Source: an uncultured Ruminococcus sp. (GTDB taxonomy: Bacteria; Bacillota; Clostridia; Oscillospirales; Ruminococcaceae). Taken from it: DNA of 64,000 nucleotides. Below, one piece after another: positions 1 to 64,000 of the stretch. The stretch is from the NCBI GenBank assembly GCA_964644275.1, contig CAZXVI010000006.1:8423-72422 (forward strand). Reading direction: 5' to 3'. The position numbers were made by a program, and so were the translations under genes. The stretch's first letter is position 1; each line of letters starts with the position of its first letter. The notes beneath the pieces were generated by a model. The model saw only the letters and a program-made list of their open reading frames with translations. It was not told the origin of the DNA and did no database searches.

Positions 1-1
1 C

Positions 2-160
2 CGCCTCATTCCTGCCATTGGCAAGCAGGAAGGCGACATGCTGGAATTCGGCGGTCTCCTGGGCAGCGGACCGGTCATGCCCATCAACCGCAAATCCCCT
101 GCCAAGTTTATCTCCCGGGGAGGAAGAATTCCCGCACCGATGCACAGCATTAAAAATTAA
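2..160 (+). CDS. 3' end of a CDS that runs off the window start; product not identifiable
   Basis: Frame 2 is open from the window edge to TAA at 158-160 (..[52 protein letters not shown]). The composition is protein-like, unlike the other frames. No family recognised. Confidence 0.35.
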
Positions 161-180
161 ATGACAAAGGAGTCTTTTCT

Positions 181-1386
181 ATGAAGTATCTCGTAGTTCT
201 CTTTGACGGTATGGCTGATTACCCCATTCCCGAGCTGGGCGGAAAAACTCCGCTGGAAGCAGCGGACACACCGAACATTGACAAGCTGGCCAGAACTGCA
301 ACTGTAGGTCTGGTAAAAAGTGTGGATGACGGCATGAAACCCGGCAGTGATGTGGCAAATCTGTCCATTCTTGGCTACGATCCGAAGAAATACTATACCG
401 GACGCTCCCCTCTGGAGGCTGGAAGCATTGGTATTGATATGAAAACGACGGACGTTTCCCTGCGCTGCAATCTGGTTACTCTGTCCGACGAGGCAAACTA
501 TGAGGACAAGACCATTCTGGACTACTGTGCGGATGATATCTCTTCAGAAGATGCCGAAGTGCTGGTAAAATATCTGGCTGAACACCTTAACAATGAGGAA
601 TTCACCTTCTACAATGGTGTCAGCTACCGTCACTGCCTGATCTGGAACAAGGGCACCCTGGATGTCGGAACACTGACGCCTCCTCATGATATCACAGGCA
701 AGCCCATCAAGGAATACATCCCGACGCATCCCAATGCAGCGAAACTCTACGATCTGATGGTGAAGTCCTACGAACTGCTCAAGGATCATCCTCTGAATCT
801 GGAGAGGATCAGGAACGGGAAGCGCCCTGCCAACAGTATCTGGCTCTGGGGCGAAGGCGTTCGTGCCCAGCTGGATGACTTTTATGAGAAGTACGGTCTC
901 CGCGGCTCCATGATCTCCGCCGTTGACCTGCTCAAGGGCATTGGCAAGTTTGCCAACATGAATGTGGTACATGTGGACGGCACTACCGGTTACATTGATA
1001 CCAACTTTGAGGGCAAGGCACAGGCTGCCATTGAAGAATTCAAGAGAGGACAGGACTTTGTGTACATCCATGTAGAGGCACCGGATGAGTGCGGACACAG
1101 GAGCGAAACGGAAAACAAAGTGAAGGCAATTTCCATTATTGACAGAACCATCCTGGGACCTGTGACAGACTATCTGCGCAGCCAGGGCGATTTCAAGGTT
1201 CTCGTTACACCTGACCATGCAACTCCCCTGTCTCTGAAAACACATACCAATGACCCGATTCCGTTCATGATCTACGACAGCACCAAGGAGGCTGCCGGTG
1301 TGGACGGCTTCTGTGAACGAACAGCTAAGGAAACCGGTTTGTTTGTACAGCCGGGGTACACCATTATGGAGCGGTTTGTGAAGTAA
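181..1386 (+). CDS. Cofactor-independent phosphoglycerate mutase family protein (ApgM type; the family also contains the 'proposed homoserine kinase' clade)
   Basis: 401-aa ORF starting MKYLVVLFDGMADYPIPELGGKTPLEAADTPNIDKLA. Metal-site-like motifs GSDVANLS, HVEAPDECGH and TPDHATP are present. AAGGAG at 167-172 lies 8 nt before the ATG. Confidence 0.85.
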   Translation: MKYLVVLFDGMADYPIPELGGKTPLEAADTPNIDKLARTATVGLVKSVDDGMKPGSDVANLSILGYDPKKYYTGRSPLEAGSIGIDMKTTDVSLRCNLVTLSDEANYEDKTILDYCADDISSEDAEVLVKYLAEHLNNEEFTFYNGVSYRHCLIWNKGTLDVGTLTPPHDITGKPIKEYIPTHPNAAKLYDLMVKSYELLKDHPLNLERIRNGKRPANSIWLWGEGVRAQLDDFYEKYGLRGSMISAVDLLKGIGKFANMNVVHVDGTTGYIDTNFEGKAQAAIEEFKRGQDFVYIHVEAPDECGHRSETENKVKAISIIDRTILGPVTDYLRSQGDFKVLVTPDHATPLSLKTHTNDPIPFMIYDSTKEAAGVDGFCERTAKETGLFVQPGYTIMERFVK

Positions 1387-1415
1387 GCTAAATCCCAAAA
1401 GTAAGGGTGATAATT

Positions 1416-1802
1416 ATGACTGTTGTATTCTGCATCTTATTTTCATTTAGCTTCATTACTGCATTTTTAGGTGGTCTTGATCTGTTGTTTTCGTTGAATA
1501 TTCAATATGAAATAATATCCATACTATCTGTTGGTTCCACGATAATTCTGACCATAGCAATACTCTGGAGTCAAAAACGAAATCCGACATTCCAGCTTCA
1601 TAGACCGCTTAGAAAATTCTGTGTCACTGCATCCTGTATTTTGTTCATTATTGTCTTTTTTATATTTAATTATCGTACAGTTGGCATAGAACGCGGCAGT
1701 GAACAGTACCTGCAGCTAATGGATAAGGCAGGGTTAACATTTTGTCCGGTCTGGAGTGCTTCCATCTGTGATATAGTTCACAGAAAGCATAAAAGTGTAT
1801 AA
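1416..1802 (+). CDS. Hypothetical small integral membrane protein in an AT-rich island
   Basis: The ORF track starts at GTG 1407; ATG 1416 follows AAGGGTG. There are several hydrophobic segments (VVFCILFSFSFITAFLGGL, IISILSVGSTIILTIAILW, CILFIIVFFIF). The gene is visibly more AT-rich than its neighbours. No family recognised. Confidence 0.5.
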   Translation: MTVVFCILFSFSFITAFLGGLDLLFSLNIQYEIISILSVGSTIILTIAILWSQKRNPTFQLHRPLRKFCVTASCILFIIVFFIFNYRTVGIERGSEQYLQLMDKAGLTFCPVWSASICDIVHRKHKSV

Positions 1803-1891
1803 AAACTGGCAGCTTCAAAAAACTCTCGGTTTCTATAGGATGGGCATAGCATCACTGAAGCAAAAATAGAATATATTCCGCAGCCTAAAAG

Positions 1892-1933
1892 AATACCCTG
1901 GGAAGAAATAATTCTCTTCCCAGGGTATTTTAT
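1892..1933. terminator. Bidirectional hairpin terminator between convergent genes
   Basis: A 15-bp perfect stem pairs AATACCCTGGGAAGA (1892-1906) with TCTTCCCAGGGTATT (1915-1929) around an 8-nt loop. T residues follow on the plus strand and A residues precede. It is 22/24 identical to the hairpin at 8306-8329. Confidence 0.65.
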
Positions 1934-1936
1934 AAT

Positions 1937-2560
1937 TCACGAACCGGCATGCTGTCGCTTCCTTTCTGCTGCATCCAGCAATACCGTCTCTGTCCGTTCA
2001 AACAGATTGCAGGCGGTTATTCCGACACACTGGACACCATCAAATACCAATTCTACCATCCAGGGCATCAGCGTCCGGATGGCTTCAAATTCCCGGAAAC
2101 CAAAGGACGGCTGGAAGTAATGGATAACGGTGCTCAGTGCCGTCCCATGAGAACCAATTGCAATACGCTGGTCCCTGCATTGCTTCAGTACCTCCTGCAG
2201 GGCACGGATATTCCTTGACTGCACTTCGCGGAGGGATTCTCCGTTTGTCAGATGATAGTCAAAATCTGCCCACTGCCGTCTGGAAAAGTCATGGAAATCC
2301 TCTATCCATACATCAGCAATCCTGCGCTCCCGGAAATCCTCAATGACTGTGATTGGCAATCCTGCTGTATCCGCATAATCCTGAATTGTTTCCAGCGCAC
2401 GAAGATAAGGACTGGAAAGCAGTACATTTACATTATGCTCTGCCAGATACCGTGTCACAAGCTTCCGGTCGGCAAGCCCTTTTTTCGTCAGCGCACGGGA
2501 TTGTTCATCATGATTCTCATAATCCGGCTCTGCGTGCCGGACAAAAAACACATGGGTCAT
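1937..2560 (-). CDS. Histidine phosphatase (phosphoglycerate mutase-like) family protein
   Basis: MTHVFFVRHAEPD carries the catalytic RHG-type motif region, followed by LSSPYLRALETIQ and a later GSHGTAL. I take the start at ATG 2560 (GAGGTGA RBS 5-6 nt upstream) rather than the track's GTG 2569. Confidence 0.85.
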   Translation of the reverse strand: MTHVFFVRHAEPDYENHDEQSRALTKKGLADRKLVTRYLAEHNVNVLLSSPYLRALETIQDYADTAGLPITVIEDFRERRIADVWIEDFHDFSRRQWADFDYHLTNGESLREVQSRNIRALQEVLKQCRDQRIAIGSHGTALSTVIHYFQPSFGFREFEAIRTLMPWMVELVFDGVQCVGITACNLFERTETVLLDAAERKRQHAGS

Positions 2561-2608
2561 TATAATCACCTCAGATACGATGATGGGGCAACCCCTAAAA
2601 CTATGTTT

Positions 2609-3094
2609 TCAGAGGTTCTTATAAAAAAGGATGGTGTCCCGCCAGCTTCCATCTTTGGCATGAAATGCCCCCGGAACCTCTCCTATCTTCACAAAGCCGA
2701 GCTTTTCATACAGGGTAACAGCGGCATGATTGTCCTTGACTACAGCATTAAAGATCAGAAGGCGGTATCCCAGCGTTTTTGCCGCTGCAAGGCAGTGCCT
2801 GACAAGTGCCTCTCCTATATGCAATCCCCGGAAATTACTGCGCACGGCAAAGCTGGCGTTCGCCTGATGGCCGCATCTGCCCACATGATTCGGATGCAGA
2901 ATATACAGCCCGGCGATATCGTCCCCCACCCTTGCAACGCCGGTAACATCCTGAGCAGCAAAGAAATCCCCTGCCTCTTCCGGCGTCAGCGGCATCTCCT
3001 GGGGAAACGCATTCCCTGACTCCACCACTTCATTCCAGATGGCTGTGATCTCCGGCAGATCCGCCGGACAGAATGGTTCGATACGGATTTCCAT
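2609..3094 (-). CDS. GNAT family N-acetyltransferase
   Basis: 161 aa. An acetyl-CoA-binding-type segment is present (RGLHIGEALVRHCLAAAKTLGYRLLIFNAVVKDNHAAVTLYEKLGF). A GGAGG RBS lies upstream. Confidence 0.85.
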   Translation of the reverse strand: MEIRIEPFCPADLPEITAIWNEVVESGNAFPQEMPLTPEEAGDFFAAQDVTGVARVGDDIAGLYILHPNHVGRCGHQANASFAVRSNFRGLHIGEALVRHCLAAAKTLGYRLLIFNAVVKDNHAAVTLYEKLGFVKIGEVPGAFHAKDGSWRDTILFYKNL

Positions 3095-3106
3095 TTTACG
3101 TCCTCC

Positions 3107-4135
3107 TTACAGAATCACCATGGCATCGCCGAAGCTGAAGAAACGATACTCCTCCGCAACAGCAATCTGATAGGCCTTCATGGTATTCTCATAGCCCATA
3201 AAAGCGGACACCAGCATGATCAGTGTACTCTCCGGAAGATGGAAATTGGTAATCAGCCCGTCAATGACCCGGAACGCATAGCCGGGATAGATGAAAATAT
3301 CTGTGTCGCCTTCGCATGCAGTCAGAGTGTCCCCGCAGCGCTGTGCGGCACTTTCCAGCGTCCGGCAGGACGTTGTGCCGACTGCAATCACACGGTTCCC
3401 CTTTGCTTTGGCTGCATTGATCAGATCGGCAGTCTCCTTAGGTAACATAAAATGCTCCGTGTGCATATGATGCTTTAAAATATCATCCTCTTTTACAGGG
3501 CGGAAGGTGCCCAGCCCCACATGAAGGGTAACATAGGCAATGGAAACCCCTTTGGCTTCCAGCTGTGCCAGCATATCCTTGGTAAAATGCAGGCCTGCAG
3601 TCGGCGCTGCGGCAGATCCCAGTTCCCGGGAATAGACCGTCTGATAGCGCTCCTTGTCCTCCAGCTTTTCCCTGATGTACGGGGGCAGGGGCATCTGTCC
3701 CACATCCTCCAGGGCTGTATAGAAATTCCCCTCACATGCAAAGCGGACAATCCGGTTGCCGTCCTCCAGAACCTCCAGGATTTCCGCCCGGAGTCTGCCT
3801 CCCCCAAACGAAAACCGGGCTCCCGGCTTACATTTTTTGCCGGGACGGCAGATGATTTCCCAGACCTTGTCTCCACGCTGGGAAAGCAGCAGAAATTCTA
3901 CAAAGCTCCCGGTGCCCTCCTTTTCGCCGTACAGGCGTGCAGGCAGTACACGGGAATCATTAAGCACAAGCACATCACCGGGTTTCAGCAGCCGCTCCAG
4001 ATCATAGAAATGGAGATGCTCGCAGGCACCCGTAGTGCGATTGACCGCCATCATTCTGGAGGAATTTCTTGGCTCAATCGGATGCTGTGCAATCAATTTT
4101 TCTGGTAGATCGTAGTAAAAATCAGATTTTTTCAT
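3107..4135 (-). CDS. queA: tRNA preQ1(34) S-adenosylmethionine ribosyltransferase-isomerase
   Basis: 342 aa starting MKKSDFYYDLPEKLIAQHPIEPRNSSRMM and ending ..EYRFFSFGDAMVIL. This is full-length QueA-type sequence. Confidence 0.95.
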   Translation of the reverse strand: MKKSDFYYDLPEKLIAQHPIEPRNSSRMMAVNRTTGACEHLHFYDLERLLKPGDVLVLNDSRVLPARLYGEKEGTGSFVEFLLLSQRGDKVWEIICRPGKKCKPGARFSFGGGRLRAEILEVLEDGNRIVRFACEGNFYTALEDVGQMPLPPYIREKLEDKERYQTVYSRELGSAAAPTAGLHFTKDMLAQLEAKGVSIAYVTLHVGLGTFRPVKEDDILKHHMHTEHFMLPKETADLINAAKAKGNRVIAVGTTSCRTLESAAQRCGDTLTACEGDTDIFIYPGYAFRVIDGLITNFHLPESTLIMLVSAFMGYENTMKAYQIAVAEEYRFFSFGDAMVIL

Positions 4136-4164
4136 ATAAACTCCCTGTTTTTATAAATTTTTTC

Positions 4165-4193
4165 TTGACAAAAGCGTCAGGAAATGCTATCAT
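4165..4193 (+). promoter_or_regulatory. SigmaA-type promoter of the lysine-riboswitch/asd transcript
   Basis: TTGACA (4165-4170), a 17-nt spacer, then TATCAT (4188-4193) with an upstream TGc extended -10. Confidence 0.65.
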
Positions 4194-4197
4194 ATAC

Positions 4198-4365
4198 TTA
4201 GGATAGAGGCGCGGCTGCGATGAGTAGCAGTTCGGAGGAGGCTCACTCCCGTGAGGTTCTGCCAAAGGCAATGCCGCCGAAGATGCAATGCGTGAGCAGC
4301 TTTGTTTCTGGTGCTGTACCAAAGAGGTGCTGCACTGTCATCATGTGTGATGGAGTGCTATCGGC
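4198..4365 (+). promoter_or_regulatory. Lysine riboswitch (L-box) aptamer
   Basis: The conserved L-box blocks appear in the correct order: GGATAGAGGCGC, GATGAGTAGC, GCCGCCGAAG, CTGGTGC, ACTGTCATC, GGAGTGCTATC. The P1 arms are GATAG and CTATC. It lies upstream of lysine/DAP-pathway genes. Confidence 0.85.
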
Positions 4366-4385
4366 AAAACAACGCCAGTAATTCT

Positions 4386-4414
4386 ATTATAACGCATGAT
4401 GAGCCGGTTTTCAA
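4386..4414 (-). promoter_or_regulatory. Candidate sigmaA promoter pointing at queA, antisense to the L-box leader
   Basis: The minus strand reads TTGAAA (4414-4409), a 17-nt spacer, then TATAAT (4391-4386). I could find no better promoter between here and the queA start at 4135. Confidence 0.45.
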
Positions 4415-4424
4415 CCGGTTTTTT
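4404..4424 (+). terminator. Short hairpin plus T-run in the L-box expression platform
   Basis: CCGGTT-TTC-AACCGG is followed by TTTTTT. An alternative pairing exists between ATGAGCCG (4399-4406) and CGGCTCAT (about 4450-4457). A further hairpin, TGAACGGC/GCCGTTCA, sits just before the RBS. Confidence 0.4.
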
Positions 4425-4484
4425 CAATATTTGCAAATTTTTTTGAACGGCTCATATCCGGCCGTTCAGGATAGGAGAAGTACG

Positions 4485-5564
4485 ATGAAGCAGTATAATG
4501 TAGGTATCCTTGGTGCAACGGGTATGGTGGGACAGCGTTTTGCAACGCTTCTGGAGAATCATCCCTGGTTCAATGTGAAGGTGCTCGCAGCATCCCCCCG
4601 CAGCGCAGGGAAAACATATGAAGAGGCTGTTGGCGGCCGCTGGGCAATGACCACTCCCATGCCGGAAAGCATGAAGCATATGATCATCCGTGACCTGAAT
4701 GCAGAGATCAATGCAATTGCTGCTGAAGTAGATTTTGTATTCTGTGCAGTGGATATGAAGAAGGACGAAATCAAAGCACTGGAAGAAGCATATGCCAAGG
4801 CAGAATGCCCCGTCATCTCCAACAACTCTGCACACCGTTTCACTCCCGATGTTCCGATGGTTGTACCGGAAATCAATCCTGACCACATTGAGATCATTGC
4901 ATCCCAGAAGCAGCGTCTGGGTACAAAAAGAGGCTTTATCGCCGTGAAGTCCAACTGCTCCATCCAGAGCTATGTTCCTGCTCTGCATCCGCTGAGAAAG
5001 TTCGGTCTGAAAAATGTACTGGCATGCACCTATCAGGCAATCTCCGGTGCGGGCAAGACCTTTGAAACATGGCCGGAAATGGTAGATAACCTGATTCCGT
5101 TCATCGGCGGTGAGGAAGAAAAGTCCGAACAGGAACCGCTGAAGGTGTGGGGTACCATTGAGAACGGCCAGATTGTAAAGGCATCCGCTCCCAATATTAC
5201 TACACAGTGCCTGCGTGTGCCGGTTTCCGATGGCCATACAGCTGCTGTATTTGTTTCCTTCGAACAGAAGCCTGAGAAGGAAGAAATTCTGGAGCTGTGG
5301 AAAAATTTCAAGGGTGTTCCCCAGGAGCTGGAACTGCCCTCTGCTCCGAAGCAGTTCATTCATTACTTTACAGAGGACAACAGACCCCAGGCACATCTGG
5401 ACCGCAACCTGGAGAAAGGTATGGCGGTTTCCGTTGGTCGTCTGCGTGAAGATACACAGTTTGACTATAAGTTTGTCTGCCTGTCCCACAACACCCTGAG
5501 AGGTGCTGCCGGCGGCGGTGTACTCCTTGCTGAGCTTCTCGCAGCAAAGGGTTACTTTGACTAA
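4485..5564 (+). CDS. asd: Aspartate-semialdehyde dehydrogenase
   Basis: MKQYNVGILGATGMVGQRF shows the Rossmann GxxGxxG motif, and the active-site region KSNCSIQS is present. The true start is ATG 4485 after AGGAGAAG. The track's upstream extension from 4302 covers the riboswitch. Confidence 0.95.
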   Translation: MKQYNVGILGATGMVGQRFATLLENHPWFNVKVLAASPRSAGKTYEEAVGGRWAMTTPMPESMKHMIIRDLNAEINAIAAEVDFVFCAVDMKKDEIKALEEAYAKAECPVISNNSAHRFTPDVPMVVPEINPDHIEIIASQKQRLGTKRGFIAVKSNCSIQSYVPALHPLRKFGLKNVLACTYQAISGAGKTFETWPEMVDNLIPFIGGEEEKSEQEPLKVWGTIENGQIVKASAPNITTQCLRVPVSDGHTAAVFVSFEQKPEKEEILELWKNFKGVPQELELPSAPKQFIHYFTEDNRPQAHLDRNLEKGMAVSVGRLREDTQFDYKFVCLSHNTLRGAAGGGVLLAELLAAKGYFD

Positions 5565-5608
5565 TCAGGCGCTGCTCCCGTCCGGCAGTGGAAATGTGCG
5601 GTAATACT

Positions 5609-5767
5609 ATTCCCATTTGAAAATCATGAAAGAATTTCATGATTTTCATAGCTGCCGCAGGCGGCGTATGGGAATGAATGAGACGGATTTTATGCCGCTT
5701 TACGGCATAAAATGGCGGGCGCTCCAGCGCACGCCTCAAATTAAACTATTTCAATAGTTTGATTTGA
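5609..5767 (+). other. Cluster of back-to-back strong hairpins in the asd-dapA spacer
   Basis: There is an outer pairing ATTCCCAT (5609-5616) with ATGGGAAT (5668-5675). A 13-bp hairpin spans 5619-5647, an 11-bp hairpin 5687-5713, a GC-rich hairpin 5714-5735 and a roughly 13-bp hairpin 5736-5767. The last three abut with no spacer. Confidence 0.6.
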
Positions 5768-5836
5768 GATTAGTATAAAATCCCATTGCGGAGGGAAAAC
5801 GCATTGCCAATCCCAAACTTACTTGGAGGGAACGAT

Positions 5837-6727
5837 ATGAAGAACACAATTTTTACAGGTGCCGGCGTAGCTATTATCACACCGTTCAATGAGGATGGTT
5901 CCATTAATTTTGATGGTCTTGGCACCAACATTGACTACCAGATTGCAAACGGCACCGATGCAATTATTATCTGCGGCACAACCGGTGAGGCTTCTACCAT
6001 GACGGAGGAGGAACACCTGGAGTGCATCCGTTATGCGGTGGAGCGTACCAATCACAGAATTCCGGTCATTGCCGGAACAGGAAGCAATGACACCCGAACG
6101 GCCATTGCACTGTCCGCTGAAGCTGAAAAGCTGGGTGCGGATGGCTTGCTGCTGGTAACGCCCTACTACAACAAGACTACCCAAGCCGGTCTCATCCGGC
6201 ATTTCACCGCCATTGCTGACAGCGTGAATATTCCGATCATTCTGTACAATATCCCCGGACGTACCGGCATGGCAATTTCCGTGGATGCTCTGAAGGTACT
6301 GGCGCAGCACAGGAACATCGCTGCAATTAAGGAAGCAAGCGGCAATATCAGCTACACTGCACAGGTTGCTGCTGCAGTTGGTGATCAGCTGGATATCTAC
6401 AGCGGCAACGATGACATGATTGTTCCGGTAATGGCACTGGGCGCAAAGGGCGTGATTTCCGTTCTGTCCAATATCCTGCCCAGGGAAACCCATGACATCT
6501 GCCAATACTGTCTGGACAACAATTTCCAGGCTGCCACTGCAATGCAGCTGCGCTATCTGGAAGTGATTAACGATCTTTTCTGTGAGGTTAATCCGATTCC
6601 GATTAAGGCTGCCATGAACATGATGGGAATGGCTGCCGGTTCCCTGCGCATGCCTTTGGTGGAAATGGGCGAGGCCAATGCCGCTAAGCTCAGAGATGCG
6701 ATGCAGCGTGCCGGCATCCTTGCATAA
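5837..6727 (+). CDS. dapA: 4-hydroxy-tetrahydrodipicolinate synthase
   Basis: MKNTIFTGAGVAIITPF..GTTGEASTMT..PYYNK..AIKEASG is DapA-type throughout. Start is ATG 5837 after GGAGGG. Confidence 0.95.
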   Translation: MKNTIFTGAGVAIITPFNEDGSINFDGLGTNIDYQIANGTDAIIICGTTGEASTMTEEEHLECIRYAVERTNHRIPVIAGTGSNDTRTAIALSAEAEKLGADGLLLVTPYYNKTTQAGLIRHFTAIADSVNIPIILYNIPGRTGMAISVDALKVLAQHRNIAAIKEASGNISYTAQVAAAVGDQLDIYSGNDDMIVPVMALGAKGVISVLSNILPRETHDICQYCLDNNFQAATAMQLRYLEVINDLFCEVNPIPIKAAMNMMGMAAGSLRMPLVEMGEANAAKLRDAMQRAGILA

Positions 6728-6749
6728 TCTGACAAGGAGGTACAAAGCA

Positions 6750-7514
6750 TTGGATCAGATAACGATTCTCATAACCGGCGCAAACGGAAAAATGGGGCAT
6801 GCGGTAGCTGCCGCCATTGCCGGCAGAGAGGACTGTACTGTTTCAGCCGGTGTGGATCTGAACACAAAGCAGTATGGGAATTTCCCCGTTTATGAAACTT
6901 TTTCCGCAGTACAGGATAAACCCGATGTGCTCATTGACTTTTCCAATCCGGCACTGCTGGACGGCATTCTGGATTACTGTCTGGTGAATGGCGTTCCCTG
7001 CGTACTTGCAACAACGGGCTATAGTGAGGAGCAGATCGCAAAAATCAAAAAAGCGTCTGCCTCCATTCCGGTTTTCTTCTCCTTCAATATGTCCCTGGGC
7101 ATCAATCTGCTGGTGCAGCTGGCCAAAAAGGCAGTTTCCATTCTGGGCGGACAGTTCGATATTGAGATTGTCGAAAAGCATCACAATCAGAAGCTTGACG
7201 CTCCCAGCGGTACAGCTCTGATGCTGGCAGACGCCATGAATGAGGAGCTGGAGGGCAAGTACCATTATGTGTACGACCGTCATTCCAAACGTCAGAAGCG
7301 TGAAAAGCTGGAAATCGGCATGCACGCCATCCGCGGCGGTACCATTGTGGGCGAACACGATATTATTTTCGCCGGTCATGATGAGGTCATTACGCTCTCC
7401 CATTCTGCGGCTTCCAAGGAAGTGTTTGCAGTGGGTGCCGTGAATGCGGCAGTCTTCCTTGCAAAGCAGGAAGCGGGGCTGTATGATATGTCACAGCTGA
7501 TAACACAGGGGTAA
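6750..7514 (+). CDS. dapB: 4-hydroxy-tetrahydrodipicolinate reductase
   Basis: ITILITGANGKMGHAV is the NAD(P)-binding motif and EKHHNQKLDAPSGTA the DapB signature. I propose a TTG start at 6750, 9 nt after AAGGAGG. The track's ATG at 6678 would overlap dapA. Confidence 0.9.
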   Translation: MDQITILITGANGKMGHAVAAAIAGREDCTVSAGVDLNTKQYGNFPVYETFSAVQDKPDVLIDFSNPALLDGILDYCLVNGVPCVLATTGYSEEQIAKIKKASASIPVFFSFNMSLGINLLVQLAKKAVSILGGQFDIEIVEKHHNQKLDAPSGTALMLADAMNEELEGKYHYVYDRHSKRQKREKLEIGMHAIRGGTIVGEHDIIFAGHDEVITLSHSAASKEVFAVGAVNAAVFLAKQEAGLYDMSQLITQG

Positions 7515-7566
7515 TCAAACAACAATCTCTATGAAGATCACTGTGCGGGTGATGCAGAACTATTTC

Positions 7567-7610
7567 AAAGCTACTTTTGATGCTATGCGTCAAAAGTAGC
7601 TTTATGTTTC
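7567..7610 (+). terminator. Rho-independent terminator after dapB
   Basis: A 14-bp stem pairs AAAGCTACTTTTGA with TCAAAAGTAGCTTT around a 9-nt loop and is followed by ATGTTT. Confidence 0.6.
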
Positions 7611-7723
7611 CGGCATGGACTTTTTACTATGGTAAGGCGGTAGCATTTAAATGATAAATCAGGATTTACAGGGAAGACATCATATGTCTAATAAGTAAAT
7701 ATGACATTTCTCGCTTTGTGTCC

Positions 7724-7752
7724 TTGTTATTTCTATAGATATTTTGTATAAT
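7724..7752 (+). promoter_or_regulatory. SigmaA-type promoter of the XRE-family gene
   Basis: TTGTTA (7724-7729), a 17-nt spacer, then TATAAT (7747-7752). Confidence 0.5.
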
Positions 7753-7775
7753 TTCTATTGAAAGGAGGGTAATGG

Positions 7776-8282
7776 ATGAATCAGCAAAAAATAGGTCTGT
7801 TTCTAAAAAGATTGCGAAAGGAAAAAGGACTTACACAGGAACAGTTTGCAGAAATTGTTAATGTATCAAACAGAACAGTATCTCGTTGGGAAAATGGAAA
7901 TAACATGCCAGACTTAGATATTCTAATTGAAATATCTGACTTTTATGAAATTGAACTTCGGGAATTACTCGATGGAGAAAGGAAAAGCGAGAAAATGAAT
8001 AACGAATTAGAAGAAACCGTATTAAAAGCAGTGGATTACACAAGCTCCGAAACTTCAAAGTTTACTCAAAGAGTACATTGGCTGCTGTTGATTGGGGCAA
8101 TTCTTTGGGCTGCTTCTCAGCTAATCTGTCACACAGAACTTAGCGGAATTCATGCAATGAAGCTTTTTTCAGATTTTGCAGAAGGAATGGCGGGCGGAAT
8201 GTTGATTTGTGGAATTGTCATGACAAGCCGCTACGGACAGAAAATAAAGGAATTTAAACAGCGATTGTTAAAAAGGCAATAA
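7776..8282 (+). CDS. XRE-family helix-turn-helix regulator with C-terminal membrane segments
   Basis: LKRLRKEKGLTQEQFAEIVNVSNRTVSRWENGNNMPDLD is an HTH_3-type motif. The C-terminal half has two hydrophobic helices (WLLLIGAILWAASQLI, MAGGMLICGIVM). AAAGGAGGG RBS. The gene is strongly AT-rich relative to its flanks. Confidence 0.85.
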   Translation: MNQQKIGLFLKRLRKEKGLTQEQFAEIVNVSNRTVSRWENGNNMPDLDILIEISDFYEIELRELLDGERKSEKMNNELEETVLKAVDYTSSETSKFTQRVHWLLLIGAILWAASQLICHTELSGIHAMKLFSDFAEGMAGGMLICGIVMTSRYGQKIKEFKQRLLKRQ

Positions 8283-8302
8283 CAACTTTTTTCTGTGAGA
8301 GA

Positions 8303-8343
8303 AATATACCCTGAGAAGAAAAAATTCTCAGGGTATATTTTTT
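8303..8343. terminator. Bidirectional hairpin terminator between convergent genes
   Basis: A 15-bp perfect stem pairs AATATACCCTGAGAA with TTCTCAGGGTATATT around a 7-nt loop, followed by TTTT. It is homologous to the hairpin at 1892-1933. Confidence 0.7.
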
Positions 8344-8375
8344 ATGGCAGCCTCATGAACTACATGGGGCTATTG

Positions 8376-9176
8376 TTATGCCTGCTCAAAAAAGCCGAAT
8401 TTTTCCATGGCCAGGTAAATTCCGTCATGCCGCAGATCCTCCGTCACAAAATCTGCATAGGGAATCAGCTTCTCGCCGTTGCCCATGGCTATGGATGTGC
8501 CGGCAGCTTCAAACATGGGCAAATCATTCAGGCTGTCGCCAATGGCGTAGGCATCCGCTTTCTGCAATCCGTGGTGACGGAGCACAAATTCCATTCCAAG
8601 TCCCTTGGAACAGTTCAGAGGATGCATTTCTGCAAAGCCCCATCCTCTGTCCACAAAGGTAAAATAGGACGCAATCCCGGCTTTAAAGCCCTCCAGATCC
8701 GTTTTCTCATCATAGGCAATCACAAACTTGTCAAAGCCGAAATCTGCATCCTCCGTGCTGCGGTAAACATTTTTTTCCTGCATACGAAAGGTATCCCGGA
8801 TTTGCAGAATAAACGGAAGGGCTCTTGTCTCAGGATCAAAGAAAAAGCCGTCACGATGCTCATAGAGCGGCGCCGCATTGCAGTGGCGCACCAGCTCCGT
8901 CATTTCCCGGCAGACGGACAAGGGTACAGTCTGGTAGAACAGCTCCTGTCCTTCACATGCAATGTAAGTACCGCAGCCGCAGATATAGCCGTCAAAGCCC
9001 AGCACACGCACATCCTCATCCACATTCACCACAGGCCGGCCGGTATTGACATACAGCAGGTGCCCTGCCTCCCGTGCCTGCCGCAGAGCTCTGACCGTGC
9101 TTTCCGGCACAAAATGGGAAGGATTATCCTCCATCAGGGTACCGTCGATGTCAAAGAACATAATTTTCCGTGACAT
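8376..9176 (-). CDS. Cof-type HAD-IIB family phosphatase, last gene of the rib operon
   Basis: HAD motifs are FFDIDGTL (motif I), NTGRP (motif II) and GDSLNDLPMF (motif IV). Start ATG 9176 lies 1 nt after the ribH stop. The track's longer ORF overlaps ribH. Confidence 0.85.
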   Translation of the reverse strand: MSRKIMFFDIDGTLMEDNPSHFVPESTVRALRQAREAGHLLYVNTGRPVVNVDEDVRVLGFDGYICGCGTYIACEGQELFYQTVPLSVCREMTELVRHCNAAPLYEHRDGFFFDPETRALPFILQIRDTFRMQEKNVYRSTEDADFGFDKFVIAYDEKTDLEGFKAGIASYFTFVDRGWGFAEMHPLNCSKGLGMEFVLRHHGLQKADAYAIGDSLNDLPMFEAAGTSIAMGNGEKLIPYADFVTEDLRHDGIYLAMEKFGFFEQA

Positions 9177-9177
9177 A

Positions 9178-9639
9178 TTAAACCTGCTTGAGGAGATGCA
9201 CCAGCTCCAGGGCGGACATTGCACAGTCGTACCCCTTGTTGCCTGCCTTGGTACCTGCACGTTCGATGGCCTGCTCAATGGTATCGGTTGTCAGTACACC
9301 GAAGAGCACGGGAACTTCGGTCTCCAGAGAAACGGTCGCAATGCCCTTGGATACCTCGGCGCATACATAGTCGTAGTGGGAGGTAGAGCCTCTGATAACG
9401 GCACCAACACAGATAATGGCGTCATAGCTGCCGGATTTTGCCAGTTTTTTGGCTGCCAGAGGAATTTCAAAAGCGCCGGGCACCCATGCCAGTGTAATAT
9501 TCTCGTCCGCAACACCGTGGCGAACCAGGCAATCCTGGGCTCCGCCGATGAGCTTTGAGGTGATGAATTCATTGAAACGGGATGCCACAATTGCAATTTT
9601 CAGTCCGTGGCCGCTGTAGTTTCCTTCTAATGTTTTCAT
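9178..9639 (-). CDS. ribH: 6,7-dimethyl-8-ribityllumazine synthase
   Basis: 153 aa; [44 protein letters not shown] is RibH-type. Confidence 0.95.
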
Positions 9640-9667
9640 AATTTGATTCCTTTCATTTTAGGGTTAA

Positions 9668-10873
9668 TTATTGTTCGGGTACATCAATCATGTGCCCCAT
9701 TTTTTCCTGCTTGGTGCGCAAGTAGAAGAGGTTCTCTGCTTTTGGTGGGATCTCAATGGGTTCTCTGGCAGCAATGGTAATGCCATAATCGGACAGGTCG
9801 GTGATTTTCTCCGGGTTATTGGTCATAATCCGCAGCTGTACCGCTCCCAGATCCTTGAGAATCTGGGCACCCTCACTGTAATCCCGCAGATCGGGAGCAA
9901 AGCCAAGCTCTACATTGGCTTCCACTGTATCCCTGCCGTGCTCCTGAAGATCGTAGGCCTTGATTTTATTCAGCAGGCCGATTCCTCTGCCCTCCTGTCG
10001 GAGATAGACCAGAATGCCTCTCCCCTCCTTTGCAATGCGTTTCATGGCAGAGTCCAGCTGTTCGCCGCAGTCGCAGCGGCTGGAACCGAACACATCCCCT
10101 GTCAGACATTCAGAATGCACTCTGCAAAGCACCGGCGCACCGTCTGCCACATTTCCCATGACCAGAGCAACATGCTCCCTTCCGGTAATCCGGTTGTGGT
10201 AGCCGTAAATCTGGAAATTCCCATATTTGGTGGGGAGATGGGCATGGGATACACGTTCCATGAAGGTATCATGCATCCGCCGGTATTTCTGAAGCTCCTT
10301 GATCGTGATGAACACCAGATCGTGACGCTTGGCAAATGCTGTGAGTTCTGTCAGTCGCATCATGGTGCCATCGTCCGCCATAATTTCACAGCAAAGGCCG
10401 CATGGCTCCAGTCCTGCAAGGCGCATGAGATCGACAGTGGCCTCCGTATGACCGTTGCGTTCCAATACGCCGCCGGGTCTGGCTTCCAGAGGGAACATAT
10501 GACCGGGACGACGGAAATCCGCCGGTGCCGCATCCCTCTCCACACACATCCGGGCAGTCAGTCCCCGCTCCTCTGCAGAAATTCCTGTTGTTGTCCGCAC
10601 ATGATCAATGGACTCTGTGAAGGCTGTACAATGGTTATCGGTGTTATTGGTCACCATCTGCCGCAGTCCCAGCTTCCGGATATAGCTGCTGTCCATGGGC
10701 ATGCAGATTAATCCTTTGGCATGGCATGCCATAAAGTTGACATTTTCCGTTGTGGCAAACTGCGCCGCACAGATCAGATCGCCCTCATTCTCCCGGTCGG
10801 GATCGTCCGTGACCAGAATCAGCTTTCCCTCACGAAGTGCCTGCAGTGCCTGGGGTATTGTATGAAATTCCAT
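9668..10873 (-). CDS. ribBA: Bifunctional 3,4-dihydroxy-2-butanone-4-phosphate synthase / GTP cyclohydrolase II
   Basis: [13 protein letters not shown] is the DHBP synthase motif. [22 protein letters not shown] is the GCHII zinc site. Start is ATG 10873 ([10 protein letters not shown]). Confidence 0.95.
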
Positions 10874-10890
10874 CTTTCGCTCCTTGTTTC

Positions 10891-11532
10891 TCAGGCAAAG
10901 CCGTGCTCGGCAAGGAATGCAGCTGTTATACCGCTGCCGGATGTTTCCCTGCTGCAAAGCTTCTCCACGTATTTTCCAATGATATCACACTCCAGATTCA
11001 CCGGATCCCCCGGTTTCTTCCGGAGCAATGTGGTCTGGGCACCGGTATGGGGAATGACAGAGACTGCAAAATCTGTTTCGCTGATCTTAGCCACTGTCAG
11101 GCTGATGCCGTCAATGGCAACCGAGCCTTTTTCCACAATATAATGCAGCACCTGGGGTGAAGCCGCAATGGTCACCCAGACAGCATTATCATCCCTTCTC
11201 ATGGCAGAAACCGTCCCTGTACCATCAATATGTCCGGAAACAATGTGACCGCCGAACCTTCCATCCGCCGCCATGGCACGTTCCAGATTGACAGGACTGC
11301 CTGGAATCAGACTGCCGAGATTGGTGCGCTGCATAGTTTCCGGCATGACATCCGCCGAGAAGCAGCTGCCGTCATAACGGCATACGGTCAGGCAGGTACC
11401 GTTTACGGCAATGCTGTCACCCACATGAATGTCTTCCAGCACGGTATGAGCATTGACGGTCAGTATGCAGGATCCGGAACCCCGGCGGATATCCCGGATA
11501 ATTCCGATTTCTTCTACGATTCCTGTAAACAT
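10891..11532 (-). CDS. ribE: Riboflavin synthase
   Basis: [10 protein letters not shown], plus an internal repeat with [10 protein letters not shown], typical of the riboflavin synthase alpha chain. Confidence 0.95.
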
Positions 11533-12623
11533 TTGCTCGCCTCCATATCATATTCCAGGAGGATATCATCTCCGAAACGGCGGATGCTCGGACTGCTCAG
11601 CTGGTAGGCCTCCTCCGGGCTTGATACACCAAGACCTCCGACGGCAGTTTTGGCAGAAATGCCGCCGAAAATTTTCGGTGCGATATAGATCTGCACATGC
11701 TGCACAATGCCGCTTCGCAGGGCTGCCTCATGGAGAGCGGATCCTCCCTCCAGAAGAATGCTGTCCAGCTCCATATCGCCAATAATACGGATGAGAGCAC
11801 GCAGATCCACATGGCCGTCTTCGGAGGGAAGCTGCAGAACATGAACGCCGAAGGCTTCCAGCTTTTCACATTTTCTCCGATCCATACGGCAGGCAGCAAC
11901 ATAGGTGGGAATTTCATGGGCTGTCAGCACCAGCTTGCAGTCAAGAGGAATCTGCAGATTGGTATCGCAGACAAAGCGCACAGGATTTCTGCCGTTTTCA
12001 ATCCGGCAGCTGAGCGTGGGGTCGTCCGCAAGAACAGTGCCGATGCCCACCATAATTGCTGCCACACGGTTCCTGGTTTCATGCACATGACGGCGTGACG
12101 CCTCATTGGTAATCCACTGAGACAGTCCGGCTCTTGTTGCCGTCTTGCCGTCCGCCGTCATGGCAGTTTTCAGAATACAGTAGGGCATCCGGGTACGGAT
12201 GTAATGGAAGAAGATATGGTTGATGGCATCGCAATCCTCTTTGCAGAAATGCCGGATGACTTCTATTCCTGCCGCTTCCAGCTGAGCAAGACCTTTGCCG
12301 GCAACCAATGGGTTGGGATCATCGGAGCCTACAAATACCCTGGCAATGCCGCTCCCGATCAGCGCCTCGGTGCAGGGCGGATTCTTGCCATAATGACAGC
12401 ATGGCTCCAGAGTCACATACATAGTTGCTCCTCTGGGATCCTCCCTGCAGTTTGCCAATGCGTTGCGCTCTGCATGGGGCATGCCGTAGCATTCATGGTA
12501 ACCCTCACCGATGATTCTGCCATTTTTGACGATGACAGCGCCCACAAGGGGATTGGGATTCACTCTGCCGATTCCCCGCTGTGCCAGAACAACAGCCCGC
12601 TGCATGTACTGCACATCCGTCAT
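11514..12623 (-). CDS. ribD: Bifunctional diaminohydroxyphosphoribosylaminopyrimidine deaminase / 5-amino-6-(5-phosphoribosylamino)uracil reductase
   Basis: HAERNAL..TLEPCCHYGKNPPC is the CDA zinc site; a reductase domain follows. The start is most likely ATG 12623 (or 12629) after GTGAGGAA. The track start at 12665 lies in the riboswitch terminator. Confidence 0.9.
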   Translation of the reverse strand: MTDVQYMQRAVVLAQRGIGRVNPNPLVGAVIVKNGRIIGEGYHECYGMPHAERNALANCREDPRGATMYVTLEPCCHYGKNPPCTEALIGSGIARVFVGSDDPNPLVAGKGLAQLEAAGIEVIRHFCKEDCDAINHIFFHYIRTRMPYCILKTAMTADGKTATRAGLSQWITNEASRRHVHETRNRVAAIMVGIGTVLADDPTLSCRIENGRNPVRFVCDTNLQIPLDCKLVLTAHEIPTYVAACRMDRRKCEKLEAFGVHVLQLPSEDGHVDLRALIRIIGDMELDSILLEGGSALHEAALRSGIVQHVQIYIAPKIFGGISAKTAVGGLGVSSPEEAYQLSSPSIRRFGDDILLEYDMEASKCLQES

Positions 12624-12644
12624 ATACATTTCCTCACTTTCATG

Positions 12645-12676
12645 AAAAAATACCCCGAATTTCACTTCGGGGTATC
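12645..12676 (-). terminator. Intrinsic terminator of the FMN riboswitch expression platform
   Basis: The minus strand reads ATACCCCGAA-GTGAAA-TTCGGGGTAT followed by TTTTTT, immediately upstream of the ribD RBS. Confidence 0.8.
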
Positions 12677-12690
12677 ATAGGAACATCATC

Positions 12691-12814
12691 ATTCTTCTCC
12701 CATCCGGACTATACCGTCGGTTTCGGATTCTCACCGAATCAACCCCTGTAAGGCTCACGGACTTAGGCATACACCATCACCGTCGGTTATGAGTTACACA
12801 TACCCCGAAGAATA
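12691..12814 (-). promoter_or_regulatory. FMN riboswitch (RFN element) aptamer
   Basis: The minus strand contains TTCTTCGGGG..ACCGACGGTGA..AGTCCGTGAGCC..GATTCGGTGAGAATCCGAAACCGACGGTATAGTCCGGATGGGAGAAGAA. This matches the conserved RFN core and P1 closure, upstream of a rib operon. Confidence 0.9.
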
Positions 12815-12830
12815 CAATTACACTTTTTAT

Positions 12831-12859
12831 ATTATACTCCACGATCTGCCGTTTGTCAA
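12831..12859 (-). promoter_or_regulatory. Consensus sigmaA promoter of the rib operon
   Basis: The minus strand reads TTGACA (12859-12854), a 17-nt spacer, then TATAAT (12836-12831). Confidence 0.75.
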
Positions 12860-12885
12860 GCCTTTGTTTCCCAGGGACACAGATC

Positions 12886-13485
12886 TCAGCCTGCTTCTGC
12901 TCCGTCAGCAGCAGAATCCACAGCCGGAGGCTCAGGCTCCGTCGGTACAGCCGGCGGTACCGTCTCCTGCACAGGAGGATTCGTTGGTGCATCCGTAGGC
13001 GTCACAACTTCAGCGGGAATTGTCTCACTTGCCATAGGAATATCCGTGTTTTCCGGAGGATCGACAATTTCCGGTGCGGTGGAAACCGGTTCGTGCCACT
13101 CTTCCGGGGGAGTTGTTGTCACAACAACTGGCTGCACAGGCTGGGTAGGATTCTCTACCGGGTCCTGATAAGCCGGTGACTGGGTGGAGGGCGCATCGCT
13201 CCACTGCTCATCAATGGGCTTTGTCTCATCGTCCAGATCCGCTTCCCAGGTAGAAAGCGGATGGGAATCGCTTGCTGTCTGTAAATCCTCAGTTGCATCA
13301 GCCGTTTCCTCCGATGCATTCTGAGATGTGGTTTCCGGATTCTCTGCACTGTATTTCTGGGGGTCAATGGGGAACATCATCAGAAACAGCAATATCAGAC
13401 CAACCAATGCCAGAAAGCACACACATGCAATTACAGTGATTTTTGTTGATTTCTGAAGACCGGATATCATGTTTGGAATATTCAT
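12886..13485 (-). CDS. Membrane-anchored acidic Pro/Thr/Glu-rich protein (hypothetical)
   Basis: The N-terminal anchor is ITVIACVCFLALVGLILLFLMMF. The rest is low-complexity P/T/E/A-rich (..PTQPVQPVVVTTTPPEEWHEPVSTAPEIVDPPENTD..). It sits 32 nt downstream of the AraC gene on the same strand. Confidence 0.55.
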   Translation of the reverse strand: MNIPNMISGLQKSTKITVIACVCFLALVGLILLFLMMFPIDPQKYSAENPETTSQNASEETADATEDLQTASDSHPLSTWEADLDDETKPIDEQWSDAPSTQSPAYQDPVENPTQPVQPVVVTTTPPEEWHEPVSTAPEIVDPPENTDIPMASETIPAEVVTPTDAPTNPPVQETVPPAVPTEPEPPAVDSAADGAEAG

Positions 13486-13517
13486 AGCTTGCTTTTCTCT
13501 CCTTCGGCACTGTATCT

Positions 13518-14381
13518 TTACTGTCTGCCTTTATTGTTATTGTTTTTTTTCATTTTTCTGCCTGTCATATCCGACAGGGCATAGGATTGCTGGTATACAC
13601 GCCGGTAAGCTGTCGGTGTCATTCCGGCATGGCGTTTGAACTGCCGCATAAAATAAACATCCGACTCAAAACCGCTCCTCTGGGATATCTCTGTAATTGC
13701 CAGATCCGTCCGTTCCAGCAGCTGCTTGGAACAGGCAATCCTGCTCTCTATGACATCCTGTGTACAGGATGTACCGAAAGCCATAAGATATATTTTGTGA
13801 AAATAAGGACGGCTGATACATAGGCGGTTGCAGATATCCTGAATATACCAGCTTTTCTCCGGGTGCTGATATATTTCACTGCGCAGCTGGACTAATTTCT
13901 CATAGTGCGGAATATGCACCGCTCTCTCCGAATGCTGGATGTTCTGCAAAAGCAGGCAAAGCATCAATTCCAGCGAGGTACGGGCAATTTCCTGTTCCAG
14001 TGCTGATGCTGCATCCTTGACAGATGCCAGGATTTTAAAAATTTCCATTATCGCAAGGGGCTGCATTGCCAGATGTTCCATGCGGTAAGTCAGTCCGTTA
14101 TGCTGGAGCTGCTGCTGATAACTGTTTGTCACACGCAGATGAAGCCAGCTGAAAACTGCAGTGTCCTGCAGTACAATTTGTAAAATACCATTTTCAAAGG
14201 GGTAAAGCGCAAAAGTAAAGGGCTGGAAATGATAGGACTGTTGATTCACCATCACAACAGCCGGGCTGTGAAACAGCAGCAATACAAGTTCTTGTCCTGT
14301 TTCTTTTTCAAACAGCTGCAATGATCCACCCTGATTGCGCTGACCGCAGTCAATAAGTACTGCCCGCTCGGATTGTACCAT
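13518..14381 (-). CDS. AraC family transcriptional regulator
   Basis: A C-terminal dual HTH is present (IQDICNRLCISRPYFHKIYLMAFGTS..ITEISQRSGFESDVYFMRQFKRHAGMTPTAYRR). Confidence 0.85.
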   Translation of the reverse strand: MVQSERAVLIDCGQRNQGGSLQLFEKETGQELVLLLFHSPAVVMVNQQSYHFQPFTFALYPFENGILQIVLQDTAVFSWLHLRVTNSYQQQLQHNGLTYRMEHLAMQPLAIMEIFKILASVKDAASALEQEIARTSLELMLCLLLQNIQHSERAVHIPHYEKLVQLRSEIYQHPEKSWYIQDICNRLCISRPYFHKIYLMAFGTSCTQDVIESRIACSKQLLERTDLAITEISQRSGFESDVYFMRQFKRHAGMTPTAYRRVYQQSYALSDMTGRKMKKNNNNKGRQ

Positions 14382-14611
14382 AATGCGACTCCCTTTCCTA
14401 TATTAGCCCCTATTTTATTATCATACTACTTTTTACTATTTTTGTCAACACCATTTGAATGTTCGGAGTGGCTAAATGCGTTGTTAAAGAAAATTGATCA
14501 CTGAAAAGGCTATTCACCATTTTGATAATGTTGTCGGTATTGATGCCCTATAGAATCCAAATCCTCCGAACTGTAATAGATATTGCAGTTTGCAGGACTC
14601 GTATAAAACCA

Positions 14612-14640
14612 TTGCAATCCGCCAAAAAGTATGCTATAAT
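14612..14640 (+). promoter_or_regulatory. SigmaA-type promoter of the 14673 operon
   Basis: TTGCAA (14612-14617), a 17-nt spacer, then TATAAT (14635-14640) with TGc extended -10. Confidence 0.6.
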
Positions 14641-14672
14641 GAGGCAAAGACTGCCAGAAAGGAGGCGTTTCC

Positions 14673-15509
14673 ATGCGATCGCTCATCCAGCAATACCATC
14701 CCATCACTGCTACGCCATTCCGGAATGATGAAACCTACTGTGAGCTTACACCATGCAGCGCTTTACAACCCTATATCCGATGCTTCTGGGGCACAAGGCA
14801 TCCTGTTGCAAGCGGACTGACACCCATTGCAGATGAGCTTGTCATCCCCGATACTTGCATGGACATCATCTTTGACATCGACTACACACGGAACAGCTGC
14901 AGCGGGTTCTTCTGCGCACTGGATGAGCATTCCTACCACTCCCATGGCACAAACAGCGGAACTCTGACAGCCACCTTTGCCATTCGCTTCTATGCATGGA
15001 CGGCAATTCTCTTTGCTGAGCAGGATTTCCAGGAAAGCAGGAACCAAAGCTTCTGCTTGGATACATTCTATCATGAGCTCAGGTCCGATCTGGAGCCGCT
15101 GCTGTTCGATATGCCGTCCCTCCGTGAAAAAGCAGAAATTGCAGAGAAATTTCTGCTGAACAGGCTCCGGCTGAACCGCATCAATCCTGATCTTATGAAT
15201 GCCATCCACCATATGCTCGATACCAGCGGACGGGCAAGGATCTCCGATCTCTGCGGCTATACTGCTGTATCGGAAAAACAGCTGGAGCGTATGTTCCGAT
15301 ATAATATGGGGGTTTCACCGAAGACCTTTTCTTCCCTGCTCCGCTATCAGCTTCTGTGGCAGGATATGGTATTCCGTTCTGATTTCAATGTGCTGGATGC
15401 TGTGGAACAATACGGCTACACCGACCAGTCCCATCTGCTGCATGACTTTAAAAAACGGCACCTGATGACACCAAAACAGGCGGTGGAATTTGCAATGCAA
15501 AGAAGATAA
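14673..15509 (+). CDS. AraC-type HTH transcriptional regulator with a non-cupin N-terminal domain
   Basis: The C-terminal segment ISDLCGYTAVSEKQLERMFRYNMGVSPKTFSSLLRYQ..YGYTDQSHLLHDFKKRHLMTPKQ is AraC-type. The N-terminal domain (LQPYIRCFWGT..VIPDTCMDIIF) is of unknown function. Confidence 0.8.
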   Translation: MRSLIQQYHPITATPFRNDETYCELTPCSALQPYIRCFWGTRHPVASGLTPIADELVIPDTCMDIIFDIDYTRNSCSGFFCALDEHSYHSHGTNSGTLTATFAIRFYAWTAILFAEQDFQESRNQSFCLDTFYHELRSDLEPLLFDMPSLREKAEIAEKFLLNRLRLNRINPDLMNAIHHMLDTSGRARISDLCGYTAVSEKQLERMFRYNMGVSPKTFSSLLRYQLLWQDMVFRSDFNVLDAVEQYGYTDQSHLLHDFKKRHLMTPKQAVEFAMQRR

Positions 15510-15582
15510 TGTCGTTTTTTTACAAGACAGATTTTATTCCTTGTGTTATACTGTTTTCAGTACTACAATTCGGGAGGTTACC

Positions 15583-16500
15583 ATGAATACATTTGAAAAA
15601 GCAAGAAATTTTATCTATCGCAATGCGCGTCCCCTTGACCTGGCACGCTGGCAGTTTCATTTTGAAAATGGCAGTATTGAAGGTGTTCTGCAATCACTGG
15701 CTGCTTATCAGAATGCGGACGGGGGGTTCGGGCATGCTCTGGAGGCCGATTGCTGGAATCCCCACTCCTCGCCCATCCAGACATGGGCAGCAACAGAAGT
15801 TCTGCACGAAACCGGATTTACCGATGCCGCACATCCCATCATTACAGGAATTCTGCACTATCTGGAAAGCGGCGCGGATTTTGATACACCCCATAATCAA
15901 TGGATGAACACTGTTCCGGACAACAATAACTTTCCACATGCGATCTGGTGGGAGTACAATGGAAATGGCGAGTTCCGTTACAACCCCACAGCAGCACTGG
16001 CAGGATTTGCTGTACGATTTGCAGACAGGCACTCCGCCCTTTATGAAACAGGATGTACTATTGCCAGGCAGGCTGCGGACTGGTTCATGGACCAGGAGCC
16101 ATTTGAAGAAATGCATGTGACAAACTGTTTTGTACGGCTGTATGAATACCTGTGTGAAGCCAAGGTAAAGCTCACAGATATGGCGCTGTTCAAGGAAAAA
16201 CTGATACAGCAGGTGAACTACAATATCTGCAGAGCGCCTGAAAAATGGGGAACGGAGTACGTTACCAAGCCATCCGAGCTGATCCGTTCCCGTGACGATA
16301 TGTTCTATGGGGATAATGCAGAACTTGCAGAGTTGGAATGTGATTTCATTATCCAGAGCCAGCTTCCCGACGGCGCATATCCTGTTACATGGGAGTGGTA
16401 TACGGATGACAAGGAATTCGAGGTAGCGGCAAACTGGTGGAAAGGAAATTTAGTGATTCGCAATATGCGATATCTGAAGGGGTTTGGAAAATTGCAATGA
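15583..16500 (+). CDS. Hypothetical protein, possibly alpha/alpha-toroid-like
   Basis: Start is ATG 15583 after GGGAGG. LAAYQNADGGFGHALE and QSQLPDGAYP resemble the Q-x-x-DGG(F/W) repeats of prenyltransferase/terpene-cyclase-type toroids. No specific family recognised. Confidence 0.7.
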   Translation: MNTFEKARNFIYRNARPLDLARWQFHFENGSIEGVLQSLAAYQNADGGFGHALEADCWNPHSSPIQTWAATEVLHETGFTDAAHPIITGILHYLESGADFDTPHNQWMNTVPDNNNFPHAIWWEYNGNGEFRYNPTAALAGFAVRFADRHSALYETGCTIARQAADWFMDQEPFEEMHVTNCFVRLYEYLCEAKVKLTDMALFKEKLIQQVNYNICRAPEKWGTEYVTKPSELIRSRDDMFYGDNAELAELECDFIIQSQLPDGAYPVTWEWYTDDKEFEVAANWWKGNLVIRNMRYLKGFGKLQ

Positions 16501-16904
16501 CGGATACAGAACATATCAAAAATGCCTTATCCAAGCTGAAATTCAACTGGCTTGACGAATACCTGCTTGCCAAAGCAGGCGTTACGAGAAATCTGCAAGG
16601 AGACTGGAACTGGATACGCTACTGCATAGCGGACAAGATGTTTGCAGCAGTTTGTCTTGACCACAAACTGAACCCTGTTTACATCACATTGAAGCTTACA
16701 CCTGCAGAGGGCGATTTTCTTCGTCAGCAGTATGCTGACATCATTCCCGGCTACTACATGAATAAGATGCACTGGAATTCCATAAAAGCTGACGGTGATG
16801 TTCCCGATGAGCTGCTGAAATCACTGCTGGACAAATCCTACGGACTGGTGCTCGGAAGCTTTAGCAAAAAGAAACAGCAGGAGATTGTAACACTTGCAGA
16901 ATAG
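16497..16904 (+). CDS. MmcQ/YjbR family DNA-binding protein
   Basis: ITLKLTPAEGDFLRQQYADIIPGYYMNKMHWNSI is YjbR-type. Its ATG overlaps the upstream stop (ATGA at 16497-16500), suggesting translational coupling. Confidence 0.8.
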   Translation: MTDTEHIKNALSKLKFNWLDEYLLAKAGVTRNLQGDWNWIRYCIADKMFAAVCLDHKLNPVYITLKLTPAEGDFLRQQYADIIPGYYMNKMHWNSIKADGDVPDELLKSLLDKSYGLVLGSFSKKKQQEIVTLAE

Positions 16905-16970
16905 AAATTCTCCTGACTTTATTTGACTTTTGAGCTGCGTCATACACATTCAGCGTCAGCTAAAAAAAGA

Positions 16971-17075
16971 ATGTTCAAAATCAGCGGCCATTCCCGTGAA
17001 TGCTATATTGACGGCATCTGGAACAAAGAGAATTCTGAGGAGTGGCTGACGGAAATTCAATTGCCTGTGGAATAG
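16971..17075 (+). pseudogene. Remnant of the C-terminus of a GyrI-like effector-binding domain gene
   Basis: The 34-codon ORF MFKISGHSRECYIDGIWNKENSEEWLTEIQLPVE* resembles the C-terminal end of GyrI-like domains. Compare ..EETYSEIWVPVERI* at the end of the next gene. No upstream remainder of a domain is present. Confidence 0.35.
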
Positions 17076-17180
17076 CACAAGCTGCCTTCGCAATAGACAG
17101 CCAAAAGCACAAAAAGTCGGGAGAAATTTGCAACTTTATGCTATAATGAAATTACAGTCAGGGAGAAAGGAATTACCAGT

Positions 17181-18023
17181 ATGAACAGCTGGGCAGAAGG
17201 CATCCAGAATGCCATTGAATACATTGAAGATCATCTGACGGAGGATCTGGAGATTGCGGATATCGCCGCAAAGGCATATGTTTCACCCTTTCACTTTCAG
17301 CGGATTTTCAGTGTGCTGTGCGGTTTTACGGTGGGGGAATACATCCGCTGCCGCAGACTTACTCTTGCAGCGCAGGAATTGTCCGGGGATTGTGCAAAGG
17401 TCATTGACATTGCAGTAAAATACGGCTATGATTCGCCGGACAGCTTTGCAAGGGCGTTCACGAGATTTCATGGCATTTCTCCCTCGGCTGCAAAGGAAAA
17501 AGGGGCAAACCTTAAGTCGTTTGCTCCCTTGCGAATCAAATTAACATTGGAGGGCGGTACGATGATGGAGTACAAAATTGTGGAAAAGGCAGCATTTACA
17601 ATCATGGGAAGGTCGAGACAATTCTGCGTAGATACTTCCTATACAGAAATTCCGAAATTCTGGGAAGAGCATATGCAGAGCGGTGAAGCTGAAGTCGTCT
17701 GCGGCATGTATGGCGTCTGCATGGACGGTGACGGCAAGAATTTTGAATACCTCATTGCAGATAATTATCTGCCGTGGAATGAGGTGCCCAAGGGGTATGT
17801 AACGAGGGTTATTCCTGCCGGAACATGGGCAGTATTCCCCTGCAAAGGCGCACTTCCCAAGGCATTGCAGGATGTGAATACAAAAATCTGGAGCGAATGG
17901 CTGCCTGGCTGCAAGGAATACAAGCTTGCCGGGAACTATAACCTTGAAGTGTATCTGACTCCGCCGCAGGAAAGTCCTGAGGAGACCTACAGCGAAATCT
18001 GGGTGCCGGTGGAGCGGATCTGA
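17181..18023 (+). CDS. AraC family regulator with C-terminal GyrI-like effector-binding domain
   Basis: N-terminal HTHs are present (IADIAAKAYVSPFHFQRIFSVLCGFTVGEYIRCRRL..YGYDSPDSFARAFTRFHGISP). The C-terminal GyrI-like part reads EYKIVEKAAFTIMG..EIWVPV. Confidence 0.9.
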   Translation: MNSWAEGIQNAIEYIEDHLTEDLEIADIAAKAYVSPFHFQRIFSVLCGFTVGEYIRCRRLTLAAQELSGDCAKVIDIAVKYGYDSPDSFARAFTRFHGISPSAAKEKGANLKSFAPLRIKLTLEGGTMMEYKIVEKAAFTIMGRSRQFCVDTSYTEIPKFWEEHMQSGEAEVVCGMYGVCMDGDGKNFEYLIADNYLPWNEVPKGYVTRVIPAGTWAVFPCKGALPKALQDVNTKIWSEWLPGCKEYKLAGNYNLEVYLTPPQESPEETYSEIWVPVERI

Positions 18024-18028
18024 CAGAC

Positions 18029-18076
18029 AAATACATGGGGAGCTTCCTGATCGGCCAGCTCCCCATGTATTTTACT
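18029..18076 (+). terminator. Rho-independent terminator after the AraC/GyrI gene
   Basis: A 16-bp stem pairs AAATACATGGGGAGCT with AGCTCCCCATGTATTT around a 12-nt loop, followed by a T-containing tail. Confidence 0.6.
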
Positions 18077-18173
18077 GAAGTTACGTTGTCTGATCCGCTC
18101 CCCTCAGAGAGGGGGTGTGAATGCTTGCGTAAACCAGAACTCATAAAAAAATTGAATTCCGTGAATTTGCCAC

Positions 18174-18202
18174 TTGACGAAACACGGAAAATGTGATATA
18201 CT
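18174..18202 (+). promoter_or_regulatory. SigmaA-type promoter of the B12-riboswitch operon
   Basis: TTGACG (18174-18179), a 17-nt spacer, then TATACT (18197-18202) with TGa extended -10. Confidence 0.7.
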
Positions 18203-18289
18203 ATTGCTTGTAATGCTAATTCTCCAAGCTGCAATGGATATACGCCGGCGCAGCCCAGGTATGCTTTGGTTGACCTGGGGTTAAGGGAT

Positions 18290-18440
18290 TAGCAGCAATT
18301 GAATAGTGTTTCGCAGTTCGGTTCCGTTCATCGGATGAGAGGGAAGTTCGGTGCAAATCCGTCGCAACCATCATTACCGTAATTGGAGCAGACATTCTCC
18401 TTAAGTCGGGATACTCACCGGACAATGCGAAGGTACCGGC
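18290..18440 (+). promoter_or_regulatory. Cobalamin riboswitch, compact form
   Basis: The core reads AGAGGGAAGTTCGGTGCAAATCCG..ACCGTAATTGGAGC with a B12-box-like AAGTCGGGATACTCACC. I do not see the GCCACTG..GGGAAGGC peripheral element of long AdoCbl-type members. Boundaries are approximate. Confidence 0.75.
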
Positions 18441-18540
18441 AGGCGTTTCGTTTGCCGCAGCATTTTTGGATATGAAAAGTGCAGCCGTTTGATGTTTCAG
18501 GGAAAGGTGTATTCGTTTGCCCGGAGCAGATAAATCGCTG

Positions 18541-18581
18541 CGCTTTTTTGTTGTTCATACAGCAAAAAAGCGTTTCTTTTT
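18541..18581 (+). terminator. Intrinsic terminator of the cobalamin riboswitch expression platform
   Basis: A 10-bp stem pairs CGCTTTTTTG with CAAAAAAGCG around a 12-nt loop, followed by TTTCTTTTT, just upstream of the RBS GGGAGAGG. Confidence 0.8.
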
Positions 18582-18594
18582 GGGAGAGGTAGTT

Positions 18595-18810
18595 ATGGTG
18601 AAGGAAAAGCTGACCAAATCGGATTGTCTTGTCCTCTTAAAGGACAAGCATGCTTCCCTGTTGGAAAAGGGAGAGAACCGGTATCCGAAGCGCTCGGATT
18701 TTTCCGAACGTGAGGTGGTGGCGATCAAAGCATTCCTCGGTCCATGGCCAAGAGCACTGGAAGCTGCCGGAGTCAAACCGCCCGGATCCCGTATAAAGAA
18801 ACGGCATTGA
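18595..18810 (+). CDS. Small protein resembling a single 'homing-endonuclease-associated repeat' (HTH-like) unit
   Basis: 71 aa: MVKEKLTKSDCLVLLKDKHASLLEKGENRYPKRSDFSEREVVAIKAFLGPWPRALEAAGVKP.. The pattern P-x-R-x-D-F ... (F/L)G-x-W-x-x-A-L-E-A-A-G-(L/V) matches that repeat family. Start is ATG 18595 after the terminator and RBS. Confidence 0.6.
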   Translation: MVKEKLTKSDCLVLLKDKHASLLEKGENRYPKRSDFSEREVVAIKAFLGPWPRALEAAGVKPPGSRIKKRH

Positions 18811-18875
18811 ACCCCATTCGTCAATCCATCCTGCACAGCAGGTGTGATAAATCCAATTAAAGAGAGGTTATTTCC

Positions 18876-19814
18876 ATGAAACAATTATTTGCATCCCTGC
18901 TTTCTGTACTGGCAGTGACAGCTGCCTGCACCGGAGCCGTTTTTGCCGAAGAAACCGATTCTGTGAATGTATATGTCACAATTTCTGATGCGGAAGGCAC
19001 TCTGGCACTTGCTGCCGAAAGCATCGCCGTTTCCGACATAGACGGTGACGGTGCCCTTACCATCAATGATGCACTGTACCTTGCCCATGAAGCATGCTAT
19101 GACGGCGGTGCCGCTGCCGGCTATGCTTCTGCTTACGGCGATTATGGTCTGAGTCTGAACAAGCTTTGGGGTACAGAAAACGGCGGCAGCTATGGCTATT
19201 ATGTGAACAACGCTTCTGCATGGTCCCTTGCAGATCCCGTTGCGGACGGCGATTATATCAATGCCTTTGTGTATACGGATCTGAATGCATGGTCGGATAC
19301 CTACTGCTATTTTGACGCCAACTCTGTATCGGCTGAAGCCGGTGAAGAAGTAACACTTACCCTACTGGCAGCCGGATATGATGCCGACTGGAATCCTGCT
19401 GTACTTCCTGTGGAGGATGCCATCATTACAATTGACGGAGAAGCCTCCGACTGGCGGACTGATGCTGAGGGCAAGGTAACATTGTCCTTTAAAAACGGCG
19501 GAAACTTTGTGATCAGTGCAGTTTCTGACACGCAGATTCTTGTGCCGCCTGTTTGCAAGGCTGCTGTCACAGGGACAGAGGAAGAAACCGCTGCGCCAAC
19601 GGAAGCCCTCGAAGCTACAGAAGCAGAGCCAACAGAAACCACTGCTTCAGAAGAACCGACGGAGGCAGATACGCAAGCAGCTGCTTCCGATGCAAAGGGC
19701 ACTGTGACGTCCCCGGATACCGGAAATTCCTCCGGTCTCTGTGCCGCAGGTGCAGGGGCATTGGCCTGCCTCGGCATCGTAACAGCTGCACGTAAGCGCA
19801 ATCATGAGAAATAA
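18876..19814 (+). CDS. Sortase-anchored cell-wall protein with a DUF4430-like N-terminal module
   Basis: A signal peptide is present (MKQLFASLLSVLAVTAACTGAVFA). The C-terminal sorting signal is SPDTG, then a hydrophobic stretch, then RKRNHEK. There is a Ca-loop-like DIDGDGALTINDAL. WGTENGGSYGYYVNN..VADGDYINAFVY is reminiscent of the DUF4430 C-terminal pattern. A T/E/A-rich stalk follows. Confidence 0.8.
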   Translation: MKQLFASLLSVLAVTAACTGAVFAEETDSVNVYVTISDAEGTLALAAESIAVSDIDGDGALTINDALYLAHEACYDGGAAAGYASAYGDYGLSLNKLWGTENGGSYGYYVNNASAWSLADPVADGDYINAFVYTDLNAWSDTYCYFDANSVSAEAGEEVTLTLLAAGYDADWNPAVLPVEDAIITIDGEASDWRTDAEGKVTLSFKNGGNFVISAVSDTQILVPPVCKAAVTGTEEETAAPTEALEATEAEPTETTASEEPTEADTQAAASDAKGTVTSPDTGNSSGLCAAGAGALACLGIVTAARKRNHEK

Positions 19815-21654
19815 GTTCTTTGCCGGATTGCTCTGTACTCTGCTTTTGCTGAGTATGGGCTTTTCACCGGTCAGAACCTATGCGGAAACCGTCGATGAGG
19901 TGCAAAGCCTTATCGACGGTATTGTTGACTTTCAGCTGAACAGCAGTGGTGCAGATTCCGTTCAGGACTGGATCAATAGTACCCTGACAGCAAATGCCGG
20001 CAGTACATCGGAATGGTATATTCTGGCACTGAGCCAGAACGGAACCAACTATGACTTTTCATCCTATGAGGCTGCTTTGACTTCTTATCTCAGCGGAACA
20101 ACCGTAGCAAGCGCAACCTCCCGTCAGAAATACGCTCTTGTTCTTATTGCAGTGGGAAGCAGCAATACCTATATTTCCGAAGCGCTGCATTCCTCCATTG
20201 GCATGCAGGGAATTATGAGCTGGGTATATGGTCTGCATCTGCTGAATAACGGTTATACCAGTGACAGCTATAACGCTGGGGAAATTGTCAGCCAGCTGCT
20301 TTCCATGCAGCTGAGTGACGGCGGCTGGGCACTGTCCGGCAGTGTATCGGATGTGGATGTGACAGCCATGACGGTGCAGGCATTGGCACCGTACTATTCC
20401 GCAAACAAAGCTGCCATCGACCGTGCTGTATCCCTCCTTTCACAGAAACAGCTGGACAGCGGCGATTACGCAAGCTATGGCGTTGCAAATCCGGAAAGCA
20501 CGGCACAGGTCATTACGGCACTTTCCGCCCTTGGAATTGACTGCCTGTCGGATTCACGCTTTATCAAGAACGGAAACACCTTGCTGGATGGCATTGCAAA
20601 ATACCAGCTGGCTGACGGCAGCATCAGCCATACAGAAGGCGGTGCCTTCAATCAGATGGCAACTGTGCAGGTGTTTTATGGGCTGACGGCCTATATCAGG
20701 CAGCAAAGAGGCGGGAGTTCACTGTATCTCCTGGATAACCGCAGTCCGGAGGCGCTTTCCGGCACAGCTCCTGCACCAACGGAAGCGCCTGCTGTACAGA
20801 CGAATACACCTGCAGTTTCTCCGTCAACGGAGGGACAGACAGTCCGTCCGGATGCACCTGCTCCGACAGAAACAGAATGCACTGCTGCGGAAACAATGCA
20901 GACAAGTACATTCATCGAAAGCACCGCAGGAACCGCAGGAACCAACAGGGAAACAACCATAACTGCAATAAACAGCAGCACAGCAGTATCCCCAACAACA
21001 AGCACGGAATCGACAGAAACAGAAGTCATCACGGAATCAGAACCCAATACGGAAGAGAATGGGAGCAGGAATTCCGGGGGCTACAAGCCATGGGCATGCC
21101 TGATAGTGATCGGTATTGGCGGTACAGTCTGTCTGATCTTGTTCCTTGTCAAAAAACGCCATCCCAAGAACTTTATTGCTGTTGTGCTGCTCACCGGACT
21201 GGGAATCGTCTTCATCTGCCTGACTAACTTCCAGAGTGCAGAGGATTACTATCATGGAGAAAACAGCGAGAAAGCAAACAGCATCGGCACGGTAACCATG
21301 ACCATCCGCTGCGACACAATTACAGACAAAGGCGATGGGGATTATATTCCGAAGGATGGTGTCATACTGGATGTGACAGCATTTTCCATTGCGGATGGAG
21401 ACACGGTATTTACAATACTGACAGAAGCGGCGCAGGCCTATGGCATTCAGTTGGAATACAGCGGCAGCCCGAAGCTGGCATATGTTTCAGGGATCAACTA
21501 CATCTATGAATTTGAGTTCGGTGATTTGTCCGGATGGGTCTATCACGTCAACGGTACTGCACCGTCCGTGGGCTGCGGTGAGTACCTGCTAACGGACGGC
21601 GATGTTATCGAATGGCACTATACCTGTGATTTAGGCAATGATGTAAATAAGTAG
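19804..21654 (+). CDS. Membrane-tethered protein: signal peptide, alpha/alpha-toroid repeats, TM hairpin, DUF4430 (transcobalamin beta-domain-like) domain
   Basis: Toroid-type repeats are MQLSDGGWAL, KQLDSGDYASYG and YQLADGSISH. A T/P/E-rich linker follows. Two hydrophobic helices (WACLIVIGIGGTVCLILFLV and FIAVVLLTGLGIVFICL) flank KKRHPKN. The C-terminal part DGDTVFTILTEAAQAYGIQLEYSGS..YIYEFEFGDLSGWVYHVNG..LTDGDVIEWHYT is classic DUF4430. Confidence 0.85.
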   Translation: MRNKFFAGLLCTLLLLSMGFSPVRTYAETVDEVQSLIDGIVDFQLNSSGADSVQDWINSTLTANAGSTSEWYILALSQNGTNYDFSSYEAALTSYLSGTTVASATSRQKYALVLIAVGSSNTYISEALHSSIGMQGIMSWVYGLHLLNNGYTSDSYNAGEIVSQLLSMQLSDGGWALSGSVSDVDVTAMTVQALAPYYSANKAAIDRAVSLLSQKQLDSGDYASYGVANPESTAQVITALSALGIDCLSDSRFIKNGNTLLDGIAKYQLADGSISHTEGGAFNQMATVQVFYGLTAYIRQQRGGSSLYLLDNRSPEALSGTAPAPTEAPAVQTNTPAVSPSTEGQTVRPDAPAPTETECTAAETMQTSTFIESTAGTAGTNRETTITAINSSTAVSPTTSTESTETEVITESEPNTEENGSRNSGGYKPWACLIVIGIGGTVCLILFLVKKRHPKNFIAVVLLTGLGIVFICLTNFQSAEDYYHGENSEKANSIGTVTMTIRCDTITDKGDGDYIPKDGVILDVTAFSIADGDTVFTILTEAAQAYGIQLEYSGSPKLAYVSGINYIYEFEFGDLSGWVYHVNGTAPSVGCGEYLLTDGDVIEWHYTCDLGNDVNK

Positions 21655-21672
21655 AAAAACGGAGGTGCGGCA

Positions 21673-22551
21673 ATGAAGTCCTTTGCAGAGTATCATCCCA
21701 TGGCAATCACAATTTATTTTCTGACAACTGCCGGAATTGCTATGTTCTGCTCAAATCCTGTCATCACTGCAATTTCGCTGTTCGGCGCTCTGCTGCTCTT
21801 TGTCATCAGAAACGGACGCAGGCACGCAGCATCCCATCTGTATTTTCTTGGACTGTTTCTGGTGATGGCACTCATCAATCCCCTTGTGTCCCACAATGGC
21901 GCAACGGTACTCTTTGTCATGAATCATCATCCGGTCACAATGGAGGCGCTGCTGTACGGTATCGGAGCTTCCGCCGGTATTCTTGCCGTCCTCTACTGGT
22001 TCCGCAGCTTTTCACAGATTATGACAAGGGATAAGCTACTGTATGTTTTCGGGGCATTATCTCCGAAGCTGTCGTTGGTGCTTTCCATGGCCATCCGCTA
22101 TGTCTCCCTCTTCAGCCGACAGACAAAAAAGGTAATCCAATCCCAGAAAGCGCTTGGTCTTTACAAGGAAGACAACATCATGGACAATCTCAGAGGCAGC
22201 CTCCGTGTGTTTTCCGTCATGCTTACCTGGGCTTTGGAAAACGGCATTATCACGGCGGACAGCATGGCAGCAAGAGGTTATGGCATCGGAAAGCGAACCC
22301 ATTTTTCCATCTTCCGTTTCCGGAAATCGGACGGGCTGCTGCTCTGTCTGAGCCTGCTGCTCTTTGCAGTTACCTGCACGGGGATGGGCTGCGGTGCGCT
22401 GGAGTTCCACTATTACCCCACCATTACAGCGTTAAGGTGTTCCCCCCTGGCGGCTGTCAGTTATGGATCTTACGGACTGCTGGTGCTTCTGCCGGCAGTC
22501 ATTGAAACGGAGGAGGCAATCAAATGGAACTGCTGTCTGTCGAAAATCTGA
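21673..22551 (+). CDS. ecfT: ECF transporter transmembrane (T) component, CbiQ/EcfT family
   Basis: A polytopic membrane protein with the coupling-helix region ..SMAARGYG.. and CbiQ-like organisation. GGAGG RBS. Confidence 0.85.
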   Translation: MKSFAEYHPMAITIYFLTTAGIAMFCSNPVITAISLFGALLLFVIRNGRRHAASHLYFLGLFLVMALINPLVSHNGATVLFVMNHHPVTMEALLYGIGASAGILAVLYWFRSFSQIMTRDKLLYVFGALSPKLSLVLSMAIRYVSLFSRQTKKVIQSQKALGLYKEDNIMDNLRGSLRVFSVMLTWALENGIITADSMAARGYGIGKRTHFSIFRFRKSDGLLLCLSLLLFAVTCTGMGCGALEFHYYPTITALRCSPLAAVSYGSYGLLVLLPAVIETEEAIKWNCCLSKI

Positions 22552-24158
22552 GCTTTACCTATCCCCTCTGTACAGAACCGGCAGTCAGGCAGGTTTCCTT
22601 CCGGATACACCGGGGAGAGCTGATTACTGTCTGCGGCGCAACGGGCAGCGGAAAATCCACGCTTCTGCGGCTGCTGAAGCGTGAGCTGACACCCCTGGGA
22701 ACATTGTCGGGAACCATCCGTTTCCGGGGAAAACCTCTTTCTTCCCTTTCCGAAAAGGAGGCTGCCGCAAAAATCGGCTTTGTCATGCAGAAACCGGAGC
22801 AGCAGATTGTTACGGACAGAGTCTGGCACGAGCTTGCTTTCGGACTGGAAAATCTACAGATTCCGCAGGAGAGCATTGCACAGCGTATTGCTGAAATGGC
22901 AAGCTATTTCGGCATCGAAAGCTGGTATGAAAAGGATGTATCCGAGCTTTCCGGCGGTCAGAAACAGCTGCTGAATCTGGCTGCGGTAATGGTGATGCAG
23001 CCGGATGTTCTGATTCTGGATGAACCTACTGCACAGCTGGACCCCATTGCGGCATCGGATTTTATCCGGACGCTGAAACAGCTGAACAACGATTTTGCTC
23101 TGACGATCATTGTTGTGGAGCATCGGCTGGAGGAGGTCATTCCTCTCTGCGACCGGCTGATGGTAATGGAGCAGGGACAGCTTCTCCACTTTGATACGCC
23201 CCGGACAGTTATCGCCAGGCTCCACGACAAGCCGGAGCTGCTCTGTGCTATGCCGGCAGCGGCAAGGCTGTACAGCAGACTTTCACTGCATGGAGAATGT
23301 CCGCTGACAGTGCGTGAAGGCAGAGAATTTCTCGAAACCCATTTCCAGAACAGGGTACAAAGCCTGCCAGCAGCCGATCATCCCCATGCTCCCGGTGCTG
23401 CTCTGGAGTTCCGGAATGTTTTCTTCCGCTATGATCGGAGCCAGCCGGATGTGCTCCATGATTTGCAGCTGACGGTGTACGAACAGGAGATTTTCTGTAT
23501 TCTCGGCGGAAATGGCTCTGGGAAAACCACTGCCCTGGGCACTGCTGCCGGACTACTGAAGCCCTACAGCGGAACGGTCAGGGTCTTCGGGGAAAAAATC
23601 AGGGACTACAAAAATCAGTCCCTCTACCGGAACTGCCTTGCAGTCCTGCCCCAGGATGTGCAGACTGTCTTTCTGAAAAACACGGTCCGGGAGGAGCTTG
23701 CCGATATGGGGGACATGGACGAACATCTGCCCTTCAATATCCGGCATTTATATGATCAGCATCCCTATGATTTGTCCGGGGGGGAACAGCAGCTTGTAGC
23801 ACTTGCTAAAATTCTGGCATTGCGGCCAAAGCTTCTGCTGCTGGATGAGCCGACCAAGGGACTGGATGCCCATGCCAAGCTGCAGTTCACTCATATCATG
23901 AGGGAATTGCAGAAACAGGGTATGACCATCATTACCGTTACCCACGATGTGGAACTGGCAGCGCTCTGTGCGGACCGGTGTGCACTGTTCTTTCGGGGAA
24001 ATGTGGTGTCAACGGATATTCCTTCCCGTTTTTTTGCAGAGAACAGCTTTTATACAACTGCTATCAGCCGCATGACACGGGGCTTCTATACAGGCGCAGT
24101 TACCGTGGAAGATGCCGCTGTCCTTTGCGAGAGAAACGGATGGAAGGAGGAGCGGTAA
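22524..24158 (+). CDS. ECF transporter ATPase, fused duplicated A-A' component
   Basis: Two complete ABC cassettes are present: GATGSGKST / LSGGQKQLL / ILDEPTAQLD and GGNGSGKTT / LSGGEQQLV / LLDEPTKGLD. Confidence 0.9.
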   Translation: MELLSVENLSFTYPLCTEPAVRQVSFRIHRGELITVCGATGSGKSTLLRLLKRELTPLGTLSGTIRFRGKPLSSLSEKEAAAKIGFVMQKPEQQIVTDRVWHELAFGLENLQIPQESIAQRIAEMASYFGIESWYEKDVSELSGGQKQLLNLAAVMVMQPDVLILDEPTAQLDPIAASDFIRTLKQLNNDFALTIIVVEHRLEEVIPLCDRLMVMEQGQLLHFDTPRTVIARLHDKPELLCAMPAAARLYSRLSLHGECPLTVREGREFLETHFQNRVQSLPAADHPHAPGAALEFRNVFFRYDRSQPDVLHDLQLTVYEQEIFCILGGNGSGKTTALGTAAGLLKPYSGTVRVFGEKIRDYKNQSLYRNCLAVLPQDVQTVFLKNTVREELADMGDMDEHLPFNIRHLYDQHPYDLSGGEQQLVALAKILALRPKLLLLDEPTKGLDAHAKLQFTHIMRELQKQGMTIITVTHDVELAALCADRCALFFRGNVVSTDIPSRFFAENSFYTTAISRMTRGFYTGAVTVEDAAVLCERNGWKEER

Positions 24159-24844
24159 TGCTTTTTATCCAGAATAAACGGACAAGGCAAATTCTGAAAT
24201 GGAGTATTCCCCTGCTTCTGATTCCTGCCATCGTAGTGCTGGGGGCACTGGTTTTTCACGAGAAGCGTTATTTGTTCATTTCCTTTTCTGTTGCGGTCCT
24301 TGCTGTCATTCTGTTTCTGGCAGGCATTGAACACAAACAGGTCGGCACAAGGCGCATGGTCATTGTATCCGTCATGACGGCACTGTGCATTGCAGGACGG
24401 TTCATTCCTTTTTTTAAACCAATCACAGCGCTGACTGTCATCACATCTATTTATCTTGGCAGTGAAGCAGGGTTTCTGACAGGTGCCATGGCGGCGGTAC
24501 TGTCCAATTTCTACTTCGGACAGGGACCGTGGACACCCTTTCAGATGCTGGCATGGGGCATGATTGGCTGGATAGCCGGATTTCTTGCCGGACCGCTACA
24601 GCGATGCAGGGCCTTTCTGCTGGCATACGGCATACTGTCCGGCATAGCCTATTCGTTTATGATGGATGTGTGGACGGTGCTGTGGTATAATGACCACTTT
24701 GATTTGGCACTGTATCTGGCGGCGTTGGGCACAGCCATTCCCTATACTGTGATGTATGCAGTTTCCAACTTTCTCTTCTTGTGGTGGATGGCTAAGCCAT
24801 TCGGTGAAAAACTGGGACGGATAAAGCTAAAATACGGAGTCTGA
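24158..24844 (+). CDS. ECF transporter substrate-specific (S) component, candidate corrinoid-specific
   Basis: About 228 aa with roughly 6 hydrophobic helices. The ATG overlaps the ATPase stop (TAATG). Position and size fit an S component. The substrate is inferred only from riboswitch context. Confidence 0.7.
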   Translation: MLFIQNKRTRQILKWSIPLLLIPAIVVLGALVFHEKRYLFISFSVAVLAVILFLAGIEHKQVGTRRMVIVSVMTALCIAGRFIPFFKPITALTVITSIYLGSEAGFLTGAMAAVLSNFYFGQGPWTPFQMLAWGMIGWIAGFLAGPLQRCRAFLLAYGILSGIAYSFMMDVWTVLWYNDHFDLALYLAALGTAIPYTVMYAVSNFLFLWWMAKPFGEKLGRIKLKYGV

Positions 24845-24869
24845 TACTAATTCTCCAGGAGGTAGCATC

Positions 24870-25145
24870 ATGCAGAACAATGAAACTAAATCACGGAATT
24901 ACGCCTATTTTTCCCATGCAGAATGTGAATTTTTCCCCTGCCATGAACATGCGGACAGGAGAAACTTCAACTGTCTGTTCTGCTATTGTCCATTGTATCC
25001 GCTGGGGACACAGTGCGGCGGAGCGTTTGTCATTCTGCCAAACGGCACCAAGGACTGCAGCGCATGCCTTTTTCCCCACCTTCGTGAGAATTATGATGCT
25101 GTAATCGAAAGATACAGTGAAATCTGCAGCAAAATGTTCAGATGA
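24870..25145 (+). CDS. Cysteine-rich small domain (metal-binding) protein
   Basis: 91 aa with AECEFFPCHE..FNCLFCYCPLYP..CGG..DCSACLFPH, the 'cysteine-rich small domain' pattern often found near or fused to cobalamin-biosynthesis genes. AGGAGG RBS. Confidence 0.75.
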   Translation: MQNNETKSRNYAYFSHAECEFFPCHEHADRRNFNCLFCYCPLYPLGTQCGGAFVILPNGTKDCSACLFPHLRENYDAVIERYSEICSKMFR

Positions 25146-25175
25146 TGCTGATTTCTGCTGTAGGCAGCTGCCCTT

Positions 25176-25201
25176 CAAACTGTAATGTCTATTACAGTTT
25201 G
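25176..25201. other. Perfect 11-bp hairpin after the ECF operon
   Basis: CAAACTGTAAT-GTCT-ATTACAGTTTG. There is no clear U-tail on either strand. Confidence 0.4.
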
Positions 25202-25240
25202 GAGGATTAGCAGCAAAATAATGGCAGTCAGGAACAGAGC

Positions 25241-25270
25241 AAAGCCGCTGGATGTGAATCCAGCGGCTTT
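25241..25270. terminator. Bidirectional hairpin terminator between the ECF operon and engB
   Basis: A 13-bp stem, AAAGCCGCTGGAT-GTGA-ATCCAGCGGCTTT, with T-containing tails on both strands. Confidence 0.6.
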
Positions 25271-25340
25271 GTATATTCCTTCTTCCTGTTCTATATCTGT
25301 AATCCGACGCTCTGCATGACGCCGCCATAAACGACCAGCT

Positions 25341-25949
25341 TCATTCAACATCCGATATGGGTTCAGAATCTGCGATGTCCGAAAGGATCTCACGAAGGGG
25401 TTCCAATCCCTCAGATGTTTTGGCAGAAAACGGAATTGCATGAATATCGGAAAAGCAGGGAATCTCCTGTGCAAAGGCTGCCATACGTTTCTCACGCTCT
25501 GTTGTATTCAGCTTGTCTGCCTTTGTAAAAACCACTATGAACGGGATTTCTTCATCGATAAGCCTGTTGATCATGGCAATATCATCCGAAGAAGGAGCAT
25601 GGCGCATATCAATGAGCTGCACCGCAAGGCACAGATCACGATCCGATGCAAGATAGCCGTAAATCAAAGTTTTCAGTCGATCCTGCTCCCCTTTTGAGGT
25701 TCTGGCATAGCCATAGCCGGGCAGATCCACAAAATATACCTGATCCACTGCATAAAAATTGATGGTGGCAGTTTTCCCCGGTACAGCGCTGACTCTGGCA
25801 AGGGATTTTCTGCCCACCAGTTTATTGATCAGCGTGGATTTTCCCACATTGGAACGCCCAAGAAAGGCAAATTCCATCCGCTCCGGTTTGGGGAGCTGGG
25901 AACATTTGCCGCAAGCCATTCTGAAATCTGCATCCTGAAACTTCATCAT
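25341..25949 (-). CDS. engB: Ribosome biogenesis GTP-binding protein YsxC/EngB
   Basis: FLGRSNVGKSTLINKL is G1, VDLPGYGYA is G3 and FTKADKL is G4. Confidence 0.9.
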   Translation of the reverse strand: MMKFQDADFRMACGKCSQLPKPERMEFAFLGRSNVGKSTLINKLVGRKSLARVSAVPGKTATINFYAVDQVYFVDLPGYGYARTSKGEQDRLKTLIYGYLASDRDLCLAVQLIDMRHAPSSDDIAMINRLIDEEIPFIVVFTKADKLNTTEREKRMAAFAQEIPCFSDIHAIPFSAKTSEGLEPLREILSDIADSEPISDVE

Positions 25950-25958
25950 GTCCTCCTG

Positions 25959-28367
25959 TCATGCCCGGATGGACGTACTCACGTTCCCAATCTGGGGGGC
26001 TTTGCCGCCCTGAGCTGAAGGCTGGCTGGTTTCTTCCTTTTCCAATGCAATATTCAGCACCTCGGAGAGCTGCCGCACTGGCACAAAGGTTACTGCTTCC
26101 TTGACCACATCATCCACTTCTTCCAGATCCGCTCTGTTACCTTCAGGGATCAGCACAGTATGAATTCCGGCTTTATAAGCCGCCATGGACTTTTCACGGA
26201 GACCTCCGATGGGCATCACTCTGCCATGAAGGGTGATTTCTCCGGTCATTGCCACATCATATCTGACGGGAATACCGGATAGGGCAGAAATCAGTGCCGT
26301 TGCCATGGTTACACCAGCGGACGGGCCATCCTTCGGAACGGCACCCTCCGGTGCGTGGATATGCAGATCCTTGGTTTTATAGAAATCCTCAGGGATGTGG
26401 TACTCCTTTGCCACGCTGCGTGCATAGCTGACGGCAAGCTTGGCACTTTCCTGCATCACATTGCCCAGAGAACCCGTTATCTCGATATTTCCCTTTCCTT
26501 CCAGCACCAATGCCTCCAGGGGCATCAGCACACCGCCTACGGAAGTCCAGGCAAGTCCGTTGACAAGACCCACTGTATTCTTCTCACTCTGGGCATCGGG
26601 CAGGTATTTCGGGATTCCGAGATAGTCACGGAGATTCTTTTTTCTGACTGTAATCCGTTTGCGCTCACCGCCTGCAATGCTTTTGGCAGCCTTGCGGCAT
26701 ACAGCTCCGATGGTACGCTCCAGATTACGGACGCCCGCCTCCTTGGTATAGGCATCAATCATCTCGTAGAGCACTTCATCGGTAAAATGGCACTGCCCTG
26801 CTTTCAGTCCATGGGCATCCAGCTGCTTTGCAACCAAATGGCGCTTGGCAATCTGGAATTTCTCCTCACGGGTATAGCTGGTCAGCTCAATAATTTCCAT
26901 TCTGTCCCGCAAAGGGGCAGGAATGGTATCCAGGGTATTGGCAGTGGCCACAAACATCACCTGGCTCAGATCAAAGGGAACCTCTATGTAATGATCCCGG
27001 AATGCATGATTTTGCTCGCTGTCAAGCACCTCCAGAAGTGCCGCAGAGGGATCTCCCTTGAAATCATTGCTCATCTTATCAATTTCGTCCAGAAGGACAA
27101 GAGGATTGCGCACGCCTGCCTGCTGGACGGCAGCAATGATTCTGCCGGGCATTGCGCCTACATAGGTTTTCCTGTGACCGCGGATATCTGCTTCATCCCG
27201 GACGCCGCCCAGTGATACCCGGACAAACTTACGGGAAATGGCGTCGGCAACGGAACGTACAATGGAGGACTTGCCAATGCCGGGCGGTCCCACCAGGCAA
27301 ATAATCTGTCCCTTGAGTTCAGGATTCAGCACACGAACAGCAAGAGTTTCCAGAATACGCTCCTTGACCTTCTGCAGACCATAGTGATCCGCATCCAGTA
27401 TTTCCCTGGCTCTTTTCAGATCAGTACTTTCCTCGGAAAGTGCATTCCAGGGCAGTTCCAGACAGGTATCCAGAAAATTGGTAATGACAAAGGCTTCCTG
27501 GGACGCCAAGGGCAGATGATCCAGGCGGCTTGCCTCCTTGAGCAGCTTTTTCTCGCTGTCCTCCGGCAGATTCAGCTCGCAGATGCGCTGTGCGTAGGAA
27601 TCGGCATCATCCTCTCCCTCGCCTGTTTCTTCCTTGAGCTGACCGGAAATCACACGGAGCTGCTCACGCAGGAAATATTCACGCTGACCATGGTCAATGT
27701 TTTCCTGGGTGCGTTCCTGGATTTCCTTTTCCATTTCCAGAACCTGCGTTTCCTTGATCAGAATCTGGTACAGCAGCTGCAGCCGCTGGAACAGAGAGCT
27801 TTCCTCCAGAAGTGTCTGCTTATCCATATAGTCCAGCATTGTGTTAAAGACGATGGCCTCATAGAGGGACATGGGATCGTCCTGGCACATCACGGAAATC
27901 AGCACTTCCTTGGGCATTCTCGGAAAGAGCCGGCTGTAGCGTTCATAAACATCCTTAATCGCACGGATCAAGGCCATCATTTCTACTTCATGATAGGACT
28001 CACGACTGTTCAGAGGCATTCGCTTCACCTCTGTCACCATCATATCCTCATAGCGTTCTACATGCTTGATTTTGGCACGATATAATCCTTCCACCAGGAT
28101 CCGGATCGTATCATCCTGGGTTTTCAGAGTCTGCTTGATTTCGGCAACAACACCAATTTCAAAAATGTCCTGCGCATCAGGCTCCTCCACAAATACATCT
28201 CGCTGGGCTGTCAGGAACAATCTTCTATCCCTTCGCAATGCTTCTTCTACAGCATTGATGGAAATCTCTCTTGCAATGTCAAAATGCATGACCATATGCG
28301 GAAATGCCACTGTTCCACGCATGGGGACAGTCGGCAGCAGTTCATTCGTTTTTTTCTTTTCCTGCAT
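25959..28367 (-). CDS. lon: Endopeptidase La (Lon protease)
   Basis: 802 aa. There is an N-terminal LON domain and a Walker A (GPPGIGKSS). The protease site PKDGPSAGVTMATAL carries the catalytic Ser. Confidence 0.97.
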   Translation of the reverse strand: MQEKKKTNELLPTVPMRGTVAFPHMVMHFDIAREISINAVEEALRRDRRLFLTAQRDVFVEEPDAQDIFEIGVVAEIKQTLKTQDDTIRILVEGLYRAKIKHVERYEDMMVTEVKRMPLNSRESYHEVEMMALIRAIKDVYERYSRLFPRMPKEVLISVMCQDDPMSLYEAIVFNTMLDYMDKQTLLEESSLFQRLQLLYQILIKETQVLEMEKEIQERTQENIDHGQREYFLREQLRVISGQLKEETGEGEDDADSYAQRICELNLPEDSEKKLLKEASRLDHLPLASQEAFVITNFLDTCLELPWNALSEESTDLKRAREILDADHYGLQKVKERILETLAVRVLNPELKGQIICLVGPPGIGKSSIVRSVADAISRKFVRVSLGGVRDEADIRGHRKTYVGAMPGRIIAAVQQAGVRNPLVLLDEIDKMSNDFKGDPSAALLEVLDSEQNHAFRDHYIEVPFDLSQVMFVATANTLDTIPAPLRDRMEIIELTSYTREEKFQIAKRHLVAKQLDAHGLKAGQCHFTDEVLYEMIDAYTKEAGVRNLERTIGAVCRKAAKSIAGGERKRITVRKKNLRDYLGIPKYLPDAQSEKNTVGLVNGLAWTSVGGVLMPLEALVLEGKGNIEITGSLGNVMQESAKLAVSYARSVAKEYHIPEDFYKTKDLHIHAPEGAVPKDGPSAGVTMATALISALSGIPVRYDVAMTGEITLHGRVMPIGGLREKSMAAYKAGIHTVLIPEGNRADLEEVDDVVKEAVTFVPVRQLSEVLNIALEKEETSQPSAQGGKAPQIGNVSTSIRA

Positions 28368-28430
28368 ATTTCACCCTCACTTTACATAGTATCAGTTTGT
28401 CGATTCATCTTATTTTCTTCGTCTTAATTT

Positions 28431-28459
28431 ATTATACAACATTTTCAGACATAATGCAA
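28431..28459 (-). promoter_or_regulatory. SigmaA-type promoter of lon
   Basis: The minus strand reads TTGCAT (28459-28454), a 17-nt spacer, then TATAAT (28436-28431) with TGt extended -10. Confidence 0.6.
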
Positions 28460-28507
28460 GCGGTAATTTCCGCCTTGCGAAGAAATCCCATTGATAGTAT
28501 TTCCCGG

Positions 28508-28554
28508 TAAAAGCAATGGGATTCCCCCGGCAAAAGCGGCGGGAACCCCATCGC
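28508..28554 (-). terminator. Rho-independent terminator after clpX
   Basis: On the minus strand a roughly 19-bp imperfect stem pairs GCGATGGGGTTCCCGCCGC with GCCGGGGGAATCCCATTGC around a TTTT loop, followed by TTTT. Confidence 0.7.
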
Positions 28555-28581
28555 ATTGTTATTCTCCGCAAACGCAGCAAA

Positions 28582-29844
28582 TTACCACTGCTTAATCACC
28601 TTGTTGCGGCGGTCCGTCAGAATGGGCGGCGCATTGTCCGTGACGCATTCCTTGGTAATGGTGACCTTGGCAATATTCCCATAGGACGGAAGATTGAACA
28701 TGGAGTCCATCAGAATGCCTTCCATAATAGAACGCAGACCTCTTGCGCCAGTTTTCTGGGCAATCGCAAGCTTAGCAATTTCGAGGAGCGCGGCATCCTC
28801 CACCTCCAGCGTCACATCGTCATAGCCAAAGAGCTTGACATACTGCTTGATCAGTGCATTCTTCGGCTCTGTCAGAATCCGCACCAGGGCGGTTTCATCC
28901 AGCTGATCCAGTGCCGTAATGATGGGCAGACGTCCCACCAGCTCCGGTACCATACCGAACTTCACCAGATCCTGAGGAATCGCCTTTGCAAAAATATTGT
29001 CCATCTGCTGCTTTTTGGACTGCACATCTGCACCGAAGCCCATGCCGGAGGGCTGGATCCGCTTCATGATATGCTTTTCCAGACCGTCAAAGGCGCCTCC
29101 ACAGATAAACAGAATATTCTTGGTATTGATATGGATGAATTCCTGATTGGGATGCTTCCTGCCGCCCTGGGGCGGAACATTGGACACCGTTCCCTCGATG
29201 ATTTTCAGAAGAGCCTGCTGTACGCCCTCGCCGCTGACATCCCTTGTCAGCGAGGTATTCTCAGATTTTCTTGCAATTTTATCAATTTCATCAATATAGA
29301 TGATGCCGCGTTCAGCCGCTTCCACATCAAAATCTGCTGCCTGGATCAAGCGGAGGAGCACATTTTCCACATCATCACCCACATAGCCTGCTTCGGTAAT
29401 TGTAGTAGCATCGGCAATGGCAAAGGGGACATCCAGGATTTTGGCCAGGGTCTGGGCAAGGAAGGTTTTTCCCACACCAGTGGGGCCAAGAAGAAGCACA
29501 TTGCTCTTCTGGATTTCCACATCCTCTCCGTCATCCTGGCTCATAATGCGCTTGTAGTGATTATAGACGGAAACAGCAAGTGAAATCTTCGCCTGATCCT
29601 GACCAATGACATATTGATCCAGAACGGACTTGATCTCGGCAGGTTTTAGCAGCTTGAACTGCTTGGTTTTCTCCTCTTCACGCTGCTTCACCTTGCGGCG
29701 GCCGGCAGAGGTACCGAAAATCATTTCATAGCAGGTACAAACACATTCATCGCAAATATTGGTTTCCCCCGCAGAAAACATGCTCATGACCCTGTTTTCG
29801 CCTTTGCCGCAGAAGTTACAGATTTTAAAGGTATTCTCAGCCAT
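28582..29844 (-). CDS. clpX: ATP-dependent Clp protease ATP-binding subunit ClpX
   Basis: An N-terminal zinc ribbon (CNFCGK..CDEC), Walker A (GPTGVGKT) and IYIDEIDK are present. Confidence 0.97.
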
Positions 29845-29849
29845 TTCAC

Positions 29850-30446
29850 TTACCTCTTTGCAATCACCTTGTCAATCAGGCCGTATGCCTGCGCCTCTTC
29901 CGCCGTCATATAGTTGTCACGTTCCGTATCACGTTCAATGACTTCCAGCTTCTGGCCTGTATGCTGGGACAGCAGCTCATTCATCTTCTGGCGGGTTCTC
30001 AGCAGGTGGTCGGAGTGAATTTTAATATCCGTACACTGACCGGACAGTCCGCCGGAAATCAGCGGCTGGTGAATCATGATTTCACTGTTGGGCAGAGCAA
30101 AACGCTTGCCCGGAGCACCGGCCGTCAGCAGGAACGCCCCCATGGAGGCAGCCATACCAATACAGATGGTGGACACATCACACTTGATATACTGCATGGT
30201 ATCGTAAATTGCCATCCCGGCAGTAATTGAGCCTCCGGGACTGTTGATGTACAGAGAAATATCCTTCTCCACATCCTGGCTCTCTAGATACAGCAGCTGT
30301 GCCACAACAAGACTTGCGGTGGTGTCGTTCACCTGATCGCAGAGCATAATAATACGGTCATTGAGCAGTCTTGAGAAAATATCATAAGAACGCTCACCTC
30401 TGCTTGTCTGCTCCACTACATAAGGGACTAAACTCATACTCCTCAT
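29850..30446 (-). CDS. clpP: ATP-dependent Clp protease proteolytic subunit
   Basis: [13 protein letters not shown], the active-site [11 protein letters not shown] and IMIHQP are present. Confidence 0.97.
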
Positions 30447-30459
30447 CCTTTCTCATACG

Positions 30460-30497
30460 GTTTAGATAAAGCATGAGCGAACATGTATGTTCGCTCA
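30460..30497 (-). other. Hairpin between tig and clpP (possible attenuator or terminator)
   Basis: The near-palindrome TGAGCGAACAT..ATGTTCGCTCA has a weakly U-rich tail on the minus strand. Confidence 0.35.
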
Positions 30498-30524
30498 CAC
30501 ATTTTGGGTATTGATACAAACGAC

Positions 30525-31847
30525 TTATTCAGCAGCTTCTGTTTCTGCCGCTGCATCCTCAGCAACTTCCTCTACCACTGCATTTTCCTTGACAATTTCA
30601 ATTGCCTTGGTAACACGCATATCCATAACATAGTCTGCATAAGGAATGCGGCGCTTTACTTCAGCAACAGTCAGGTTGTTGGCAGAAGCCAGTTCCTCCA
30701 GGCTCTTGTTGATTTCCTCTTCGGAGATTTCAATGTTTTCCAGCTCTGCAATTTTTTCCAGTGCCAGACGCAGCTTTACCTCATTCACAGCACGGTCACG
30801 GTTGGAATCACGGAAATCCTCCATTGCCATGCCGGTGTACTGCAGGTACAGATCCAGGCTCATTCCCTGCTGCTTCAGCATGCTTTCAAAATTGCTGACC
30901 AGATTATCAATGCGGTGCTCAAACATGCAGTTCGGGATGGGAGCATCCACCTTTGCAATCAATGCTTCCATAATTGCATTGTCCACAGCGGACTCGGACT
31001 CACGAGCAGCAGAATCCTCCAGCTTAGCCTTTGCATCAGCTCTGAAGGCTTCCAGCGTATCAAATTCTGTGGAATCCTGAATGAACTCATCATCTGCTTC
31101 CGGCAGCTCTTCAACAGTGATGCCGTTAAGCTTGCACTTGAAGACAGCTTCCTTGCCGGCATAGTCTTCCATCTGATAATTCTCAGGGAAGGTAACTGTC
31201 ACATCGAATTCCTCACCGATGTTCTTGCCAACAATCTGCTCCTCAAAGCCGGGAATAAACTGACCGCTGCCAAGACGGAGCGGGAAATTCTCACCCTTGC
31301 CGCCTTCAAAGGGTTCATCACCGAAGAAACCCTCAAAATCAATATTCACTTCATCCTGCATCTGTGCTGCTCTGTCATCCACAGAAACCAGCCTTGCATT
31401 TCTCTGGCGAAGCATCTCCACCTGAGCATCAACGTCGGCATCAGTGATAGTCTTGACAGACTTTGCCACCTTTATGCCCTTATAATCGGAAATTTCGATT
31501 TCAGGCTTTGTGACGCACAATACCTTGAAGGCAACACCGTTTTCCTTATTTACGGACTCAACCTCAACATGAGGGCGATCCACCATGGTGAAGTCTGCCT
31601 GGATGAGAGCTGCTGTCAGCTCAGCATTGATCAGGTCGTTAACTGCGTCCTCATAGAAGACACCTTCACCCATGCGGGTCTCTGCCATCTTACGGCTGAC
31701 CTTACCTTTTCTGAAACCGGGGATGGAGATATTCTTCTTTACCTTCTGGTATGCCTTCTCCACAGCCGCTTCAAACTCTTCGGGTCCAACCTCGAATACC
31801 AGTTCAACAGTATTAACATCTGTTTTGGTTGTTGTTTTCAAACTCAT
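30525..31847 (-). CDS. tig: Trigger factor
   Basis: GFRKGKVSRKMAE is the ribosome-binding signature region, and FKBP-type middle and C-terminal domains follow. Start is ATG 31847, 8 nt after GGAGG. The track's TTG at 31862 overlaps the RBS. Confidence 0.95.
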   Translation of the reverse strand: MSLKTTTKTDVNTVELVFEVGPEEFEAAVEKAYQKVKKNISIPGFRKGKVSRKMAETRMGEGVFYEDAVNDLINAELTAALIQADFTMVDRPHVEVESVNKENGVAFKVLCVTKPEIEISDYKGIKVAKSVKTITDADVDAQVEMLRQRNARLVSVDDRAAQMQDEVNIDFEGFFGDEPFEGGKGENFPLRLGSGQFIPGFEEQIVGKNIGEEFDVTVTFPENYQMEDYAGKEAVFKCKLNGITVEELPEADDEFIQDSTEFDTLEAFRADAKAKLEDSAARESESAVDNAIMEALIAKVDAPIPNCMFEHRIDNLVSNFESMLKQQGMSLDLYLQYTGMAMEDFRDSNRDRAVNEVKLRLALEKIAELENIEISEEEINKSLEELASANNLTVAEVKRRIPYADYVMDMRVTKAIEIVKENAVVEEVAEDAAAETEAAE

Positions 31848-32013
31848 TTTTAAGTCCTCCAAATTATTAGTTCATCAAATTGCTGCTGCATTATCCGCTT
31901 TGTGGCAACCTCATTTTATTCATGCACAGCATATTCAATTCATTATAGCATATCTATGCGAATTTTTCTATAGATTTTTTGATTTCTTCAGCGACTTCTA
32001 CAATTTTTACAAA

Positions 32014-32703
32014 TTACAGAACCTTTTCCGGAACAAATTGTAAATAATCACCAGAAATCAAATGATAACAAATCCCGTCATCCATGCCTCGGGCAGCTCT
32101 GTTATGGGATTTTCCATGAAGATGCCCATAATAGCAGTCCTTTACAGAAAATTCCTTCAGGAGCTCCAGCATCGGTTCATTGCGATTAAGCCAGTAAATG
32201 GGCGGATAGTGCAGAAAAACAATGGGCTTCAGATGCTGTGAAACCGCTGCCTGGAGTGAAACTCTGAGGCGCTGCTGTTCCCGTGCCAGTACTTTGGCAT
32301 CTGCGGATTCACCGGGCATATTGACCCATCCCCGTGTGCCGCAGATTCCGTACTCACCGTAAGCATAGCAGTTATTATGCAGAATGGACAGGCTGTCAAA
32401 ACCATTCTGACAGAAGAAATCCGTCATTTTTTTCATGGAATTCCACCAGTAATCATGGTTGCCCTTCAGAATGATTTTCCTGCCGGGAAGCCCATGGAGA
32501 AATGCAAAATCCGCTTTTGCTTCCTCAAGGGTCATGCCCCAGGAGATGTCACCGGCAAGCACAACGGTATCCTCCGCCGCAATTCTGCTGCACCAGTTCT
32601 CCTCCAGCTGCTCCTGATAATTTGCCCAGCCTTTGAAAATATCCATCGGTTTCTCCGGCACACCGAATGACAGGTGGGTATCTCCAAGTACAAATAAACT
32701 CAT
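32014..32703 (-). CDS. Metallophosphoesterase family protein
   Basis: VLGDTHL, AGDISWG, GNHDYWW and HYPP are calcineurin-like phosphoesterase motifs. Confidence 0.85.
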   Translation of the reverse strand: MSLFVLGDTHLSFGVPEKPMDIFKGWANYQEQLEENWCSRIAAEDTVVLAGDISWGMTLEEAKADFAFLHGLPGRKIILKGNHDYWWNSMKKMTDFFCQNGFDSLSILHNNCYAYGEYGICGTRGWVNMPGESADAKVLAREQQRLRVSLQAAVSQHLKPIVFLHYPPIYWLNRNEPMLELLKEFSVKDCYYGHLHGKSHNRAARGMDDGICYHLISGDYLQFVPEKVL

Positions 32704-32706
32704 GCG

Positions 32707-34206
32707 TTATTCCGCAATACCCAGGTGACGAAGCACATAATGCTCCATTTCGTCCTTGTTGATCACATCGGAGAAGCGTACTGCCTTATCCTTCAGAGCG
32801 GCAAGGGACTGGGGAACCGGCAGACCGGATACCTCTGCAAGATGGGCAACCATCTCATATTCATCGGACGCCTTAACCTGCCCTTCCATTGCTTCCAGAA
32901 CGCTTTCGCTGAATTTATATGGACTTGCTGTTGAAGCAATGAGGGTTTTCGTGGTGTCACCGGTTCTTGCAATATAATCCAGGTACACCTTGACTGCAAC
33001 AGCCGTGTGTGTATCGCAGGTATAGCCATACTTTTCCTTAAAGTCATGAATGGTCTTCTTGGTATCCGCATCATCACAGAAGCCGCCGATAAAGTCAGCC
33101 TGGAGCTTGTTCTTTACCTCCTCGGAAACCTCATAGGTGCCCGTTTCAGACAGTGCGCTGAACCATGCACGTATCTGTGCATCATCGCCATCGGTCAGCA
33201 GATAGAGCAGACGCTCCAGATTGCTGGAGATCAGGATATCCATGGACGGAGAGCAGGTTGCATAGAAGTCACGGTTTCTGTTGTACACACCTGTTTCAAT
33301 GAAATCGGTGAGCACCTTATTAATATTGGAAGCACAGATCAGCTTGCCAATGGGCACACCCATCTGCTTTGCATAGTAAGCCGCCAGGATATTTCCGAAA
33401 TTACCTGTGGGGACCACCACGTTCATGGTTTCACCGAACTGAATGTACCCTTTCTTTGCCATTTCTGCATAGGAGGATACATAATAAACAATCTGGGGTG
33501 CCAGTCTGCCCCAGTTAATGGAGTTGGCACTGGAGAACATCTTGCCGCCGTTTGCCAGCTTTTCCTTCACTGCAGCATCAGTGAAAATCTTCTTCACGCC
33601 GTTCTGGCAGTCATCAAAGTTGCCTTCCAGAGCACAAACGCCCACATTCTGCCCCTCCTGGGTTCTCATCTGACGCTTCTGCATGGAGCTGACGCCATCC
33701 TGGGGATAAAATACCATAATTTCTGTGCCGGGCACATCCTTGAAGCCCTCCAATGCTGCCTTGCCGGTATCACCGGAAGTTGCAACCAGGATTACGACCT
33801 TTTTGTCCTCGCCGTTTTTCTTCAGAGAAGTGGTCAGCAAATAGGGCAGAATCTGGAGCGCCATATCCTTGAAAGCACAAGTCGGACCATGCCACAGCTC
33901 CAGAATATGCGCATCTCCAAAAGCTTCGGTCAGCTCTGCAATATTTTCTGTCTCGAAATTCTTTGTATTGTATGCATTGGAAGTACAGTATGTAATTTCC
34001 TCTGCAGTAAAATCGGTAAGGAATTTTCCGAATACCACATCCGCTCTCTGGGCATAGGTCATATCTGCCAATGCCTTGAGCTCCTCCATGGAAATCCGGG
34101 GAATCTCAGAAGGCACAAACAGTCCTCCATCCGCAGAAATTCCCTGGGCAATTGCTGTGGCACTGGTCACCTGCAATTGGCTGTCTCTTGTACTTTTATA
34201 GTACAT
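32707..34206 (-). CDS. thrC: Threonine synthase (long form)
   Basis: 499 aa starting MYYKSTR; HGPTCAFKDMALQ contains the PLP lysine. Confidence 0.93.
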   Translation of the reverse strand: MYYKSTRDSQLQVTSATAIAQGISADGGLFVPSEIPRISMEELKALADMTYAQRADVVFGKFLTDFTAEEITYCTSNAYNTKNFETENIAELTEAFGDAHILELWHGPTCAFKDMALQILPYLLTTSLKKNGEDKKVVILVATSGDTGKAALEGFKDVPGTEIMVFYPQDGVSSMQKRQMRTQEGQNVGVCALEGNFDDCQNGVKKIFTDAAVKEKLANGGKMFSSANSINWGRLAPQIVYYVSSYAEMAKKGYIQFGETMNVVVPTGNFGNILAAYYAKQMGVPIGKLICASNINKVLTDFIETGVYNRNRDFYATCSPSMDILISSNLERLLYLLTDGDDAQIRAWFSALSETGTYEVSEEVKNKLQADFIGGFCDDADTKKTIHDFKEKYGYTCDTHTAVAVKVYLDYIARTGDTTKTLIASTASPYKFSESVLEAMEGQVKASDEYEMVAHLAEVSGLPVPQSLAALKDKAVRFSDVINKDEMEHYVLRHLGIAE

Positions 34207-34249
34207 ACTACCACCCTTTCTTTGGTCATTTCAGATCTGCAAGCAGACC

Positions 34250-34648
34250 CTAATAAAATAATTGGCTATTGTCATGAAAGTCCGTTTCATCAAACGCACT
34301 TTCAAGATAATTAATATCAATCATCCGGTTGTGGTAAGCCGTCACTTCCGCTACATCATACCGGATGTACCAGTCCTCTTCTGATATATCAAACTTCTGG
34401 CAATACGCATATGCGGTGCGAATGAGCAGCCGCTGTTTTCTGCGGTCAACTGCTTCAGCACCTGTTGCAGCGGAACCCAGATGCCTGGTTTTCACCTCAA
34501 CGAAGCATAGCTCGTTTCCCTTTGCTGCCACGATATCAATCTCTCCGCCCCGGATTCTGAAATTCCTTGCAAGAATCTCATATCCCTGTGCTTCCAGATA
34601 GCAGCAAACTGCACTCTCTCCAAGATCTCCGGTTTCTTTCGGTTTCAT
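34250..34648 (-). CDS. yraN: YraN family (UPF0102) endonuclease-like protein
   Basis: [40 protein letters not shown]. Start ATG 34648 overlaps the rnhB stop. Confidence 0.85.
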
Positions 34649-35265
34649 AGGATTTTCTTCAGAAAGGAGGGTCGATGAATGGGGCATGGCCCAAACTGCA
34701 GCAAGGCTGCACGATGCTCCGCTGTACCATAGCCCTTATGCTTTTCAAAACCGTACTGGGGATACAGCTTTGCCTGTTCCAGCATATAATGATCCCTTGC
34801 CACCTTGGCAAGAATGGATGCTGCTGCAATGGAGGCGGAGGCTGCATCTCCCTTGACAACGGGTTCGCCGGGTACTGTCAGCTCCGGGAAACGATTGCCG
34901 TCCACCAGCGCATAATCCGGCGATAGCTGCAAGCCTTCCACTGCACGCTTCATCGCCAGCATGGCAGCCTGAAGAATATTGTATTGTTCAATCTCCGCAA
35001 CTGTTGCGGTACCAATGCACCAGGCAGCTGCTTTTTTCTGAATTTCCGGAAATAATTCCTCACGGCGCTTTTCGGAAAGCTTTTTGCTGTCGTCCAGCCC
35101 GGTAATCCCGGAGTCATCCTGAAGAATCACGGCAGCTGCAAACACATCCCCTGCCAGAGGACCTCTGCCGGCTTCATCCACACCACAGCAAATGCCATGA
35201 ACCAGCCGCATCCGGGAATCATATTCCAGCATCGCCTGCCGCCGCAATAAAGTATCCTGCCGCAT
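34645..35265 (-). CDS. rnhB: Ribonuclease HII
   Basis: [29 protein letters not shown] motifs are present. Confidence 0.93.
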
Positions 35266-35267
35266 AA

Positions 35268-36143
35268 TTACGCCTCCCTGGTCGGTTGCTCCAGGGTAAT
35301 GCGTCCCAGCTTTGCACTGCGGAACTCATCCAGCACCATAATGGCAGCCCGCTCGGTGTTCACAACACCGCCGGAGAGCAGCATTCCCCTTTTTCTGCCG
35401 ATGGCATCCAGGAGTTTTTCACCGTCCGTTTCTTCCATCTCCACTTTATAGCGTTCTTTCAAAACCCGAGGATAATTGCGGTGGAGGTACTCCAGCAACA
35501 ACATGGAGAGCGCTTCCACGTCCAACACCTGGTCACGGATTGCACCAGTAAATGCCAGACGGCATGCAGCCTCCTGATCATCCAGTTTCGGCCAGAGCAC
35601 ACCGGGCATATCCAGAAATTCCACCTGGTCGTCCACCTTGACCCACTGTTTGGTACGGGTTACACCGGGGCGATCCTCCACCCTGGCACACTTGGATTTC
35701 GCCATACGGTTGATAAAAGAGGATTTGCCCACATTGGGAATTCCCACAATCATCAGCCGGATGGGTCTGCCCACCATGCCGGAACGCTGCCGCTTTTCCA
35801 GAAGATCGCTCAGAAGCTTGTCCCGCACTGCCGGCAGAAAATTCTTGGTTCCCCTGCCGCTCAGACAATCCATGGCAAGCGCCGGAACTCCCTGTGCTTC
35901 ATACCAGCGGATCCACTGGGCAGTCACATTGGGGTCAGCCATATCGCTTTTATTCAGTATTACCATATAGGGCTTGCTGTTCATGAGCTCTGTCAGCTCA
36001 GGATTACAGCTGCTCCTGGGAATTCTTGCATCCAAAAGTGCCACCACACCGTCCACCATGGACAGATTGGCAGCAATCATACGTCTTGTTTTGGTCATAT
36101 GACCGGGGAACCATTGTATATTTCTGATCTGAATCTCAGCCAT
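35268..36143 (-). CDS. rbgA: Ribosome biogenesis GTPase A (YlqF/RbgA)
   Basis: The circularly permuted GTPase order is seen: [32 protein letters not shown]. Confidence 0.93.
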
Positions 36144-36156
36144 ACCTGCTCCTTTT

Positions 36157-36771
36157 CTATTTCACAAGTCCGAAATTCTTCAGGGGGTACAGACACAGCA
36201 GCACTTTTCCCTCCACAGAATCTTCAGAAATCAGCCCCACATCCGCATAACGGCTGTCCTTAGAAACGCTTCGGTTATCCCCCATGACAAACAGATAACC
36301 ATCCGGGATGGTAATGGGATAGGAAAAGGCTCCGTTCGATTTCGGAACAAAGGTCAATCCGCTGATATACTTCTCATGGAGTGCCTCTCCGTCCACATAC
36401 ACTGTTCCTGTCTCAAAGTCGATATCCAGTTCTTGACCGCCCACAGCAATCACACGTTTCACAATGCTTTTATGCAGTCCATCCTCAAAGTAGACCTGCT
36501 GCTGATCATCCAGCAAAGCTGCCTGCTGGGAATCAATAATAATCACATCGCCGCATGCCGGAGCACCATGTATCTGGGTCACCAGCAGTTTATCATCGGG
36601 CATCAGCGTTGGCTCCATGGAAGTTCCCTGCACTGTTGCAATCCGGAGAACATAGGTAAACAGAAGAATGATGCAGAACACGGTGAGCAATGTCATTTCA
36701 AGCAGATCCAGACATTCCGTAATCAGCTTGTTAATGGTTTTGTTTCTGGAAAAACGTACATATTCCTGCAT
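36157..36771 (-). CDS. lepB: Signal peptidase I
   Basis: GTSMEPTL is the catalytic Ser box, KRVIAVGG the Lys box, followed by VMGDNRSVSKDSR. Confidence 0.9.
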   Translation of the reverse strand: MQEYVRFSRNKTINKLITECLDLLEMTLLTVFCIILLFTYVLRIATVQGTSMEPTLMPDDKLLVTQIHGAPACGDVIIIDSQQAALLDDQQQVYFEDGLHKSIVKRVIAVGGQELDIDFETGTVYVDGEALHEKYISGLTFVPKSNGAFSYPITIPDGYLFVMGDNRSVSKDSRYADVGLISEDSVEGKVLLCLYPLKNFGLVK

Positions 36772-36795
36772 CCTAAGCCTCCAAATACAGCTGCA

Positions 36796-37428
36796 CTACC
36801 CTATCAGTCCTAAATGCTCAAAGGGATAATAACAGAAAATTGCTCTTCCCAGAACATCTTCTTCAGCTACCAGGCCCACACGTTCGTTGCGGCTGTCAGT
36901 TGAATTATTACGGTTATCCCCCATGACAAAGATATATCCATCCGGCACTGTAAATGGATAATCGTCCAGAAATGCACCGTCATCCGTTGTTGTAGGCATA
37001 TTAATATATGCTTCCTCAAGTGCCACTCCATCCACATAGACAATGCCGTTGCGGGCATCAATCTGCACGGTCTGTCCGGCCACAGCGATCACGCGCTTGA
37101 TAATATTCTTATTCAGCGCCTTGCCGCTGCTGACAACTTCGCCGGCATCATTAAAAATATGTCCTTCGTAATTATTGACAATCACGATATCGCCAACTTC
37201 CGGCTCATACATAAAGCGGTACATCAGAAGGTGGTCATTGTTTTCCAGTGTGGGATTCATGGAGCTCCCCTCCACTGTCACCGGTCTGATCAGGTAGGTA
37301 AAGAGAAGCAGTACAACAAAAACGGAGATCAATACTGTTTCAACAATTTCCAATACATCATTAAGAAGTCCCGCAGAGGATGCCGGTGCCTGCCTGGCTT
37401 CCGTCTGCTTCAATTCATTCTGTTCCAT
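36796..37428 (-). CDS. lepB: Signal peptidase I (second tandem paralogue)
   Basis: GSSMNPTL, KRVIAVAG and VMGDNRNNSTDSR are present. Start is ATG 37428 (MEQNEL..) after AAAGGTGG. Confidence 0.88.
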   Translation of the reverse strand: MEQNELKQTEARQAPASSAGLLNDVLEIVETVLISVFVVLLLFTYLIRPVTVEGSSMNPTLENNDHLLMYRFMYEPEVGDIVIVNNYEGHIFNDAGEVVSSGKALNKNIIKRVIAVAGQTVQIDARNGIVYVDGVALEEAYINMPTTTDDGAFLDDYPFTVPDGYIFVMGDNRNNSTDSRNERVGLVAEEDVLGRAIFCYYPFEHLGLIG

Positions 37429-37546
37429 AAGAAACCACCTTTCCTGTCCTGCAAGGACATCAGTGTCAATTTGCATAAATACTGCAACTACCGCACAGAA
37501 CTTATGCAAAGTGATTTTTTTGAAATCTCTGCAGCCTTACGGATAG

Positions 37547-37568
37547 CAAAAAAGGGACAGCCGTCCCC
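37547..37568 (-). terminator. Rho-independent terminator after rplS
   Basis: The minus strand reads GGGAC-GGCT-GTCCC followed by TTTTTT. It is preceded by a 13-bp hairpin at 37582-37612. Confidence 0.6.
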
Positions 37569-37626
37569 TTAGGCGCACACAGTACAAAAACAGCACAATG
37601 CTGCTTTTGTACCGCCGCATGCCGGA

Positions 37627-37971
37627 TTAGCCCAGCTGTTCCTTTACCTTCGCAGCCTTACCTACTCTGTCGCGCAGGTAGTACAGCTTTGCTCTGCGAA
37701 CCTTACCATGTCTTACCAGCTCCACCTTGTCAACGGACGGAGAGTGCAGCGGGAATACACGCTCAATGCCACAGCCGTGTGCTACACGTCTGACAGTAAA
37801 GGTTTCGTTGATGCCGCCATGCTTCTTAGCGATGACTGTACCCTCAAACACCTGAATACGGCTCTTGTCGCCTTCCTGAATCTTTACATGTACCTTTACA
37901 GTATCACCAATGGCGATGACAGGAACATCCTTCTTCAGGCTTTCTTCGCTGATCTTTTTCAATGCATCCAT
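37627..37971 (-). CDS. rplS: 50S ribosomal protein L19
   Basis: 114 aa; [38 protein letters not shown]. Confidence 0.97.
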
Positions 37972-38166
37972 GTTCTTTTCCTCCTAAATTTCCGATCCTT
38001 CATTCACGGGGCAAACCGGAGCACTCAGCAAAATGTCCGGCTGCCGATCCCGTCCTTCTCTGGCATTGACTGCCTCTGCGGGGCTCCGTCAGCGGATGGA
38101 TCGATTTAATGTCTTTCGGCATTAACTCTCATCCGGGCACAATTCTCCCGGACGGATTTCAAATGC
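37972..38166 (-). promoter_or_regulatory. Long structured 5' UTR of rplS (L19-leader-like)
   Basis: The leader between the predicted TSS and the rplS ATG is about 195 nt and GC-rich with several stems. Firmicute rplS genes are known to carry an L19 autoregulatory leader. Identity with that family was not verified by a covariance model. Confidence 0.45.
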
Positions 38167-38172
38167 TTTATT

Positions 38173-38201
38173 ATCATAACATATTTCCGAAAAAAATGCA
38201 A
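38173..38201 (-). promoter_or_regulatory. SigmaA-type promoter of rplS
   Basis: The minus strand reads TTGCAT (38201-38196), a 17-nt spacer, then TATGAT (38178-38173) with TGt extended -10. Confidence 0.6.
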
Positions 38202-38207
38202 GTGTTT

Positions 38208-38879
38208 TTAAAAAAATTCTTCTCCGTTGAGGCAAAAAATTTTCTCACGCATTACCGAAGCAATCTGAAACGGCTGTTCTGCGTAACTCCGGAATGCATC
38301 CAGCACCACGCTTACATTGAGATTTCCTTCATTGCCGGCAGGAAGACGGAGGAAAAGCTCCAGCTTTCCGTCTTTTTGATCCAATGATACTACTTCCAGC
38401 ATGGGGCGGATATCCACCTTCTTCATTCCGCGCTTCGTATGCTTTTCTGCTGTAATCACATCCTGTTCCATGAAGTGGTGCCAGCAGGCTTCCAGCGCCG
38501 TCAGATCTTCAGAGAACATAACAATATGGTACAGTGCGCTGCCGATTTCTGCTGCCGTATGCTTCGGCGTTCTGACCTCATGCACCTTCAGTCCCTCCGG
38601 AAGAACCCGGTTCAGCCGATCCTGCACCTCCTGAAAGGGGAGCTCTGCTGTCAGACGCATATCCATCGTTTCACACAGGCTTTCAGCACCGAGAGAAAGA
38701 GCAAGGGAGAACATCAGATACATATGAGGATGAAACCCCTCCGTATACCATGCCGGCAGGCCGGAACGACGGATGGCGCGCTGCATGCAGCGGTTCAGAT
38801 CCAGATGGGAAATGTACTTTGCATTTCCTGTTTTCTCAAATACCACTCTGTAGTCAATACGGTGATCCATCAGAAGCAT
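38208..38879 (-). CDS. Radical SAM-linked protein (TIGR03936/DUF2344 type)
   Basis: YRVVFEKTGNAKYISHLDLNRCMQRAIRRSGLPAWYTEGFHPHMYLMFS is typical of the partner protein of TIGR03960 radical SAM enzymes. The start is ambiguous: ATG 38879, or ATG 38870 overlapping the upstream stop. Confidence 0.8.
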   Translation of the reverse strand: MLLMDHRIDYRVVFEKTGNAKYISHLDLNRCMQRAIRRSGLPAWYTEGFHPHMYLMFSLALSLGAESLCETMDMRLTAELPFQEVQDRLNRVLPEGLKVHEVRTPKHTAAEIGSALYHIVMFSEDLTALEACWHHFMEQDVITAEKHTKRGMKKVDIRPMLEVVSLDQKDGKLELFLRLPAGNEGNLNVSVVLDAFRSYAEQPFQIASVMREKIFCLNGEEFF

Positions 38880-40705
38880 GCACCTCCCAGGCAGGAATTT
38901 GCACCGCAGCCGGAGCATTGCTCCCGGCAGGACGGCGTTGTTACACCCTCATGGGCTTTTTGATTTTCACGGATCAGGAATCGTTTCGATATCAGGTAAT
39001 CCAGGTGATCCCAGGGCATGATCTCCTCATAGGATCTGGTGCGGTTGGCATAGAATGCCGGTGAAATACCGCAGGCTTCAAATGCAGCATACCATTGCTC
39101 TGCATTAAAATACTCATCCCAGCTGTCCAGCTTACAGCCGTTCTTCCAGGCAAGATACAGCACATCGCACAGACGCCGGTCACCTCTGGCAAGCGCTGCT
39201 TCCATGCGGCTCACCTCGGATACATGCATGCTGGCACGGATTTTCTTGGAGGTAATAGCTTTTTTCAGGACTGCCTGCCGGCGGAGAATTTCTTTCTTCT
39301 CCACCTGGGGTTCAAATTCAAAGGGCGTAAAGGGCTTTGGCACAAAAGTTGCAGTACTGATAGAAACCTGTACCTTACCCTTAGCATGGCCGGGAGTTTC
39401 ATAGAAGAGGTTGACCACCTTCTGGGCAAGATCAGCAATACCAATGATGTCCTCATCGGTTTCCGTGGGCAGACCCAGCATGAAATAGAGCTTGACCATT
39501 GTATAGCCTCCTGCAAATGCAATGGCGCAGGTATGCATGACCTCTTCTTCCGTCACATTCTTGTTGATTACATCCCGCAGACGCTGGGTACCGGCTTCCG
39601 GGGCAAAGGTCAGCCCGCTCTTCCTGACGGTCGTCACACGTTCCAGCACATCCTCGGTAAAGTTATCAATTCGCAGGGAAGGCAGGGACATGTTAATATG
39701 CCGTGCATCGGTATACTCCAGAAGATGATCCAGCATGTTCACAATATCGGAGTGATCACTGGTGCTCAGGGATGACAGGGACAGCTCATCATAGCCGGAA
39801 TGTTCACACAGCGTCTCCGCCTGCTTGCATATCGTTTCCGTGGATTTTTCACGGAAGGGACGATAGAGGAAGCCGGCCTGACAGAAACGGCAGCCGCGGA
39901 TACAGCCGCGAAGCACCTCAACAGAAACACGGTCATGGACAATTTCAGTAAAGGGCACGACCACATTGGAAGGATAATAGGACTGGTCCATGTCCGTCAT
40001 GACACGTTTGCATACCACGGCAGGGGCATTATCGTGGGGTGTTACGGATGCAATGGTACCGTCCTCATTGTAGACCACCTCATAGAGAGAGGGGACATAA
40101 ATGCCCTCAATCCGGGCAGCAGCTCTCAGAAATGTACTGCGTGACGCTCCTTCCTCCTTCATTTGTTTGTAGAGATCCATCAGCTCCAGGTTGACTTCTT
40201 CCCCCTCTCCGAGGATGAACAGATCGAAGAAATCTGCCAGGGGTTCGGGGTTGCAGACACAGGGACCTCCGGCAACGACAATGGGCGCCAGTGCCTCCCC
40301 CCTGTCACGGGCAAAAACAGGCACACCTGCCAGATCCAGCATATTCAGGATATTGGTATAGGACATTTCATACTGGAGCGTGAAACCAATGAAATCAAAA
40401 TCCCGGATGGGGTCAAAGCTCTCCAGTCCGTACAGGGGAATATGATCACGGCGCATGATCTCCTCAAAATCCGCCCAGGGTGCAAAAACACGCTCGCACC
40501 AGTAATTCTCCCGTTCATTAATAAGGGAATAGAGAATTTTCATACCCAGATGGGACATTCCCACATCATAAATATCCGGAAAACAGAATGCAAAACGCAC
40601 ATCCACCTGTTCCCGGTTCTTGACAACACTGCCCACCTCTCCGCCGATATAGCGAGCAGGTCTCTGCACCTCCATGAGCACGGACTCAACTTTTGTTCTC
40701 AGCAT
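38870..40705 (-). CDS. B12-binding-domain radical SAM protein (TIGR03960 type), function unknown
   Basis: 611 aa starting ..QRPARYIGGEVGSVVK. The radical SAM cluster motif is RGCIRGCRFCQAG. Confidence 0.85.
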   Translation of the reverse strand: MLRTKVESVLMEVQRPARYIGGEVGSVVKNREQVDVRFAFCFPDIYDVGMSHLGMKILYSLINERENYWCERVFAPWADFEEIMRRDHIPLYGLESFDPIRDFDFIGFTLQYEMSYTNILNMLDLAGVPVFARDRGEALAPIVVAGGPCVCNPEPLADFFDLFILGEGEEVNLELMDLYKQMKEEGASRSTFLRAAARIEGIYVPSLYEVVYNEDGTIASVTPHDNAPAVVCKRVMTDMDQSYYPSNVVVPFTEIVHDRVSVEVLRGCIRGCRFCQAGFLYRPFREKSTETICKQAETLCEHSGYDELSLSSLSTSDHSDIVNMLDHLLEYTDARHINMSLPSLRIDNFTEDVLERVTTVRKSGLTFAPEAGTQRLRDVINKNVTEEEVMHTCAIAFAGGYTMVKLYFMLGLPTETDEDIIGIADLAQKVVNLFYETPGHAKGKVQVSISTATFVPKPFTPFEFEPQVEKKEILRRQAVLKKAITSKKIRASMHVSEVSRMEAALARGDRRLCDVLYLAWKNGCKLDSWDEYFNAEQWYAAFEACGISPAFYANRTRSYEEIMPWDHLDYLISKRFLIRENQKAHEGVTTPSCREQCSGCGANSCLGGACF

Positions 40706-40848
40706 ACTATGCCTCTTTTCTAATCATGAAAGTCTGTGAAAACTCCAGCTATTACAGACTTTCTTATATTATATGGAACGGAGGCTCCTCCAAAGGGCGA
40801 AGCCTCCATCTCTTTTCTCAGAGCCTGTTTCGCAACTTCCAACAGGTC

Positions 40849-41463
40849 TTAACTTTGCGGCAGATAATGTGCAAATCTCTGCCGGTTCTTCTCCGTATTC
40901 CGATAAACAAACGCCGGCTTATTCTGGATTCTCTTATCATGCTTCCAGTAGAACACGATTGCTTCGCCCCGTTTTTCCGCAAGGAGCGGCCGGCAGCGTC
41001 CCATAGCAGCCGAACAGTATCCCCTCTTTGTAATCCATCCAAAGGACAGCAGCACTGCTCCGGTGCAACAAAGGGCTGCCAGACCATAAATGGAGCTGCG
41101 AATACCATCACGGGAATTTGTTTTCTTGTATACGACTTCCCATTGATCAATATATGCTGCTTCTTCTGTCGAACTCCCGAAGGCGCCGTTGATATCCTCG
41201 TACTCCAGAATCACCTGCGCTCCCTGACTCCTGGCCTCAGCAATTACAGCATTTCGTTTCCAGACATCATACGTATAGTTTGCAAACAGGATTCCCGTCA
41301 GCACTGCCATTACTGCAAAGGGCAGCAGGTATTTCAAAGGCTGACAGAATCTGACTGACAGAATGCCGTTTTTCTTAGCTTGTAAATAGGTCCCGATTAA
41401 AGACAGCACCACCCCTGCCATTATGATACTTCCGATGATCAGAAGAATTCTTCCGAGGTTCAT
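40849..41463 (-). CDS. Hypothetical integral membrane protein
   Basis: Start is ATG 41463 (MNLGRILLIIGSIIMAGVVLSLIG) after GGGGAGGGG. There are 3-4 hydrophobic helices. No family recognised. Confidence 0.55.
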   Translation of the reverse strand: MNLGRILLIIGSIIMAGVVLSLIGTYLQAKKNGILSVRFCQPLKYLLPFAVMAVLTGILFANYTYDVWKRNAVIAEARSQGAQVILEYEDINGAFGSSTEEAAYIDQWEVVYKKTNSRDGIRSSIYGLAALCCTGAVLLSFGWITKRGYCSAAMGRCRPLLAEKRGEAIVFYWKHDKRIQNKPAFVYRNTEKNRQRFAHYLPQS

Positions 41464-41502
41464 CGTCACGCCCCTCCCCATGATGACTTCTTTTTTATTT
41501 TA

Positions 41503-42114
41503 TCACATTCCGTCCTGCTTGTCAACTCGAAGCTGCGCTGCTGCAAGATACAGGGATATGAGATATAAAAATGGATTCGGAACATGGAATATGATCAGGA
41601 GAATCAGCAGTCCAGCAGACAGACAGATACAGACCGCCGTTTGTATCCGCAGGAGTACTGGCTGTCCCGACAACAGACAGGCCCATGCACTTCCGCCGTC
41701 CAGCACCCGGTAGGGCAGAAGATTGAACAGTCCCATTGCAAGGTGAAGAAATGCAGTTACACTTCCCCCCCTCCATGCCAGGAGCAATGCTGCCGCTGCC
41801 AAATTCACCGCCGGACCGCTGAGCAGCACTGCCAGTTCCCTTGGCGTTGACAGAAACGGCGTGCGGGTACGGAGCTGCACCCCGGCTCCATAGAGGCGGA
41901 TCTCACGGATTCCGGCACCTGTGGCTGCCATTGCTGCTCCATGGCCAATCTCATGCAGCAGGCAGACGGCAAAGGTTTGCCTGAGCATTTCTGCATTCGC
42001 GCACAGAAACAGCAGCGCAAGCATTGCCGGGAAACCAAAGTCCACCAGAATACGGCATGTACCAATTTTCAGCTCCACTTGCTTTTCAGATACTCCATGA
42101 AACGGGCTGCCCAC
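41503..42114 (-). CDS. Site-2 protease (peptidase M50) family protein, short form without CBS domain
   Basis: HEIGH is the zinc motif in a TM helix, and FNLLPYRVLDGG is the S2P NxxPxxxLDG motif. The start is uncertain: GTG 42114 overlaps the upstream gene, and there is an internal GTG at 42078. Confidence 0.8.
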   Translation of the reverse strand: MGSPFHGVSEKQVELKIGTCRILVDFGFPAMLALLFLCANAEMLRQTFAVCLLHEIGHGAAMAATGAGIREIRLYGAGVQLRTRTPFLSTPRELAVLLSGPAVNLAAAALLLAWRGGSVTAFLHLAMGLFNLLPYRVLDGGSAWACLLSGQPVLLRIQTAVCICLSAGLLILLIIFHVPNPFLYLISLYLAAAQLRVDKQDGM

Positions 42115-42362
42115 TCCTCATCCGGCGCGCTGATTTGCACTGTGAATTGCTCCAAAATTGTTTCATAGAGCTTCGGTTCATAGAGCTTGATGAGAAATAC
42201 CGCTGTCAGCAGCAGAATACATATCACATACTGGGCAAAAAAGACATCGGCACAGCTTTGCTGCTTTCCGGGTCTTTGTGACGCTTCCCGGTGTGAGAGA
42301 ATGGGCGGCTCCCAGGTGCCTTCCGTTTTCTGTTCGGGAATTTCAATGATTGTTTCTTCCAT
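42069..42362 (-). CDS. Hypothetical single-pass membrane protein upstream of the S2P gene
   Basis: Start is ATG 42362 (MEETIIEIPEQ..) after AAGGGGGA. There is one TM helix (VFFAQYVICILLLTAVFLI). The 3' end overlaps the S2P ORF. Confidence 0.5.
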   Translation of the reverse strand: MEETIIEIPEQKTEGTWEPPILSHREASQRPGKQQSCADVFFAQYVICILLLTAVFLIKLYEPKLYETILEQFTVQISAPDEEWAARFMEYLKSKWS

Positions 42363-42454
42363 AATGCATCCCCCTTCGGGACAGTGTATGCAGAATATGC
42401 ATACAAAAGAACCGGGAGCCCGTCGGATCACAGACTCCCGGAAGGATGATGTAG

Positions 42455-42487
42455 ATAACCTCTAAAAATAAGTTTTTAGAGGTTATC
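42455..42487. terminator. Hairpin terminator downstream of spoVM
   Basis: ATAACCTCTAAAAA pairs with TTTTTAGAGGTTAT (about 14 bp) with a short loop, immediately after the spoVM stop. Confidence 0.55.
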
Positions 42488-42488
42488 T

Positions 42489-42575
42489 TTATTCAATGTC
42501 TTCCTTTTTGATATGAAATATCATGCGCAGCACGCTTGCCAGTACCTTCGGACTCTTGATAACAACAATTTTCAT
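42489..42575 (-). CDS. spoVM: Stage V sporulation protein M (28 aa; too short for the ORF track)
   Basis: The minus strand reads AGGAGGGATTACTT-ATG, encoding MKIVVIKSPKVLASVLRMIFHIKKEDIE*. This aligns with B. subtilis SpoVM (MKFYTIKLPKFLGGIVRAMLGSFRKD). It occupies the same position after thiN as in Bacillus. Confidence 0.78.
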   Translation of the reverse strand: MKIVVIKSPKVLASVLRMIFHIKKEDIE

Positions 42576-42617
42576 AAGTAATCCCTCCTGAGGTTTTGGT
42601 ATATTACAGTATATTCC

Positions 42618-43256
42618 TCATACAGGATTTGGTGCATTCTCCGTCCGGATGATAAGCAGTACACCTGTTTCCAGGGAAATTTCCGCACTGTCCCCGATAA
42701 TTTCATTGCTGACGCCCAGCGGAAAAGAGCTGTGCAGTACAGCATTTTCCAGAGGATATTTTACGCCACGTTCCGCTACGCCGGTACACACATCCGTCAG
42801 CGCAAAGACGGAAAGGTACCCGCTGCACTTAGGATACCGGGCTTTTCCCGGCAGCTGGACAGAAATACTCGTTCCGCCGTCATGGAGCACACCGGTCAGT
42901 CCCTGGAGCGCCATATGGTGCAGCATCTGGATATTGGCAATGGAATGATCAAACCGCACCCCCCCAAGGGCGCCGTAGATATGGAATTCCCGGCAGCCAT
43001 GATCCCGGCCGTAATACACAGCCAGCAGGGTATCCGTCTCATCCTTTTCCGCAGGATGGCGCAGAATTCGGCACTCTTCCGGGATTTCGCCGGACAAGGA
43101 ATCAAAGTCCCCTATGAGAATATCGGGACGGATTTTTTGTTGTTTCGCATGGCGGTAGCCGCAGTCCGCACAGATCACTAACGCATCCTCCGGTACACGG
43201 ATTTTGCCGGATACATCTCCTCCGGCTATAATCACACATGATTTCAAAGCTCCCAC
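42618..43256 (-). CDS. thiN: Thiamine diphosphokinase
   Basis: VIIAGGD..ICADCG..PDILIGDFDS..KDETD are TPK-type motifs. Confidence 0.88.
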   Translation of the reverse strand: MGALKSCVIIAGGDVSGKIRVPEDALVICADCGYRHAKQQKIRPDILIGDFDSLSGEIPEECRILRHPAEKDETDTLLAVYYGRDHGCREFHIYGALGGVRFDHSIANIQMLHHMALQGLTGVLHDGGTSISVQLPGKARYPKCSGYLSVFALTDVCTGVAERGVKYPLENAVLHSSFPLGVSNEIIGDSAEISLETGVLLIIRTENAPNPV

Positions 43257-44131
43257 TCCTTTATCTGCCGGGCTTCCTCATACATTTCGCAATAGCTCTC
43301 GTGCCGGCTCTTAGGAATAAGGCCGGCATGCACAGCTTCAATGACAGCACAGCCCTTTTCACACACATGGGAACAGTCATGGAACCGGCAGCCGTCCTTA
43401 TATTCTGCAAATTCTGCAAAACAGTCTGCAAGTGCCTCCTTGCGGATAACGGCATAGCGCTGCGTATCAAAAGTGGAGAAACCGGGGGTGTCCGCAATAA
43501 AACCGCCGCTGCGGAGGGGGTAGAGCTGGACATGGCGGGTCGTATGCCGTCCCCTTCCAAGCTTCTGACTAATTTCCCCGGTGGGGATTTCCAGCGTTTC
43601 ATCCAGAGCGTTGAGCAGGGTGGATTTTCCGGCACCGGAATTGCCGGTCAGCGCACTGACTTTACCAGCAAATGCACGGCGCACCTCCTCCAGACTCTCC
43701 GGGTTCCGGTAATCCACCAGAAGAACGGGAATTCCGATAGAGCTGTAGAGATGCAGGATTTCATCATAAGAAGCCAGATCCACCTTTGTCAGCAGCAGCA
43801 AGGGAGTAATCCCTTTGTACGCAGCAACAGCAATAAATTTATCCAGCAGCCGCAGATTGGGATGCGGCGCACACATGGAGACCACAAAACACAGCTGATC
43901 CAGATTGGCAAGGGGCGGACGGATGATCTCATTCTTTCTCGGAAGCACTTCTGCGATCACCTGCCCATCCAGCAGTACATGATCGCCCACATAGGGCTCC
44001 TGGTCTTTTTTTCGCAGGATCCCCCGTGCAGGGCATTCCATCAATGCACCGTCAGGGGACACTACGGTGTAGAGTCCCCTGACGGATTTGATAATTGTAC
44101 TGTAATCTGCTTCCGTTTGCGGCATGCGCAT
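43244..44131 (-). CDS. rsgA: Ribosome small subunit-dependent GTPase A
   Basis: LTKVDL, GNSGAGKSTLLNAL, DTPGF and the C-terminal zinc site CRFHDCSHVCEKGCAV are present. Confidence 0.93.
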   Translation of the reverse strand: MRMPQTEADYSTIIKSVRGLYTVVSPDGALMECPARGILRKKDQEPYVGDHVLLDGQVIAEVLPRKNEIIRPPLANLDQLCFVVSMCAPHPNLRLLDKFIAVAAYKGITPLLLLTKVDLASYDEILHLYSSIGIPVLLVDYRNPESLEEVRRAFAGKVSALTGNSGAGKSTLLNALDETLEIPTGEISQKLGRGRHTTRHVQLYPLRSGGFIADTPGFSTFDTQRYAVIRKEALADCFAEFAEYKDGCRFHDCSHVCEKGCAVIEAVHAGLIPKSRHESYCEMYEEARQIKEWEL

Positions 44132-46356
44132 TATGCACCTGCCTCCTCATCGCCTGCGTCTTCTTCCGGCTCTGTAGGATCCGGCGCTTCCGTGGCCGGC
44201 GGTTCCGTGGGTGCCTGTGTAGGCGGCTGAGTCGGTGCCTGGGTCGGTGCCTGTGTGGGCGGCTGGGTCGGTGCCTGGGTCGGTGCCTGGGTGGGCGGCT
44301 GAGTTTCCGGCTGCGTAGGCGGTTCCGTGACATCCTCATATGCACCCACTGACTGGAATGCCGCATCAATGTTTTCACGAATAGAGGTTACTGTCACATT
44401 GGCATAATCAAAGGTATAGACGCCAATTTCTGCCTGCCGCTGGTTTGCCTGATTGATCAGTGCAACGGTGATGGTTTCCTTGCCGCTGCCCTCAATCTTC
44501 ACCGTCACTGAATCGGAATAAGTTGCATTGACGGACTGGCTTAAAATTGTACCTCTTTCAGAAGAAATAAAGTCAATCACAAATCTGCCATTTACATCCG
44601 ACGGCAAAGGCAGTGTGAAGGGAATTTCACCGGAGGGATCCTCGCCGTTACTGTAAGTCAGCGTTATGGTTGCGCCGATTTCTATCCATTCGCCCTCCTC
44701 AATATCCTGTGCAATGACAGTATTCTCGGGCTCCAGAGAAGCCTCTTCTATGGTTTCAACCTTCAGACCATAGTACTCGCACAGCATCCGTGCCTCATCC
44801 AGGGTCATGCCGACATAGTTGTCCACCTGTACCTGATCATTGGATGCACCCTTACTGATATACAGAATGATTGTAGAGCCGGCTTCCGCCTGTTCGCCCA
44901 CAGCCGGTTCCGTGCGGATAACATTGTTCTCTGCGACACCGTCTTCACTGAGTTCATAGCGGGGATCAACTTCGAAGCCTTCCTGTCTCAGCACCTGTTC
45001 TGCATACTCATAGAACAGTCCTGTTACTTCCGGAACCGGCTTCATGCTGACGCCAAGGCTGACATTGACATAAATTGTCTGACCGGAGGTAACGGAATCA
45101 TCCACTGCCACATCCTGATAGTAAATAATATCCTTTTCATATTCTGTGTACTCTGTCTCATTGATCTGAATATCCAGGTACGGATACTTATCCTTGGCCT
45201 CGTAATAATCCTCACCAATCAGATTGGGCATTTTATACTTGCTGCTGTTTACGTCTCCGTTAATGACACCCTTCACAAGCCAGAGAATAAAGAACACAGC
45301 AACCACAATGAATGCAATGGTAACCGCAGTCATGACCGGAATGAACAGGGAATGGGATTCCTCTTCCTCCTCCTCTTCGTCATCATCGTACTCATCGTCT
45401 TCGTATTCTTCCTCGTTATCCTCCCCGTCTGCAGTGAGCGCCTCCTCTGCAGGCGGTGCAAAGTACTGTGTCTGGGAAGCATCGCCCTCCGAAGTAACTT
45501 CTTCATAATATCCGAATGTCATCTGCGTATTGGCCTTGAATGCTTCAATGTCCTGAATCATATCGGAGGCAGTCTGATAGCGGTTCTCCGCATCCTTTTC
45601 CATGGCACGGAGAATGATTTCTTCAAGACCTGCCGGGATGTCCGGATTAATGGCACGGGGGCGTTCCGGCGTATTCTGCATGTGCATTACTGCAACGGTC
45701 ACAGGATTGTCCGTATCAAAGGGCTTCTGTCCCGTCAGCATTTCGTACATCATGACACCGACGGAATAGATGTCACTCTTTTCATCAGTAACATCTCCCC
45801 TTGCCTGCTCGGGACTGATGTAATGGACTGTCCCGATGGCCTGGTCCGTTGCAGTGCGCCCCTCTTCACGGGCAAACTTTGCAATACCGAAATCCATGAC
45901 CTTAATGGTGCCATCCGTGAACAGCATGATATTCTGGGGTTTGATGTCTCTGTGCACAATACCCCTGTCATGGGCATGCTGCAGTGCCCGCAGAATCTGA
46001 ATAATAAAATGCACGGAATCCTTCCATGTCAGAACATGCTCATTTTCAATATATTCCTTCAATGTAATGCCGTCAATATACTCCATGACGATGAACTGAA
46101 TCTTGTCCGAAAAACCGACATCATAAACCTTAACAATATTCGGATGGGACAACAATGCGATTGCCTTGGATTCATTGCGGAAACGGCGGAGAAATTCCTC
46201 GTTTTCCGCAAATTCCTTTTTCAGAATTTTGACAGCAACCACTTTATTGTCAATGATATCCGTCGCCTTGTAGACATCGGCCATGCCGCCGACACCGATT
46301 AACTCGGTAATCTCATATCTGCCGTCAAGCTTTTTTCCAATATTCTTATCCATCAT
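44131..46356 (-). CDS. prkC: PASTA-domain Ser/Thr protein kinase (PrkC/Stk1 type) with a poly-acidic juxtamembrane tract and a C-terminal PTQ-repeat tail
   Basis: GVGGMADVYKA, HRDIKPQN and DFGIA are kinase motifs. One TM helix, PASTA-like repeats and a (PTQA/PTQP)n tail follow. The start is ambiguous (GTG 46365, ATG 46356 or ATG 46353) because GGAGGG abuts the ATGs. Confidence 0.92.
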   Translation of the reverse strand: MMDKNIGKKLDGRYEITELIGVGGMADVYKATDIIDNKVVAVKILKKEFAENEEFLRRFRNESKAIALLSHPNIVKVYDVGFSDKIQFIVMEYIDGITLKEYIENEHVLTWKDSVHFIIQILRALQHAHDRGIVHRDIKPQNIMLFTDGTIKVMDFGIAKFAREEGRTATDQAIGTVHYISPEQARGDVTDEKSDIYSVGVMMYEMLTGQKPFDTDNPVTVAVMHMQNTPERPRAINPDIPAGLEEIILRAMEKDAENRYQTASDMIQDIEAFKANTQMTFGYYEEVTSEGDASQTQYFAPPAEEALTADGEDNEEEYEDDEYDDDEEEEEEESHSLFIPVMTAVTIAFIVVAVFFILWLVKGVINGDVNSSKYKMPNLIGEDYYEAKDKYPYLDIQINETEYTEYEKDIIYYQDVAVDDSVTSGQTIYVNVSLGVSMKPVPEVTGLFYEYAEQVLRQEGFEVDPRYELSEDGVAENNVIRTEPAVGEQAEAGSTIILYISKGASNDQVQVDNYVGMTLDEARMLCEYYGLKVETIEEASLEPENTVIAQDIEEGEWIEIGATITLTYSNGEDPSGEIPFTLPLPSDVNGRFVIDFISSERGTILSQSVNATYSDSVTVKIEGSGKETITVALINQANQRQAEIGVYTFDYANVTVTSIRENIDAAFQSVGAYEDVTEPPTQPETQPPTQAPTQAPTQPPTQAPTQAPTQPPTQAPTEPPATEAPDPTEPEEDAGDEEAGA
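44210..44304 (-). repeat. 36-nt tandem repeat (about 2.6 copies) encoding the PrkC C-terminal PTQ(A/P) tail
   Basis: Units at 44210-44245 and 44246-44281 differ at only a few positions. A third, partial unit follows. Confidence 0.8.
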
Positions 46357-46370
46357 ACCCTCCACGCTTA

Positions 46371-47105
46371 TTATTTCGTTACAATTGCAAGAGAAATATT
46401 GTCCCTGCCGCCCTTGCTAAGGGCAAGGTCAATGAGTGCCTGGGGTGCTTCTGCAAATGTACTATGGTTGATCACATGCAGAATCTCCTGCTCCTCACTA
46501 TAGCTGGACAAGCCGTCCGAGCACAGCAGCAGCAGAAACTCCTCTCCATGAGGAATCCGGTAGTAATCCGGCCTGATGACCCGTTCCACACCAACTGCCC
46601 GTGTCAGCATATTTCTCTGCGGATGCTGACGCATTTGCTCTTTCTGGATTTTCCCCTGCTGGTACAGCATATTCACGACAGTATGATCCTCTGTAATCTG
46701 TCGCATACTGCCATTCTCCACCAGATAGGCACGGCTGTCGCCAACATTAGCGATTGCGATGTGACCGGAATCAATAAAGGCTGCAACACAGGTTGTACCC
46801 ATACCATAGCTCCGGTAGTCCATTCTGGCTGTTGTATAGATAACAGAATTGGCAGCGGATATGGATGACATCAGCAAAACCCTGATATCCTCCGCACTCA
46901 TACCGGATTGATAGCCTGCGGTAAAATGATCAAACAACTCTCGGACTGCAATTTCACTTGCCTGACTGCCGGAACGCTCACCGCCCATGCCGTCGCATAC
47001 CACGGCAAGAATACGGCCGTCATATTCCCTGGCCAGAACCTCATCCTGATTTTCGTCACGGATTAATCCGATGTTCGTTGCTGTTGCACATCGCAAATCC
47101 CTCAC
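46371..47105 (-). CDS. prpC: PP2C-family Ser/Thr phosphatase (PrpC/Stp type)
   Basis: RDENQDE, VCDGMGG, GDSRAYL and CSDGL are PP2C motifs. The start codon is uncertain (GTG 47105 or TTG 47096). Confidence 0.9.
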   Translation of the reverse strand: MRDLRCATATNIGLIRDENQDEVLAREYDGRILAVVCDGMGGERSGSQASEIAVRELFDHFTAGYQSGMSAEDIRVLLMSSISAANSVIYTTARMDYRSYGMGTTCVAAFIDSGHIAIANVGDSRAYLVENGSMRQITEDHTVVNMLYQQGKIQKEQMRQHPQRNMLTRAVGVERVIRPDYYRIPHGEEFLLLLCSDGLSSYSEEQEILHVINHSTFAEAPQALIDLALSKGGRDNISLAIVTK

Positions 47106-47116
47106 CTCACCTTCTG

Positions 47117-48154
47117 TTATTCATCATGCTGATCTGCTTCATGGCGCAGCTGCCCGCATGCCGCCTCAATATCGCTGCCCAATGTGCGGCGTATCGTTGC
47201 ATGGATGCCGCGTCTCCGGAGCTTTTGCATCAATTCCTGTGCAGCACTTCTGGTCGCATGATAGCTTCGCTCCCGGACAGTATTGACAGGAATCAGATTT
47301 ACATGAGCCTGCTGCCCTTCCAGCAGCTCCGCTAATGCTGCAACATCCTTTTCGCTGTCATTCACCCCTTGCATGACAGCATATTCATACGTCACACGCC
47401 GTCCTGTTCTGGCAAAATAATATTTGCATGCCGCCATCAGCTCGTTGAGCGGATAGCGTCTGTTGACGGGCATGACAGCATCCCTTCCCTTATCCGTAGG
47501 ATGATGCAGGGATACAGCAAGAGTCAGACCGCTTTTCCTGTCAGCGAGCTCCCGGATTTTCGGGACAATCCCGCAGGTGGAAAGGGTCACATGCCGCAGG
47601 CTCATCCTCCTGCCCTGCCCATCGGATAAAAGTTCCAGGAACCGCATGACGTATTCAAAATTATCCAGCGGTTCCCCGATTCCCATAAGAACGATACCGG
47701 ATATGGAAACACCGGCATCCCGTTCCGTCTCATCAATCTGGAGTAGCATTTCCGACGGCGTCAGATTTCTGACATAACCTGCAATGGTGGATGCGCAGAA
47801 CCGGCACCCCATCTTGCAGCCCACCTGTGTGGAGATACAGAGCCGCCAGCCGTGCTGATAGGACATCAATACGGTCTCCACATGCTGACCGTCGGGCAGC
47901 CTATATAAGTATTTTACCGTATCGTCCATACAAGATTCAAGCTTTCTTGCAATAAATAGTCTTTTTATATAAAATTCAACACTCAGTTTTGTACGAAGTG
48001 ACTGAGGAAGATCCAGCATTTCGGAAAAATCGGTGACTTTCTTTTCATGCAGCCAGCGATAGATCTGACCGGAACGGTATTTTGGCTCTCCCATCGCTTC
48101 CACAGCAGCTGTAAGCTCTGCACGGTTCATGGATAAAATATCCCGCTGTTCCAT
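47117..48154 (-). CDS. rlmN: 23S rRNA/tRNA (adenine-C2)-methyltransferase RlmN (radical SAM)
   Basis: CISTQVGCKMGCRFCAST is the cluster motif and GIGEPLDN is present. The C-terminal cysteine lies in DIEAACGQL. Confidence 0.95.
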   Translation of the reverse strand: MEQRDILSMNRAELTAAVEAMGEPKYRSGQIYRWLHEKKVTDFSEMLDLPQSLRTKLSVEFYIKRLFIARKLESCMDDTVKYLYRLPDGQHVETVLMSYQHGWRLCISTQVGCKMGCRFCASTIAGYVRNLTPSEMLLQIDETERDAGVSISGIVLMGIGEPLDNFEYVMRFLELLSDGQGRRMSLRHVTLSTCGIVPKIRELADRKSGLTLAVSLHHPTDKGRDAVMPVNRRYPLNELMAACKYYFARTGRRVTYEYAVMQGVNDSEKDVAALAELLEGQQAHVNLIPVNTVRERSYHATRSAAQELMQKLRRRGIHATIRRTLGSDIEAACGQLRHEADQHDE

Positions 48155-48157
48155 AGC

Positions 48158-49450
48158 TCACCCGACCTTCTGCATCCGTGCGGCAAAGAAGCCGTCACAG
48201 TCGGCATACTGCACCGAGAAGGTGGCATACCCCTCGGAGAATCCCAACTCCTCCAGCGGCATCAGCCGGAATTCCGGATGCGCTGCAAGAAACCGCTGTA
48301 CCACAGCTTCATTCTCCGCCTGAAAAATTGTACAGGTGGAATACACCAGCGTACCGCCTGTTTTCAGATAGCCTGCTGCATGTTCCAGAATTCTGTACTG
48401 AATCTCAGGGAGATCTGCAAATTGGGAGAGCGGCTTATATTTGATTTCCGGCTTGCGGCGGATGACACCGAATCCGGAACAGGGTACATCGCAGAGCACC
48501 CGGTCCGCTTTTGGCAGTTCCGGATGAAACTCCAGGGCATCCTGCTGGGATGCCCGCACACAGGTCAGCCCCAGCCGCGCGGCGCCTTTCGCAATGAGTG
48601 ACGCACGCTTTTCCTGAAGATCAAAAGCCAGCACTGTCCCTGTATTCTTCATATGTTCCGCAATCGTAAAGGTTTTGCCGCCCGGTGCTGCGCAGAGATC
48701 CAGCACTGTCTCCCCCGGCTGCGGATCAAGGATTGCACAGCAGAACTGGGAGGACAGATCCTGCACATGGAATTCGCCCTTCTGAAAACATTTGCTTGCC
48801 TGGACATCCTGGCAGGTAATGCGATAGGCATGCTCCGGACGCTGATAGGGGATGGGCTGCAAACCTTCCTCTTCCAGATCACTCATGTCTGCCCGGAGCG
48901 GATTCAGCCGGATGGTGCACGGCGGCGGACACAGGCTGTCCGCAAAGAAGGCATCGGCAAAAGCTTCACCATGCTCTTTTGTAACTTGTTGAATCAACGC
49001 AGCCGGTGCAGAATACTGCACTTCCTTGGCTGCCCAGGGATCCTTCGGCAGAGGAATTTTCTTTCCGTCCCGCAAGAAGCTGCGAAGCACTGCATTCACA
49101 AAGCCGGATGCACTTGCTTTCCGAAGTTGCCTGGTCAGAAGAACACTCTCATTCACCGCTGCCCGGTCGGGGATTCTGTCACAGTAAGCAAGCTGATATA
49201 AACCGAGATACAGCGTATACCGGATGGCGGCATCCAGCTTCTCAGGCGGCTTGCTGCTGTAACAGCGGAGAAGATGCTCCAGGGTCAGCAGGCGCTCAAT
49301 GACGCCGTAATACAACTGTGAACAGAGCTTTTTGTCAGCAGCAGACAGGCCGGACTCGGACAGGGTACGATCCAGCAGAAGATGGGAAAAGCTTCCTTCT
49401 TCCAGCGTCCGTTCCAGAAGCCTGACCGCCAGATATCTTGCACTTTTCAT
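48158..49450 (-). CDS. rsmB: 16S rRNA (cytosine967-C5)-methyltransferase
   Basis: An N-terminal NusB-like domain is present, with DLCAAPGGKT and DVPCSGFGVIRRKPE motifs. Confidence 0.92.
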   Translation of the reverse strand: MKSARYLAVRLLERTLEEGSFSHLLLDRTLSESGLSAADKKLCSQLYYGVIERLLTLEHLLRCYSSKPPEKLDAAIRYTLYLGLYQLAYCDRIPDRAAVNESVLLTRQLRKASASGFVNAVLRSFLRDGKKIPLPKDPWAAKEVQYSAPAALIQQVTKEHGEAFADAFFADSLCPPPCTIRLNPLRADMSDLEEEGLQPIPYQRPEHAYRITCQDVQASKCFQKGEFHVQDLSSQFCCAILDPQPGETVLDLCAAPGGKTFTIAEHMKNTGTVLAFDLQEKRASLIAKGAARLGLTCVRASQQDALEFHPELPKADRVLCDVPCSGFGVIRRKPEIKYKPLSQFADLPEIQYRILEHAAGYLKTGGTLVYSTCTIFQAENEAVVQRFLAAHPEFRLMPLEELGFSEGYATFSVQYADCDGFFAARMQKVG

Positions 49451-50127
49451 TAGTTTCTTCTGTTGGCAATCATGACAAGCCGCAGCAGCTGCATCAGGGA
49501 GTTGAGCAGGGATGCCACATAGGTCAGCGCTGCTGCCTTCAGTACACTGGAAGCGGCGGATACCTCATTGCCATAGAGGAAGCCGCTGCTTTCCAGAATC
49601 TGCAGCGCACGGTTGCTGGCATCAAATTCCACCGGCAGTGTCACAAGCTGGAACAGTGCAACCACTGCAAAGAGCAGAATTCCGATCCAGATCAGACTCA
49701 GGCCAAGCTGGGTCTGAGAAAAGAACAGCCCCAGCAGAAAAACAAAATACCAGGCATAGGAACAGAACTGAGTAAAAGGTACCAGCGCACTGCGCATTTT
49801 TACAGGGGTATAATCCTGGGCATGCTGGATGGCATGACCGCATTCATGTGCCGCAACACCGAGGGCAGCCACAGAGGTTTCACCGTAAACACTTTCGGAC
49901 AGACGCACCACATTGCTTCTGGGATCAAAATGATCGGAAAGCTTGCCGCTGACTGGCTCCACACGCACATAATGAAGGCCGTTGGCATCCAGAATCTGCC
50001 GTGCGACCTGCTCACCAGTCAAGCCGCGGCTGTTCTGAATTTTACTGTACTTACTATAGGTAGTATTTACATTGATGGAAGCGGCAATACAGAGTATCAC
50101 CGGCAGGATTAACAGAATGAGTTCCAT
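49450..50127 (-). CDS. Zinc metallopeptidase, YugP-like membrane family
   Basis: GVAAHECGHAIQH is the HExxH motif, flanked by TM helices. Start is ATG 50127 (MELILLILPV..) after AAAGGAAG. Confidence 0.85.
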   Translation of the reverse strand: MELILLILPVILCIAASINVNTTYSKYSKIQNSRGLTGEQVARQILDANGLHYVRVEPVSGKLSDHFDPRSNVVRLSESVYGETSVAALGVAAHECGHAIQHAQDYTPVKMRSALVPFTQFCSYAWYFVFLLGLFFSQTQLGLSLIWIGILLFAVVALFQLVTLPVEFDASNRALQILESSGFLYGNEVSAASSVLKAAALTYVASLLNSLMQLLRLVMIANRRN

Positions 50128-50153
50128 AAATATCTTCCTTTCTGATGCATTTT

Positions 50154-51110
50154 TCACTCCGCAGGAGTGAAGCTCTGACCGAGAAGCCGCCCCTTTGTCA
50201 GCTTCTTTCCACGAATGAAATCCCCTGCATTCAGCCGTTTTCCGCCTTCCAGCTGAACTTCCGTCAGCTGTAACAGCGTACCCTCACCGCACTGCACAAT
50301 CAGCTGCTCCGGATCAACAATTGCTCCGCAGGGTGCGCTCCCTGTTCCGGGATATACTTTGCTGCGGAACACCTTGAAGCGCTTGCCGTCCAGTATTGTA
50401 AAGCCTGTCAATGCGCAGATGATCCGGTGGAGGTTCAGGGCAGGCTTGGTAAAATCCAAAGCCGACATCTCCTTGCGGATCATGGACGCATAGCAGGACT
50501 GAGCGTCATCCTGCTGTTCCGGTGTCAGTGTGCCGTTTTTTAATGCCGGAAGGGCTTCCAGCAGCAGCTTTGCTCCCAGCTGTGCCAGCCTGTCATGAAG
50601 TTCGGCAGTTGTTTCATCTTCTCCGATGGAAAGGCGGCCCTTGAGAAGCATATCTCCCGTATCCAGTCCCTCTGCCATCTGCATAATGGTTACACCGGTT
50701 TCCTTCTCACCATTGAGAATACAATGATGAATGGGAGCGGCGCCTCTGTACTTCGGCAGCAGGGACGCATGGACGTTGATGCAGCCATACTTCGGAAGCT
50801 CCAGCACCACCTTGGGAAGAATCTGTCCGTAAGCTGCAACCACAATGCAGTCCGGCCGGATGCTCCGGAGAAGCTCCAGTGCTTCTGCGGCATCGGGATC
50901 TTTCCGGAAAGAGGAGGGCTGATAAACAGGAATGGCATATTCCAGTGCCTTCTTCTTCACAGGGGAAGGAAGCAGTTTGTATTTTCTGCCATTGGGCTTA
51001 TCCGGCTGCGTGAACACGGCGGCAATTTCCGCACCACTGTCCGCCAGTGCGCAGAGACAGGGCAATGCAAAGTCCGGTGTACCCATGAACACAATCTTCA
51101 TATCCAGCAT
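50154..51110 (-). CDS. fmt: Methionyl-tRNA formyltransferase
   Basis: KIVFMGTPDFA, NVHASLLPKYRGAAPI and a C-terminal Fmt domain are present. Confidence 0.95.
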   Translation of the reverse strand: MLDMKIVFMGTPDFALPCLCALADSGAEIAAVFTQPDKPNGRKYKLLPSPVKKKALEYAIPVYQPSSFRKDPDAAEALELLRSIRPDCIVVAAYGQILPKVVLELPKYGCINVHASLLPKYRGAAPIHHCILNGEKETGVTIMQMAEGLDTGDMLLKGRLSIGEDETTAELHDRLAQLGAKLLLEALPALKNGTLTPEQQDDAQSCYASMIRKEMSALDFTKPALNLHRIICALTGFTILDGKRFKVFRSKVYPGTGSAPCGAIVDPEQLIVQCGEGTLLQLTEVQLEGGKRLNAGDFIRGKKLTKGRLLGQSFTPAE

Positions 51111-51111
51111 T

Positions 51112-51573
51112 TTATTCCTCCCCTGGCTCTACAAATTCATCCACTTTTTCCAGAAACAGATGACCGTCCAGGTGGTCAATTTCGTGGCAGGCACAGCGTG
51201 CGCCAAGCCCTGTCAGAGCAACCTCATAGAATTCACCATTCCGGTTCTGGGCACGCACCTTGCACTTGTTGGGACGGACAACATAGCCCCACTGGTCCGG
51301 ACAGGACAGACAGCCTTCCACATCACGCTGCTTGCCACTGGATTTCAGAATAACGGGGTTCACCAGTTCCAGCAGCCCCTCGCCAACATCCACAACAGCA
51401 ATACGTCTGCGGATTCCTACCTGGGGAGCGGCAAGACCAAGACCCTGTGCCTTATACAGCGTCTCTGCCATATCGTCCAGCAGCTGCGCCAGTTTCTCAT
51501 CGAACTGTTCCACAGGTTTGCATACTGCATGCAGAATCGGAGATTCCTTTGTTACAATTTTTCTGATTGCCAT
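51112..51573 (-). CDS. def: Peptide deformylase
   Basis: GLGLAAPQVG, EGCLS and HEIDHLDG are present. Start is ATG 51573 after GGGAGG. Confidence 0.95.
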   Translation of the reverse strand: MAIRKIVTKESPILHAVCKPVEQFDEKLAQLLDDMAETLYKAQGLGLAAPQVGIRRRIAVVDVGEGLLELVNPVILKSSGKQRDVEGCLSCPDQWGYVVRPNKCKVRAQNRNGEFYEVALTGLGARCACHEIDHLDGHLFLEKVDEFVEPGEE

Positions 51574-51588
51574 CGTATTTCCTCCCAA

Positions 51589-54048
51589 TTATATGCCGAT
51601 GCTGCCGTTCATATCCGCATAGAGATGTACTCTCGCCATTTCTTTCAGACTTCCGGCATTTTTCAGGGTATCCCACATAAAACTGCGGAATTCCTTAGTA
51701 TTTTTACATTTGATGATAATCCGGTAACGGTATTTCCCGTTAATTTTTCCGTAGGTGCAGGGAACGGGTCCCAGAACCCGCAGCGGCAGCTTCATTTGCT
51801 GCACCGCAAGCTCTTCCCGCATACAGGCTACAAAGCAGTCAGCCCCCCGCTTAACCTCCGCTTCTGTTTCGCCGGATATCCCCACAACACAGATATCGCA
51901 GAAGGGCGGAAACAGCAGTGCCCTGCGGATTGCCGTTTCCTCACGGTAAAATCCCTCATAATCCTGCTGTGCCGCAAGCCGCAGCACATAGTGATCCGGA
52001 AGGAAGGTCTGCAGAATGGCTCTGCCGGCCTTTCCGCCTCTTCCTCCCCGCCCCACCACCTGGGTGATCAGGGCAAAGGTTCGCTCATAGCTGCGGAAAT
52101 CCCCGGAAAACAGGGCTTTATCCACGGAAAGAACACCGACCAGTGTCACATTGGGAAAATCCAGTCCCTTGCCGATCATCTGGGTTCCAAGCATAATATC
52201 ATACTTTCCGTCCTTGAAATCCCCGAATCTCTTTTCATAGGCAAAACGGGAACCGGTGGTATCCGCATCCATGCGCAGAATTCTGGCATTGGGAAAACGA
52301 ATGGCCAGCTCGTCCTCCAGTTTCTGGGTGCCGAACCCCATTTTCCGCAGATGTTCACCGCCGCATGTGGGACACTGCTCCGGCATGCGCTGCACTGCTC
52401 CGCAGTAATGGCAGTGAAGATTCTGATCTGTTTTATGAAAGGTCATGGGAACGGAACAGTTTGGGCAGTATACAGGCTGATTACAGGTACAGCAGCTGAT
52501 AATCGTATGATACCCCCGCCGGTTCAGCAGAAGGATGCTCTGCTCCCCCCGCTCCAGGTTCTCCCGGAGGGCATCCGTCAGCATGCTGCTGAATTCCGTA
52601 TCATTGCCGTTCATGCGTTCTATGTTCATATCCGCAACTTCGACTGCCGGAAGAGGCATATTGCCGTAGCGTTCCTTCATCTCCAGCAGCTCATACACAC
52701 CCTTCCGGGCATAGTAGTAGCTTTCCATTGTAGGGGTTGCCGATGCCGGGAGCAGCACTGCGCCATGAAATTTGCAGCGCTGACGGGCAACCTGGATTGT
52801 ATCAAACCGGGGAGCCGCATCGGATTTGTAAGAGCGTTCGCCCTCTTCATCCATAATAATCAGTCCCAGATTCTGAAGCGGTGCAAAAACTGCACTTCTT
52901 GTTCCGATTACCAGATCTGCATTGCCGCTGCGTACCCGTTCATAGGAGCGTTTCCGCTCCCCCAGGGACAGACTGCTGTGCATGACAGCAATCCGGTCTC
53001 CGAACCGGGCAGCAAAGCGTTTCACTGTCTGGGGAGTGAGGGATATTTCCGGGAGGAGCATCAGCACGGATTTCCCGAGTGCAAGGGTTCTGGCTATGAG
53101 CGCCTCAAACACAGCGGTTTTTCCGCTGCCGGTAACTCCATGGAGCAGGAAGCATTTTGCCTCGGATGTTTCCAGGTAAGGGGCTACACGGTCGAATACA
53201 GCCTGCTGCTGAGGAGCAAGAGTAATTTCCGGAGCCGGTGTGGACTGCGGCTCAGCAGCCTCCGTCTCAGCCTCAAGCTCAAATCGTTCCGCAATGCCGT
53301 TCTTCACAAGATTCTGTATCACAGCAGCGGAAATGCCGCAAAGATAGCAGATTTCCTTTTCCTCCAGCGCACCGAATTCCTGCAGGGCATTGACTGCCTT
53401 CTGCTGCTTGACGGTAACAGAGCCACGGTAATTCTGTGACAGAAATGCATCGGATAACCGTACCATACGAGTTGTTTTATTTTTCATTCTTGCCTGGGTA
53501 TCCGCCGCAGCGGCTACGATGCCAGCAGACAGCAGCCGATCCACAACCTGTTTCTTATGCGGCGTGTCCTGAATCTCCAGCAGAGCATCAAACTCTTTCT
53601 GCGTTCTGGCACGGCGCAGGAATTGCAGCAGCTGCTCTTCTTCCTCGGAGAGGCAGCTGGTATCCGCTCCCTGCACCAGGGAATAATGTTCCTGGACGCG
53701 CAGCTGAAGCGCAGAGGGCAAAAGTGCTCTGATTGCCTCATAATAGGTACAGAAGGTGTTTTCCTTCAGCCAATACATGAGAAGCATCTGCTCTTCGTTC
53801 AGAATCGGTGCATCATCCGCAATGGAAAGAATTTTTTTGAGTCCCTTGCATTCCTCGCTGTCCGCTTCAGAAACGGACAGGATCAGTCCTACCCGTTTGC
53901 GGTTGCCCCTGCCAAAGGGAACTACCACACGGCAGCCTTCCAGTCTGCGGCGATATAGCTCCGGCGGCAGAAGATAACTGAAGGGCTTATCGAATTCCCA
54001 TGCTGCCGCATGGATGGCAACTGCGGCGATGTATTTTCCGCATCTCAC
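51589..54048 (-). CDS. priA: Primosomal replication-restart helicase PriA
   Basis: 819 aa with Walker A (GVTGSGKT), DEEG and a Cys-rich insertion (CCTCNQPVYCPNCSVPMTFH..HCHYCG). Confidence 0.95.
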   Translation of the reverse strand: MRCGKYIAAVAIHAAAWEFDKPFSYLLPPELYRRRLEGCRVVVPFGRGNRKRVGLILSVSEADSEECKGLKKILSIADDAPILNEEQMLLMYWLKENTFCTYYEAIRALLPSALQLRVQEHYSLVQGADTSCLSEEEEQLLQFLRRARTQKEFDALLEIQDTPHKKQVVDRLLSAGIVAAAADTQARMKNKTTRMVRLSDAFLSQNYRGSVTVKQQKAVNALQEFGALEEKEICYLCGISAAVIQNLVKNGIAERFELEAETEAAEPQSTPAPEITLAPQQQAVFDRVAPYLETSEAKCFLLHGVTGSGKTAVFEALIARTLALGKSVLMLLPEISLTPQTVKRFAARFGDRIAVMHSSLSLGERKRSYERVRSGNADLVIGTRSAVFAPLQNLGLIIMDEEGERSYKSDAAPRFDTIQVARQRCKFHGAVLLPASATPTMESYYYARKGVYELLEMKERYGNMPLPAVEVADMNIERMNGNDTEFSSMLTDALRENLERGEQSILLLNRRGYHTIISCCTCNQPVYCPNCSVPMTFHKTDQNLHCHYCGAVQRMPEQCPTCGGEHLRKMGFGTQKLEDELAIRFPNARILRMDADTTGSRFAYEKRFGDFKDGKYDIMLGTQMIGKGLDFPNVTLVGVLSVDKALFSGDFRSYERTFALITQVVGRGGRGGKAGRAILQTFLPDHYVLRLAAQQDYEGFYREETAIRRALLFPPFCDICVVGISGETEAEVKRGADCFVACMREELAVQQMKLPLRVLGPVPCTYGKINGKYRYRIIIKCKNTKEFRSFMWDTLKNAGSLKEMARVHLYADMNGSIGI

Positions 54049-54050
54049 AG

Positions 54051-54269
54051 TCAGTTCAGAAGAGTCTTATCATCGGATGCAGGTTCGATGATTTTATAAT
54101 CACCTCTTGCAAATTCATCCACTGCCGTCTTTACGGGCTTCTCCTCCAGCGTCTGGTTGTTCTCGTACAGCTCGTCAGCGATCTCTCTGGCTCTTTTGGC
54201 AATACCAATCACGAGAGAATAACAGCTTTCCTTCTTGGTAATCATCTGTGTGATTGCGGGTCTCAACAT
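54051..54269 (-). CDS. rpoZ: DNA-directed RNA polymerase subunit omega
   Basis: MLRPAITQMITKKESCYSLVIGIAKRAREI is omega-type. Start is ATG 54269 after TGAGGTG. Confidence 0.85.
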   Translation of the reverse strand: MLRPAITQMITKKESCYSLVIGIAKRAREIADELYENNQTLEEKPVKTAVDEFARGDYKIIEPASDDKTLLN

Positions 54270-54310
54270 AACTATACACCTCATTTAAAAATAATCAAAT
54301 TTAGAAACAT

Positions 54311-54874
54311 TTACTGTCTGCACTCTTCTGCACGGACAATCGCGCTGAAATCGGCAATTGCATCATCCAGGACATCATTCACCACAACGTAGTCATACTG
54401 GGGCGCAAGCTTTAACTCACGCTCTGCCTGCTCCACTCGCTGGGCTATTATTTCCGCCGGTTCCGTACCGCGTTTTTCCAGGCGTTCCCGAAGCACGGAA
54501 AGACTGGGCGGTGCAATAAAGATAAATACTGCATCCGGACGGAGTTTCCGCACCTGCATAGCACCCTGTACTTCAATTTCCAGAATCACATGCTGCCCCT
54601 GGGACAGATGCTCTTCGATGGGTGCTTTGAGCGTGCCATAATAATTCTTGCAGTACAGCGCATGCTCCAAAAACGCATCCTGTTCAATCAAAGCCTCAAA
54701 CTGCTGCTTCTGCATAAAATGGTAGTGCACACCGTCTTTTTCATTGTCGCGGGGCTGACGGGTTGTGGCAGAAACAGAATAGAAGTACTTGGGATCCTTC
54801 AGAATTTCACCTAAAATTGTTCCCTTTCCACACCCGGAAGGAGCGGAAACAACAAACAGCTTTCCACGATTCAC
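54311..54874 (-). CDS. gmk: Guanylate kinase
   Basis: VSAPSGCGKGT is the P-loop; SVSATTRQPR and EIEVQGA are present. Confidence 0.95.
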   Translation of the reverse strand: MNRGKLFVVSAPSGCGKGTILGEILKDPKYFYSVSATTRQPRDNEKDGVHYHFMQKQQFEALIEQDAFLEHALYCKNYYGTLKAPIEEHLSQGQHVILEIEVQGAMQVRKLRPDAVFIFIAPPSLSVLRERLEKRGTEPAEIIAQRVEQAERELKLAPQYDYVVVNDVLDDAIADFSAIVRAEECRQ

Positions 54875-54889
54875 AGCCTACATTCCTCC

Positions 54890-55816
54890 TTATTCAATGT
54901 TCTGAATCTGCTCGCGGATCTTTTCAATCTCGGATTTCATTTCCACAACAATGGCAGTAATATGCACATCCTGTATTTTGGAACCGATGGTATTGACCTC
55001 ACGGTTCATTTCCTGCACTAAAAAGTCCAGCTTTCTGCCGATGCTGCCGTCCTCGGCGAGGAGCTTCTCCATCTGTGCAAGGTGGCTGCGCAGACGAACG
55101 GTTTCCTCATCCACAGCGGTCTTTTCAGAGAAAATTGCAGCTTCCGTAAGGATTCTCTGTTCGTCCACAGCAGTGCTTTCCAGAAGCTCTGTCAGCTTTG
55201 TATACAGACGCTCACGGTATTTTTCCGTCAGCCTCGGCGCTTCCGTTTCTACAACGGATACCTGCTCTGCAAGGAACTGCAGACGTGAGAGAACATCCGC
55301 ACGGAGCTTTTCTCCCTCCGCCTCGCGCATGGCAACAAAGGCATCCAGGGCTTTCTGTGCAACACCGAGTACTGCGGCTCTGACCTCATCCTCATCATCC
55401 TGAGCTTTTTCCACACGAAACACATCGGGAAGATGCAGCAGAGTACCCCAGCGGAATGCGTCCTCTGTAAAGTTGTCATCCCACAGCTTGTAGCGCTGCT
55501 CGTCGTCAGAGAGTGCGTGATTATACGCCTGCATGGCGTCCAGATAGCCTTTGATGATATCGGCATTGACACGGATGTCCGCTTTTTTTCCCTCGGTCAG
55601 CGTAATGGAAACACTGATTTCCACCTTGCCCCTTGCTGCCCTGGTTTTCAGCAGGGATTTAAGATCTTCTTCCAGGTAGGAATATGTTCTTCCGATGCGG
55701 ACACTCTGTTCCAGATAACGGGAATTGACAGAACGGATTTCCACAAGGATATCACGATTCTCAATCTGTTCCTGGGCACGGCCATAGCCTGTCATACTTC
55801 TCAACAATTCTGACAT
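54890..55816 (-). CDS. yicC: YicC/YloC family endoribonuclease
   Basis: SMTGYGRA at the N-terminus; the C-terminal DUF1732-type LVQEMNREVNTIGSK. Confidence 0.9.
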   Translation of the reverse strand: MSELLRSMTGYGRAQEQIENRDILVEIRSVNSRYLEQSVRIGRTYSYLEEDLKSLLKTRAARGKVEISVSITLTEGKKADIRVNADIIKGYLDAMQAYNHALSDDEQRYKLWDDNFTEDAFRWGTLLHLPDVFRVEKAQDDEDEVRAAVLGVAQKALDAFVAMREAEGEKLRADVLSRLQFLAEQVSVVETEAPRLTEKYRERLYTKLTELLESTAVDEQRILTEAAIFSEKTAVDEETVRLRSHLAQMEKLLAEDGSIGRKLDFLVQEMNREVNTIGSKIQDVHITAIVVEMKSEIEKIREQIQNIE

Positions 55817-55985
55817 CGCTCCTTCACTATTTTCATGCGGATCCGTATGATCCAGTTATTCAAGCTCCCTCTCGGCAGAAAGAGCGCATAGTTTATCCGA
55901 TTATAATAGTATATCACATTTCTTTTCAAAAATCAAGAGGAAAGCGAAGATTTTCTGATACATTGTTTTATTTGCTATAAATCAC

Positions 55986-56014
55986 TTGCATTTCCCACAG
56001 AAATATGGTATACT
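55986..56014 (+). promoter_or_regulatory. Strong sigmaA-type promoter of the 56093 orphan gene
   Basis: TTGCAT (55986-55991), a 17-nt spacer, then TATACT (56009-56014) with TGg extended -10. Confidence 0.65.
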
Positions 56015-56092
56015 GTAACTTGTATACTGGGGTGGCACCCATCACAAAAAACAGCGTATACGCACTCTTAATGACAAAGGGGAACGAAACCC

Positions 56093-56998
56093 ATGGAAAA
56101 AAACGTCATTGTCATGGACGAATATGGAAATATGATCGGACGCACTTATGCCAAGCGTGCAAAGGGCCTGATCAAGCACGGCCGGGCAGTGGATGCCGGC
56201 GAACATACCATTCGTCTGACCGGCAGCTGTCCGTCCAATACAACGGAGGACAAAACTATGAATGCTTTATATATTGAACCACGCAGCTTCCGGCCTGTGG
56301 AGGGTGCCGAGAATAACATTTTCACCCGTTCCTACATCACAAGCTTTCTTGACGGCAAATTGCAGGAAGCCCTGATGCTGGGGGACTGGCAGTGGAACTG
56401 GAGCGAAATCGCATCCGGGCCGCTGACGCTGCAACCGAATACAGAGTATGTGCTGGCCTTCTGGCTCAACGGTGGTGAAAATGATCAGTACAACGAAACC
56501 TGTGATTTCCGGATTCTGTTCACAAATGATGTCCAGCAAACGGTTGATCGTGACAGGGAACTGATTTATAAGCTCAACCGCAATTACATCAGACCTGTCA
56601 AAAAGGTGGACGGCTGGGAGCTGTATGAAATTCCCTTCCATACCGAGGACAAGCAGTACACCTACCTGAAATTCGTAGCAATGCGTGCGCCCATGGCAAT
56701 TCTGCCCGCAGGGGACGCAGCGGATTATATAGAACTGGAGGACAGCCTCCATCCGCTTGCGGAATGCGCCAAGCAGCGTCCGAACATGGTATTTGAGGAT
56801 GGGTATCCGAAGGAATTTCTGCAGAATTACGCCGGATCAACTGGAAAAAATTCAAATTCAAACGATTTACGCTCTGAAATGCTGGATATGATAGCTTCCC
56901 GTATGGAAGATCTTTCTCTTGACGTATGCACTCCGTTTACTGCGGATGCGCTCAAGGAAATCAAGGACATGATGAACATGCTCCTGCGTGAAGAATAA
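56093..56998 (+). CDS. Hypothetical protein (no family recognised)
   Basis: The 301-aa ORF has protein-like composition. The basic N-terminal segment is GRTYAKRAKGLIKHGRA. The central region (WQWNWSEIASGPLTLQPNTEYVLAFWLNGGEND) is reminiscent of beta-sandwich binding modules. It has its own promoter and terminator. Confidence 0.65.
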   Translation: MEKNVIVMDEYGNMIGRTYAKRAKGLIKHGRAVDAGEHTIRLTGSCPSNTTEDKTMNALYIEPRSFRPVEGAENNIFTRSYITSFLDGKLQEALMLGDWQWNWSEIASGPLTLQPNTEYVLAFWLNGGENDQYNETCDFRILFTNDVQQTVDRDRELIYKLNRNYIRPVKKVDGWELYEIPFHTEDKQYTYLKFVAMRAPMAILPAGDAADYIELEDSLHPLAECAKQRPNMVFEDGYPKEFLQNYAGSTGKNSNSNDLRSEMLDMIASRMEDLSLDVCTPFTADALKEIKDMMNMLLREE

Positions 56999-57003
56999 CG
57001 TAC

Positions 57004-57036
57004 AAAGGCCGTTTCCGGTTCCGGAGACGGCTTTTG
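57004..57036 (+). terminator. Rho-independent terminator after the orphan gene
   Basis: GCCGTTTCC-GGTTCC-GGAGACGGC (9 bp, one G-U pair) followed by TTTT. Confidence 0.7.
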
Positions 57037-57094
57037 CATAGACTGTGGAAAAATGGTTATCCTATCAGCAAATACGCTGAAAGGAGCAATGATC

Positions 57095-57307
57095 ATGAAA
57101 CAGAAGCCAATGGAACCGGATGAAAGACGCACTCCCCTCTTTCCGGTGGAGGAAATGACAGAACCCGAAGCACTGCAGATGCCCTCTACCTCTGACACGG
57201 ACATGACGGGGCTGATTCCCGCAGGACCGCAGAACCGGGAAGAGCTGGAAAGCTACGGTGAAATCTATCCGTATCTGCCTCCCTATATTGATATAGATCA
57301 GATGTAG
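57095..57307 (+). CDS. Small acidic hypothetical protein (70 aa)
   Basis: AAAGGAG lies 8 nt before ATG 57095. The product is MKQKPMEPDERRTPLFPVEEMTEPEALQMP..YGEIYPYLPPYIDIDQM. It is proline/acidic-rich and no family is recognised. Coding status is uncertain. Confidence 0.4.
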   Translation: MKQKPMEPDERRTPLFPVEEMTEPEALQMPSTSDTDMTGLIPAGPQNREELESYGEIYPYLPPYIDIDQM

Positions 57308-57341
57308 GTATGAAAAAACTGCAAAAAATTGCAAATTGCAC

Positions 57342-57370
57342 TTGACAAGCCTTCAGTTTTATGATAAAAT
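57342..57370 (+). promoter_or_regulatory. SigmaA-type promoter of the rplU-prp-rpmA operon
   Basis: TTGACA (57342-57347), a 17-nt spacer, then TAAAAT (57365-57370). Confidence 0.65.
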
Positions 57371-57376
57371 AGGATT

Positions 57377-57458
57377 GCCGCATGTGTTGGGCAAAGGATA
57401 AGTGCGTTCATTCGCCGCCTAAGACAGCGAGTTTTTAGAAAAGGCAGGTGCCAGATTA
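57377..57458 (+). promoter_or_regulatory. 5' UTR of rplU (L21-leader-like)
   Basis: The leader between the predicted TSS and the rplU ATG is about 80 nt with stem potential (TTGCC..GGGCAA). Firmicute rplU operons are known to carry an L21 leader. Not verified by a covariance model. Confidence 0.4.
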
Positions 57459-57770
57459 ATGTACGCAGTCATTGAAACAGGCGGAAAGCAGTATCAGGTA
57501 CACGAAGGCGACGTTGTTTTCATCGAGAAGCTGAATGTTGAAGCTGACGAGACAGTTACTTTTGACAAGGTTGTTGCTGTAAATTCTGAGAGCGGTCTGA
57601 GCGTAGGTGCTCCTTACGTTGAAGGTGCAACCGTTTCCGCAAAGGTTCTCAAGAACGGTAAGGGTAAGAAGATTACTGTCTTCACTTACAAGCCCAAGAA
57701 GGGTGAAAAGCGCAAGATGGGTCACAGACAGCCCTACACACAGGTTCAGATCGAATCTATCAAGGCATAA
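57459..57770 (+). CDS. rplU: 50S ribosomal protein L21
   Basis: [25 protein letters not shown].. is the canonical L21 N-terminus. Confidence 0.97.
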
Positions 57771-57772
57771 CT

Positions 57773-58090
57773 ATGCTGAACGCTGTTTTTGAACGTAAAA
57801 ACGGCACGTACTGCGGATGCACCGTCAAGGGGCACGCAGGCTATGCAGAGCAAGGACAGGATGTTGTATGTGCAGCAGTTTCTTCTGCGGTGCAGCTTGC
57901 AGCGAATCTGATTACGGAAACATTCCGGATTCCGGCAAGGGTATCGGCAGAAAGCAACACAGTCAGGATCCGTTTGCAGGACAGCTGTGATGCTGCCGGG
58001 GCTTCTATTCTGGAAGCACTGTATGTCCATCTGCAATGTATTTCGGAAGAATTTCCGGACACGATTCATTTTGATTTTGCGGAGGTGTAA
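57773..58090 (+). CDS. prp: Ribosomal-processing cysteine protease Prp
   Basis: GHAGYAEQGQDVVCAAVSS carries the catalytic His/Cys region. It sits between rplU and rpmA. Confidence 0.9.
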   Translation: MLNAVFERKNGTYCGCTVKGHAGYAEQGQDVVCAAVSSAVQLAANLITETFRIPARVSAESNTVRIRLQDSCDAAGASILEALYVHLQCISEEFPDTIHFDFAEV

Positions 58091-58093
58091 ACA

Positions 58094-58372
58094 ATGCTTA
58101 GAATCAGTATGCAGTTTTTTGCACATAAGAAAGGTATGGGTTCCACCAAGAACGGCCGTGACTCTGAATCCAAGAGACTGGGCGTAAAGCGTGCTGACGG
58201 TCAGTTTGTAACTGCCGGCAACATCATCGTTCGTCAGCGTGGCACTCACATTCATCCGGGCGAGGGCGTAGGCAGAGGTTCTGATGATACTCTGTTCGCA
58301 ATGGTTGACGGAAGAGTAAAGTTTGAGCGCTGGGGTCGTGACCGCAAGCGTGTATGCGTTTACGCTGACTAA
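58094..58372 (+). CDS. rpmA: 50S ribosomal protein L27 with N-terminal pro-peptide
   Basis: [24 protein letters not shown] shows the Firmicute-type N-terminal extension that Prp cleaves. Confidence 0.97.
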
Positions 58373-58419
58373 TGCTGCAGTTCTGCGCAATTAGTCCATC
58401 CCGTTGATTGACAGAACAT

Positions 58420-58457
58420 AAATCCCGGGCTTTGCCAAAAGCTTGGGATTTTGTTTT
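58420..58457 (+). terminator. Terminator or attenuator between rpmA and obg
   Basis: A long hairpin pairs AAATCCCGGGCTTT with AAAGCTTGGGATTT and is followed by TTGTTTT. Confidence 0.55.
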
Positions 58458-58474
58458 AGGGAAAGGAATTTATC

Positions 58475-59752
58475 ATGTTTGTCGATAAAGCCAGAATCAA
58501 AATAAAAGCTGGAGACGGCGGCGATGGTGCTGTCTCCTTCCACAGAGAAAAATATGTCGCTGCCGGCGGCCCTGACGGCGGTGACGGCGGCTGCGGCGGC
58601 AATATCGTATTCCAGGTGGATGACAATTTCTCCACCCTGATTGATTTCCGCTATAAGAGAAAATATATTGCGGAAAACGGCGAGAACGGCGGTAAAAAGC
58701 ACTGCACCGGCAAGAGCGCTCCCGACCTGATTATTAAAGTACCGCGGGGCACCTTGATCAGAGAAGCTGAGAGCGGAAGAATCATGGCGGATATGTCCGA
58801 TGATGAACCGAAAATCCTGGCAAGGGGCGGCAGAGGCGGCAAGGGCAATAGTAATTTTGCCACTTCAACCCGTCAGATTCCCCGTTTTGCCAAGCCCGGC
58901 TTCCCCGGTGAACAGTTCGATGTCACACTGGAATTGAAACTGCTGGCAGATGTAGGCTTGGTTGGCTTCCCCAATGTGGGCAAATCCACCCTGATTTCCG
59001 TTGTCAGTGCGGCAAAGCCTAAAATTGCCAACTACCATTTTACCACGCTGACGCCGGTGCTGGGCGTTGTGCGTCTGGACACAGAACGTTCTTTTGTTAT
59101 GGCAGATATTCCCGGACTGATTGAGGGTGCCAGCGAAGGCACCGGTCTGGGTCATGAGTTTCTGCGCCATGTGGAACGGTGCCGGCTGATTCTGCATGTA
59201 CTGGATGTTTCCGGTATCGAGGGACGGGACCCCATTGAGGATTTTGAGACGATCAATAAAGAGCTGGCAAATTTCAGCGAAGCGCTGGCAGATTGTCCCC
59301 AGATGGTGGTTGCCAACAAATCCGATATGGCAACACAGGAGCAGATCGCACGTCTGCGGGATTATGTCACAGAGCTGGGACTCCCCTTCTTCGCCATTTC
59401 TGCTGCTACTACCCAGGGCACCACTGCGTTGATGGATGCAGTGGGGCAGAAGCTGACGGAGCTGCCTCCCGTCAAGATTTATGAAGCGCAGCCCCTCTCC
59501 CGTGAGGAATGGGAAGCACGCTTCTCCTCCAAGCAGGAGTTTGAAGTGGAGGTGGAAGACGGCATCTATTATGTTTCCGCCCCCTGGCTGGAGCCCGTCC
59601 TCCGGACTGTCAATATGGAGGATTATTCTTCCCTGCAATACTTTCAGCGGGTGCTGCGCTCCAGCGGCATCATTGACAAGCTGGAAGAAATGGGCATTGA
59701 AGAGGGCAATACCGTCAATATATTCGGCTTTGAATTTGACTATATCAGGTAA
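58475..59752 (+). CDS. obg: GTPase Obg/CgtA
   Basis: MFVDKARIKIKAGDGGDGAVSFHREKY is the Obg fold; GFPNVGKST and DIPGLIEGAS are present, with a C-terminal OCT domain. Confidence 0.96.
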   Translation: MFVDKARIKIKAGDGGDGAVSFHREKYVAAGGPDGGDGGCGGNIVFQVDDNFSTLIDFRYKRKYIAENGENGGKKHCTGKSAPDLIIKVPRGTLIREAESGRIMADMSDDEPKILARGGRGGKGNSNFATSTRQIPRFAKPGFPGEQFDVTLELKLLADVGLVGFPNVGKSTLISVVSAAKPKIANYHFTTLTPVLGVVRLDTERSFVMADIPGLIEGASEGTGLGHEFLRHVERCRLILHVLDVSGIEGRDPIEDFETINKELANFSEALADCPQMVVANKSDMATQEQIARLRDYVTELGLPFFAISAATTQGTTALMDAVGQKLTELPPVKIYEAQPLSREEWEARFSSKQEFEVEVEDGIYYVSAPWLEPVLRTVNMEDYSSLQYFQRVLRSSGIIDKLEEMGIEEGNTVNIFGFEFDYIR

Positions 59753-60183
59753 TGACTATGGAATTGCAGTTAACAGAGAAGGAAGCCGGTCTGTACAGCC
59801 CGCTGACCCTTGCCTTTCTTGGAGACAGCGTTTATGAACTGATGGTGCGTTCTGCCATTGTGGGATGCGGCAACACATCCGTGAAGCTTCTGCATTCTGC
59901 AAAAATTCAGTTGGTATGCGCATTTTTCCAGGCAAGGGCCGCTGAGCGGCTGATGGACAGCTTCACAGAACAAGAACACCGGATTTTTCTCAGGGGAAGA
60001 AATGCTACGGGAAATACGGTCCCTCACAACGCATCCCCGGCAGATTACCGGAAGGCTACCGGTCTGGAAAGCGTATTCGGATATCTGCATTTAACAGGAA
60101 ATACCGGAAGGCTGGAGGAACTGTTTACAGCCATCTGGGATATGCAGGAGGAAATCCTGCAGTTAAGATCAAACAAGGAGTGA
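59752..60183 (+). CDS. mrnC: Mini-ribonuclease 3
   Basis: PLTLAFLGDSVYELMVR is the RNase III-like signature. The ATG overlaps the obg stop (TAATG). Confidence 0.88.
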   Translation: MTMELQLTEKEAGLYSPLTLAFLGDSVYELMVRSAIVGCGNTSVKLLHSAKIQLVCAFFQARAAERLMDSFTEQEHRIFLRGRNATGNTVPHNASPADYRKATGLESVFGYLHLTGNTGRLEELFTAIWDMQEEILQLRSNKE

Positions 60184-60189
60184 TACAGC

Positions 60190-60927
60190 ATGTCAGGACA
60201 TTCCAAATGGAATAACATCAAACGAAAGAAAGAAGCTACGGACGCTGTCAAAGCAAAAATTTTTACCAAAATCGGCCGTGAAATCGTTGTCTGCGTCAAG
60301 GAAGGCGGCCCCGATCCCAACAACAATGCCAAGCTCCGCGAGCTCATTGCCAAGGCAAAATCCAACAATGTTCCTAACGACAACATTGAACGTGTGATCA
60401 AGAAGGCATCCGGTGAGGGTTCCAAAAATAATTACGAATCCATGGTCTATGAGGGCTACGGTCCCAACGGGGTTGCTGTCATTGTTGAGTGCCTGACGGA
60501 TAATAAAAACCGTACAGCTGCAGATGTGCGTCACTATTTTGATAAGTTCGGCGGTAATCTGGGAACCATCGGCTGTGTTTCCTTCCTGTTCTCCACGAAG
60601 GGAATTGTAGTTGTGGAAAATACCGGCATTGATGAAGACACTGCCATGGAGGACTGCTTCGACTGCGGCGGCGATGATCTGACAGTGGAGGAAGACAGCA
60701 TTATTATGGAATGCGACCCTGCTGCAGTTTCTGCTATGCGTGAAGCGCTGGAAGCCAAGGGCTACACCGTTCTCTCTGCGGAAGCTGAAAAGGTGCCCTC
60801 TACTTATACACAGCTGACGGATGAGGATTCCATCAAAAAAATGCAGCTGCTCCTGGAACACCTGGAAGACAATGACGATGTTCAGAACGTTTATCATAAC
60901 TGGGAGATGCCAGAGGACGAAGACTGA
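60190..60927 (+). CDS. yebC: YebC/PmpR family DNA-binding transcriptional regulator
   Basis: MSGHSKWNNIKRKKEATDAVKAKIFTK is the canonical YebC N-terminus. Confidence 0.93.
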   Translation: MSGHSKWNNIKRKKEATDAVKAKIFTKIGREIVVCVKEGGPDPNNNAKLRELIAKAKSNNVPNDNIERVIKKASGEGSKNNYESMVYEGYGPNGVAVIVECLTDNKNRTAADVRHYFDKFGGNLGTIGCVSFLFSTKGIVVVENTGIDEDTAMEDCFDCGGDDLTVEEDSIIMECDPAAVSAMREALEAKGYTVLSAEAEKVPSTYTQLTDEDSIKKMQLLLEHLEDNDDVQNVYHNWEMPEDED

Positions 60928-60959
60928 CAGCATACACACAGAAACAAGAGGGTGACATC

Positions 60960-61202
60960 ATGAAAAGTACTGGAATTTTCCGGCGCATCGACTGCCTCGG
61001 CAGATTTGTTCTGCCAAAGGAACTGCGGAAAAGCTTCGACATCAATGAGAACGACTACCTGCAGATCTTTACGGAGGGCGATGCCATTATTCTGAGAAAA
61101 AGTCAGCTCAGCTGCATTCTTTGCGGCAGTCATGAGAATCTGGTGGATCATCATGACAAAAAAATCTGCCGGAAATGCATCGCAGAACTGACAGCAAAAT
61201 AG
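60960..61202 (+). CDS. abrB: AbrB/SpoVT-type transition-state regulator with a C-terminal CxxC..CxxC tail
   Basis: MKSTGIFRRIDCLGRFVLPKELRKSF is the swapped-hairpin barrel motif. The tail reads CILCGSHEN..ICRKC. Confidence 0.85.
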   Translation: MKSTGIFRRIDCLGRFVLPKELRKSFDINENDYLQIFTEGDAIILRKSQLSCILCGSHENLVDHHDKKICRKCIAELTAK

Positions 61203-61219
61203 CATGCAGGACGTTATAC

Positions 61220-61260
61220 CCCTGTCTCTTTTGGATTGTAAAGAGGCAGGGAGTTTCTTT
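61220..61260 (+). terminator. Rho-independent terminator after abrB
   Basis: A 12-bp stem pairs CCCTGTCTCTTT with AAAGAGGCAGGG (one G-U pair) around an 8-nt loop, with the tail AGTTTCTTT. Confidence 0.65.
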
Positions 61261-61305
61261 CCTGCACTGTGAAAAACAGAAATGATATCTTTTTTGAAAT
61301 ACCAC

Positions 61306-61334
61306 TTGTCTTTTGAGATAAAATTTGGTATAAT
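61306..61334 (+). promoter_or_regulatory. SigmaA-type promoter of the AAA+ gene
   Basis: TTGTCT (61306-61311), a 17-nt spacer, then TATAAT (61329-61334) with TGg extended -10. Confidence 0.55.
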
Positions 61335-61392
61335 AAAAGAAATACTGCAATCTCTGCCATGAGCAGGAAGAAACAAAGGAGCTGAAGCGGCA

Positions 61393-62865
61393 TTGAAGTC
61401 TTCAATGAATGACACACTGCAATACATTTATACGTTATGTGAGCAATATGAAGCACAGGGACTACAGGTCAAGGACAGCCATATGCCCCTGCGGGATTAT
61501 GCACAGTTTGCAATTATGAAATTCATGCTGTATATGGCGGACAGCGACAACACCATTATGGACTATGAAGTAGACATTATCAACCATTGCCTGAATTTTT
61601 CCCTGTCCAAGGAGTATGTGGAAAACTTTGTTGCAGAGCATCGGATCTCTGCTGACGGGATTTTCGATACCATTCTCAGTCTGCTGACAGTATTTATCAA
61701 TGCGGATATCCGGAATGAGGCAGCAAACGGCAGTACTTCCCTGCTGCTGCTGGAATTTCTGGACGAGCTGGGACTGGAATTCATTACCAACGACGGAAAA
61801 TGTGACAATCAGCAGACCAAAGCAATGGCAGCCCTTATGCTCCGGCTGAAAAATTACCGCAGTGCATATCTGCGCAGCTGGAAAAAACTCTGTCCGGACG
61901 GTAAGCTGCCTGTGACAGAGGCGCTGGCTGCTCCCGTTGCACCAAAGGAAAAGATGGATATTCCTGCCATTGTTCCCAGCCAGGCTGCTGCACAGCCTAC
62001 TGAAGCAGCACCTTCTGCCCAGCCGGAACCGGAAGAACCGGAGGAAACCCTGGAGGAACTGCTCCAGGACCTGAATGACCTGACCGGTCTGACAAAGGTG
62101 AAAGAGGATCTGAATAGCTTAATCAATCTGCTGAAAGTACATAAAATGCGTGCCCAGCGGGGGCTGCCCCAAACAGCAGTAACCCTACATATGGTATTTT
62201 CGGGGAACCCGGGTACCGGTAAAACCACCGTCGCCCGTCTGATGAGTAAAATCTACCGAAAACTTGGTATCCTGGAAAAAGGACATCTGGTAGAGGTGGA
62301 TCGTTCCGCTCTGGTCAGCGGCTATGTGGGACAAACTGCGATTAAAACCAAAAAGGTAATTGACAGTGCCATTGGCGGCGTGCTGTTCATTGATGAGGCC
62401 TATTCACTGACAGCTGCCTCCGGCTCCAATGATTTCGGCACAGAAGCTATCAATACGCTGCTCAAGGCAATGGAGGATCATCGGGATGACTTTGTGGTCA
62501 TTGTCGCAGGCTATCCGGATCTGATGCAGGATTTTCTGGATTCCAATCCCGGCCTGCGTTCCCGCTTCAACAAACAGATTCTTTTTGAGGACTACACAGC
62601 AGAAGAGCTGATGGAGATTTTCAGCGGCATCTGCGGTAAATCTTTCTATGAAGTAACGGATGAAGCGGCGGACTGCGTGCGGGAATTCTTCCGTCAGCGC
62701 TGCGAAAAGAAGCTGCCGGGCTTTGCCAACGGCCGTGATGTGCGTAATTTCTTTGAAAAAACACTGACAAATCAGGCAAACCGTCTCTCCGCCATGACGG
62801 ATGTAACGGATACGGATCTCGTTACCATCACTAAGGAAGACGTGGAAACGGTGGAACTCTTCTAA
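61393..62865 (+). CDS. SpoVK/CbxX-family AAA+ ATPase with a long helical (TerB-like?) N-terminal domain
   Basis: The AAA+ core is HMVFSGNPGTGKTTVARLMSKIYRKLGILEKGHLVEV..GGVLFIDEAYSL..AMEDHRDDFVVIVAGY. The N-terminal roughly 190 aa are helical, followed by a P/A/E-rich linker. The start is uncertain (TTG 61393 or ATG 61405). Confidence 0.85.
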   Translation: MKSSMNDTLQYIYTLCEQYEAQGLQVKDSHMPLRDYAQFAIMKFMLYMADSDNTIMDYEVDIINHCLNFSLSKEYVENFVAEHRISADGIFDTILSLLTVFINADIRNEAANGSTSLLLLEFLDELGLEFITNDGKCDNQQTKAMAALMLRLKNYRSAYLRSWKKLCPDGKLPVTEALAAPVAPKEKMDIPAIVPSQAAAQPTEAAPSAQPEPEEPEETLEELLQDLNDLTGLTKVKEDLNSLINLLKVHKMRAQRGLPQTAVTLHMVFSGNPGTGKTTVARLMSKIYRKLGILEKGHLVEVDRSALVSGYVGQTAIKTKKVIDSAIGGVLFIDEAYSLTAASGSNDFGTEAINTLLKAMEDHRDDFVVIVAGYPDLMQDFLDSNPGLRSRFNKQILFEDYTAEELMEIFSGICGKSFYEVTDEAADCVREFFRQRCEKKLPGFANGRDVRNFFEKTLTNQANRLSAMTDVTDTDLVTITKEDVETVELF

Positions 62866-62910
62866 TTCATAACAGCATGTCTGTTATATAAATTTTCTGG
62901 AGGTATACAC

Positions 62911-63381
62911 ATGATTGTAATTGAAATGGAAAACAGCAAGGAAATTGAAATTGAGCTGTATCCGGAAATCGCACCCATTTCCTGTGAAAACTTCGAAAAG
63001 CTGGTGAATGACTGCTTCTACGATGGTCTCACATTTCACAGAGTTATTTCCGGCTTCATGATTCAGGGCGGCTGTCCCAAGGGCAACGGAACCGGCGGTC
63101 CCGGCTGGCATATCAAGGGGGAATTTGCAGCCAATGGCGTTAAGAATGACCTCAAGCACACCAGAGGCGTTCTGTCCATGGCACGGGCGCAGGCACCTGA
63201 CTCCGCTGGTTCACAGTTCTTCATTATGCATGCGGATGCACCCCATCTGGACGGTCAGTATGCTGCGTTTGGCAAGGTTGTCTCCGGCATGGAGGTTGTG
63301 GATGAAATTGCAGGCGTTGCTACCAACTACGCAGATATGCCTGTAACGCCCCAGGTGATGAAGCGGGTTTATGTAAAATAA
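62911..63381 (+). CDS. ppiB: Cyclophilin-type peptidyl-prolyl cis-trans isomerase
   Basis: [36 protein letters not shown] are cyclophilin motifs. Confidence 0.93.
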
Positions 63382-63479
63382 TGCCTTGTTTCCAATGCAG
63401 ATCAAGAAAAAGGGGGGAGTTTTCCTCCTTCACTCGCTCGTCTGCATACGCCGAAGGCACAACGAAACGATAATAACTT

Positions 63480-63525
63480 TGTCCATCCCTGCGCCAGTAG
63501 ATGCAGGGATGGACAGAACTTTTTG
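63480..63525 (+). terminator. Rho-independent terminator after ppiB
   Basis: A 13-bp perfect stem pairs TGTCCATCCCTGC with GCAGGGATGGACA, followed by GAACTTTTT. Confidence 0.75.
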
Positions 63526-63534
63526 ACGTTTACT

Positions 63535-63570
63535 ATAAAAATCCTCCCAGCCTATGAAGGCCGGGAGGAT
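63535..63570 (-). terminator. Rho-independent terminator of the convergent partial gene
   Basis: The minus strand reads ATCCTCCCGGCC-TTCATA-GGCTGGGAGGAT followed by TTTTT. Confidence 0.7.
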
Positions 63571-63577
63571 TCGTTCA

Positions 63578-64000
63578 TTATGCGCTTGTTATTTCATCGG
63601 AGGTATATTGCACTACAACTTCCCACGTCAGTACGGACTGGTCATTTGGAACCATATCCCCTGCTTCATTGCTCCAGGAGCAATAATAACCAATGCCAAT
63701 CTGGAGAGAGGTGCAATGTTCATCCTCGGGCACAGGAATGATGAGAACAGCGGTACCATTTTCATCGAAAACAGTGGTATAATTAGAGCATCCCTCACCA
63801 TTTACCCACTCATTTGCCTCAGCATCCCAGTAACCATAATAGGTATAGAACTGGATGCTTTCATTTGCTACACCGTCTGTCAGCGTGAGCTGAATCTTCT
63901 CAACATTTGTCACGTCAACAGCAACATAACACTTTTCATTGCCATCCGCATCTGTTTCAGAAACAACCTCAATATCCAATACCTCAGTGGTACCCGTCAA
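63578..64000 (-). CDS. C-terminal part of a larger protein truncated by the window edge (unknown function)
   Basis: The frame is open to the window end. It encodes ..VAVDVTNVEKIQLTLTDGVANESIQFYTYYGYWDAEANEWVNGEGCS..; the acidic, beta-rich composition suggests an extracellular domain. No family recognised. Confidence 0.5.
   Translation of the reverse strand: MTGTTEVLDIEVVSETDADGNEKCYVAVDVTNVEKIQLTLTDGVANESIQFYTYYGYWDAEANEWVNGEGCSNYTTVFDENGTAVLIIPVPEDEHCTSLQIGIGYYCSWSNEAGDMVPNDQSVLTWEVVVQYTSDEITSA

Follow-up and report, generated by a model that had tools for sequence, protein, structure and literature searches.

The operon described here is probably a cobalamin-repressed unit for corrinoid capture and import in a Gram-positive bacterium of the Clostridia from the gut or rumen. 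The predicted coupling of surface proteins to a dedicated, B12-repressed ECF corrinoid importer is well supported by a CbrT-like S component, a transcobalamin-like surface protein and, in comparison with other genomes, the conservation of the genes and of a leader of B12 type across many species. The initial annotation had proposed a B12-controlled operon joining two extracellular DUF4430-type proteins to an ECF importer, in a combination regarded as poorly described or undescribed. As a whole this observation was partly confirmed and its interpretation partly supported, in that the coupling stands whereas the novelty and the assignment of the first surface protein to DUF4430 do not. Seven coupled genes (g1 to g7) on the forward strand follow a promoter-like site, a cobalamin riboswitch and an intrinsic terminator; as claimed they are co-directional, and they are separated by 65, −11, 18, −28, −1 and 25 nt. 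Each of the seven is an exact protein on a single NCBI contig of 84,875 bp. Downstream, between g7 and the convergent engB, a GC-rich hairpin of 15 bp (25239–25272, assigned to neither strand) is terminator-like and likely marks the end of the transcription unit. In the 64-kb window, that is the whole stretch of DNA analysed, neither a sortase gene nor any B12-dependent or B12-biosynthetic gene was seen.

The aptamer at 18302–18436 (+) matched the cobalamin riboswitch family RF00174 at 39.4 bits, above the gathering score of 31.5 (E = 1.8e-6 in a search of the entire window), which bears out the proposed riboswitch by covariance model. The alignment spans the full model (1–189) with 10 nt in place of a 59-nt model segment, and the aptamer is of the short form without the P6 extension. 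The score in the window is modest. About 100 nt upstream, the promoter predicted at 18174–18202 was recovered as a sigma-70-type site (TTGACG, 17 nt, TATACT, with a TG extension; 10/12 positions, + strand). It is the top match of the region, but the regional count of such sites equals chance expectation, so that its position alone speaks for it. The intrinsic terminator, first placed at 18541–18581, was found at 18540–18583 (+) as a 15-bp stem, a loop and TTTCTTTTT, with the hairpin at 18540–18573 followed by its U-tract, and ends 12 nt short of the start codon of g1. Attenuation presumably takes place here, with low intracellular B12 allowing the leader to let RNA polymerase read through. No antiterminator was definable by folding in the leader of the window. 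A 9-bp hairpin directly 3′ of the aptamer (18437–18457, +), of terminator-like pattern and present in both the MFE and the centroid folds, is possibly part of the expression platform.

The importer components were all confirmed by domain matches above their cut-offs. The g4 product (21673–22551, +), with six hydrophobic segments, is an EcfT/CbiQ-family transmembrane component of CbrV type (PF02361, 25.1 against a cut-off of 25), and g5 (22524–24158, +) encodes a fused EcfA-A′ double ATPase of CbrU type with two ABC_tran stretches (TIGR04520, 349.6 against 315). The S component g6 (24158–24844, +; PF07155, 32.9 against 26.7) has 228 residues, is an exact NCBI protein and starts at an ATG at 24158 preceded by GGAGG. 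By homology, g4 to g6 are predicted to make up a dedicated ECF importer of group I and CbrTUV type, a system that Rodionov et al. reportedly predicted in 2009. A sequence search of the PDB with g6 gave a single match, CbrT (6fnp_A, E = 1.9e-6, query residues 65–227 as numbered from a start at 24155, each one lower from the start at 24158). In Lactobacillus delbrueckii, ECF-CbrT imports cobalamin and cobinamide (Santos et al. 2018, PDB 6FNP; PMC5997447). The two systems have in common a homologous S component, an EcfT with two ATPase domains and the cobalamin/cobinamide substrate class. They differ in that CbrT of L. delbrueckii relies on a shared ECF module of group II and no extracellular partners were included in its study, whereas here a dedicated T and fused AA′ are encoded in the same operon and two surface proteins are co-transcribed. 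In addition, g6 is extended at its N terminus by about 60 residues that include two further hydrophobic helices.

Cobalt transporters are often under B12 riboswitch control. Together with the match of the T component to the CbiQ family and of the ATPase to cbiO models, and a weak DUF4198 likeness of the C-terminal domain of g2 in orthologues, this would fit a B12-controlled cobalt or nickel transporter of the CbiMNQO/NikMNQO type in which the surface proteins are NikK/CbiK-like metal binders. Such a transporter is scarcely credible here. CbiM/NikM and CbiN components are absent, the S component belongs to vitamin-type families (PF07155, PF12822) and matches CbrT, all DUF4198 matches are sub-threshold (best E = 3e-4), and g3 is a complete transcobalamin-like protein.

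That protein, encoded by g3 (19804–21654, +), has 616 residues and a signal peptide, and the earlier claim of a membrane-tethered toroid plus DUF4430 protein was borne out. An alpha/alpha toroid (residues 30–320, 19891–20763) is followed by a disordered P/T-rich linker (327–424, 20782–21075), a two-helix transmembrane hairpin with a conserved KKR loop (427–473, 21082–21222) and a DUF4430/SLBB beta domain (490–610, 21271–21633; Pfam DUF4430, 62 bits). Foldseek against the PDB with the AF2 model (pLDDT 78) returned transcobalamin, intrinsic factor and haptocorrin on all of ranks 1 to 15 (E = 3e-6 to 4e-5), in alignments of about 610–630 columns covering both domains. Judged by this model, g3 is a full transcobalamin-like protein, and it is the only demonstrable DUF4430 protein of the operon. 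As in the mammalian carriers, an alpha6/alpha6 toroid precedes a beta-grasp beta domain, but in g3 the membrane hairpin is inserted in the interdomain linker and sequence identity is about 9–12%. The target-normalised TM-scores of 0.36–0.49 and RMSD of 11.5–17.6 Å indicate that the relative placement of the domains in the g3 model differs from that in the carriers.

Transcobalamin-like proteins beside an ECF transporter have also been linked to heme. The homologous Lsa1836–1840 operon of L. sakei combines an S component, a fused ATPase and a T component with two extracellular proteins, one transcobalamin alpha-like and the other beta-like; it has been linked to heme content and reported to take up heme, with docking placing heme between these two proteins (bioRxiv 10.1101/864751). 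Compared by description, the parts list is the same, although in L. sakei the two domains that are joined in g3 are separate proteins, the reported substrate is heme and no g2-type protein is described. Import of heme or another non-corrin tetrapyrrole, with the transcobalamin-like proteins scavenging heme, is nevertheless very unlikely for the present operon. Cobalamin-clan riboswitches control it here and in most orthologous loci, which fits feedback by a transported corrinoid cofactor and not by heme, the sole solved relative of the S component is a B12/cobinamide transporter, and the top fold matches of g3 are B12 carriers.

The 312-residue surface protein g2 (18876–19814, +) overlaps g3 by 11 nt, as in locus L002 (17 nt in locus L004). 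It consists of a signal peptide (residues 1–24), a beta-grasp-like N domain with a DxDxDG loop and an invariant His71 (30–133, 18963–19274), an Ig/transthyretin-like domain (143–232, 19302–19571), a disordered stalk (233–278) and a C-terminal sorting region (279–312, 19710–19811) of SPDTGN, a hydrophobic transmembrane segment and an RKRNHEK tail. Export and a sorting signal, as expected of the proposed sortase-anchored wall protein, are therefore present, but SPDTGN is only a variant LPXTG motif and was not detected by Pfam. The claim that g2 is of DUF4430 type did not hold, since g2 had no match in Pfam or NCBIfam and DUF4430 was found by Pfam in 0 of 44 orthologues. Its N-terminal domain belongs to an unnamed family, at best a distant relative of DUF4430.

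As the whole-model Foldseek search with g2 gave only Ig-like adhesin and antibody folds and the Pfam DUF4430 match is missing, g2 may be a scaffold and not a binder. A corrinoid importer in which g2 is a wall-anchored scaffold or spacer for g3, or an adhesin, and in which there is no two-tier relay, is the less probable but still serious possibility. An hhalign probability of just 29% for g2 against DUF4430 is in line with it, as is the free exchange of anchor modules typical of generic surface proteins. Against it, the beta-beta-alpha-hairpin-beta-beta order of the N domain is identical to that of the g3 DUF4430 domain, and at 26.3 its profile score is higher than that of any of 150 column shuffles (mean 12.5, sd 2.4, max 19.6). 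The g2 family comprises 973 representative clusters. Elsewhere the two-domain module occurs in fusions with toroid, DUF4430 or SLH domains (P0268, P0313, P0276, P0253 and P0274), and in P0276 it is joined directly to a toroid at the position expected of a beta domain. In locus L089 a protein of g2 modules and SLH repeats lies directly 3′ of a 111-bit cobalamin riboswitch and adjoins a BtuFCD-like transporter, with no g3 there. At L091 and L092 the corresponding operon position, again behind cobalamin riboswitches, is taken by g2-type proteins that are anchored by SLH or choline-binding modules. The L089 arrangement ties the g2 module to B12 independently of the present operon.

In the favoured reading as a corrinoid capture and import operon, g3 would be the binder displayed outside the membrane, with the beta domain just past the hairpin and the alpha toroid hanging from the disordered tether of about 100 residues. 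The two domains would close around a corrinoid in the manner of transcobalamin, intrinsic factor and haptocorrin, and hand it to the S component. Sortase would attach g2 to the wall, where its beta-grasp-like and Ig-like domains may act together with g3 as an outer tier for capture or scaffolding; a relay that passes from the wall through the membrane tier to the S component is something we only infer. In the literature searched, no experimental corrinoid binding or transport was found for any member of the operon family, and a 2026 review calls extracellular cobamide capture in Gram-positives 'entirely uncharacterized'.

The operon type and its function were already predicted, in a purely computational study from before ECF transporters and CbrT were defined. 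The available text of Burroughs, Balaji, Iyer and Aravind (2007, PMC1796856) describes transcobalamin-like SLBB proteins, either secreted or anchored in the Gram-positive manner, that carry a fused alpha/alpha toroid and share their operons with CbiO/CbiQ and another extracellular SLBB protein, and predicts B12 scavenging at the cell surface. The present operon is alike in its toroid-SLBB (DUF4430) protein, second extracellular SLBB-type protein and CbiO-like and CbiQ-like genes. The descriptions in that text do not include the membrane hairpin between toroid and beta domain in g3, the two g2 domains as a repeated family of their own, riboswitch statistics, g1 or g7. The logic is also analogous to that of Bacteroides BtuG, BtuH and BtuJ, where surface binders from B12-riboswitch loci pass scarce cobamides to a transporter. 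There, however, the TonB-dependent BtuB is fed by outer-membrane lipoproteins built on a beta-propeller, an Ig-like domain and DUF4465, whereas here transcobalamin-like and g2 modules with wall or membrane anchors accompany an ECF S component, and folds and anchoring are unrelated. In the structural comparison with transcobalamin, intrinsic factor and BtuG that the initial annotation proposed, g3 matched the first two, and no match to the BtuG/BtuH/BtuJ families appeared in Pfam or, for g2 and g3, in Foldseek.

Relatives of g3 were found in 509 GTDB species genomes, and synteny was surveyed at 80 loci sampled from these. A five-gene core of g2, g3, T, AA′ and S recurs in about 90% of them, in two gene orders (S in 76, AA′ in 74, g2 and T in 73 each), and the operon type is common. 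An nhmmer profile seeded with Rfam-called B12-clan riboswitches of orthologous loci placed a B12-type leader 5′ of the operon at 62 of the 73 related loci, at none of the other 11 and nowhere else in these loci across about 1.1 Mb. Rfam itself called B12-clan riboswitches at gathering score in six orthologous loci and just below it in three more. Of the seven genes whose co-occurrence the initial annotation proposed to survey, g1 and g7 are optional accessories. The last gene, g7 (24870–25145, +), encodes the expected small Cys-rich protein, cytoplasmic and of 91 residues (PF04071, 90.7 bits against 27), and comes last in the operon, at its 3′ end, in 4 of the 80 loci and with both gene orders; its standalone homologues in three other genomes had no B12 riboswitch. 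The small repeat-like first gene, g1 (18595–18810, +), exists as an exact NCBI protein of 71 residues, cytoplasmic and with one HNH_repeat-like unit, but its PF18780 match of 23 bits is below the cut-off of 26; in the orthologue of locus L004 the domain is present. It occurs in 17–23 of the 80 loci and, with one locus excepted, is the gene next to the leader whichever of the two gene orders is present.

The operon of seven + strand genes (g1 to g7, 18595-25145) lies behind a leader in which a cobalamin riboswitch aptamer (RF00174, clan CL00101) is present at 18302-18436 on the + strand. The Rfam covariance model scores it at 39.4 bits (gathering score 31.5), and E is 1.8e-6 in a search of all 64 kb. 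The full span of the model, positions 1-189, is covered, but 10 nt stand in place of a 59-nt segment, which makes the riboswitch a short form without the P6 extension; a preference for corrinoids with a small upper ligand is expected of it. A 9-bp hairpin follows directly 3′ of the aptamer (18437-18457), and a terminator-like 15-bp hairpin with a U-tract at 18540-18583 (+) ends 12 nt 5′ of the first start codon. RNA folding of the leader recovers this terminator between the aptamer and g1 and gives no clear antiterminator; a possible pairing of GAAAAGUGC with GCGCUUUUU was spotted by eye. The top sigma-70-like match in the region, TTGACG and TATACT separated by 17 nt with a TG extension, is at 18174-18202 (+); such matches are no more numerous than chance, and it is by its position only that this one is a candidate promoter. 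As in the initial annotation, the promoter-like site, cobalamin riboswitch and terminator lie ahead of seven co-directional genes with successive gaps of 65, -11, 18, -28, -1 and 25 nt. With the starts as chosen, the seven products are identical to proteins encoded on one NCBI contig. The unit probably ends in a GC-rich hairpin at 25239-25272, which separates g7 from the convergent engB. The operon is flanked by chromosomal housekeeping genes, namely an AraC/GyrI regulator and YjbR on the upstream side and EngB, Lon, ClpXP and trigger factor on the other. Among the genes examined elsewhere in the 64-kb window, none related to B12 was seen.

The transporter parts are encoded by g4 to g6. The g4 product is a borderline member of the CbiQ/EcfT family (PF02361, 25.1 bits against a cut-off of 25). 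The g5 product contains two ABC_tran stretches in Pfam, passes the ECF ATPase equivalog TIGR04520 (349.6 against 315) and falls narrowly under TIGR04521 (329.5 against 330). The g6 product matches PF07155 (32.9 against 26.7), and its single PDB sequence match, a distant one, is to 6fnp_A (E = 1.9e-6, 31 bits, query residues 65-227); its N-terminus has about 60 extra residues with two hydrophobic helices. Chain A of 6FNP is CbrT, the S component of an ECF transporter of Lactobacillus delbrueckii, and ECF-CbrT of this species was shown to import cobalamin and cobinamide (PMC5997447). A dedicated cobalamin ECF importer type, CbrTUV, was predicted by Rodionov et al. 2009, as cited in the same paper. 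With family models passed and g6 matching CbrT, the genes for EcfT, a fused EcfA-A′ and an S component are retained as first annotated, and the CbiQ/EcfT, ECF ATPase and CbrT matches together indicate a dedicated group-I importer of the CbrTUV type. Judged by sequence, g4-g6 are a dedicated ECF importer of the type predicted for cobalamin. Uptake of cobalt or nickel is disfavoured as the function of these genes, and was rejected because CbiM and CbiN are absent and the S component is CbrT-like.

The 616-aa product of g3 carries DUF4430 (PF14478) at residues 532-607, with 62.3 bits against 23.8, and a squalene-cyclase-type toroid that stays sub-threshold in Pfam at the sequence level (24.1 against 26.1). 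The AlphaFold model, made with 47 homologues (mean pLDDT 78), has a helical toroid at residues ~26-301 with pLDDT above 90, a P/T-rich disordered stretch at 327-424, two membrane helices at 427-448 and 454-473 and a beta-grasp domain at 493-607. K451, R452 and F457 of the inter-helix loop are nearly invariant, and by the positive-inside rule this basic loop would place both folded domains outside the cell. When the model was compared with the PDB by Foldseek, ranks 1-15 were all transcobalamin, intrinsic factor or haptocorrin (E = 3e-6 to 4e-5), aligned over 603-634 columns that take in both domains; terpene cyclases and prenyltransferases at lower ranks matched the toroid alone. The isolated beta domain of human transcobalamin (5no0) gave a target TM-score of 0.71 against g3. 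Matches across both domains identify g3 as a complete bacterial transcobalamin-like protein, in which, on the model, a membrane hairpin is inserted in the interdomain linker. The membrane-tethered toroid plus DUF4430 protein proposed initially is thereby upheld by the Pfam score, the modelled toroid and the two membrane helices.

The same proposal had made the 312-aa surface protein g2 a second DUF4430-type protein, and this part was not sustained. No Pfam match (E ≤ 0.01) or NCBIfam match was obtained for g2, and DUF4430 was found in 0 of 44 orthologues at E ≤ 1 in Pfam; weak matches of these orthologues are to carboxypeptidase-regulatory, DUF4198 and Ig-type models. The AlphaFold model of g2 (pLDDT 81) has two domains followed by a disordered stalk and a terminal helix. 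Residues 30-133 form a beta-beta-alpha-hairpin-beta-beta arrangement (the N-terminal domain, g2N) and residues 143-232 an Ig-like sandwich (the C-terminal domain, g2C). The comparison by AlphaFold and Foldseek that placed g3 with transcobalamin and intrinsic factor returned Ig-like, antibody and intimin folds alone for the whole g2 model; g2C dominates this search, which is therefore uninformative on g2N. In the AlphaFold models the secondary-structure order of g2N is that of the g3 DUF4430 domain, and it fits the transcobalamin-like SLBB clade, described in PMC1796856 as a beta-grasp with a hairpin after the helix. Similarity between g2N and DUF4430 was absent in hhalign with shallow alignments (Neff about 2). 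Deeper profiles of 370 and 121 domain sequences aligned collinearly over 68-100 columns with a probability of 29% and a score of 26.3, a score reached by 0 of 150 column-shuffled controls (12.5 +/- 2.4, maximum 19.6). From the secondary-structure order and this score above shuffles, g2N is a probable but unproven distant relative of DUF4430, outside the Pfam family and linked to it by remote profile similarity only. The domain also has a DxDxDG loop and an invariant His71.

The C-terminus of g2 consists of SPDTGN, hydrophobic residues 286-306 and a basic tail, RKRNHEK. Since T282 and G283 are at least 90% conserved among the 44 orthologues, it is read as a variant sortase signal, and Gram_pos_anchor is weakly matched in 19 of the 44 in Pfam, the g2 of the window being without a match. 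Of the sortase anchoring first annotated, the tripartite LPXTG-like signal is thus confirmed, and no sortase gene was found to accompany it in the 64-kb window. One TLxTC motif occurs there, in a 346-aa ORF of an rRNA-methylase gene cluster, and from its position this ORF was guessed to be RlmN.

Relatives of g3 occur in at least 509 GTDB species-representative genomes, a lower bound because the two peptide patterns used for the scan are subfamily-specific. The hosts are mostly rumen and gut Ruminococcus, Lachnospiraceae, Acutalibacteraceae and Oscillospiraceae, and the operon family is present in the cultured Ruminococcus flavefaciens strains FD-1, Y1, MA2007, ND2009 and SAb67. Among the 80 loci kept for synteny counts, the S component (S) was found in 76, the fused ATPase (AA′) in 74, and g2 and EcfT (T) in 73 each. 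The genes lie on a single strand in one of two orders, g2-g3-T-AA′-S or T-AA′-S-g2-g3, and the overlap of g2 with g3 recurs in two related loci (L002 and L004). Of the seven genes of the operon, S, AA′, g2 and T thus recur with g3 in 73-76 of 80 loci, and g1 (17-23/80) and g7 (4/80) are optional members. In three loci (L047, L059 and L066) the gene for the S component comes straight after the g3 homologue, and no T or AA′ gene was detected nearby; these may be group-II-style variants using a shared ECF module.

The regulatory leader is conserved as well. RF00174 was found by Rfam upstream of the operon in L002, L004, L006, L023, L057 and L073, and AdoCbl-II or AdoCbl matches just under threshold were found in Ruminococcus flavefaciens Y1 and FD-1 and in Ruminococcus sp. 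XPD3002. The short AdoCbl-II/AdoCbl-type leaders of the R. flavefaciens group, at L012 6863-6936, L037 6786-6872 and L034 6823-6969, score 34.1 against a gathering score of 36.5, 30.8 against 36.5 and 40.3 against 50, respectively, so that standard annotation would miss them. An nhmmer leader profile seeded on the Rfam hits found a match, at most 1.2 kb ahead of the operon's first gene, in 62 of the 73 loci with enough upstream sequence, and nowhere else in the related loci. The conserved B12 riboswitches and the CbrT and transcobalamin relationships speak against heme uptake, the function claimed for a homologous operon in L. sakei.

The g1-type gene is the first after the B12 leader in both gene orders, with one exception (L069), and codes for a small HNH_repeat-like (PF18780) protein at 18595-18810 in the window and at 6499-6750 in L004. 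HNH_repeat is known from homing endonucleases, and directly behind a B12 leader it is found in an unexpected place. Both g1, a cytoplasmic protein, and g7, a Cys-rich protein of 91 aa (PF04071), appear to be optional genes. A general B12-regulon role of g7 was tested on standalone homologues in other genomes, where a B12 riboswitch was present at 0 of 3, and PF04071 is not mentioned in any paper found by literature search. PDB sequence searches with g1, g2 and g7 gave nothing meaningful, a match of g1 to Prp17 (E = 0.007) being taken as chance, and NCBIfam provides no names for g1, g2, g6 and g7. On an unrelated metagenome contig (L088), a Clostridiales-1 RNA of 94 bits is found at 5613-5767 (-), just upstream of a standalone PF04071 gene.

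A search of g2N against 1.84 billion representative proteins gave a family of 973 clusters, with lengths up to 3,720 residues and with two to four copies of the domain in many members. The two domains g2N and g2C always co-occur, as one module. The module is combined with the toroid and other domains in several ways: toroid, two modules and DUF4430 in P0268; two modules, toroid and DUF4430 in P0313; module, toroid and SLH in P0276; and two modules, DUF4430 and SLH in P0253. In L090 toroid and module form one protein, and DUF4430 is encoded separately. In L089 (341-8095), a cobalamin riboswitch of 111 bits comes after a BtuFCD-like transporter (Peripla_BP_2, FecCD, ABC), and directly behind the riboswitch lies a gene for a 1,376-aa protein with two g2N-g2C modules and SLH repeats. 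Toroid and DUF4430 are not present in this protein, about 700 residues of which match nothing. In L091 and L092 this place in the operon, behind a cobalamin riboswitch, is again taken by g2-type proteins, here anchored through SLH or choline-binding domains, and dockerins are found on other family members. The range of SLH, choline-binding, dockerin and sortase anchors indicates, by sequence motifs, that surface display is constant among g2-type proteins and the anchor type interchangeable; the module likewise appears in the B12 regulon independently of g3. In L091 the first gene behind the cobalamin riboswitch, preceding the g2-type protein and the ECF genes, codes for an SLH-anchored beta-propeller (4051-5919, PQQ_2-like), an arrangement that may recall the BtuG beta-propeller of Bacteroides. 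An 845-aa protein, P0220, looks like a g2-g3 fusion, with the g2 membrane anchor retained internally and the signal peptide of g3 still present. It is probably an artefact of read-through or gene calling, where stop and start codons overlap, and not a true fusion.

Cobamide competition shapes gut and rumen communities, and extracellular cobamide capture is to our knowledge understood for Bacteroidota only. In Gram-positive Firmicutes it was called "entirely uncharacterized" in a 2026 review (PMC13616437), and the operon family offers concrete, testable candidates for it. Homology or modelling underlies the calls of aptamer, terminator and ECF parts, the kinship of g6 with CbrT, the transcobalamin-like fold of g3, the signals for export and anchoring and the conserved gene linkage. 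The operon is quite probably a B12-regulated corrinoid uptake system. B12 bound to the leader would end transcription before g1. The g3 beta domain at the membrane and the toroid on its tether of ~100 residues could close around a corrinoid in the manner of the mammalian carriers and hand it to g6, with g4 and g5 driving uptake. Anchored farther out, g2 would capture or concentrate corrinoids or scaffold g3. The chances that g2 itself binds corrinoid are judged about even, and a strict outside-to-inside relay is considered somewhat doubtful. The most serious alternative concerns g2 alone, which may be a scaffold and not a binder. A wider reading of g2N-g2C, with its divergent SLBB beta-grasp, DxDxDG loop, invariant His and Ig-like domain, is offered tentatively, with the odds against it: it would be an unnamed corrinoid-binding module at the outermost level of a relay in which Gram-positive bacteria capture cobamides and pass them to a membrane-split transcobalamin homologue and then to ECF-CbrT or BtuFCD. 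Clostridia would then display this corrinoid-binding module singly or arrayed, up to four N-domain copies being seen, on sortase, SLH, choline-binding or dockerin anchors.

If true, the g2-g3 relay would be to Gram-positive bacteria what the BtuG/H/J relay is to Bacteroides. The functional analogy to B12-capture lipoproteins of Bacteroidetes drawn in the initial annotation holds as to the different parts: the BtuG beta-propeller, the BtuH C-terminal domain and DUF4465 gave no match to g2 or g3 in Pfam or among PDB folds. The resemblance to BtuG, BtuH and BtuJ is one of analogy only.

The combination was also thought to be poorly described or undescribed, and here earlier work has precedence. 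Burroughs et al. 2007 (PMC1796856) reported transcobalamin-like SLBB proteins with signal peptides, Gram-positive anchors and toroid fusions. The operons that encode them also hold CbiO/CbiQ genes and the gene of another extracellular SLBB protein, and the organisms are usually without B12 synthesis. B12-scavenging surface complexes were predicted there by sequence analysis, and it was proposed that animals obtained transcobalamin from such Gram-positive bacteria. The central idea of the operon is therefore already in print as a prediction, and the locus as it stands is an ordinary representative of an operon class predicted earlier. A literature search found no experimental binding or transport study of Gram-positive transcobalamin-like proteins. 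Within the literature text available, no description was found of a membrane hairpin splitting the two transcobalamin-like domains, of g2N-g2C as a family in its own right, repeated widely and in some genomes behind a riboswitch of its own, or of the free exchange of anchor types. The relay, if true, would also be the bacterial system that has been proposed as the source of the animal B12 carriers. Demonstrated binding would establish the B12 acquisition route of many fibre-degrading Clostridia, attach a named function to ~1,000 representative clusters of one domain family and test the 2007 proposal on the origin of the animal carriers.

Three AraC-family regulators are encoded within 5 kb upstream of the operon, at 13518-14381 (-), 14673-15509 (+) and 17181-18023 (+), the nearest of which carries a GyrI-like/Cass2 effector domain. 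Intracellular SLBB-AraC fusions are noted by Burroughs et al. (PMC1796856), and DUF4430 was not matched in any of the three. A 306-aa cytoplasmic protein is encoded at 15580-16500 (+), about 2 kb upstream of the operon; it has no Pfam or NCBIfam match, and its similarity to a squalene-cyclase-type toroid is insignificant (E about 0.7). Two further riboswitches were found in the window. An FMN riboswitch of 106 bits at 12688-12816 (-) lies upstream of an operon, also on the - strand, of ribD (11514-12665), a lumazine-binding riboflavin synthase gene (10891-11532) and ribBA (9668-10957), an ordinary riboflavin biosynthesis regulon. A lysine riboswitch of 100 bits at 4196-4368 (+) lies upstream of the gene for aspartate-semialdehyde dehydrogenase, which is followed by dapB at 6678-7514 (+). 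An ORF read from a TTG at 4302 overlaps the lysine aptamer, so its true start lies farther downstream.

Follow-up and report, generated by a model that had tools for sequence, protein, structure and literature searches.

An animal-carrier-like surface protein with a two-helix membrane hairpin between its halves, encoded in an ECF-type operon behind a cobalamin riboswitch in Ruminococcus

The mammalian cobalamin carriers transcobalamin (TC), intrinsic factor (IF), and haptocorrin (HC) (2BB5, 3KQ4, 4KKI) consist of an N-terminal alpha6/alpha6-type toroid followed by a C-terminal DUF4430 beta-grasp domain, the domain in which TCN proteins end (PMC4350170). They hold a single cobalamin between the two domains with very high affinity. 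In bacteria, proteins that combine a toroid with an SLBB domain and are encoded in CbiO/CbiQ operons are predicted to scavenge B12, according to the available text of Burroughs, Balaji, Iyer & Aravind 2007 (PMC1796856). Among related operons, only that of L. sakei has been studied experimentally, and it was reported to be a heme importer (bioRxiv 10.1101/864751). ECF transporters normally need no extracytoplasmic binding protein, and in L. delbrueckii CbrT is enough on its own (PMC5997447). Cobamide capture at the surface of Gram-positive gut and rumen bacteria has been called uncharacterised (PMC8941943; PMC13616437).

We analyzed a 64,000-nucleotide stretch of DNA from an uncultured Ruminococcus sp. 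(the window; all features below lie on its + strand). A preliminary description had proposed that the open reading frame at 19804..21654 encodes a 616 amino acid protein with, in order, a signal peptide, a toroid, a linker, two transmembrane helices, and a DUF4430 domain. This architecture was borne out. The quoted motifs MQLSDGGWAL, KQLDSGDYASYG, and YQLADGSISH are all present in the translation, where they form three QW-like repeats spaced ~50 amino acids apart in the alpha domain, and the KKRHPKN loop and LSGWVYHVNG..GDVIEWHYT were also confirmed. Pfam places DUF4430 at residues 532-607 (E=6.2e-17, 62 bits vs a cut-off of 23.8), and a Kyte-Doolittle scan yielded three hydrophobic segments in all (residues 5-23, 431-449, and 456-474).

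The predicted signal peptide (19804..19884; residues 1-27) comprises an MRNK n-region, a hydrophobic core coinciding with the first Kyte-Doolittle peak, and a probable cleavage site at TYA|ET. The alpha/alpha toroid domain (19885..20766; residues 28-321) contains the QW-like repeats along with DVDVTAM, a motif conserved in the family. It is followed by a disordered T/S/E/A/P-rich linker (20767..21087; residues 322-428) with a conserved YK at its end; residues 321-426 include 26 T, 14 E, 13 A, 12 S, and 10 P out of 106, and linker length across the family ranges from 6 to 213 amino acids (median 91). The transmembrane hairpin (21088..21231) is made up of TM1 (429-449), the KKRHPKN loop (450-456), and TM2 (457-476), with Kyte-Doolittle peaks of 2.82 and 2.39. 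A short tether (477-494) and the DUF4430/SLBB beta-grasp domain (495-612), assigned with Pfam and Foldseek, complete the protein (21232..21651). C503 and C591 are conserved in the latter domain, and the family alignment contains many invariant polar residues in alpha and beta domains alike.

An AlphaFold2 model built from a 101-sequence alignment (mean pLDDT 83.7, pTM 0.68) agrees with this layout and has high confidence in the hairpin and in each of the two globular domains. It contains a toroid of 12-13 helices over residues 26-301 (pLDDT above 90), disorder at residues 329-420 (pLDDT below 50), a hairpin of two helices (427-448 and 454-473, pLDDT about 95), and a beta-grasp-type domain spanning residues 495-607. 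The top 15 Foldseek matches are all intrinsic factor, transcobalamin, or haptocorrin structures, with alignments that cover both domains (E 1e-6 to 6e-5); terpene cyclases and prenyltransferases come next among the matches of the toroid. As modelled, then, the N-terminal half folds as an alpha/alpha toroid – upholding the barrel on which the preliminary description had depended – and the C-terminal domain has the transcobalamin beta-domain fold, with TM scores of 0.70-0.74 against the human TC beta domain alone (5no0 and 5np4; 0.74 for 5no0). Superposition of the whole model on holo carriers is poor, with an rmsd of 12-18 A and a target-normalised TM of just 0.35-0.48. The preliminary interpretation is supported, with the caveat that the modelled alpha/beta arrangement differs from that of the holo carriers and so does not establish a transcobalamin-like clamp. 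The animal-carrier-like plan of this surface protein, with a two-helix membrane staple between its halves, is confirmed.

In sequence, the alpha domain resembles class II terpene cyclases more closely than it does Pfam Cobalamin_bind. A family profile of the domain retrieved SQHop_cyclase_C proteins from PDB sequences (E=5e-9) and matched none of the TC, IF, and HC chains among them; Pfam returned a weak SQHop_cyclase_C match (residues 112-258) and no match to Cobalamin_bind (PF01122) even at E<=10. The DxDD motif, the catalytic general acid of class II terpene cyclases, is absent from the 616 amino acid protein, and the homologous-looking DVDVTAM stands in its place. Valine occupies the third position of this motif in 88 of 101 sequences, and only 3 of the 101 homologues have any DxDD within the alpha region. 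An alpha domain whose nearest relatives are terpene cyclases, and which lacks a sequence match to known B12 carriers, is an observation that speaks against a capture role.

The hairpin is a constant feature of the family. A signal peptide and a two-helix hairpin occur in 120/120 homologues among the matches listed, down to ~40% identity, and the hairpin is found in about 115/146 distant representatives. Across the 120 homologues, the loop is 6-12 residues long, carries a mean of 3.9 K/R and 0.04 D/E, and conserves the pattern KKRxxKN. TM2 lies just 2-16 amino acids from the beta domain family-wide, as against the 6-213 amino acids of the alpha linker. Alpha domain, hairpin, and beta domain share a single open reading frame in 81/84 genome loci; together with the layout kept in the 120 homologues, this excludes chance or an assembly artefact. 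Three features – a signal sequence at the N-terminus, a highly basic loop, and a low-complexity linker of a wall-spanning type – lead us to infer an out/in/out topology, with both globular domains facing outward as previously proposed. We found no description in the literature of a hairpin between a toroid and DUF4430, in line with the preliminary description, which was not aware of a characterised case.

With this topology, the hairpin would take the place of the short interdomain linker found in transcobalamin, intrinsic factor, and haptocorrin, while the alpha C-terminus would still lead into the beta N-terminus as it does in them. Most plausibly, it would have arisen when a tail-anchored alpha gene became fused in frame to a signal-anchored beta gene lying downstream. 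Such an origin is supported by the existence of tail-anchored alpha-only relatives, which terminate in KKRRH or RKRRNRR at real stop codons, and by the separate L. sakei genes for alpha (Lsa1840) and beta (Lsa1839).

The gene is part of an operon for a complete ECF-type importer. Its first gene is a small open reading frame (18595..18810; 71 amino acids) that resembles HNH_repeat (Pfam PF18780, E=1e-4, below cut-off) and has a same-strand homologue in 36/84 loci, almost always at the same operon position. Downstream of the fusion gene are an ECF T component of the CbiQ family (21673..22551; Pfam CbiQ, 25.1 bits vs a cut-off of 25), found at the same operon position in more than 55 loci, and a fused EcfA-EcfA' ATPase (22524..24158; two ABC_tran domains, E=4.7e-58; NCBIfam ECF_ATPase_1, 349.6 bits). 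Next comes a CbrT-like S component (24158..24844, with an alternative start at 24140; Pfam ECF-ribofla_trS, 32 bits), for which phmmer gave CbrT (6FNP chain A) as the sole PDB match (E=1.9e-6, query residues 65-227). The last gene encodes a Cys-rich small-domain protein (24870..25145; PF04071, E=5.5e-26) and adjoins the operon in about 5/84 loci; a strong terminator-like hairpin (25239..25272; 15-bp stem, 8 GC pairs) closes the transcription unit. The order neighbour-fusion-EcfT-EcfAA'-S is identical in 43 loci and partial in many more, and the operon contains no heme-related gene or regulator.

Upstream of these genes we identified a cobalamin riboswitch aptamer (RF00174, 18302..18436; 39.4 bits vs a gathering score of 31.5, E=1.8e-6). 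It is abutted by a terminator-like hairpin and T-run (18437..18467; 9-bp stem with 6 GC pairs, then CAGCATTTTT), which is probably the expression platform, and a second hairpin lies at 18540-18573. The best promoter candidate in the region is a sigma-70-like TTGACG-17-TATACT with an extended TG (18174..18202), which agrees with the consensus at 10/12 positions and is a consensus match only. In this window and in almost all relatives surveyed, a cobalamin-clan riboswitch precedes the operon. Matches above the gathering threshold occur 5' of the same operon in L001-L003, L005, L006, L027, and L037, and sub-threshold matches occupy the same position in L014, L020, L060, and L064 or lie farther 5' in L022 (1647-1777); L028 has no cobalamin riboswitch at the gathering threshold. 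Together, the upstream riboswitch and the CbrT-like S component make for a strong B12 context. The five sub-threshold loci and L028 count against the capture reading given below.

Immediately preceding the fusion gene, as in most loci, is a gene for a second surface protein (18876..19814; 312 amino acids) with a signal peptide, an N-domain bearing a DxDxDG loop, an Ig-like domain, and a T/E/A-rich stalk. Its C-terminal end (SPDTG, a hydrophobic stretch, and RKRNHEK) constitutes a sortase-type anchor. The protein has no Pfam match and no match among PDB sequences; its AlphaFold2 model (mean pLDDT 82.6) retrieves only Ig-like folds with Foldseek, and it matches BtuH (7BIZ) in neither sequence nor fold. 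The modelled N-domain has the beta-beta-alpha-hairpin-beta-beta order of transcobalamin-type SLBB domains, set against an hhalign probability of 1.6% for a relationship to the beta domain, no Pfam match, and Ig folds alone from Foldseek. In P0267, P0273, P0368, and L083, the neighbour is fused to the alpha domain.

We consider it probable that the 616 amino acid protein is a membrane-anchored extracytoplasmic corrinoid-capture protein serving a dedicated, B12-repressed ECF importer. After export and signal peptide cleavage, the toroid would lie outside the cell on a flexible T/S/E/P-rich leash; TM1 would run inward, the KKRHPKN loop would be cytoplasmic, and TM2 would run back outward, so that only about 12-20 residues would separate the beta-grasp domain from the surface of the membrane. 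A corrinoid might bind this membrane-proximal beta domain, with the toroid then closing over it as in the animal carriers. Isolated fragments of intrinsic factor reportedly reassemble around cobalamin (Fedosov et al.). The ligand could next be handed to the adjoining CbrT-like S component for import by EcfT/EcfAA', while the sortase-anchored neighbour would probably work in a more distal part of the cell wall, either as a partner or as a relay. Cobalamin would shut off the whole unit through the riboswitch and its adjoining terminator.

A larger picture is possible, though we hold it only tentatively and regard it as doubtful: that no earlier ECF-type importer has come with its own high-affinity binder outside the cytoplasm. 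Here a transcobalamin-like clamp would have its linker threaded through the membrane, with the hairpin beside the CbrT-like S component; it would form a wall-spanning cobamide relay of Gram-positive gut and rumen bacteria with the sortase-anchored neighbour – the long-missing counterpart of the Bacteroides BtuG/H/J relay – and would descend from the same bacterial stock as the animal carriers. The hairpin would dock there in much the way that the two-helix CbiN docks on CbiM.

The capture reading has to be weighed against other accounts of cargo and of domain function. The cargo might be heme or another tetrapyrrole, as proposed for Lsa1840/Lsa1839: the lsa1836-1840 operon is made up of the same parts (S, fused AA', T, beta, and alpha), its deletion is reported to lower heme uptake, and heme was docked into a modelled L. 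sakei alpha/beta heterodimer (bioRxiv 10.1101/864751). Against heme stand the riboswitches ahead of this operon and of those in nearly all surveyed relatives, the match of the S component to CbrT alone in the PDB, the operon's lack of heme genes and regulators, and the L. sakei authors' own note that their operon is annotated as a cobalamin transporter; we judge a non-corrinoid cargo improbable. Less improbable, though still unlikely, is that corrinoids are bound at the membrane by the beta domain alone, without a joint clamp, and that the toroid has another job: to bind cell-wall glycan, for example, to dock on the sortase-anchored neighbour, or to strip B12 from the carriers of the host or of other bacteria. 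The modelled domain arrangement is indeed unlike holo TC, IF, and HC, the leash is long and highly variable, and the alpha domain's nearest sequence relatives do not bind B12. Moreover, tail-anchored alpha-only relatives and fusions of neighbour and alpha without a beta domain (L083, P0296) are known, and stand-alone SLBB/DUF4430 proteins are common. However, alpha precedes beta and is connected to it exactly as in the animal carriers, Foldseek aligns both domains to these carriers, and the invariant polar residues lie in both. In some members of the family the linker is only about 20 residues long, so that the domains are forced together, and a pTM of 0.68 despite 15% disorder suggests a defined inter-domain placement.

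Alternatively, the fusion might be processed, with TM2 cleaved as an internal signal peptide to release a free beta domain and leave a tail-anchored alpha protein; the mature products would therefore resemble the split systems. TM1 and its basic tail look like a C-terminal anchor, the sequence after TM2 (..QSA|ED..) is superficially signal peptide-like, and both split and tail-anchored forms exist. But signal peptidase I needs a small residue at -3, and in the family motif TDFxSA this position is Q, R, K, or Y. The hydrophobic stretch of TM2 is ~20 residues long, and the conserved TDFxSxxxYY that follows it belongs to a confidently modelled short helix, so we regard processing as very improbable.

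Importer operons of this kind with a B12 riboswitch are common in rumen and gut Clostridia. We found about 580 matching stretches in species-representative genomes, cultured Ruminococcus flavefaciens included, and the alpha domain forms 5259 clusters at 50% identity. The family consistently goes together with an ECF importer under B12 regulation. If the protein binds corrinoids, it would offer a concrete, testable capture mechanism for Clostridia and an ECF transporter able to use an extracytoplasmic binding protein, absent by definition from the class. It would also provide a bacterial system in which to study the assembly of a transcobalamin-type clamp and the origin of the animal carriers.

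Among known systems, class II terpene cyclases and prenyltransferase beta subunits (e.g., squalene-hopene cyclase and drimenyl diphosphate synthase) have QW-like repeats and the toroid fold in common with the alpha domain, but the Ruminococcus protein has one toroid only, an invariant DVDVTAM for DxDD, an export signal, and a place in a transporter operon. Bacteroides BtuG, BtuH, and BtuJ (PMC10404256, PMC8941943, PMC13616437) are functional analogues only: riboswitch-controlled surface B12 binders, possibly a multi-protein relay, that feed a transporter. Their folds are unrelated (a beta-propeller, a novel globular fold, and a jelly roll), and they are outer-membrane lipoproteins supplying a TonB-dependent transporter. 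The ECF-CbrT cobalamin transporter of L. delbrueckii (6FNP; PMC5997447) is closer, as the operon encodes a CbrT homologue (matching over 163 residues), EcfT, and two EcfA ATPase domains under a cobalamin riboswitch. CbrT, of 182 amino acids against about 228 for the S component here, uses a shared group II ECF module without extracytoplasmic accessory proteins, whereas this operon has its own T, a fused AA', and two surface proteins.

The closest operons are those of L. sakei and of Burroughs et al. L. sakei Lsa1836-1840 (bioRxiv 10.1101/864751), compared by description, encodes the same set – S, fused AA', T, and exported transcobalamin-beta-like and transcobalamin-alpha-like proteins – but its alpha and beta are separate polypeptides, whereas here a single chain passes through the membrane under a cobalamin riboswitch. 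Again compared by description, the proteins in the available text of Burroughs et al. (PMC1796856) share the signal peptide and a toroid N-terminal to a transcobalamin-clade SLBB, and their operons likewise contain a CbiO-like ATPase, a CbiQ-like membrane protein, a second extracellular protein, and Gram-positive anchor motifs; the 616 amino acid gene has the same signal peptide, toroid-SLBB fusion, and operon with a CbiO-like ATPase and CbiQ-like protein. Because the accessible text of that purely computational study already predicted the two-domain architecture, the ECF-type operon, and B12 scavenging, novelty is narrower than the preliminary description implied. That text mentions neither a hairpin between the domains nor a riboswitch or a CbrT-like S component. 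Mammalian carriers and the Ruminococcus protein share the order of toroid and beta-grasp, a signal peptide, and an extracellular location, with identity of just 9-12%; the carriers are soluble proteins whose domains are joined by a short flexible linker, whereas the Ruminococcus protein, encoded in a bacterial operon, joins its domains by a ~100 amino acid disordered leash and a transmembrane hairpin.

The 616-aa open reading frame at 19804..21654 (+) contains all the elements that the preliminary description had quoted; in order, it comprises a signal peptide, an alpha toroid, a linker, a transmembrane (TM) hairpin and a DUF4430 beta domain. Pfam places DUF4430 at residues 532-607 (E=6.2e-17) and reports a weak squalene-hopene-cyclase C-domain match at residues 112-258; a DUF4131 match (residues 429-488) was dismissed as a trivial reflection of the two TM helices. 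Hydrophobic segments were identified by a hydropathy scan at the N-terminus (residues 5-23) and, more strongly, at residues 431-449 and 456-474. The N-terminal signal sequence comprises MRNK, a hydrophobic core and TYA|ET; a lipoprotein signal was ruled out, as GLLC is not a lipobox. The end of the upstream gene and the start of the fusion gene share 11 nt, an overlap also present in a relative (L001).

An AlphaFold2 model of the fusion protein, built on a 101-sequence alignment (A1), has a mean pLDDT of 83.7 and a pTM of 0.68. As had been proposed, the N-terminal region is an alpha/alpha toroid, with 12-13 helices over residues ~31-320 (pLDDT >90). Residues 329-420 are disordered, the hairpin consists of helices 427-448 and 454-473 (pLDDT ~95) and residues 495-607 form a beta-beta-alpha-hairpin-beta-beta domain. 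The first 15 Foldseek matches in the PDB are intrinsic factor (IF; 3kq4_A), rat, human and bovine transcobalamin (TC) and haptocorrin (HC; 4kki), with 607-631-column alignments that cover both domains; the C-terminal domain matches the isolated human TC beta domain (5no0, 5np4; target TM 0.70-0.74), in agreement with the proposed DUF4430 fold. Full-length superposition on the carriers gives an rmsd of 12-18 Å and a target TM of only 0.35-0.48, and the modelled domain arrangement therefore differs from that of holo carriers. It is plausible that the two domains would close on the ligand in the manner of transcobalamin. Two cysteines of the beta domain, C503 and C591 (nt ~21310 and ~21574), are conserved in the family, one invariantly (IRCDT) and the other at 93% (SVGCGEY), and His145 and His276 of the alpha domain are invariant; these residues could form a disulfide or serve as cobalt axial ligands.

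A word-indexed protein search with the fusion protein returned 1289 clusters at E<=1e-3 among scored candidates. All of the best 120 (473-845 aa) have two strong hydrophobic segments with a spacing of 25-30 residues, located ~140-160 residues before the C-terminus; named proteins among them come from Clostridia, Eubacteriales and Ruminococcus and are annotated solely as "DUF4430 domain-containing protein". Their hairpin loops are 6-12 residues long, with the consensus KKRxxKN and a mean of 3.9 K/R and 0.04 D/E. Across the family, YK is nearly invariant before TM1 and TDFxSxxxYY follows TM2. Among 201 fused proteins, the T/S/A/E/P-rich stretch between the end of the alpha domain and TM1 spans 6-213 aa (median 91), while only 2-16 aa (median 12) separate TM2 from the beta domain. 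Based on the N-terminal signal sequence and the positive-inside rule applied to the basic loop, the predicted topology is alpha out, loop in and beta out, with or without signal-peptide cleavage – in line with the earlier suggestion that both globular domains face outward.

The fusion gene is part of a gene cluster in which all genes, from a promoter-like site (18174-18202) to a strong terminator (25239-25272), lie on the + strand. An Rfam scan identified a cobalamin riboswitch at 18302-18436 (+), directly abutted by a terminator-like hairpin and T-run (18437-18467). The riboswitch is separated from the gene of the first surface protein by a 71-aa ORF (18595..18810, +) with a weak HNH_repeat (PF18780) match. 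It has same-strand homologues in 36 of 84 related loci, almost always as the first operon gene or directly after the fusion gene (L035, L041, L047, L071), and its product is a conserved small operon member, apparently cytoplasmic. The genes that follow, also on the + strand, encode a 312-aa surface protein, the fusion protein, an EcfT of the CbiQ family, a fused double ABC ATPase (350 bits against NCBIfam ECF_ATPase_1), the S component of an ECF transporter and a Cys-rich protein. The sole PDB sequence match of the S component is 6FNP chain A (E=1.9e-6), which is ECF-CbrT, a characterised vitamin B12 ECF transporter (PMC5997447). The Cys-rich small-domain protein (24870..25145, +; PF04071, E=5.5e-26) is encoded by the last gene before the terminator, and its family adjoins the operon in only ~5 of the 84 loci, L003 included. 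In NCBIfam, neither the fusion protein nor the 312-aa neighbour is covered by a model, and the same holds for the S component and the small proteins.

Elsewhere in the window are an FMN riboswitch (106 bits; 12688..12816, -) and a lysine riboswitch (100 bits; 4196..4368, +). A 336-aa ORF at 15490..16500 (+), in a position unrelated to the operon, includes the QW-like motif 'YQNADGGFGHALE', which recalls the repeats of alpha/alpha toroids; the ORF has no Pfam match and apparently no signal peptide.

The operon recurs in other genomes. Three contigs, which encode the homologues P0014, P0087 and P0064, contain the same genes, each with a cobalamin riboswitch (60-90 bits) upstream. A scan of species-representative genomes yielded at least 580 relatives; those listed are from Ruminococcus, Oscillospiraceae, Acutalibacteraceae, Lachnospiraceae, Ruminiclostridium and other Clostridia, mostly as rumen or gut MAGs, with R. 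flavefaciens MC2020 and Ruminococcus sp. YRD2003 (loci L060, L064) as cultured hosts. Part-by-part HMMs were run on 84 loci (80 retrieved loci, the three homologue contigs and the window): 76 have one ORF with alpha domain, hairpin and beta domain, and a hairpin missed by the HMM is evident from hydropathy in five more. The order neighbour, fusion gene, EcfT, ATPase, S component is identical in 43 loci; most others show it in part or rearranged, and many of these loci are interrupted by the end of a contig.

A cobalamin-clan riboswitch scored above the gathering threshold in 4 of 10 further loci. Of the other six, five were scanned again at E<=0.5; each gave AdoCbl, AdoCbl-II or Cobalamin matches below threshold, in four cases at ~4820-4970, directly 5' of the first operon gene. 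Leaders of the AdoCbl (RF01482) or AdoCbl-II (RF01689) type are located at 4896..4971 in L005, 4826..4901 in L020, 4831..4974 in L060, 4814..4960 in L064 and 4820..4911 in L014. Many Ruminococcus-type loci have leaders that fit RF01482 or RF01689 rather than RF00174, often slightly under gathering scores and always at the same position 5' of the operon; these are probably divergent riboswitch variants.

Other arrangements of the same parts bear on the origin of the hairpin. When the alpha domain by itself served as query in an exhaustive HMMER search, 5259 cluster representatives (50% identity) were identified at E<=1e-3 (1085 at E<=1e-30), and the architectures of 146 new top representatives were sorted. 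Most (115) have an alpha domain, two TM helices and a beta domain; 13 have an alpha domain and one TM helix with a short basic C-terminal tail (e.g., ...VVLRIVKKRRH), three are triple fusions of neighbour, alpha domain, hairpin and beta domain (P0267, P0273, P0368), two combine neighbour and alpha domain without a beta domain, four are giant three-toroid proteins of 1491-2179 aa with a beta domain and no TM helix (P0256, P0308, P0311, P0313), and the remainder appear truncated. Tail-anchored alpha-only genes at two loci (L084 44..1144; L085 65..1306) encode a toroid, a linker, one TM helix and a basic tail before a genuine stop, and the next gene in L085 encodes a signal-peptidase-I-like protein, not a beta domain. 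In a Fumia sp. (L083 5230..7371), the neighbour and toroid are joined to choline-binding-type cell-wall repeats and no beta domain is present. L. sakei encodes separate exported transcobalamin-alpha-like and beta-like proteins beside an ECF module, for which heme uptake has been argued (bioRxiv 10.1101/864751). These variants and the separate L. sakei genes are consistent with a hairpin that arose when a C-terminally anchored alpha gene fused to a downstream signal-anchored beta gene.

The neighbour (312 aa; 18876..19814, +) comprises a signal peptide, an N-domain, an Ig-like domain, a T/E/A-rich stalk and a tail typical of sortase substrates (SPDTG, a hydrophobic stretch and RKRNHEK; sortase-type (S/L)PxTG anchor, family consensus PxTG). 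The N-domain and Ig-like domain are confidently modelled. The protein has a conserved EF-hand/dockerin-like DxDxDG..D loop (DxDxDGaLTINDALY) with invariant aspartates, and homologues of ~500 aa have additional Ig-like CarboxypepD_reg/DUF4198 and dockerin-type matches. If the neighbour corresponds to the "second paralogous SLBB protein" of PMC1796856, its N-domain would be a divergent SLBB. BLASTP, Pfam at E<=10, hhalign (global and local) and Foldseek gave no support for a DUF4430 paralogue; the one suggestive feature is the order of the secondary-structure elements. BtuH was considered as a DUF4430 protein and rejected, as it has an unrelated novel fold and is a functional analogue only (PMC13616437, PMC8941943); the neighbour-family profile does not match its structure, 7BIZ. 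Neighbour and alpha domain are joined in one protein in the three triple fusions, P0296 and L083, which argues for a direct functional link between the two.

We considered whether the alpha domain could instead be a terpene cyclase or prenyltransferase. In the Foldseek ranking, the next matches after IF, TC and HC are class II terpene cyclases and prenyltransferase beta subunits, which align with the toroid alone, and the family profile matches SQHop_cyclase_C proteins (E=5e-9) and a squalene-hopene cyclase. The same profile matched none of TC, IF and HC in sequence searches, and Pfam Cobalamin_bind was not found in the fusion protein; judged by sequence, the protein is not in the eukaryotic carrier family. 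The enzyme reading was rejected because the protein lacks the DxDD cyclase motif, in whose place the family has an invariant DVDVTAM, and is exported, and because its gene lies in a transporter operon. An assembly or frameshift artefact was likewise rejected for the alpha-hairpin-beta fusion, which is kept in hundreds of independent assemblies; the sole split case (L070), with overlapping ORFs broken inside the hairpin, is probably a frameshift in a MAG. The original observation is correct, and its interpretation is well supported by the folds, by the logic of the topology and by the genomic context. The most likely function of the fusion protein, which we regard as probable, is to capture corrinoids, as a membrane-anchored protein, for a dedicated importer of the ECF-CbrT type that is repressed by B12.

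Full-text literature searches turned up no work on the biochemistry or structure of this family. Its relevance for B12 and ECF specialists lies mainly in its abundance and in an acknowledged gap, as cobamide capture in Firmicutes has been described as largely unknown (Putnam et al., 2022, PMC8941943; 2026 review, PMC13616437). The SLBB superfamily was defined by Burroughs, Balaji, Iyer and Aravind (2007; PMC1796856), who, in the sections available, describe bacterial transcobalamin-clade SLBB domains that carry a fused alpha/alpha toroid on either side. They also report signal peptides and Gram-positive anchors, a further SLBB protein encoded in the operon, linkage to genes of the CbiO and CbiQ types, and hosts without B12 synthesis. 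They predicted B12 scavenging and a transfer of the toroid-SLBB combination from low-GC Gram-positives to animals; those sections do not mention a membrane hairpin between the two domains. The earlier remark that no characterisation of this topology was known agrees with the literature found. The fusion protein belongs to the bacterial toroid-SLBB group predicted in 2007, in which the hairpin-stapled form seems to be a very common, previously undescribed variant.
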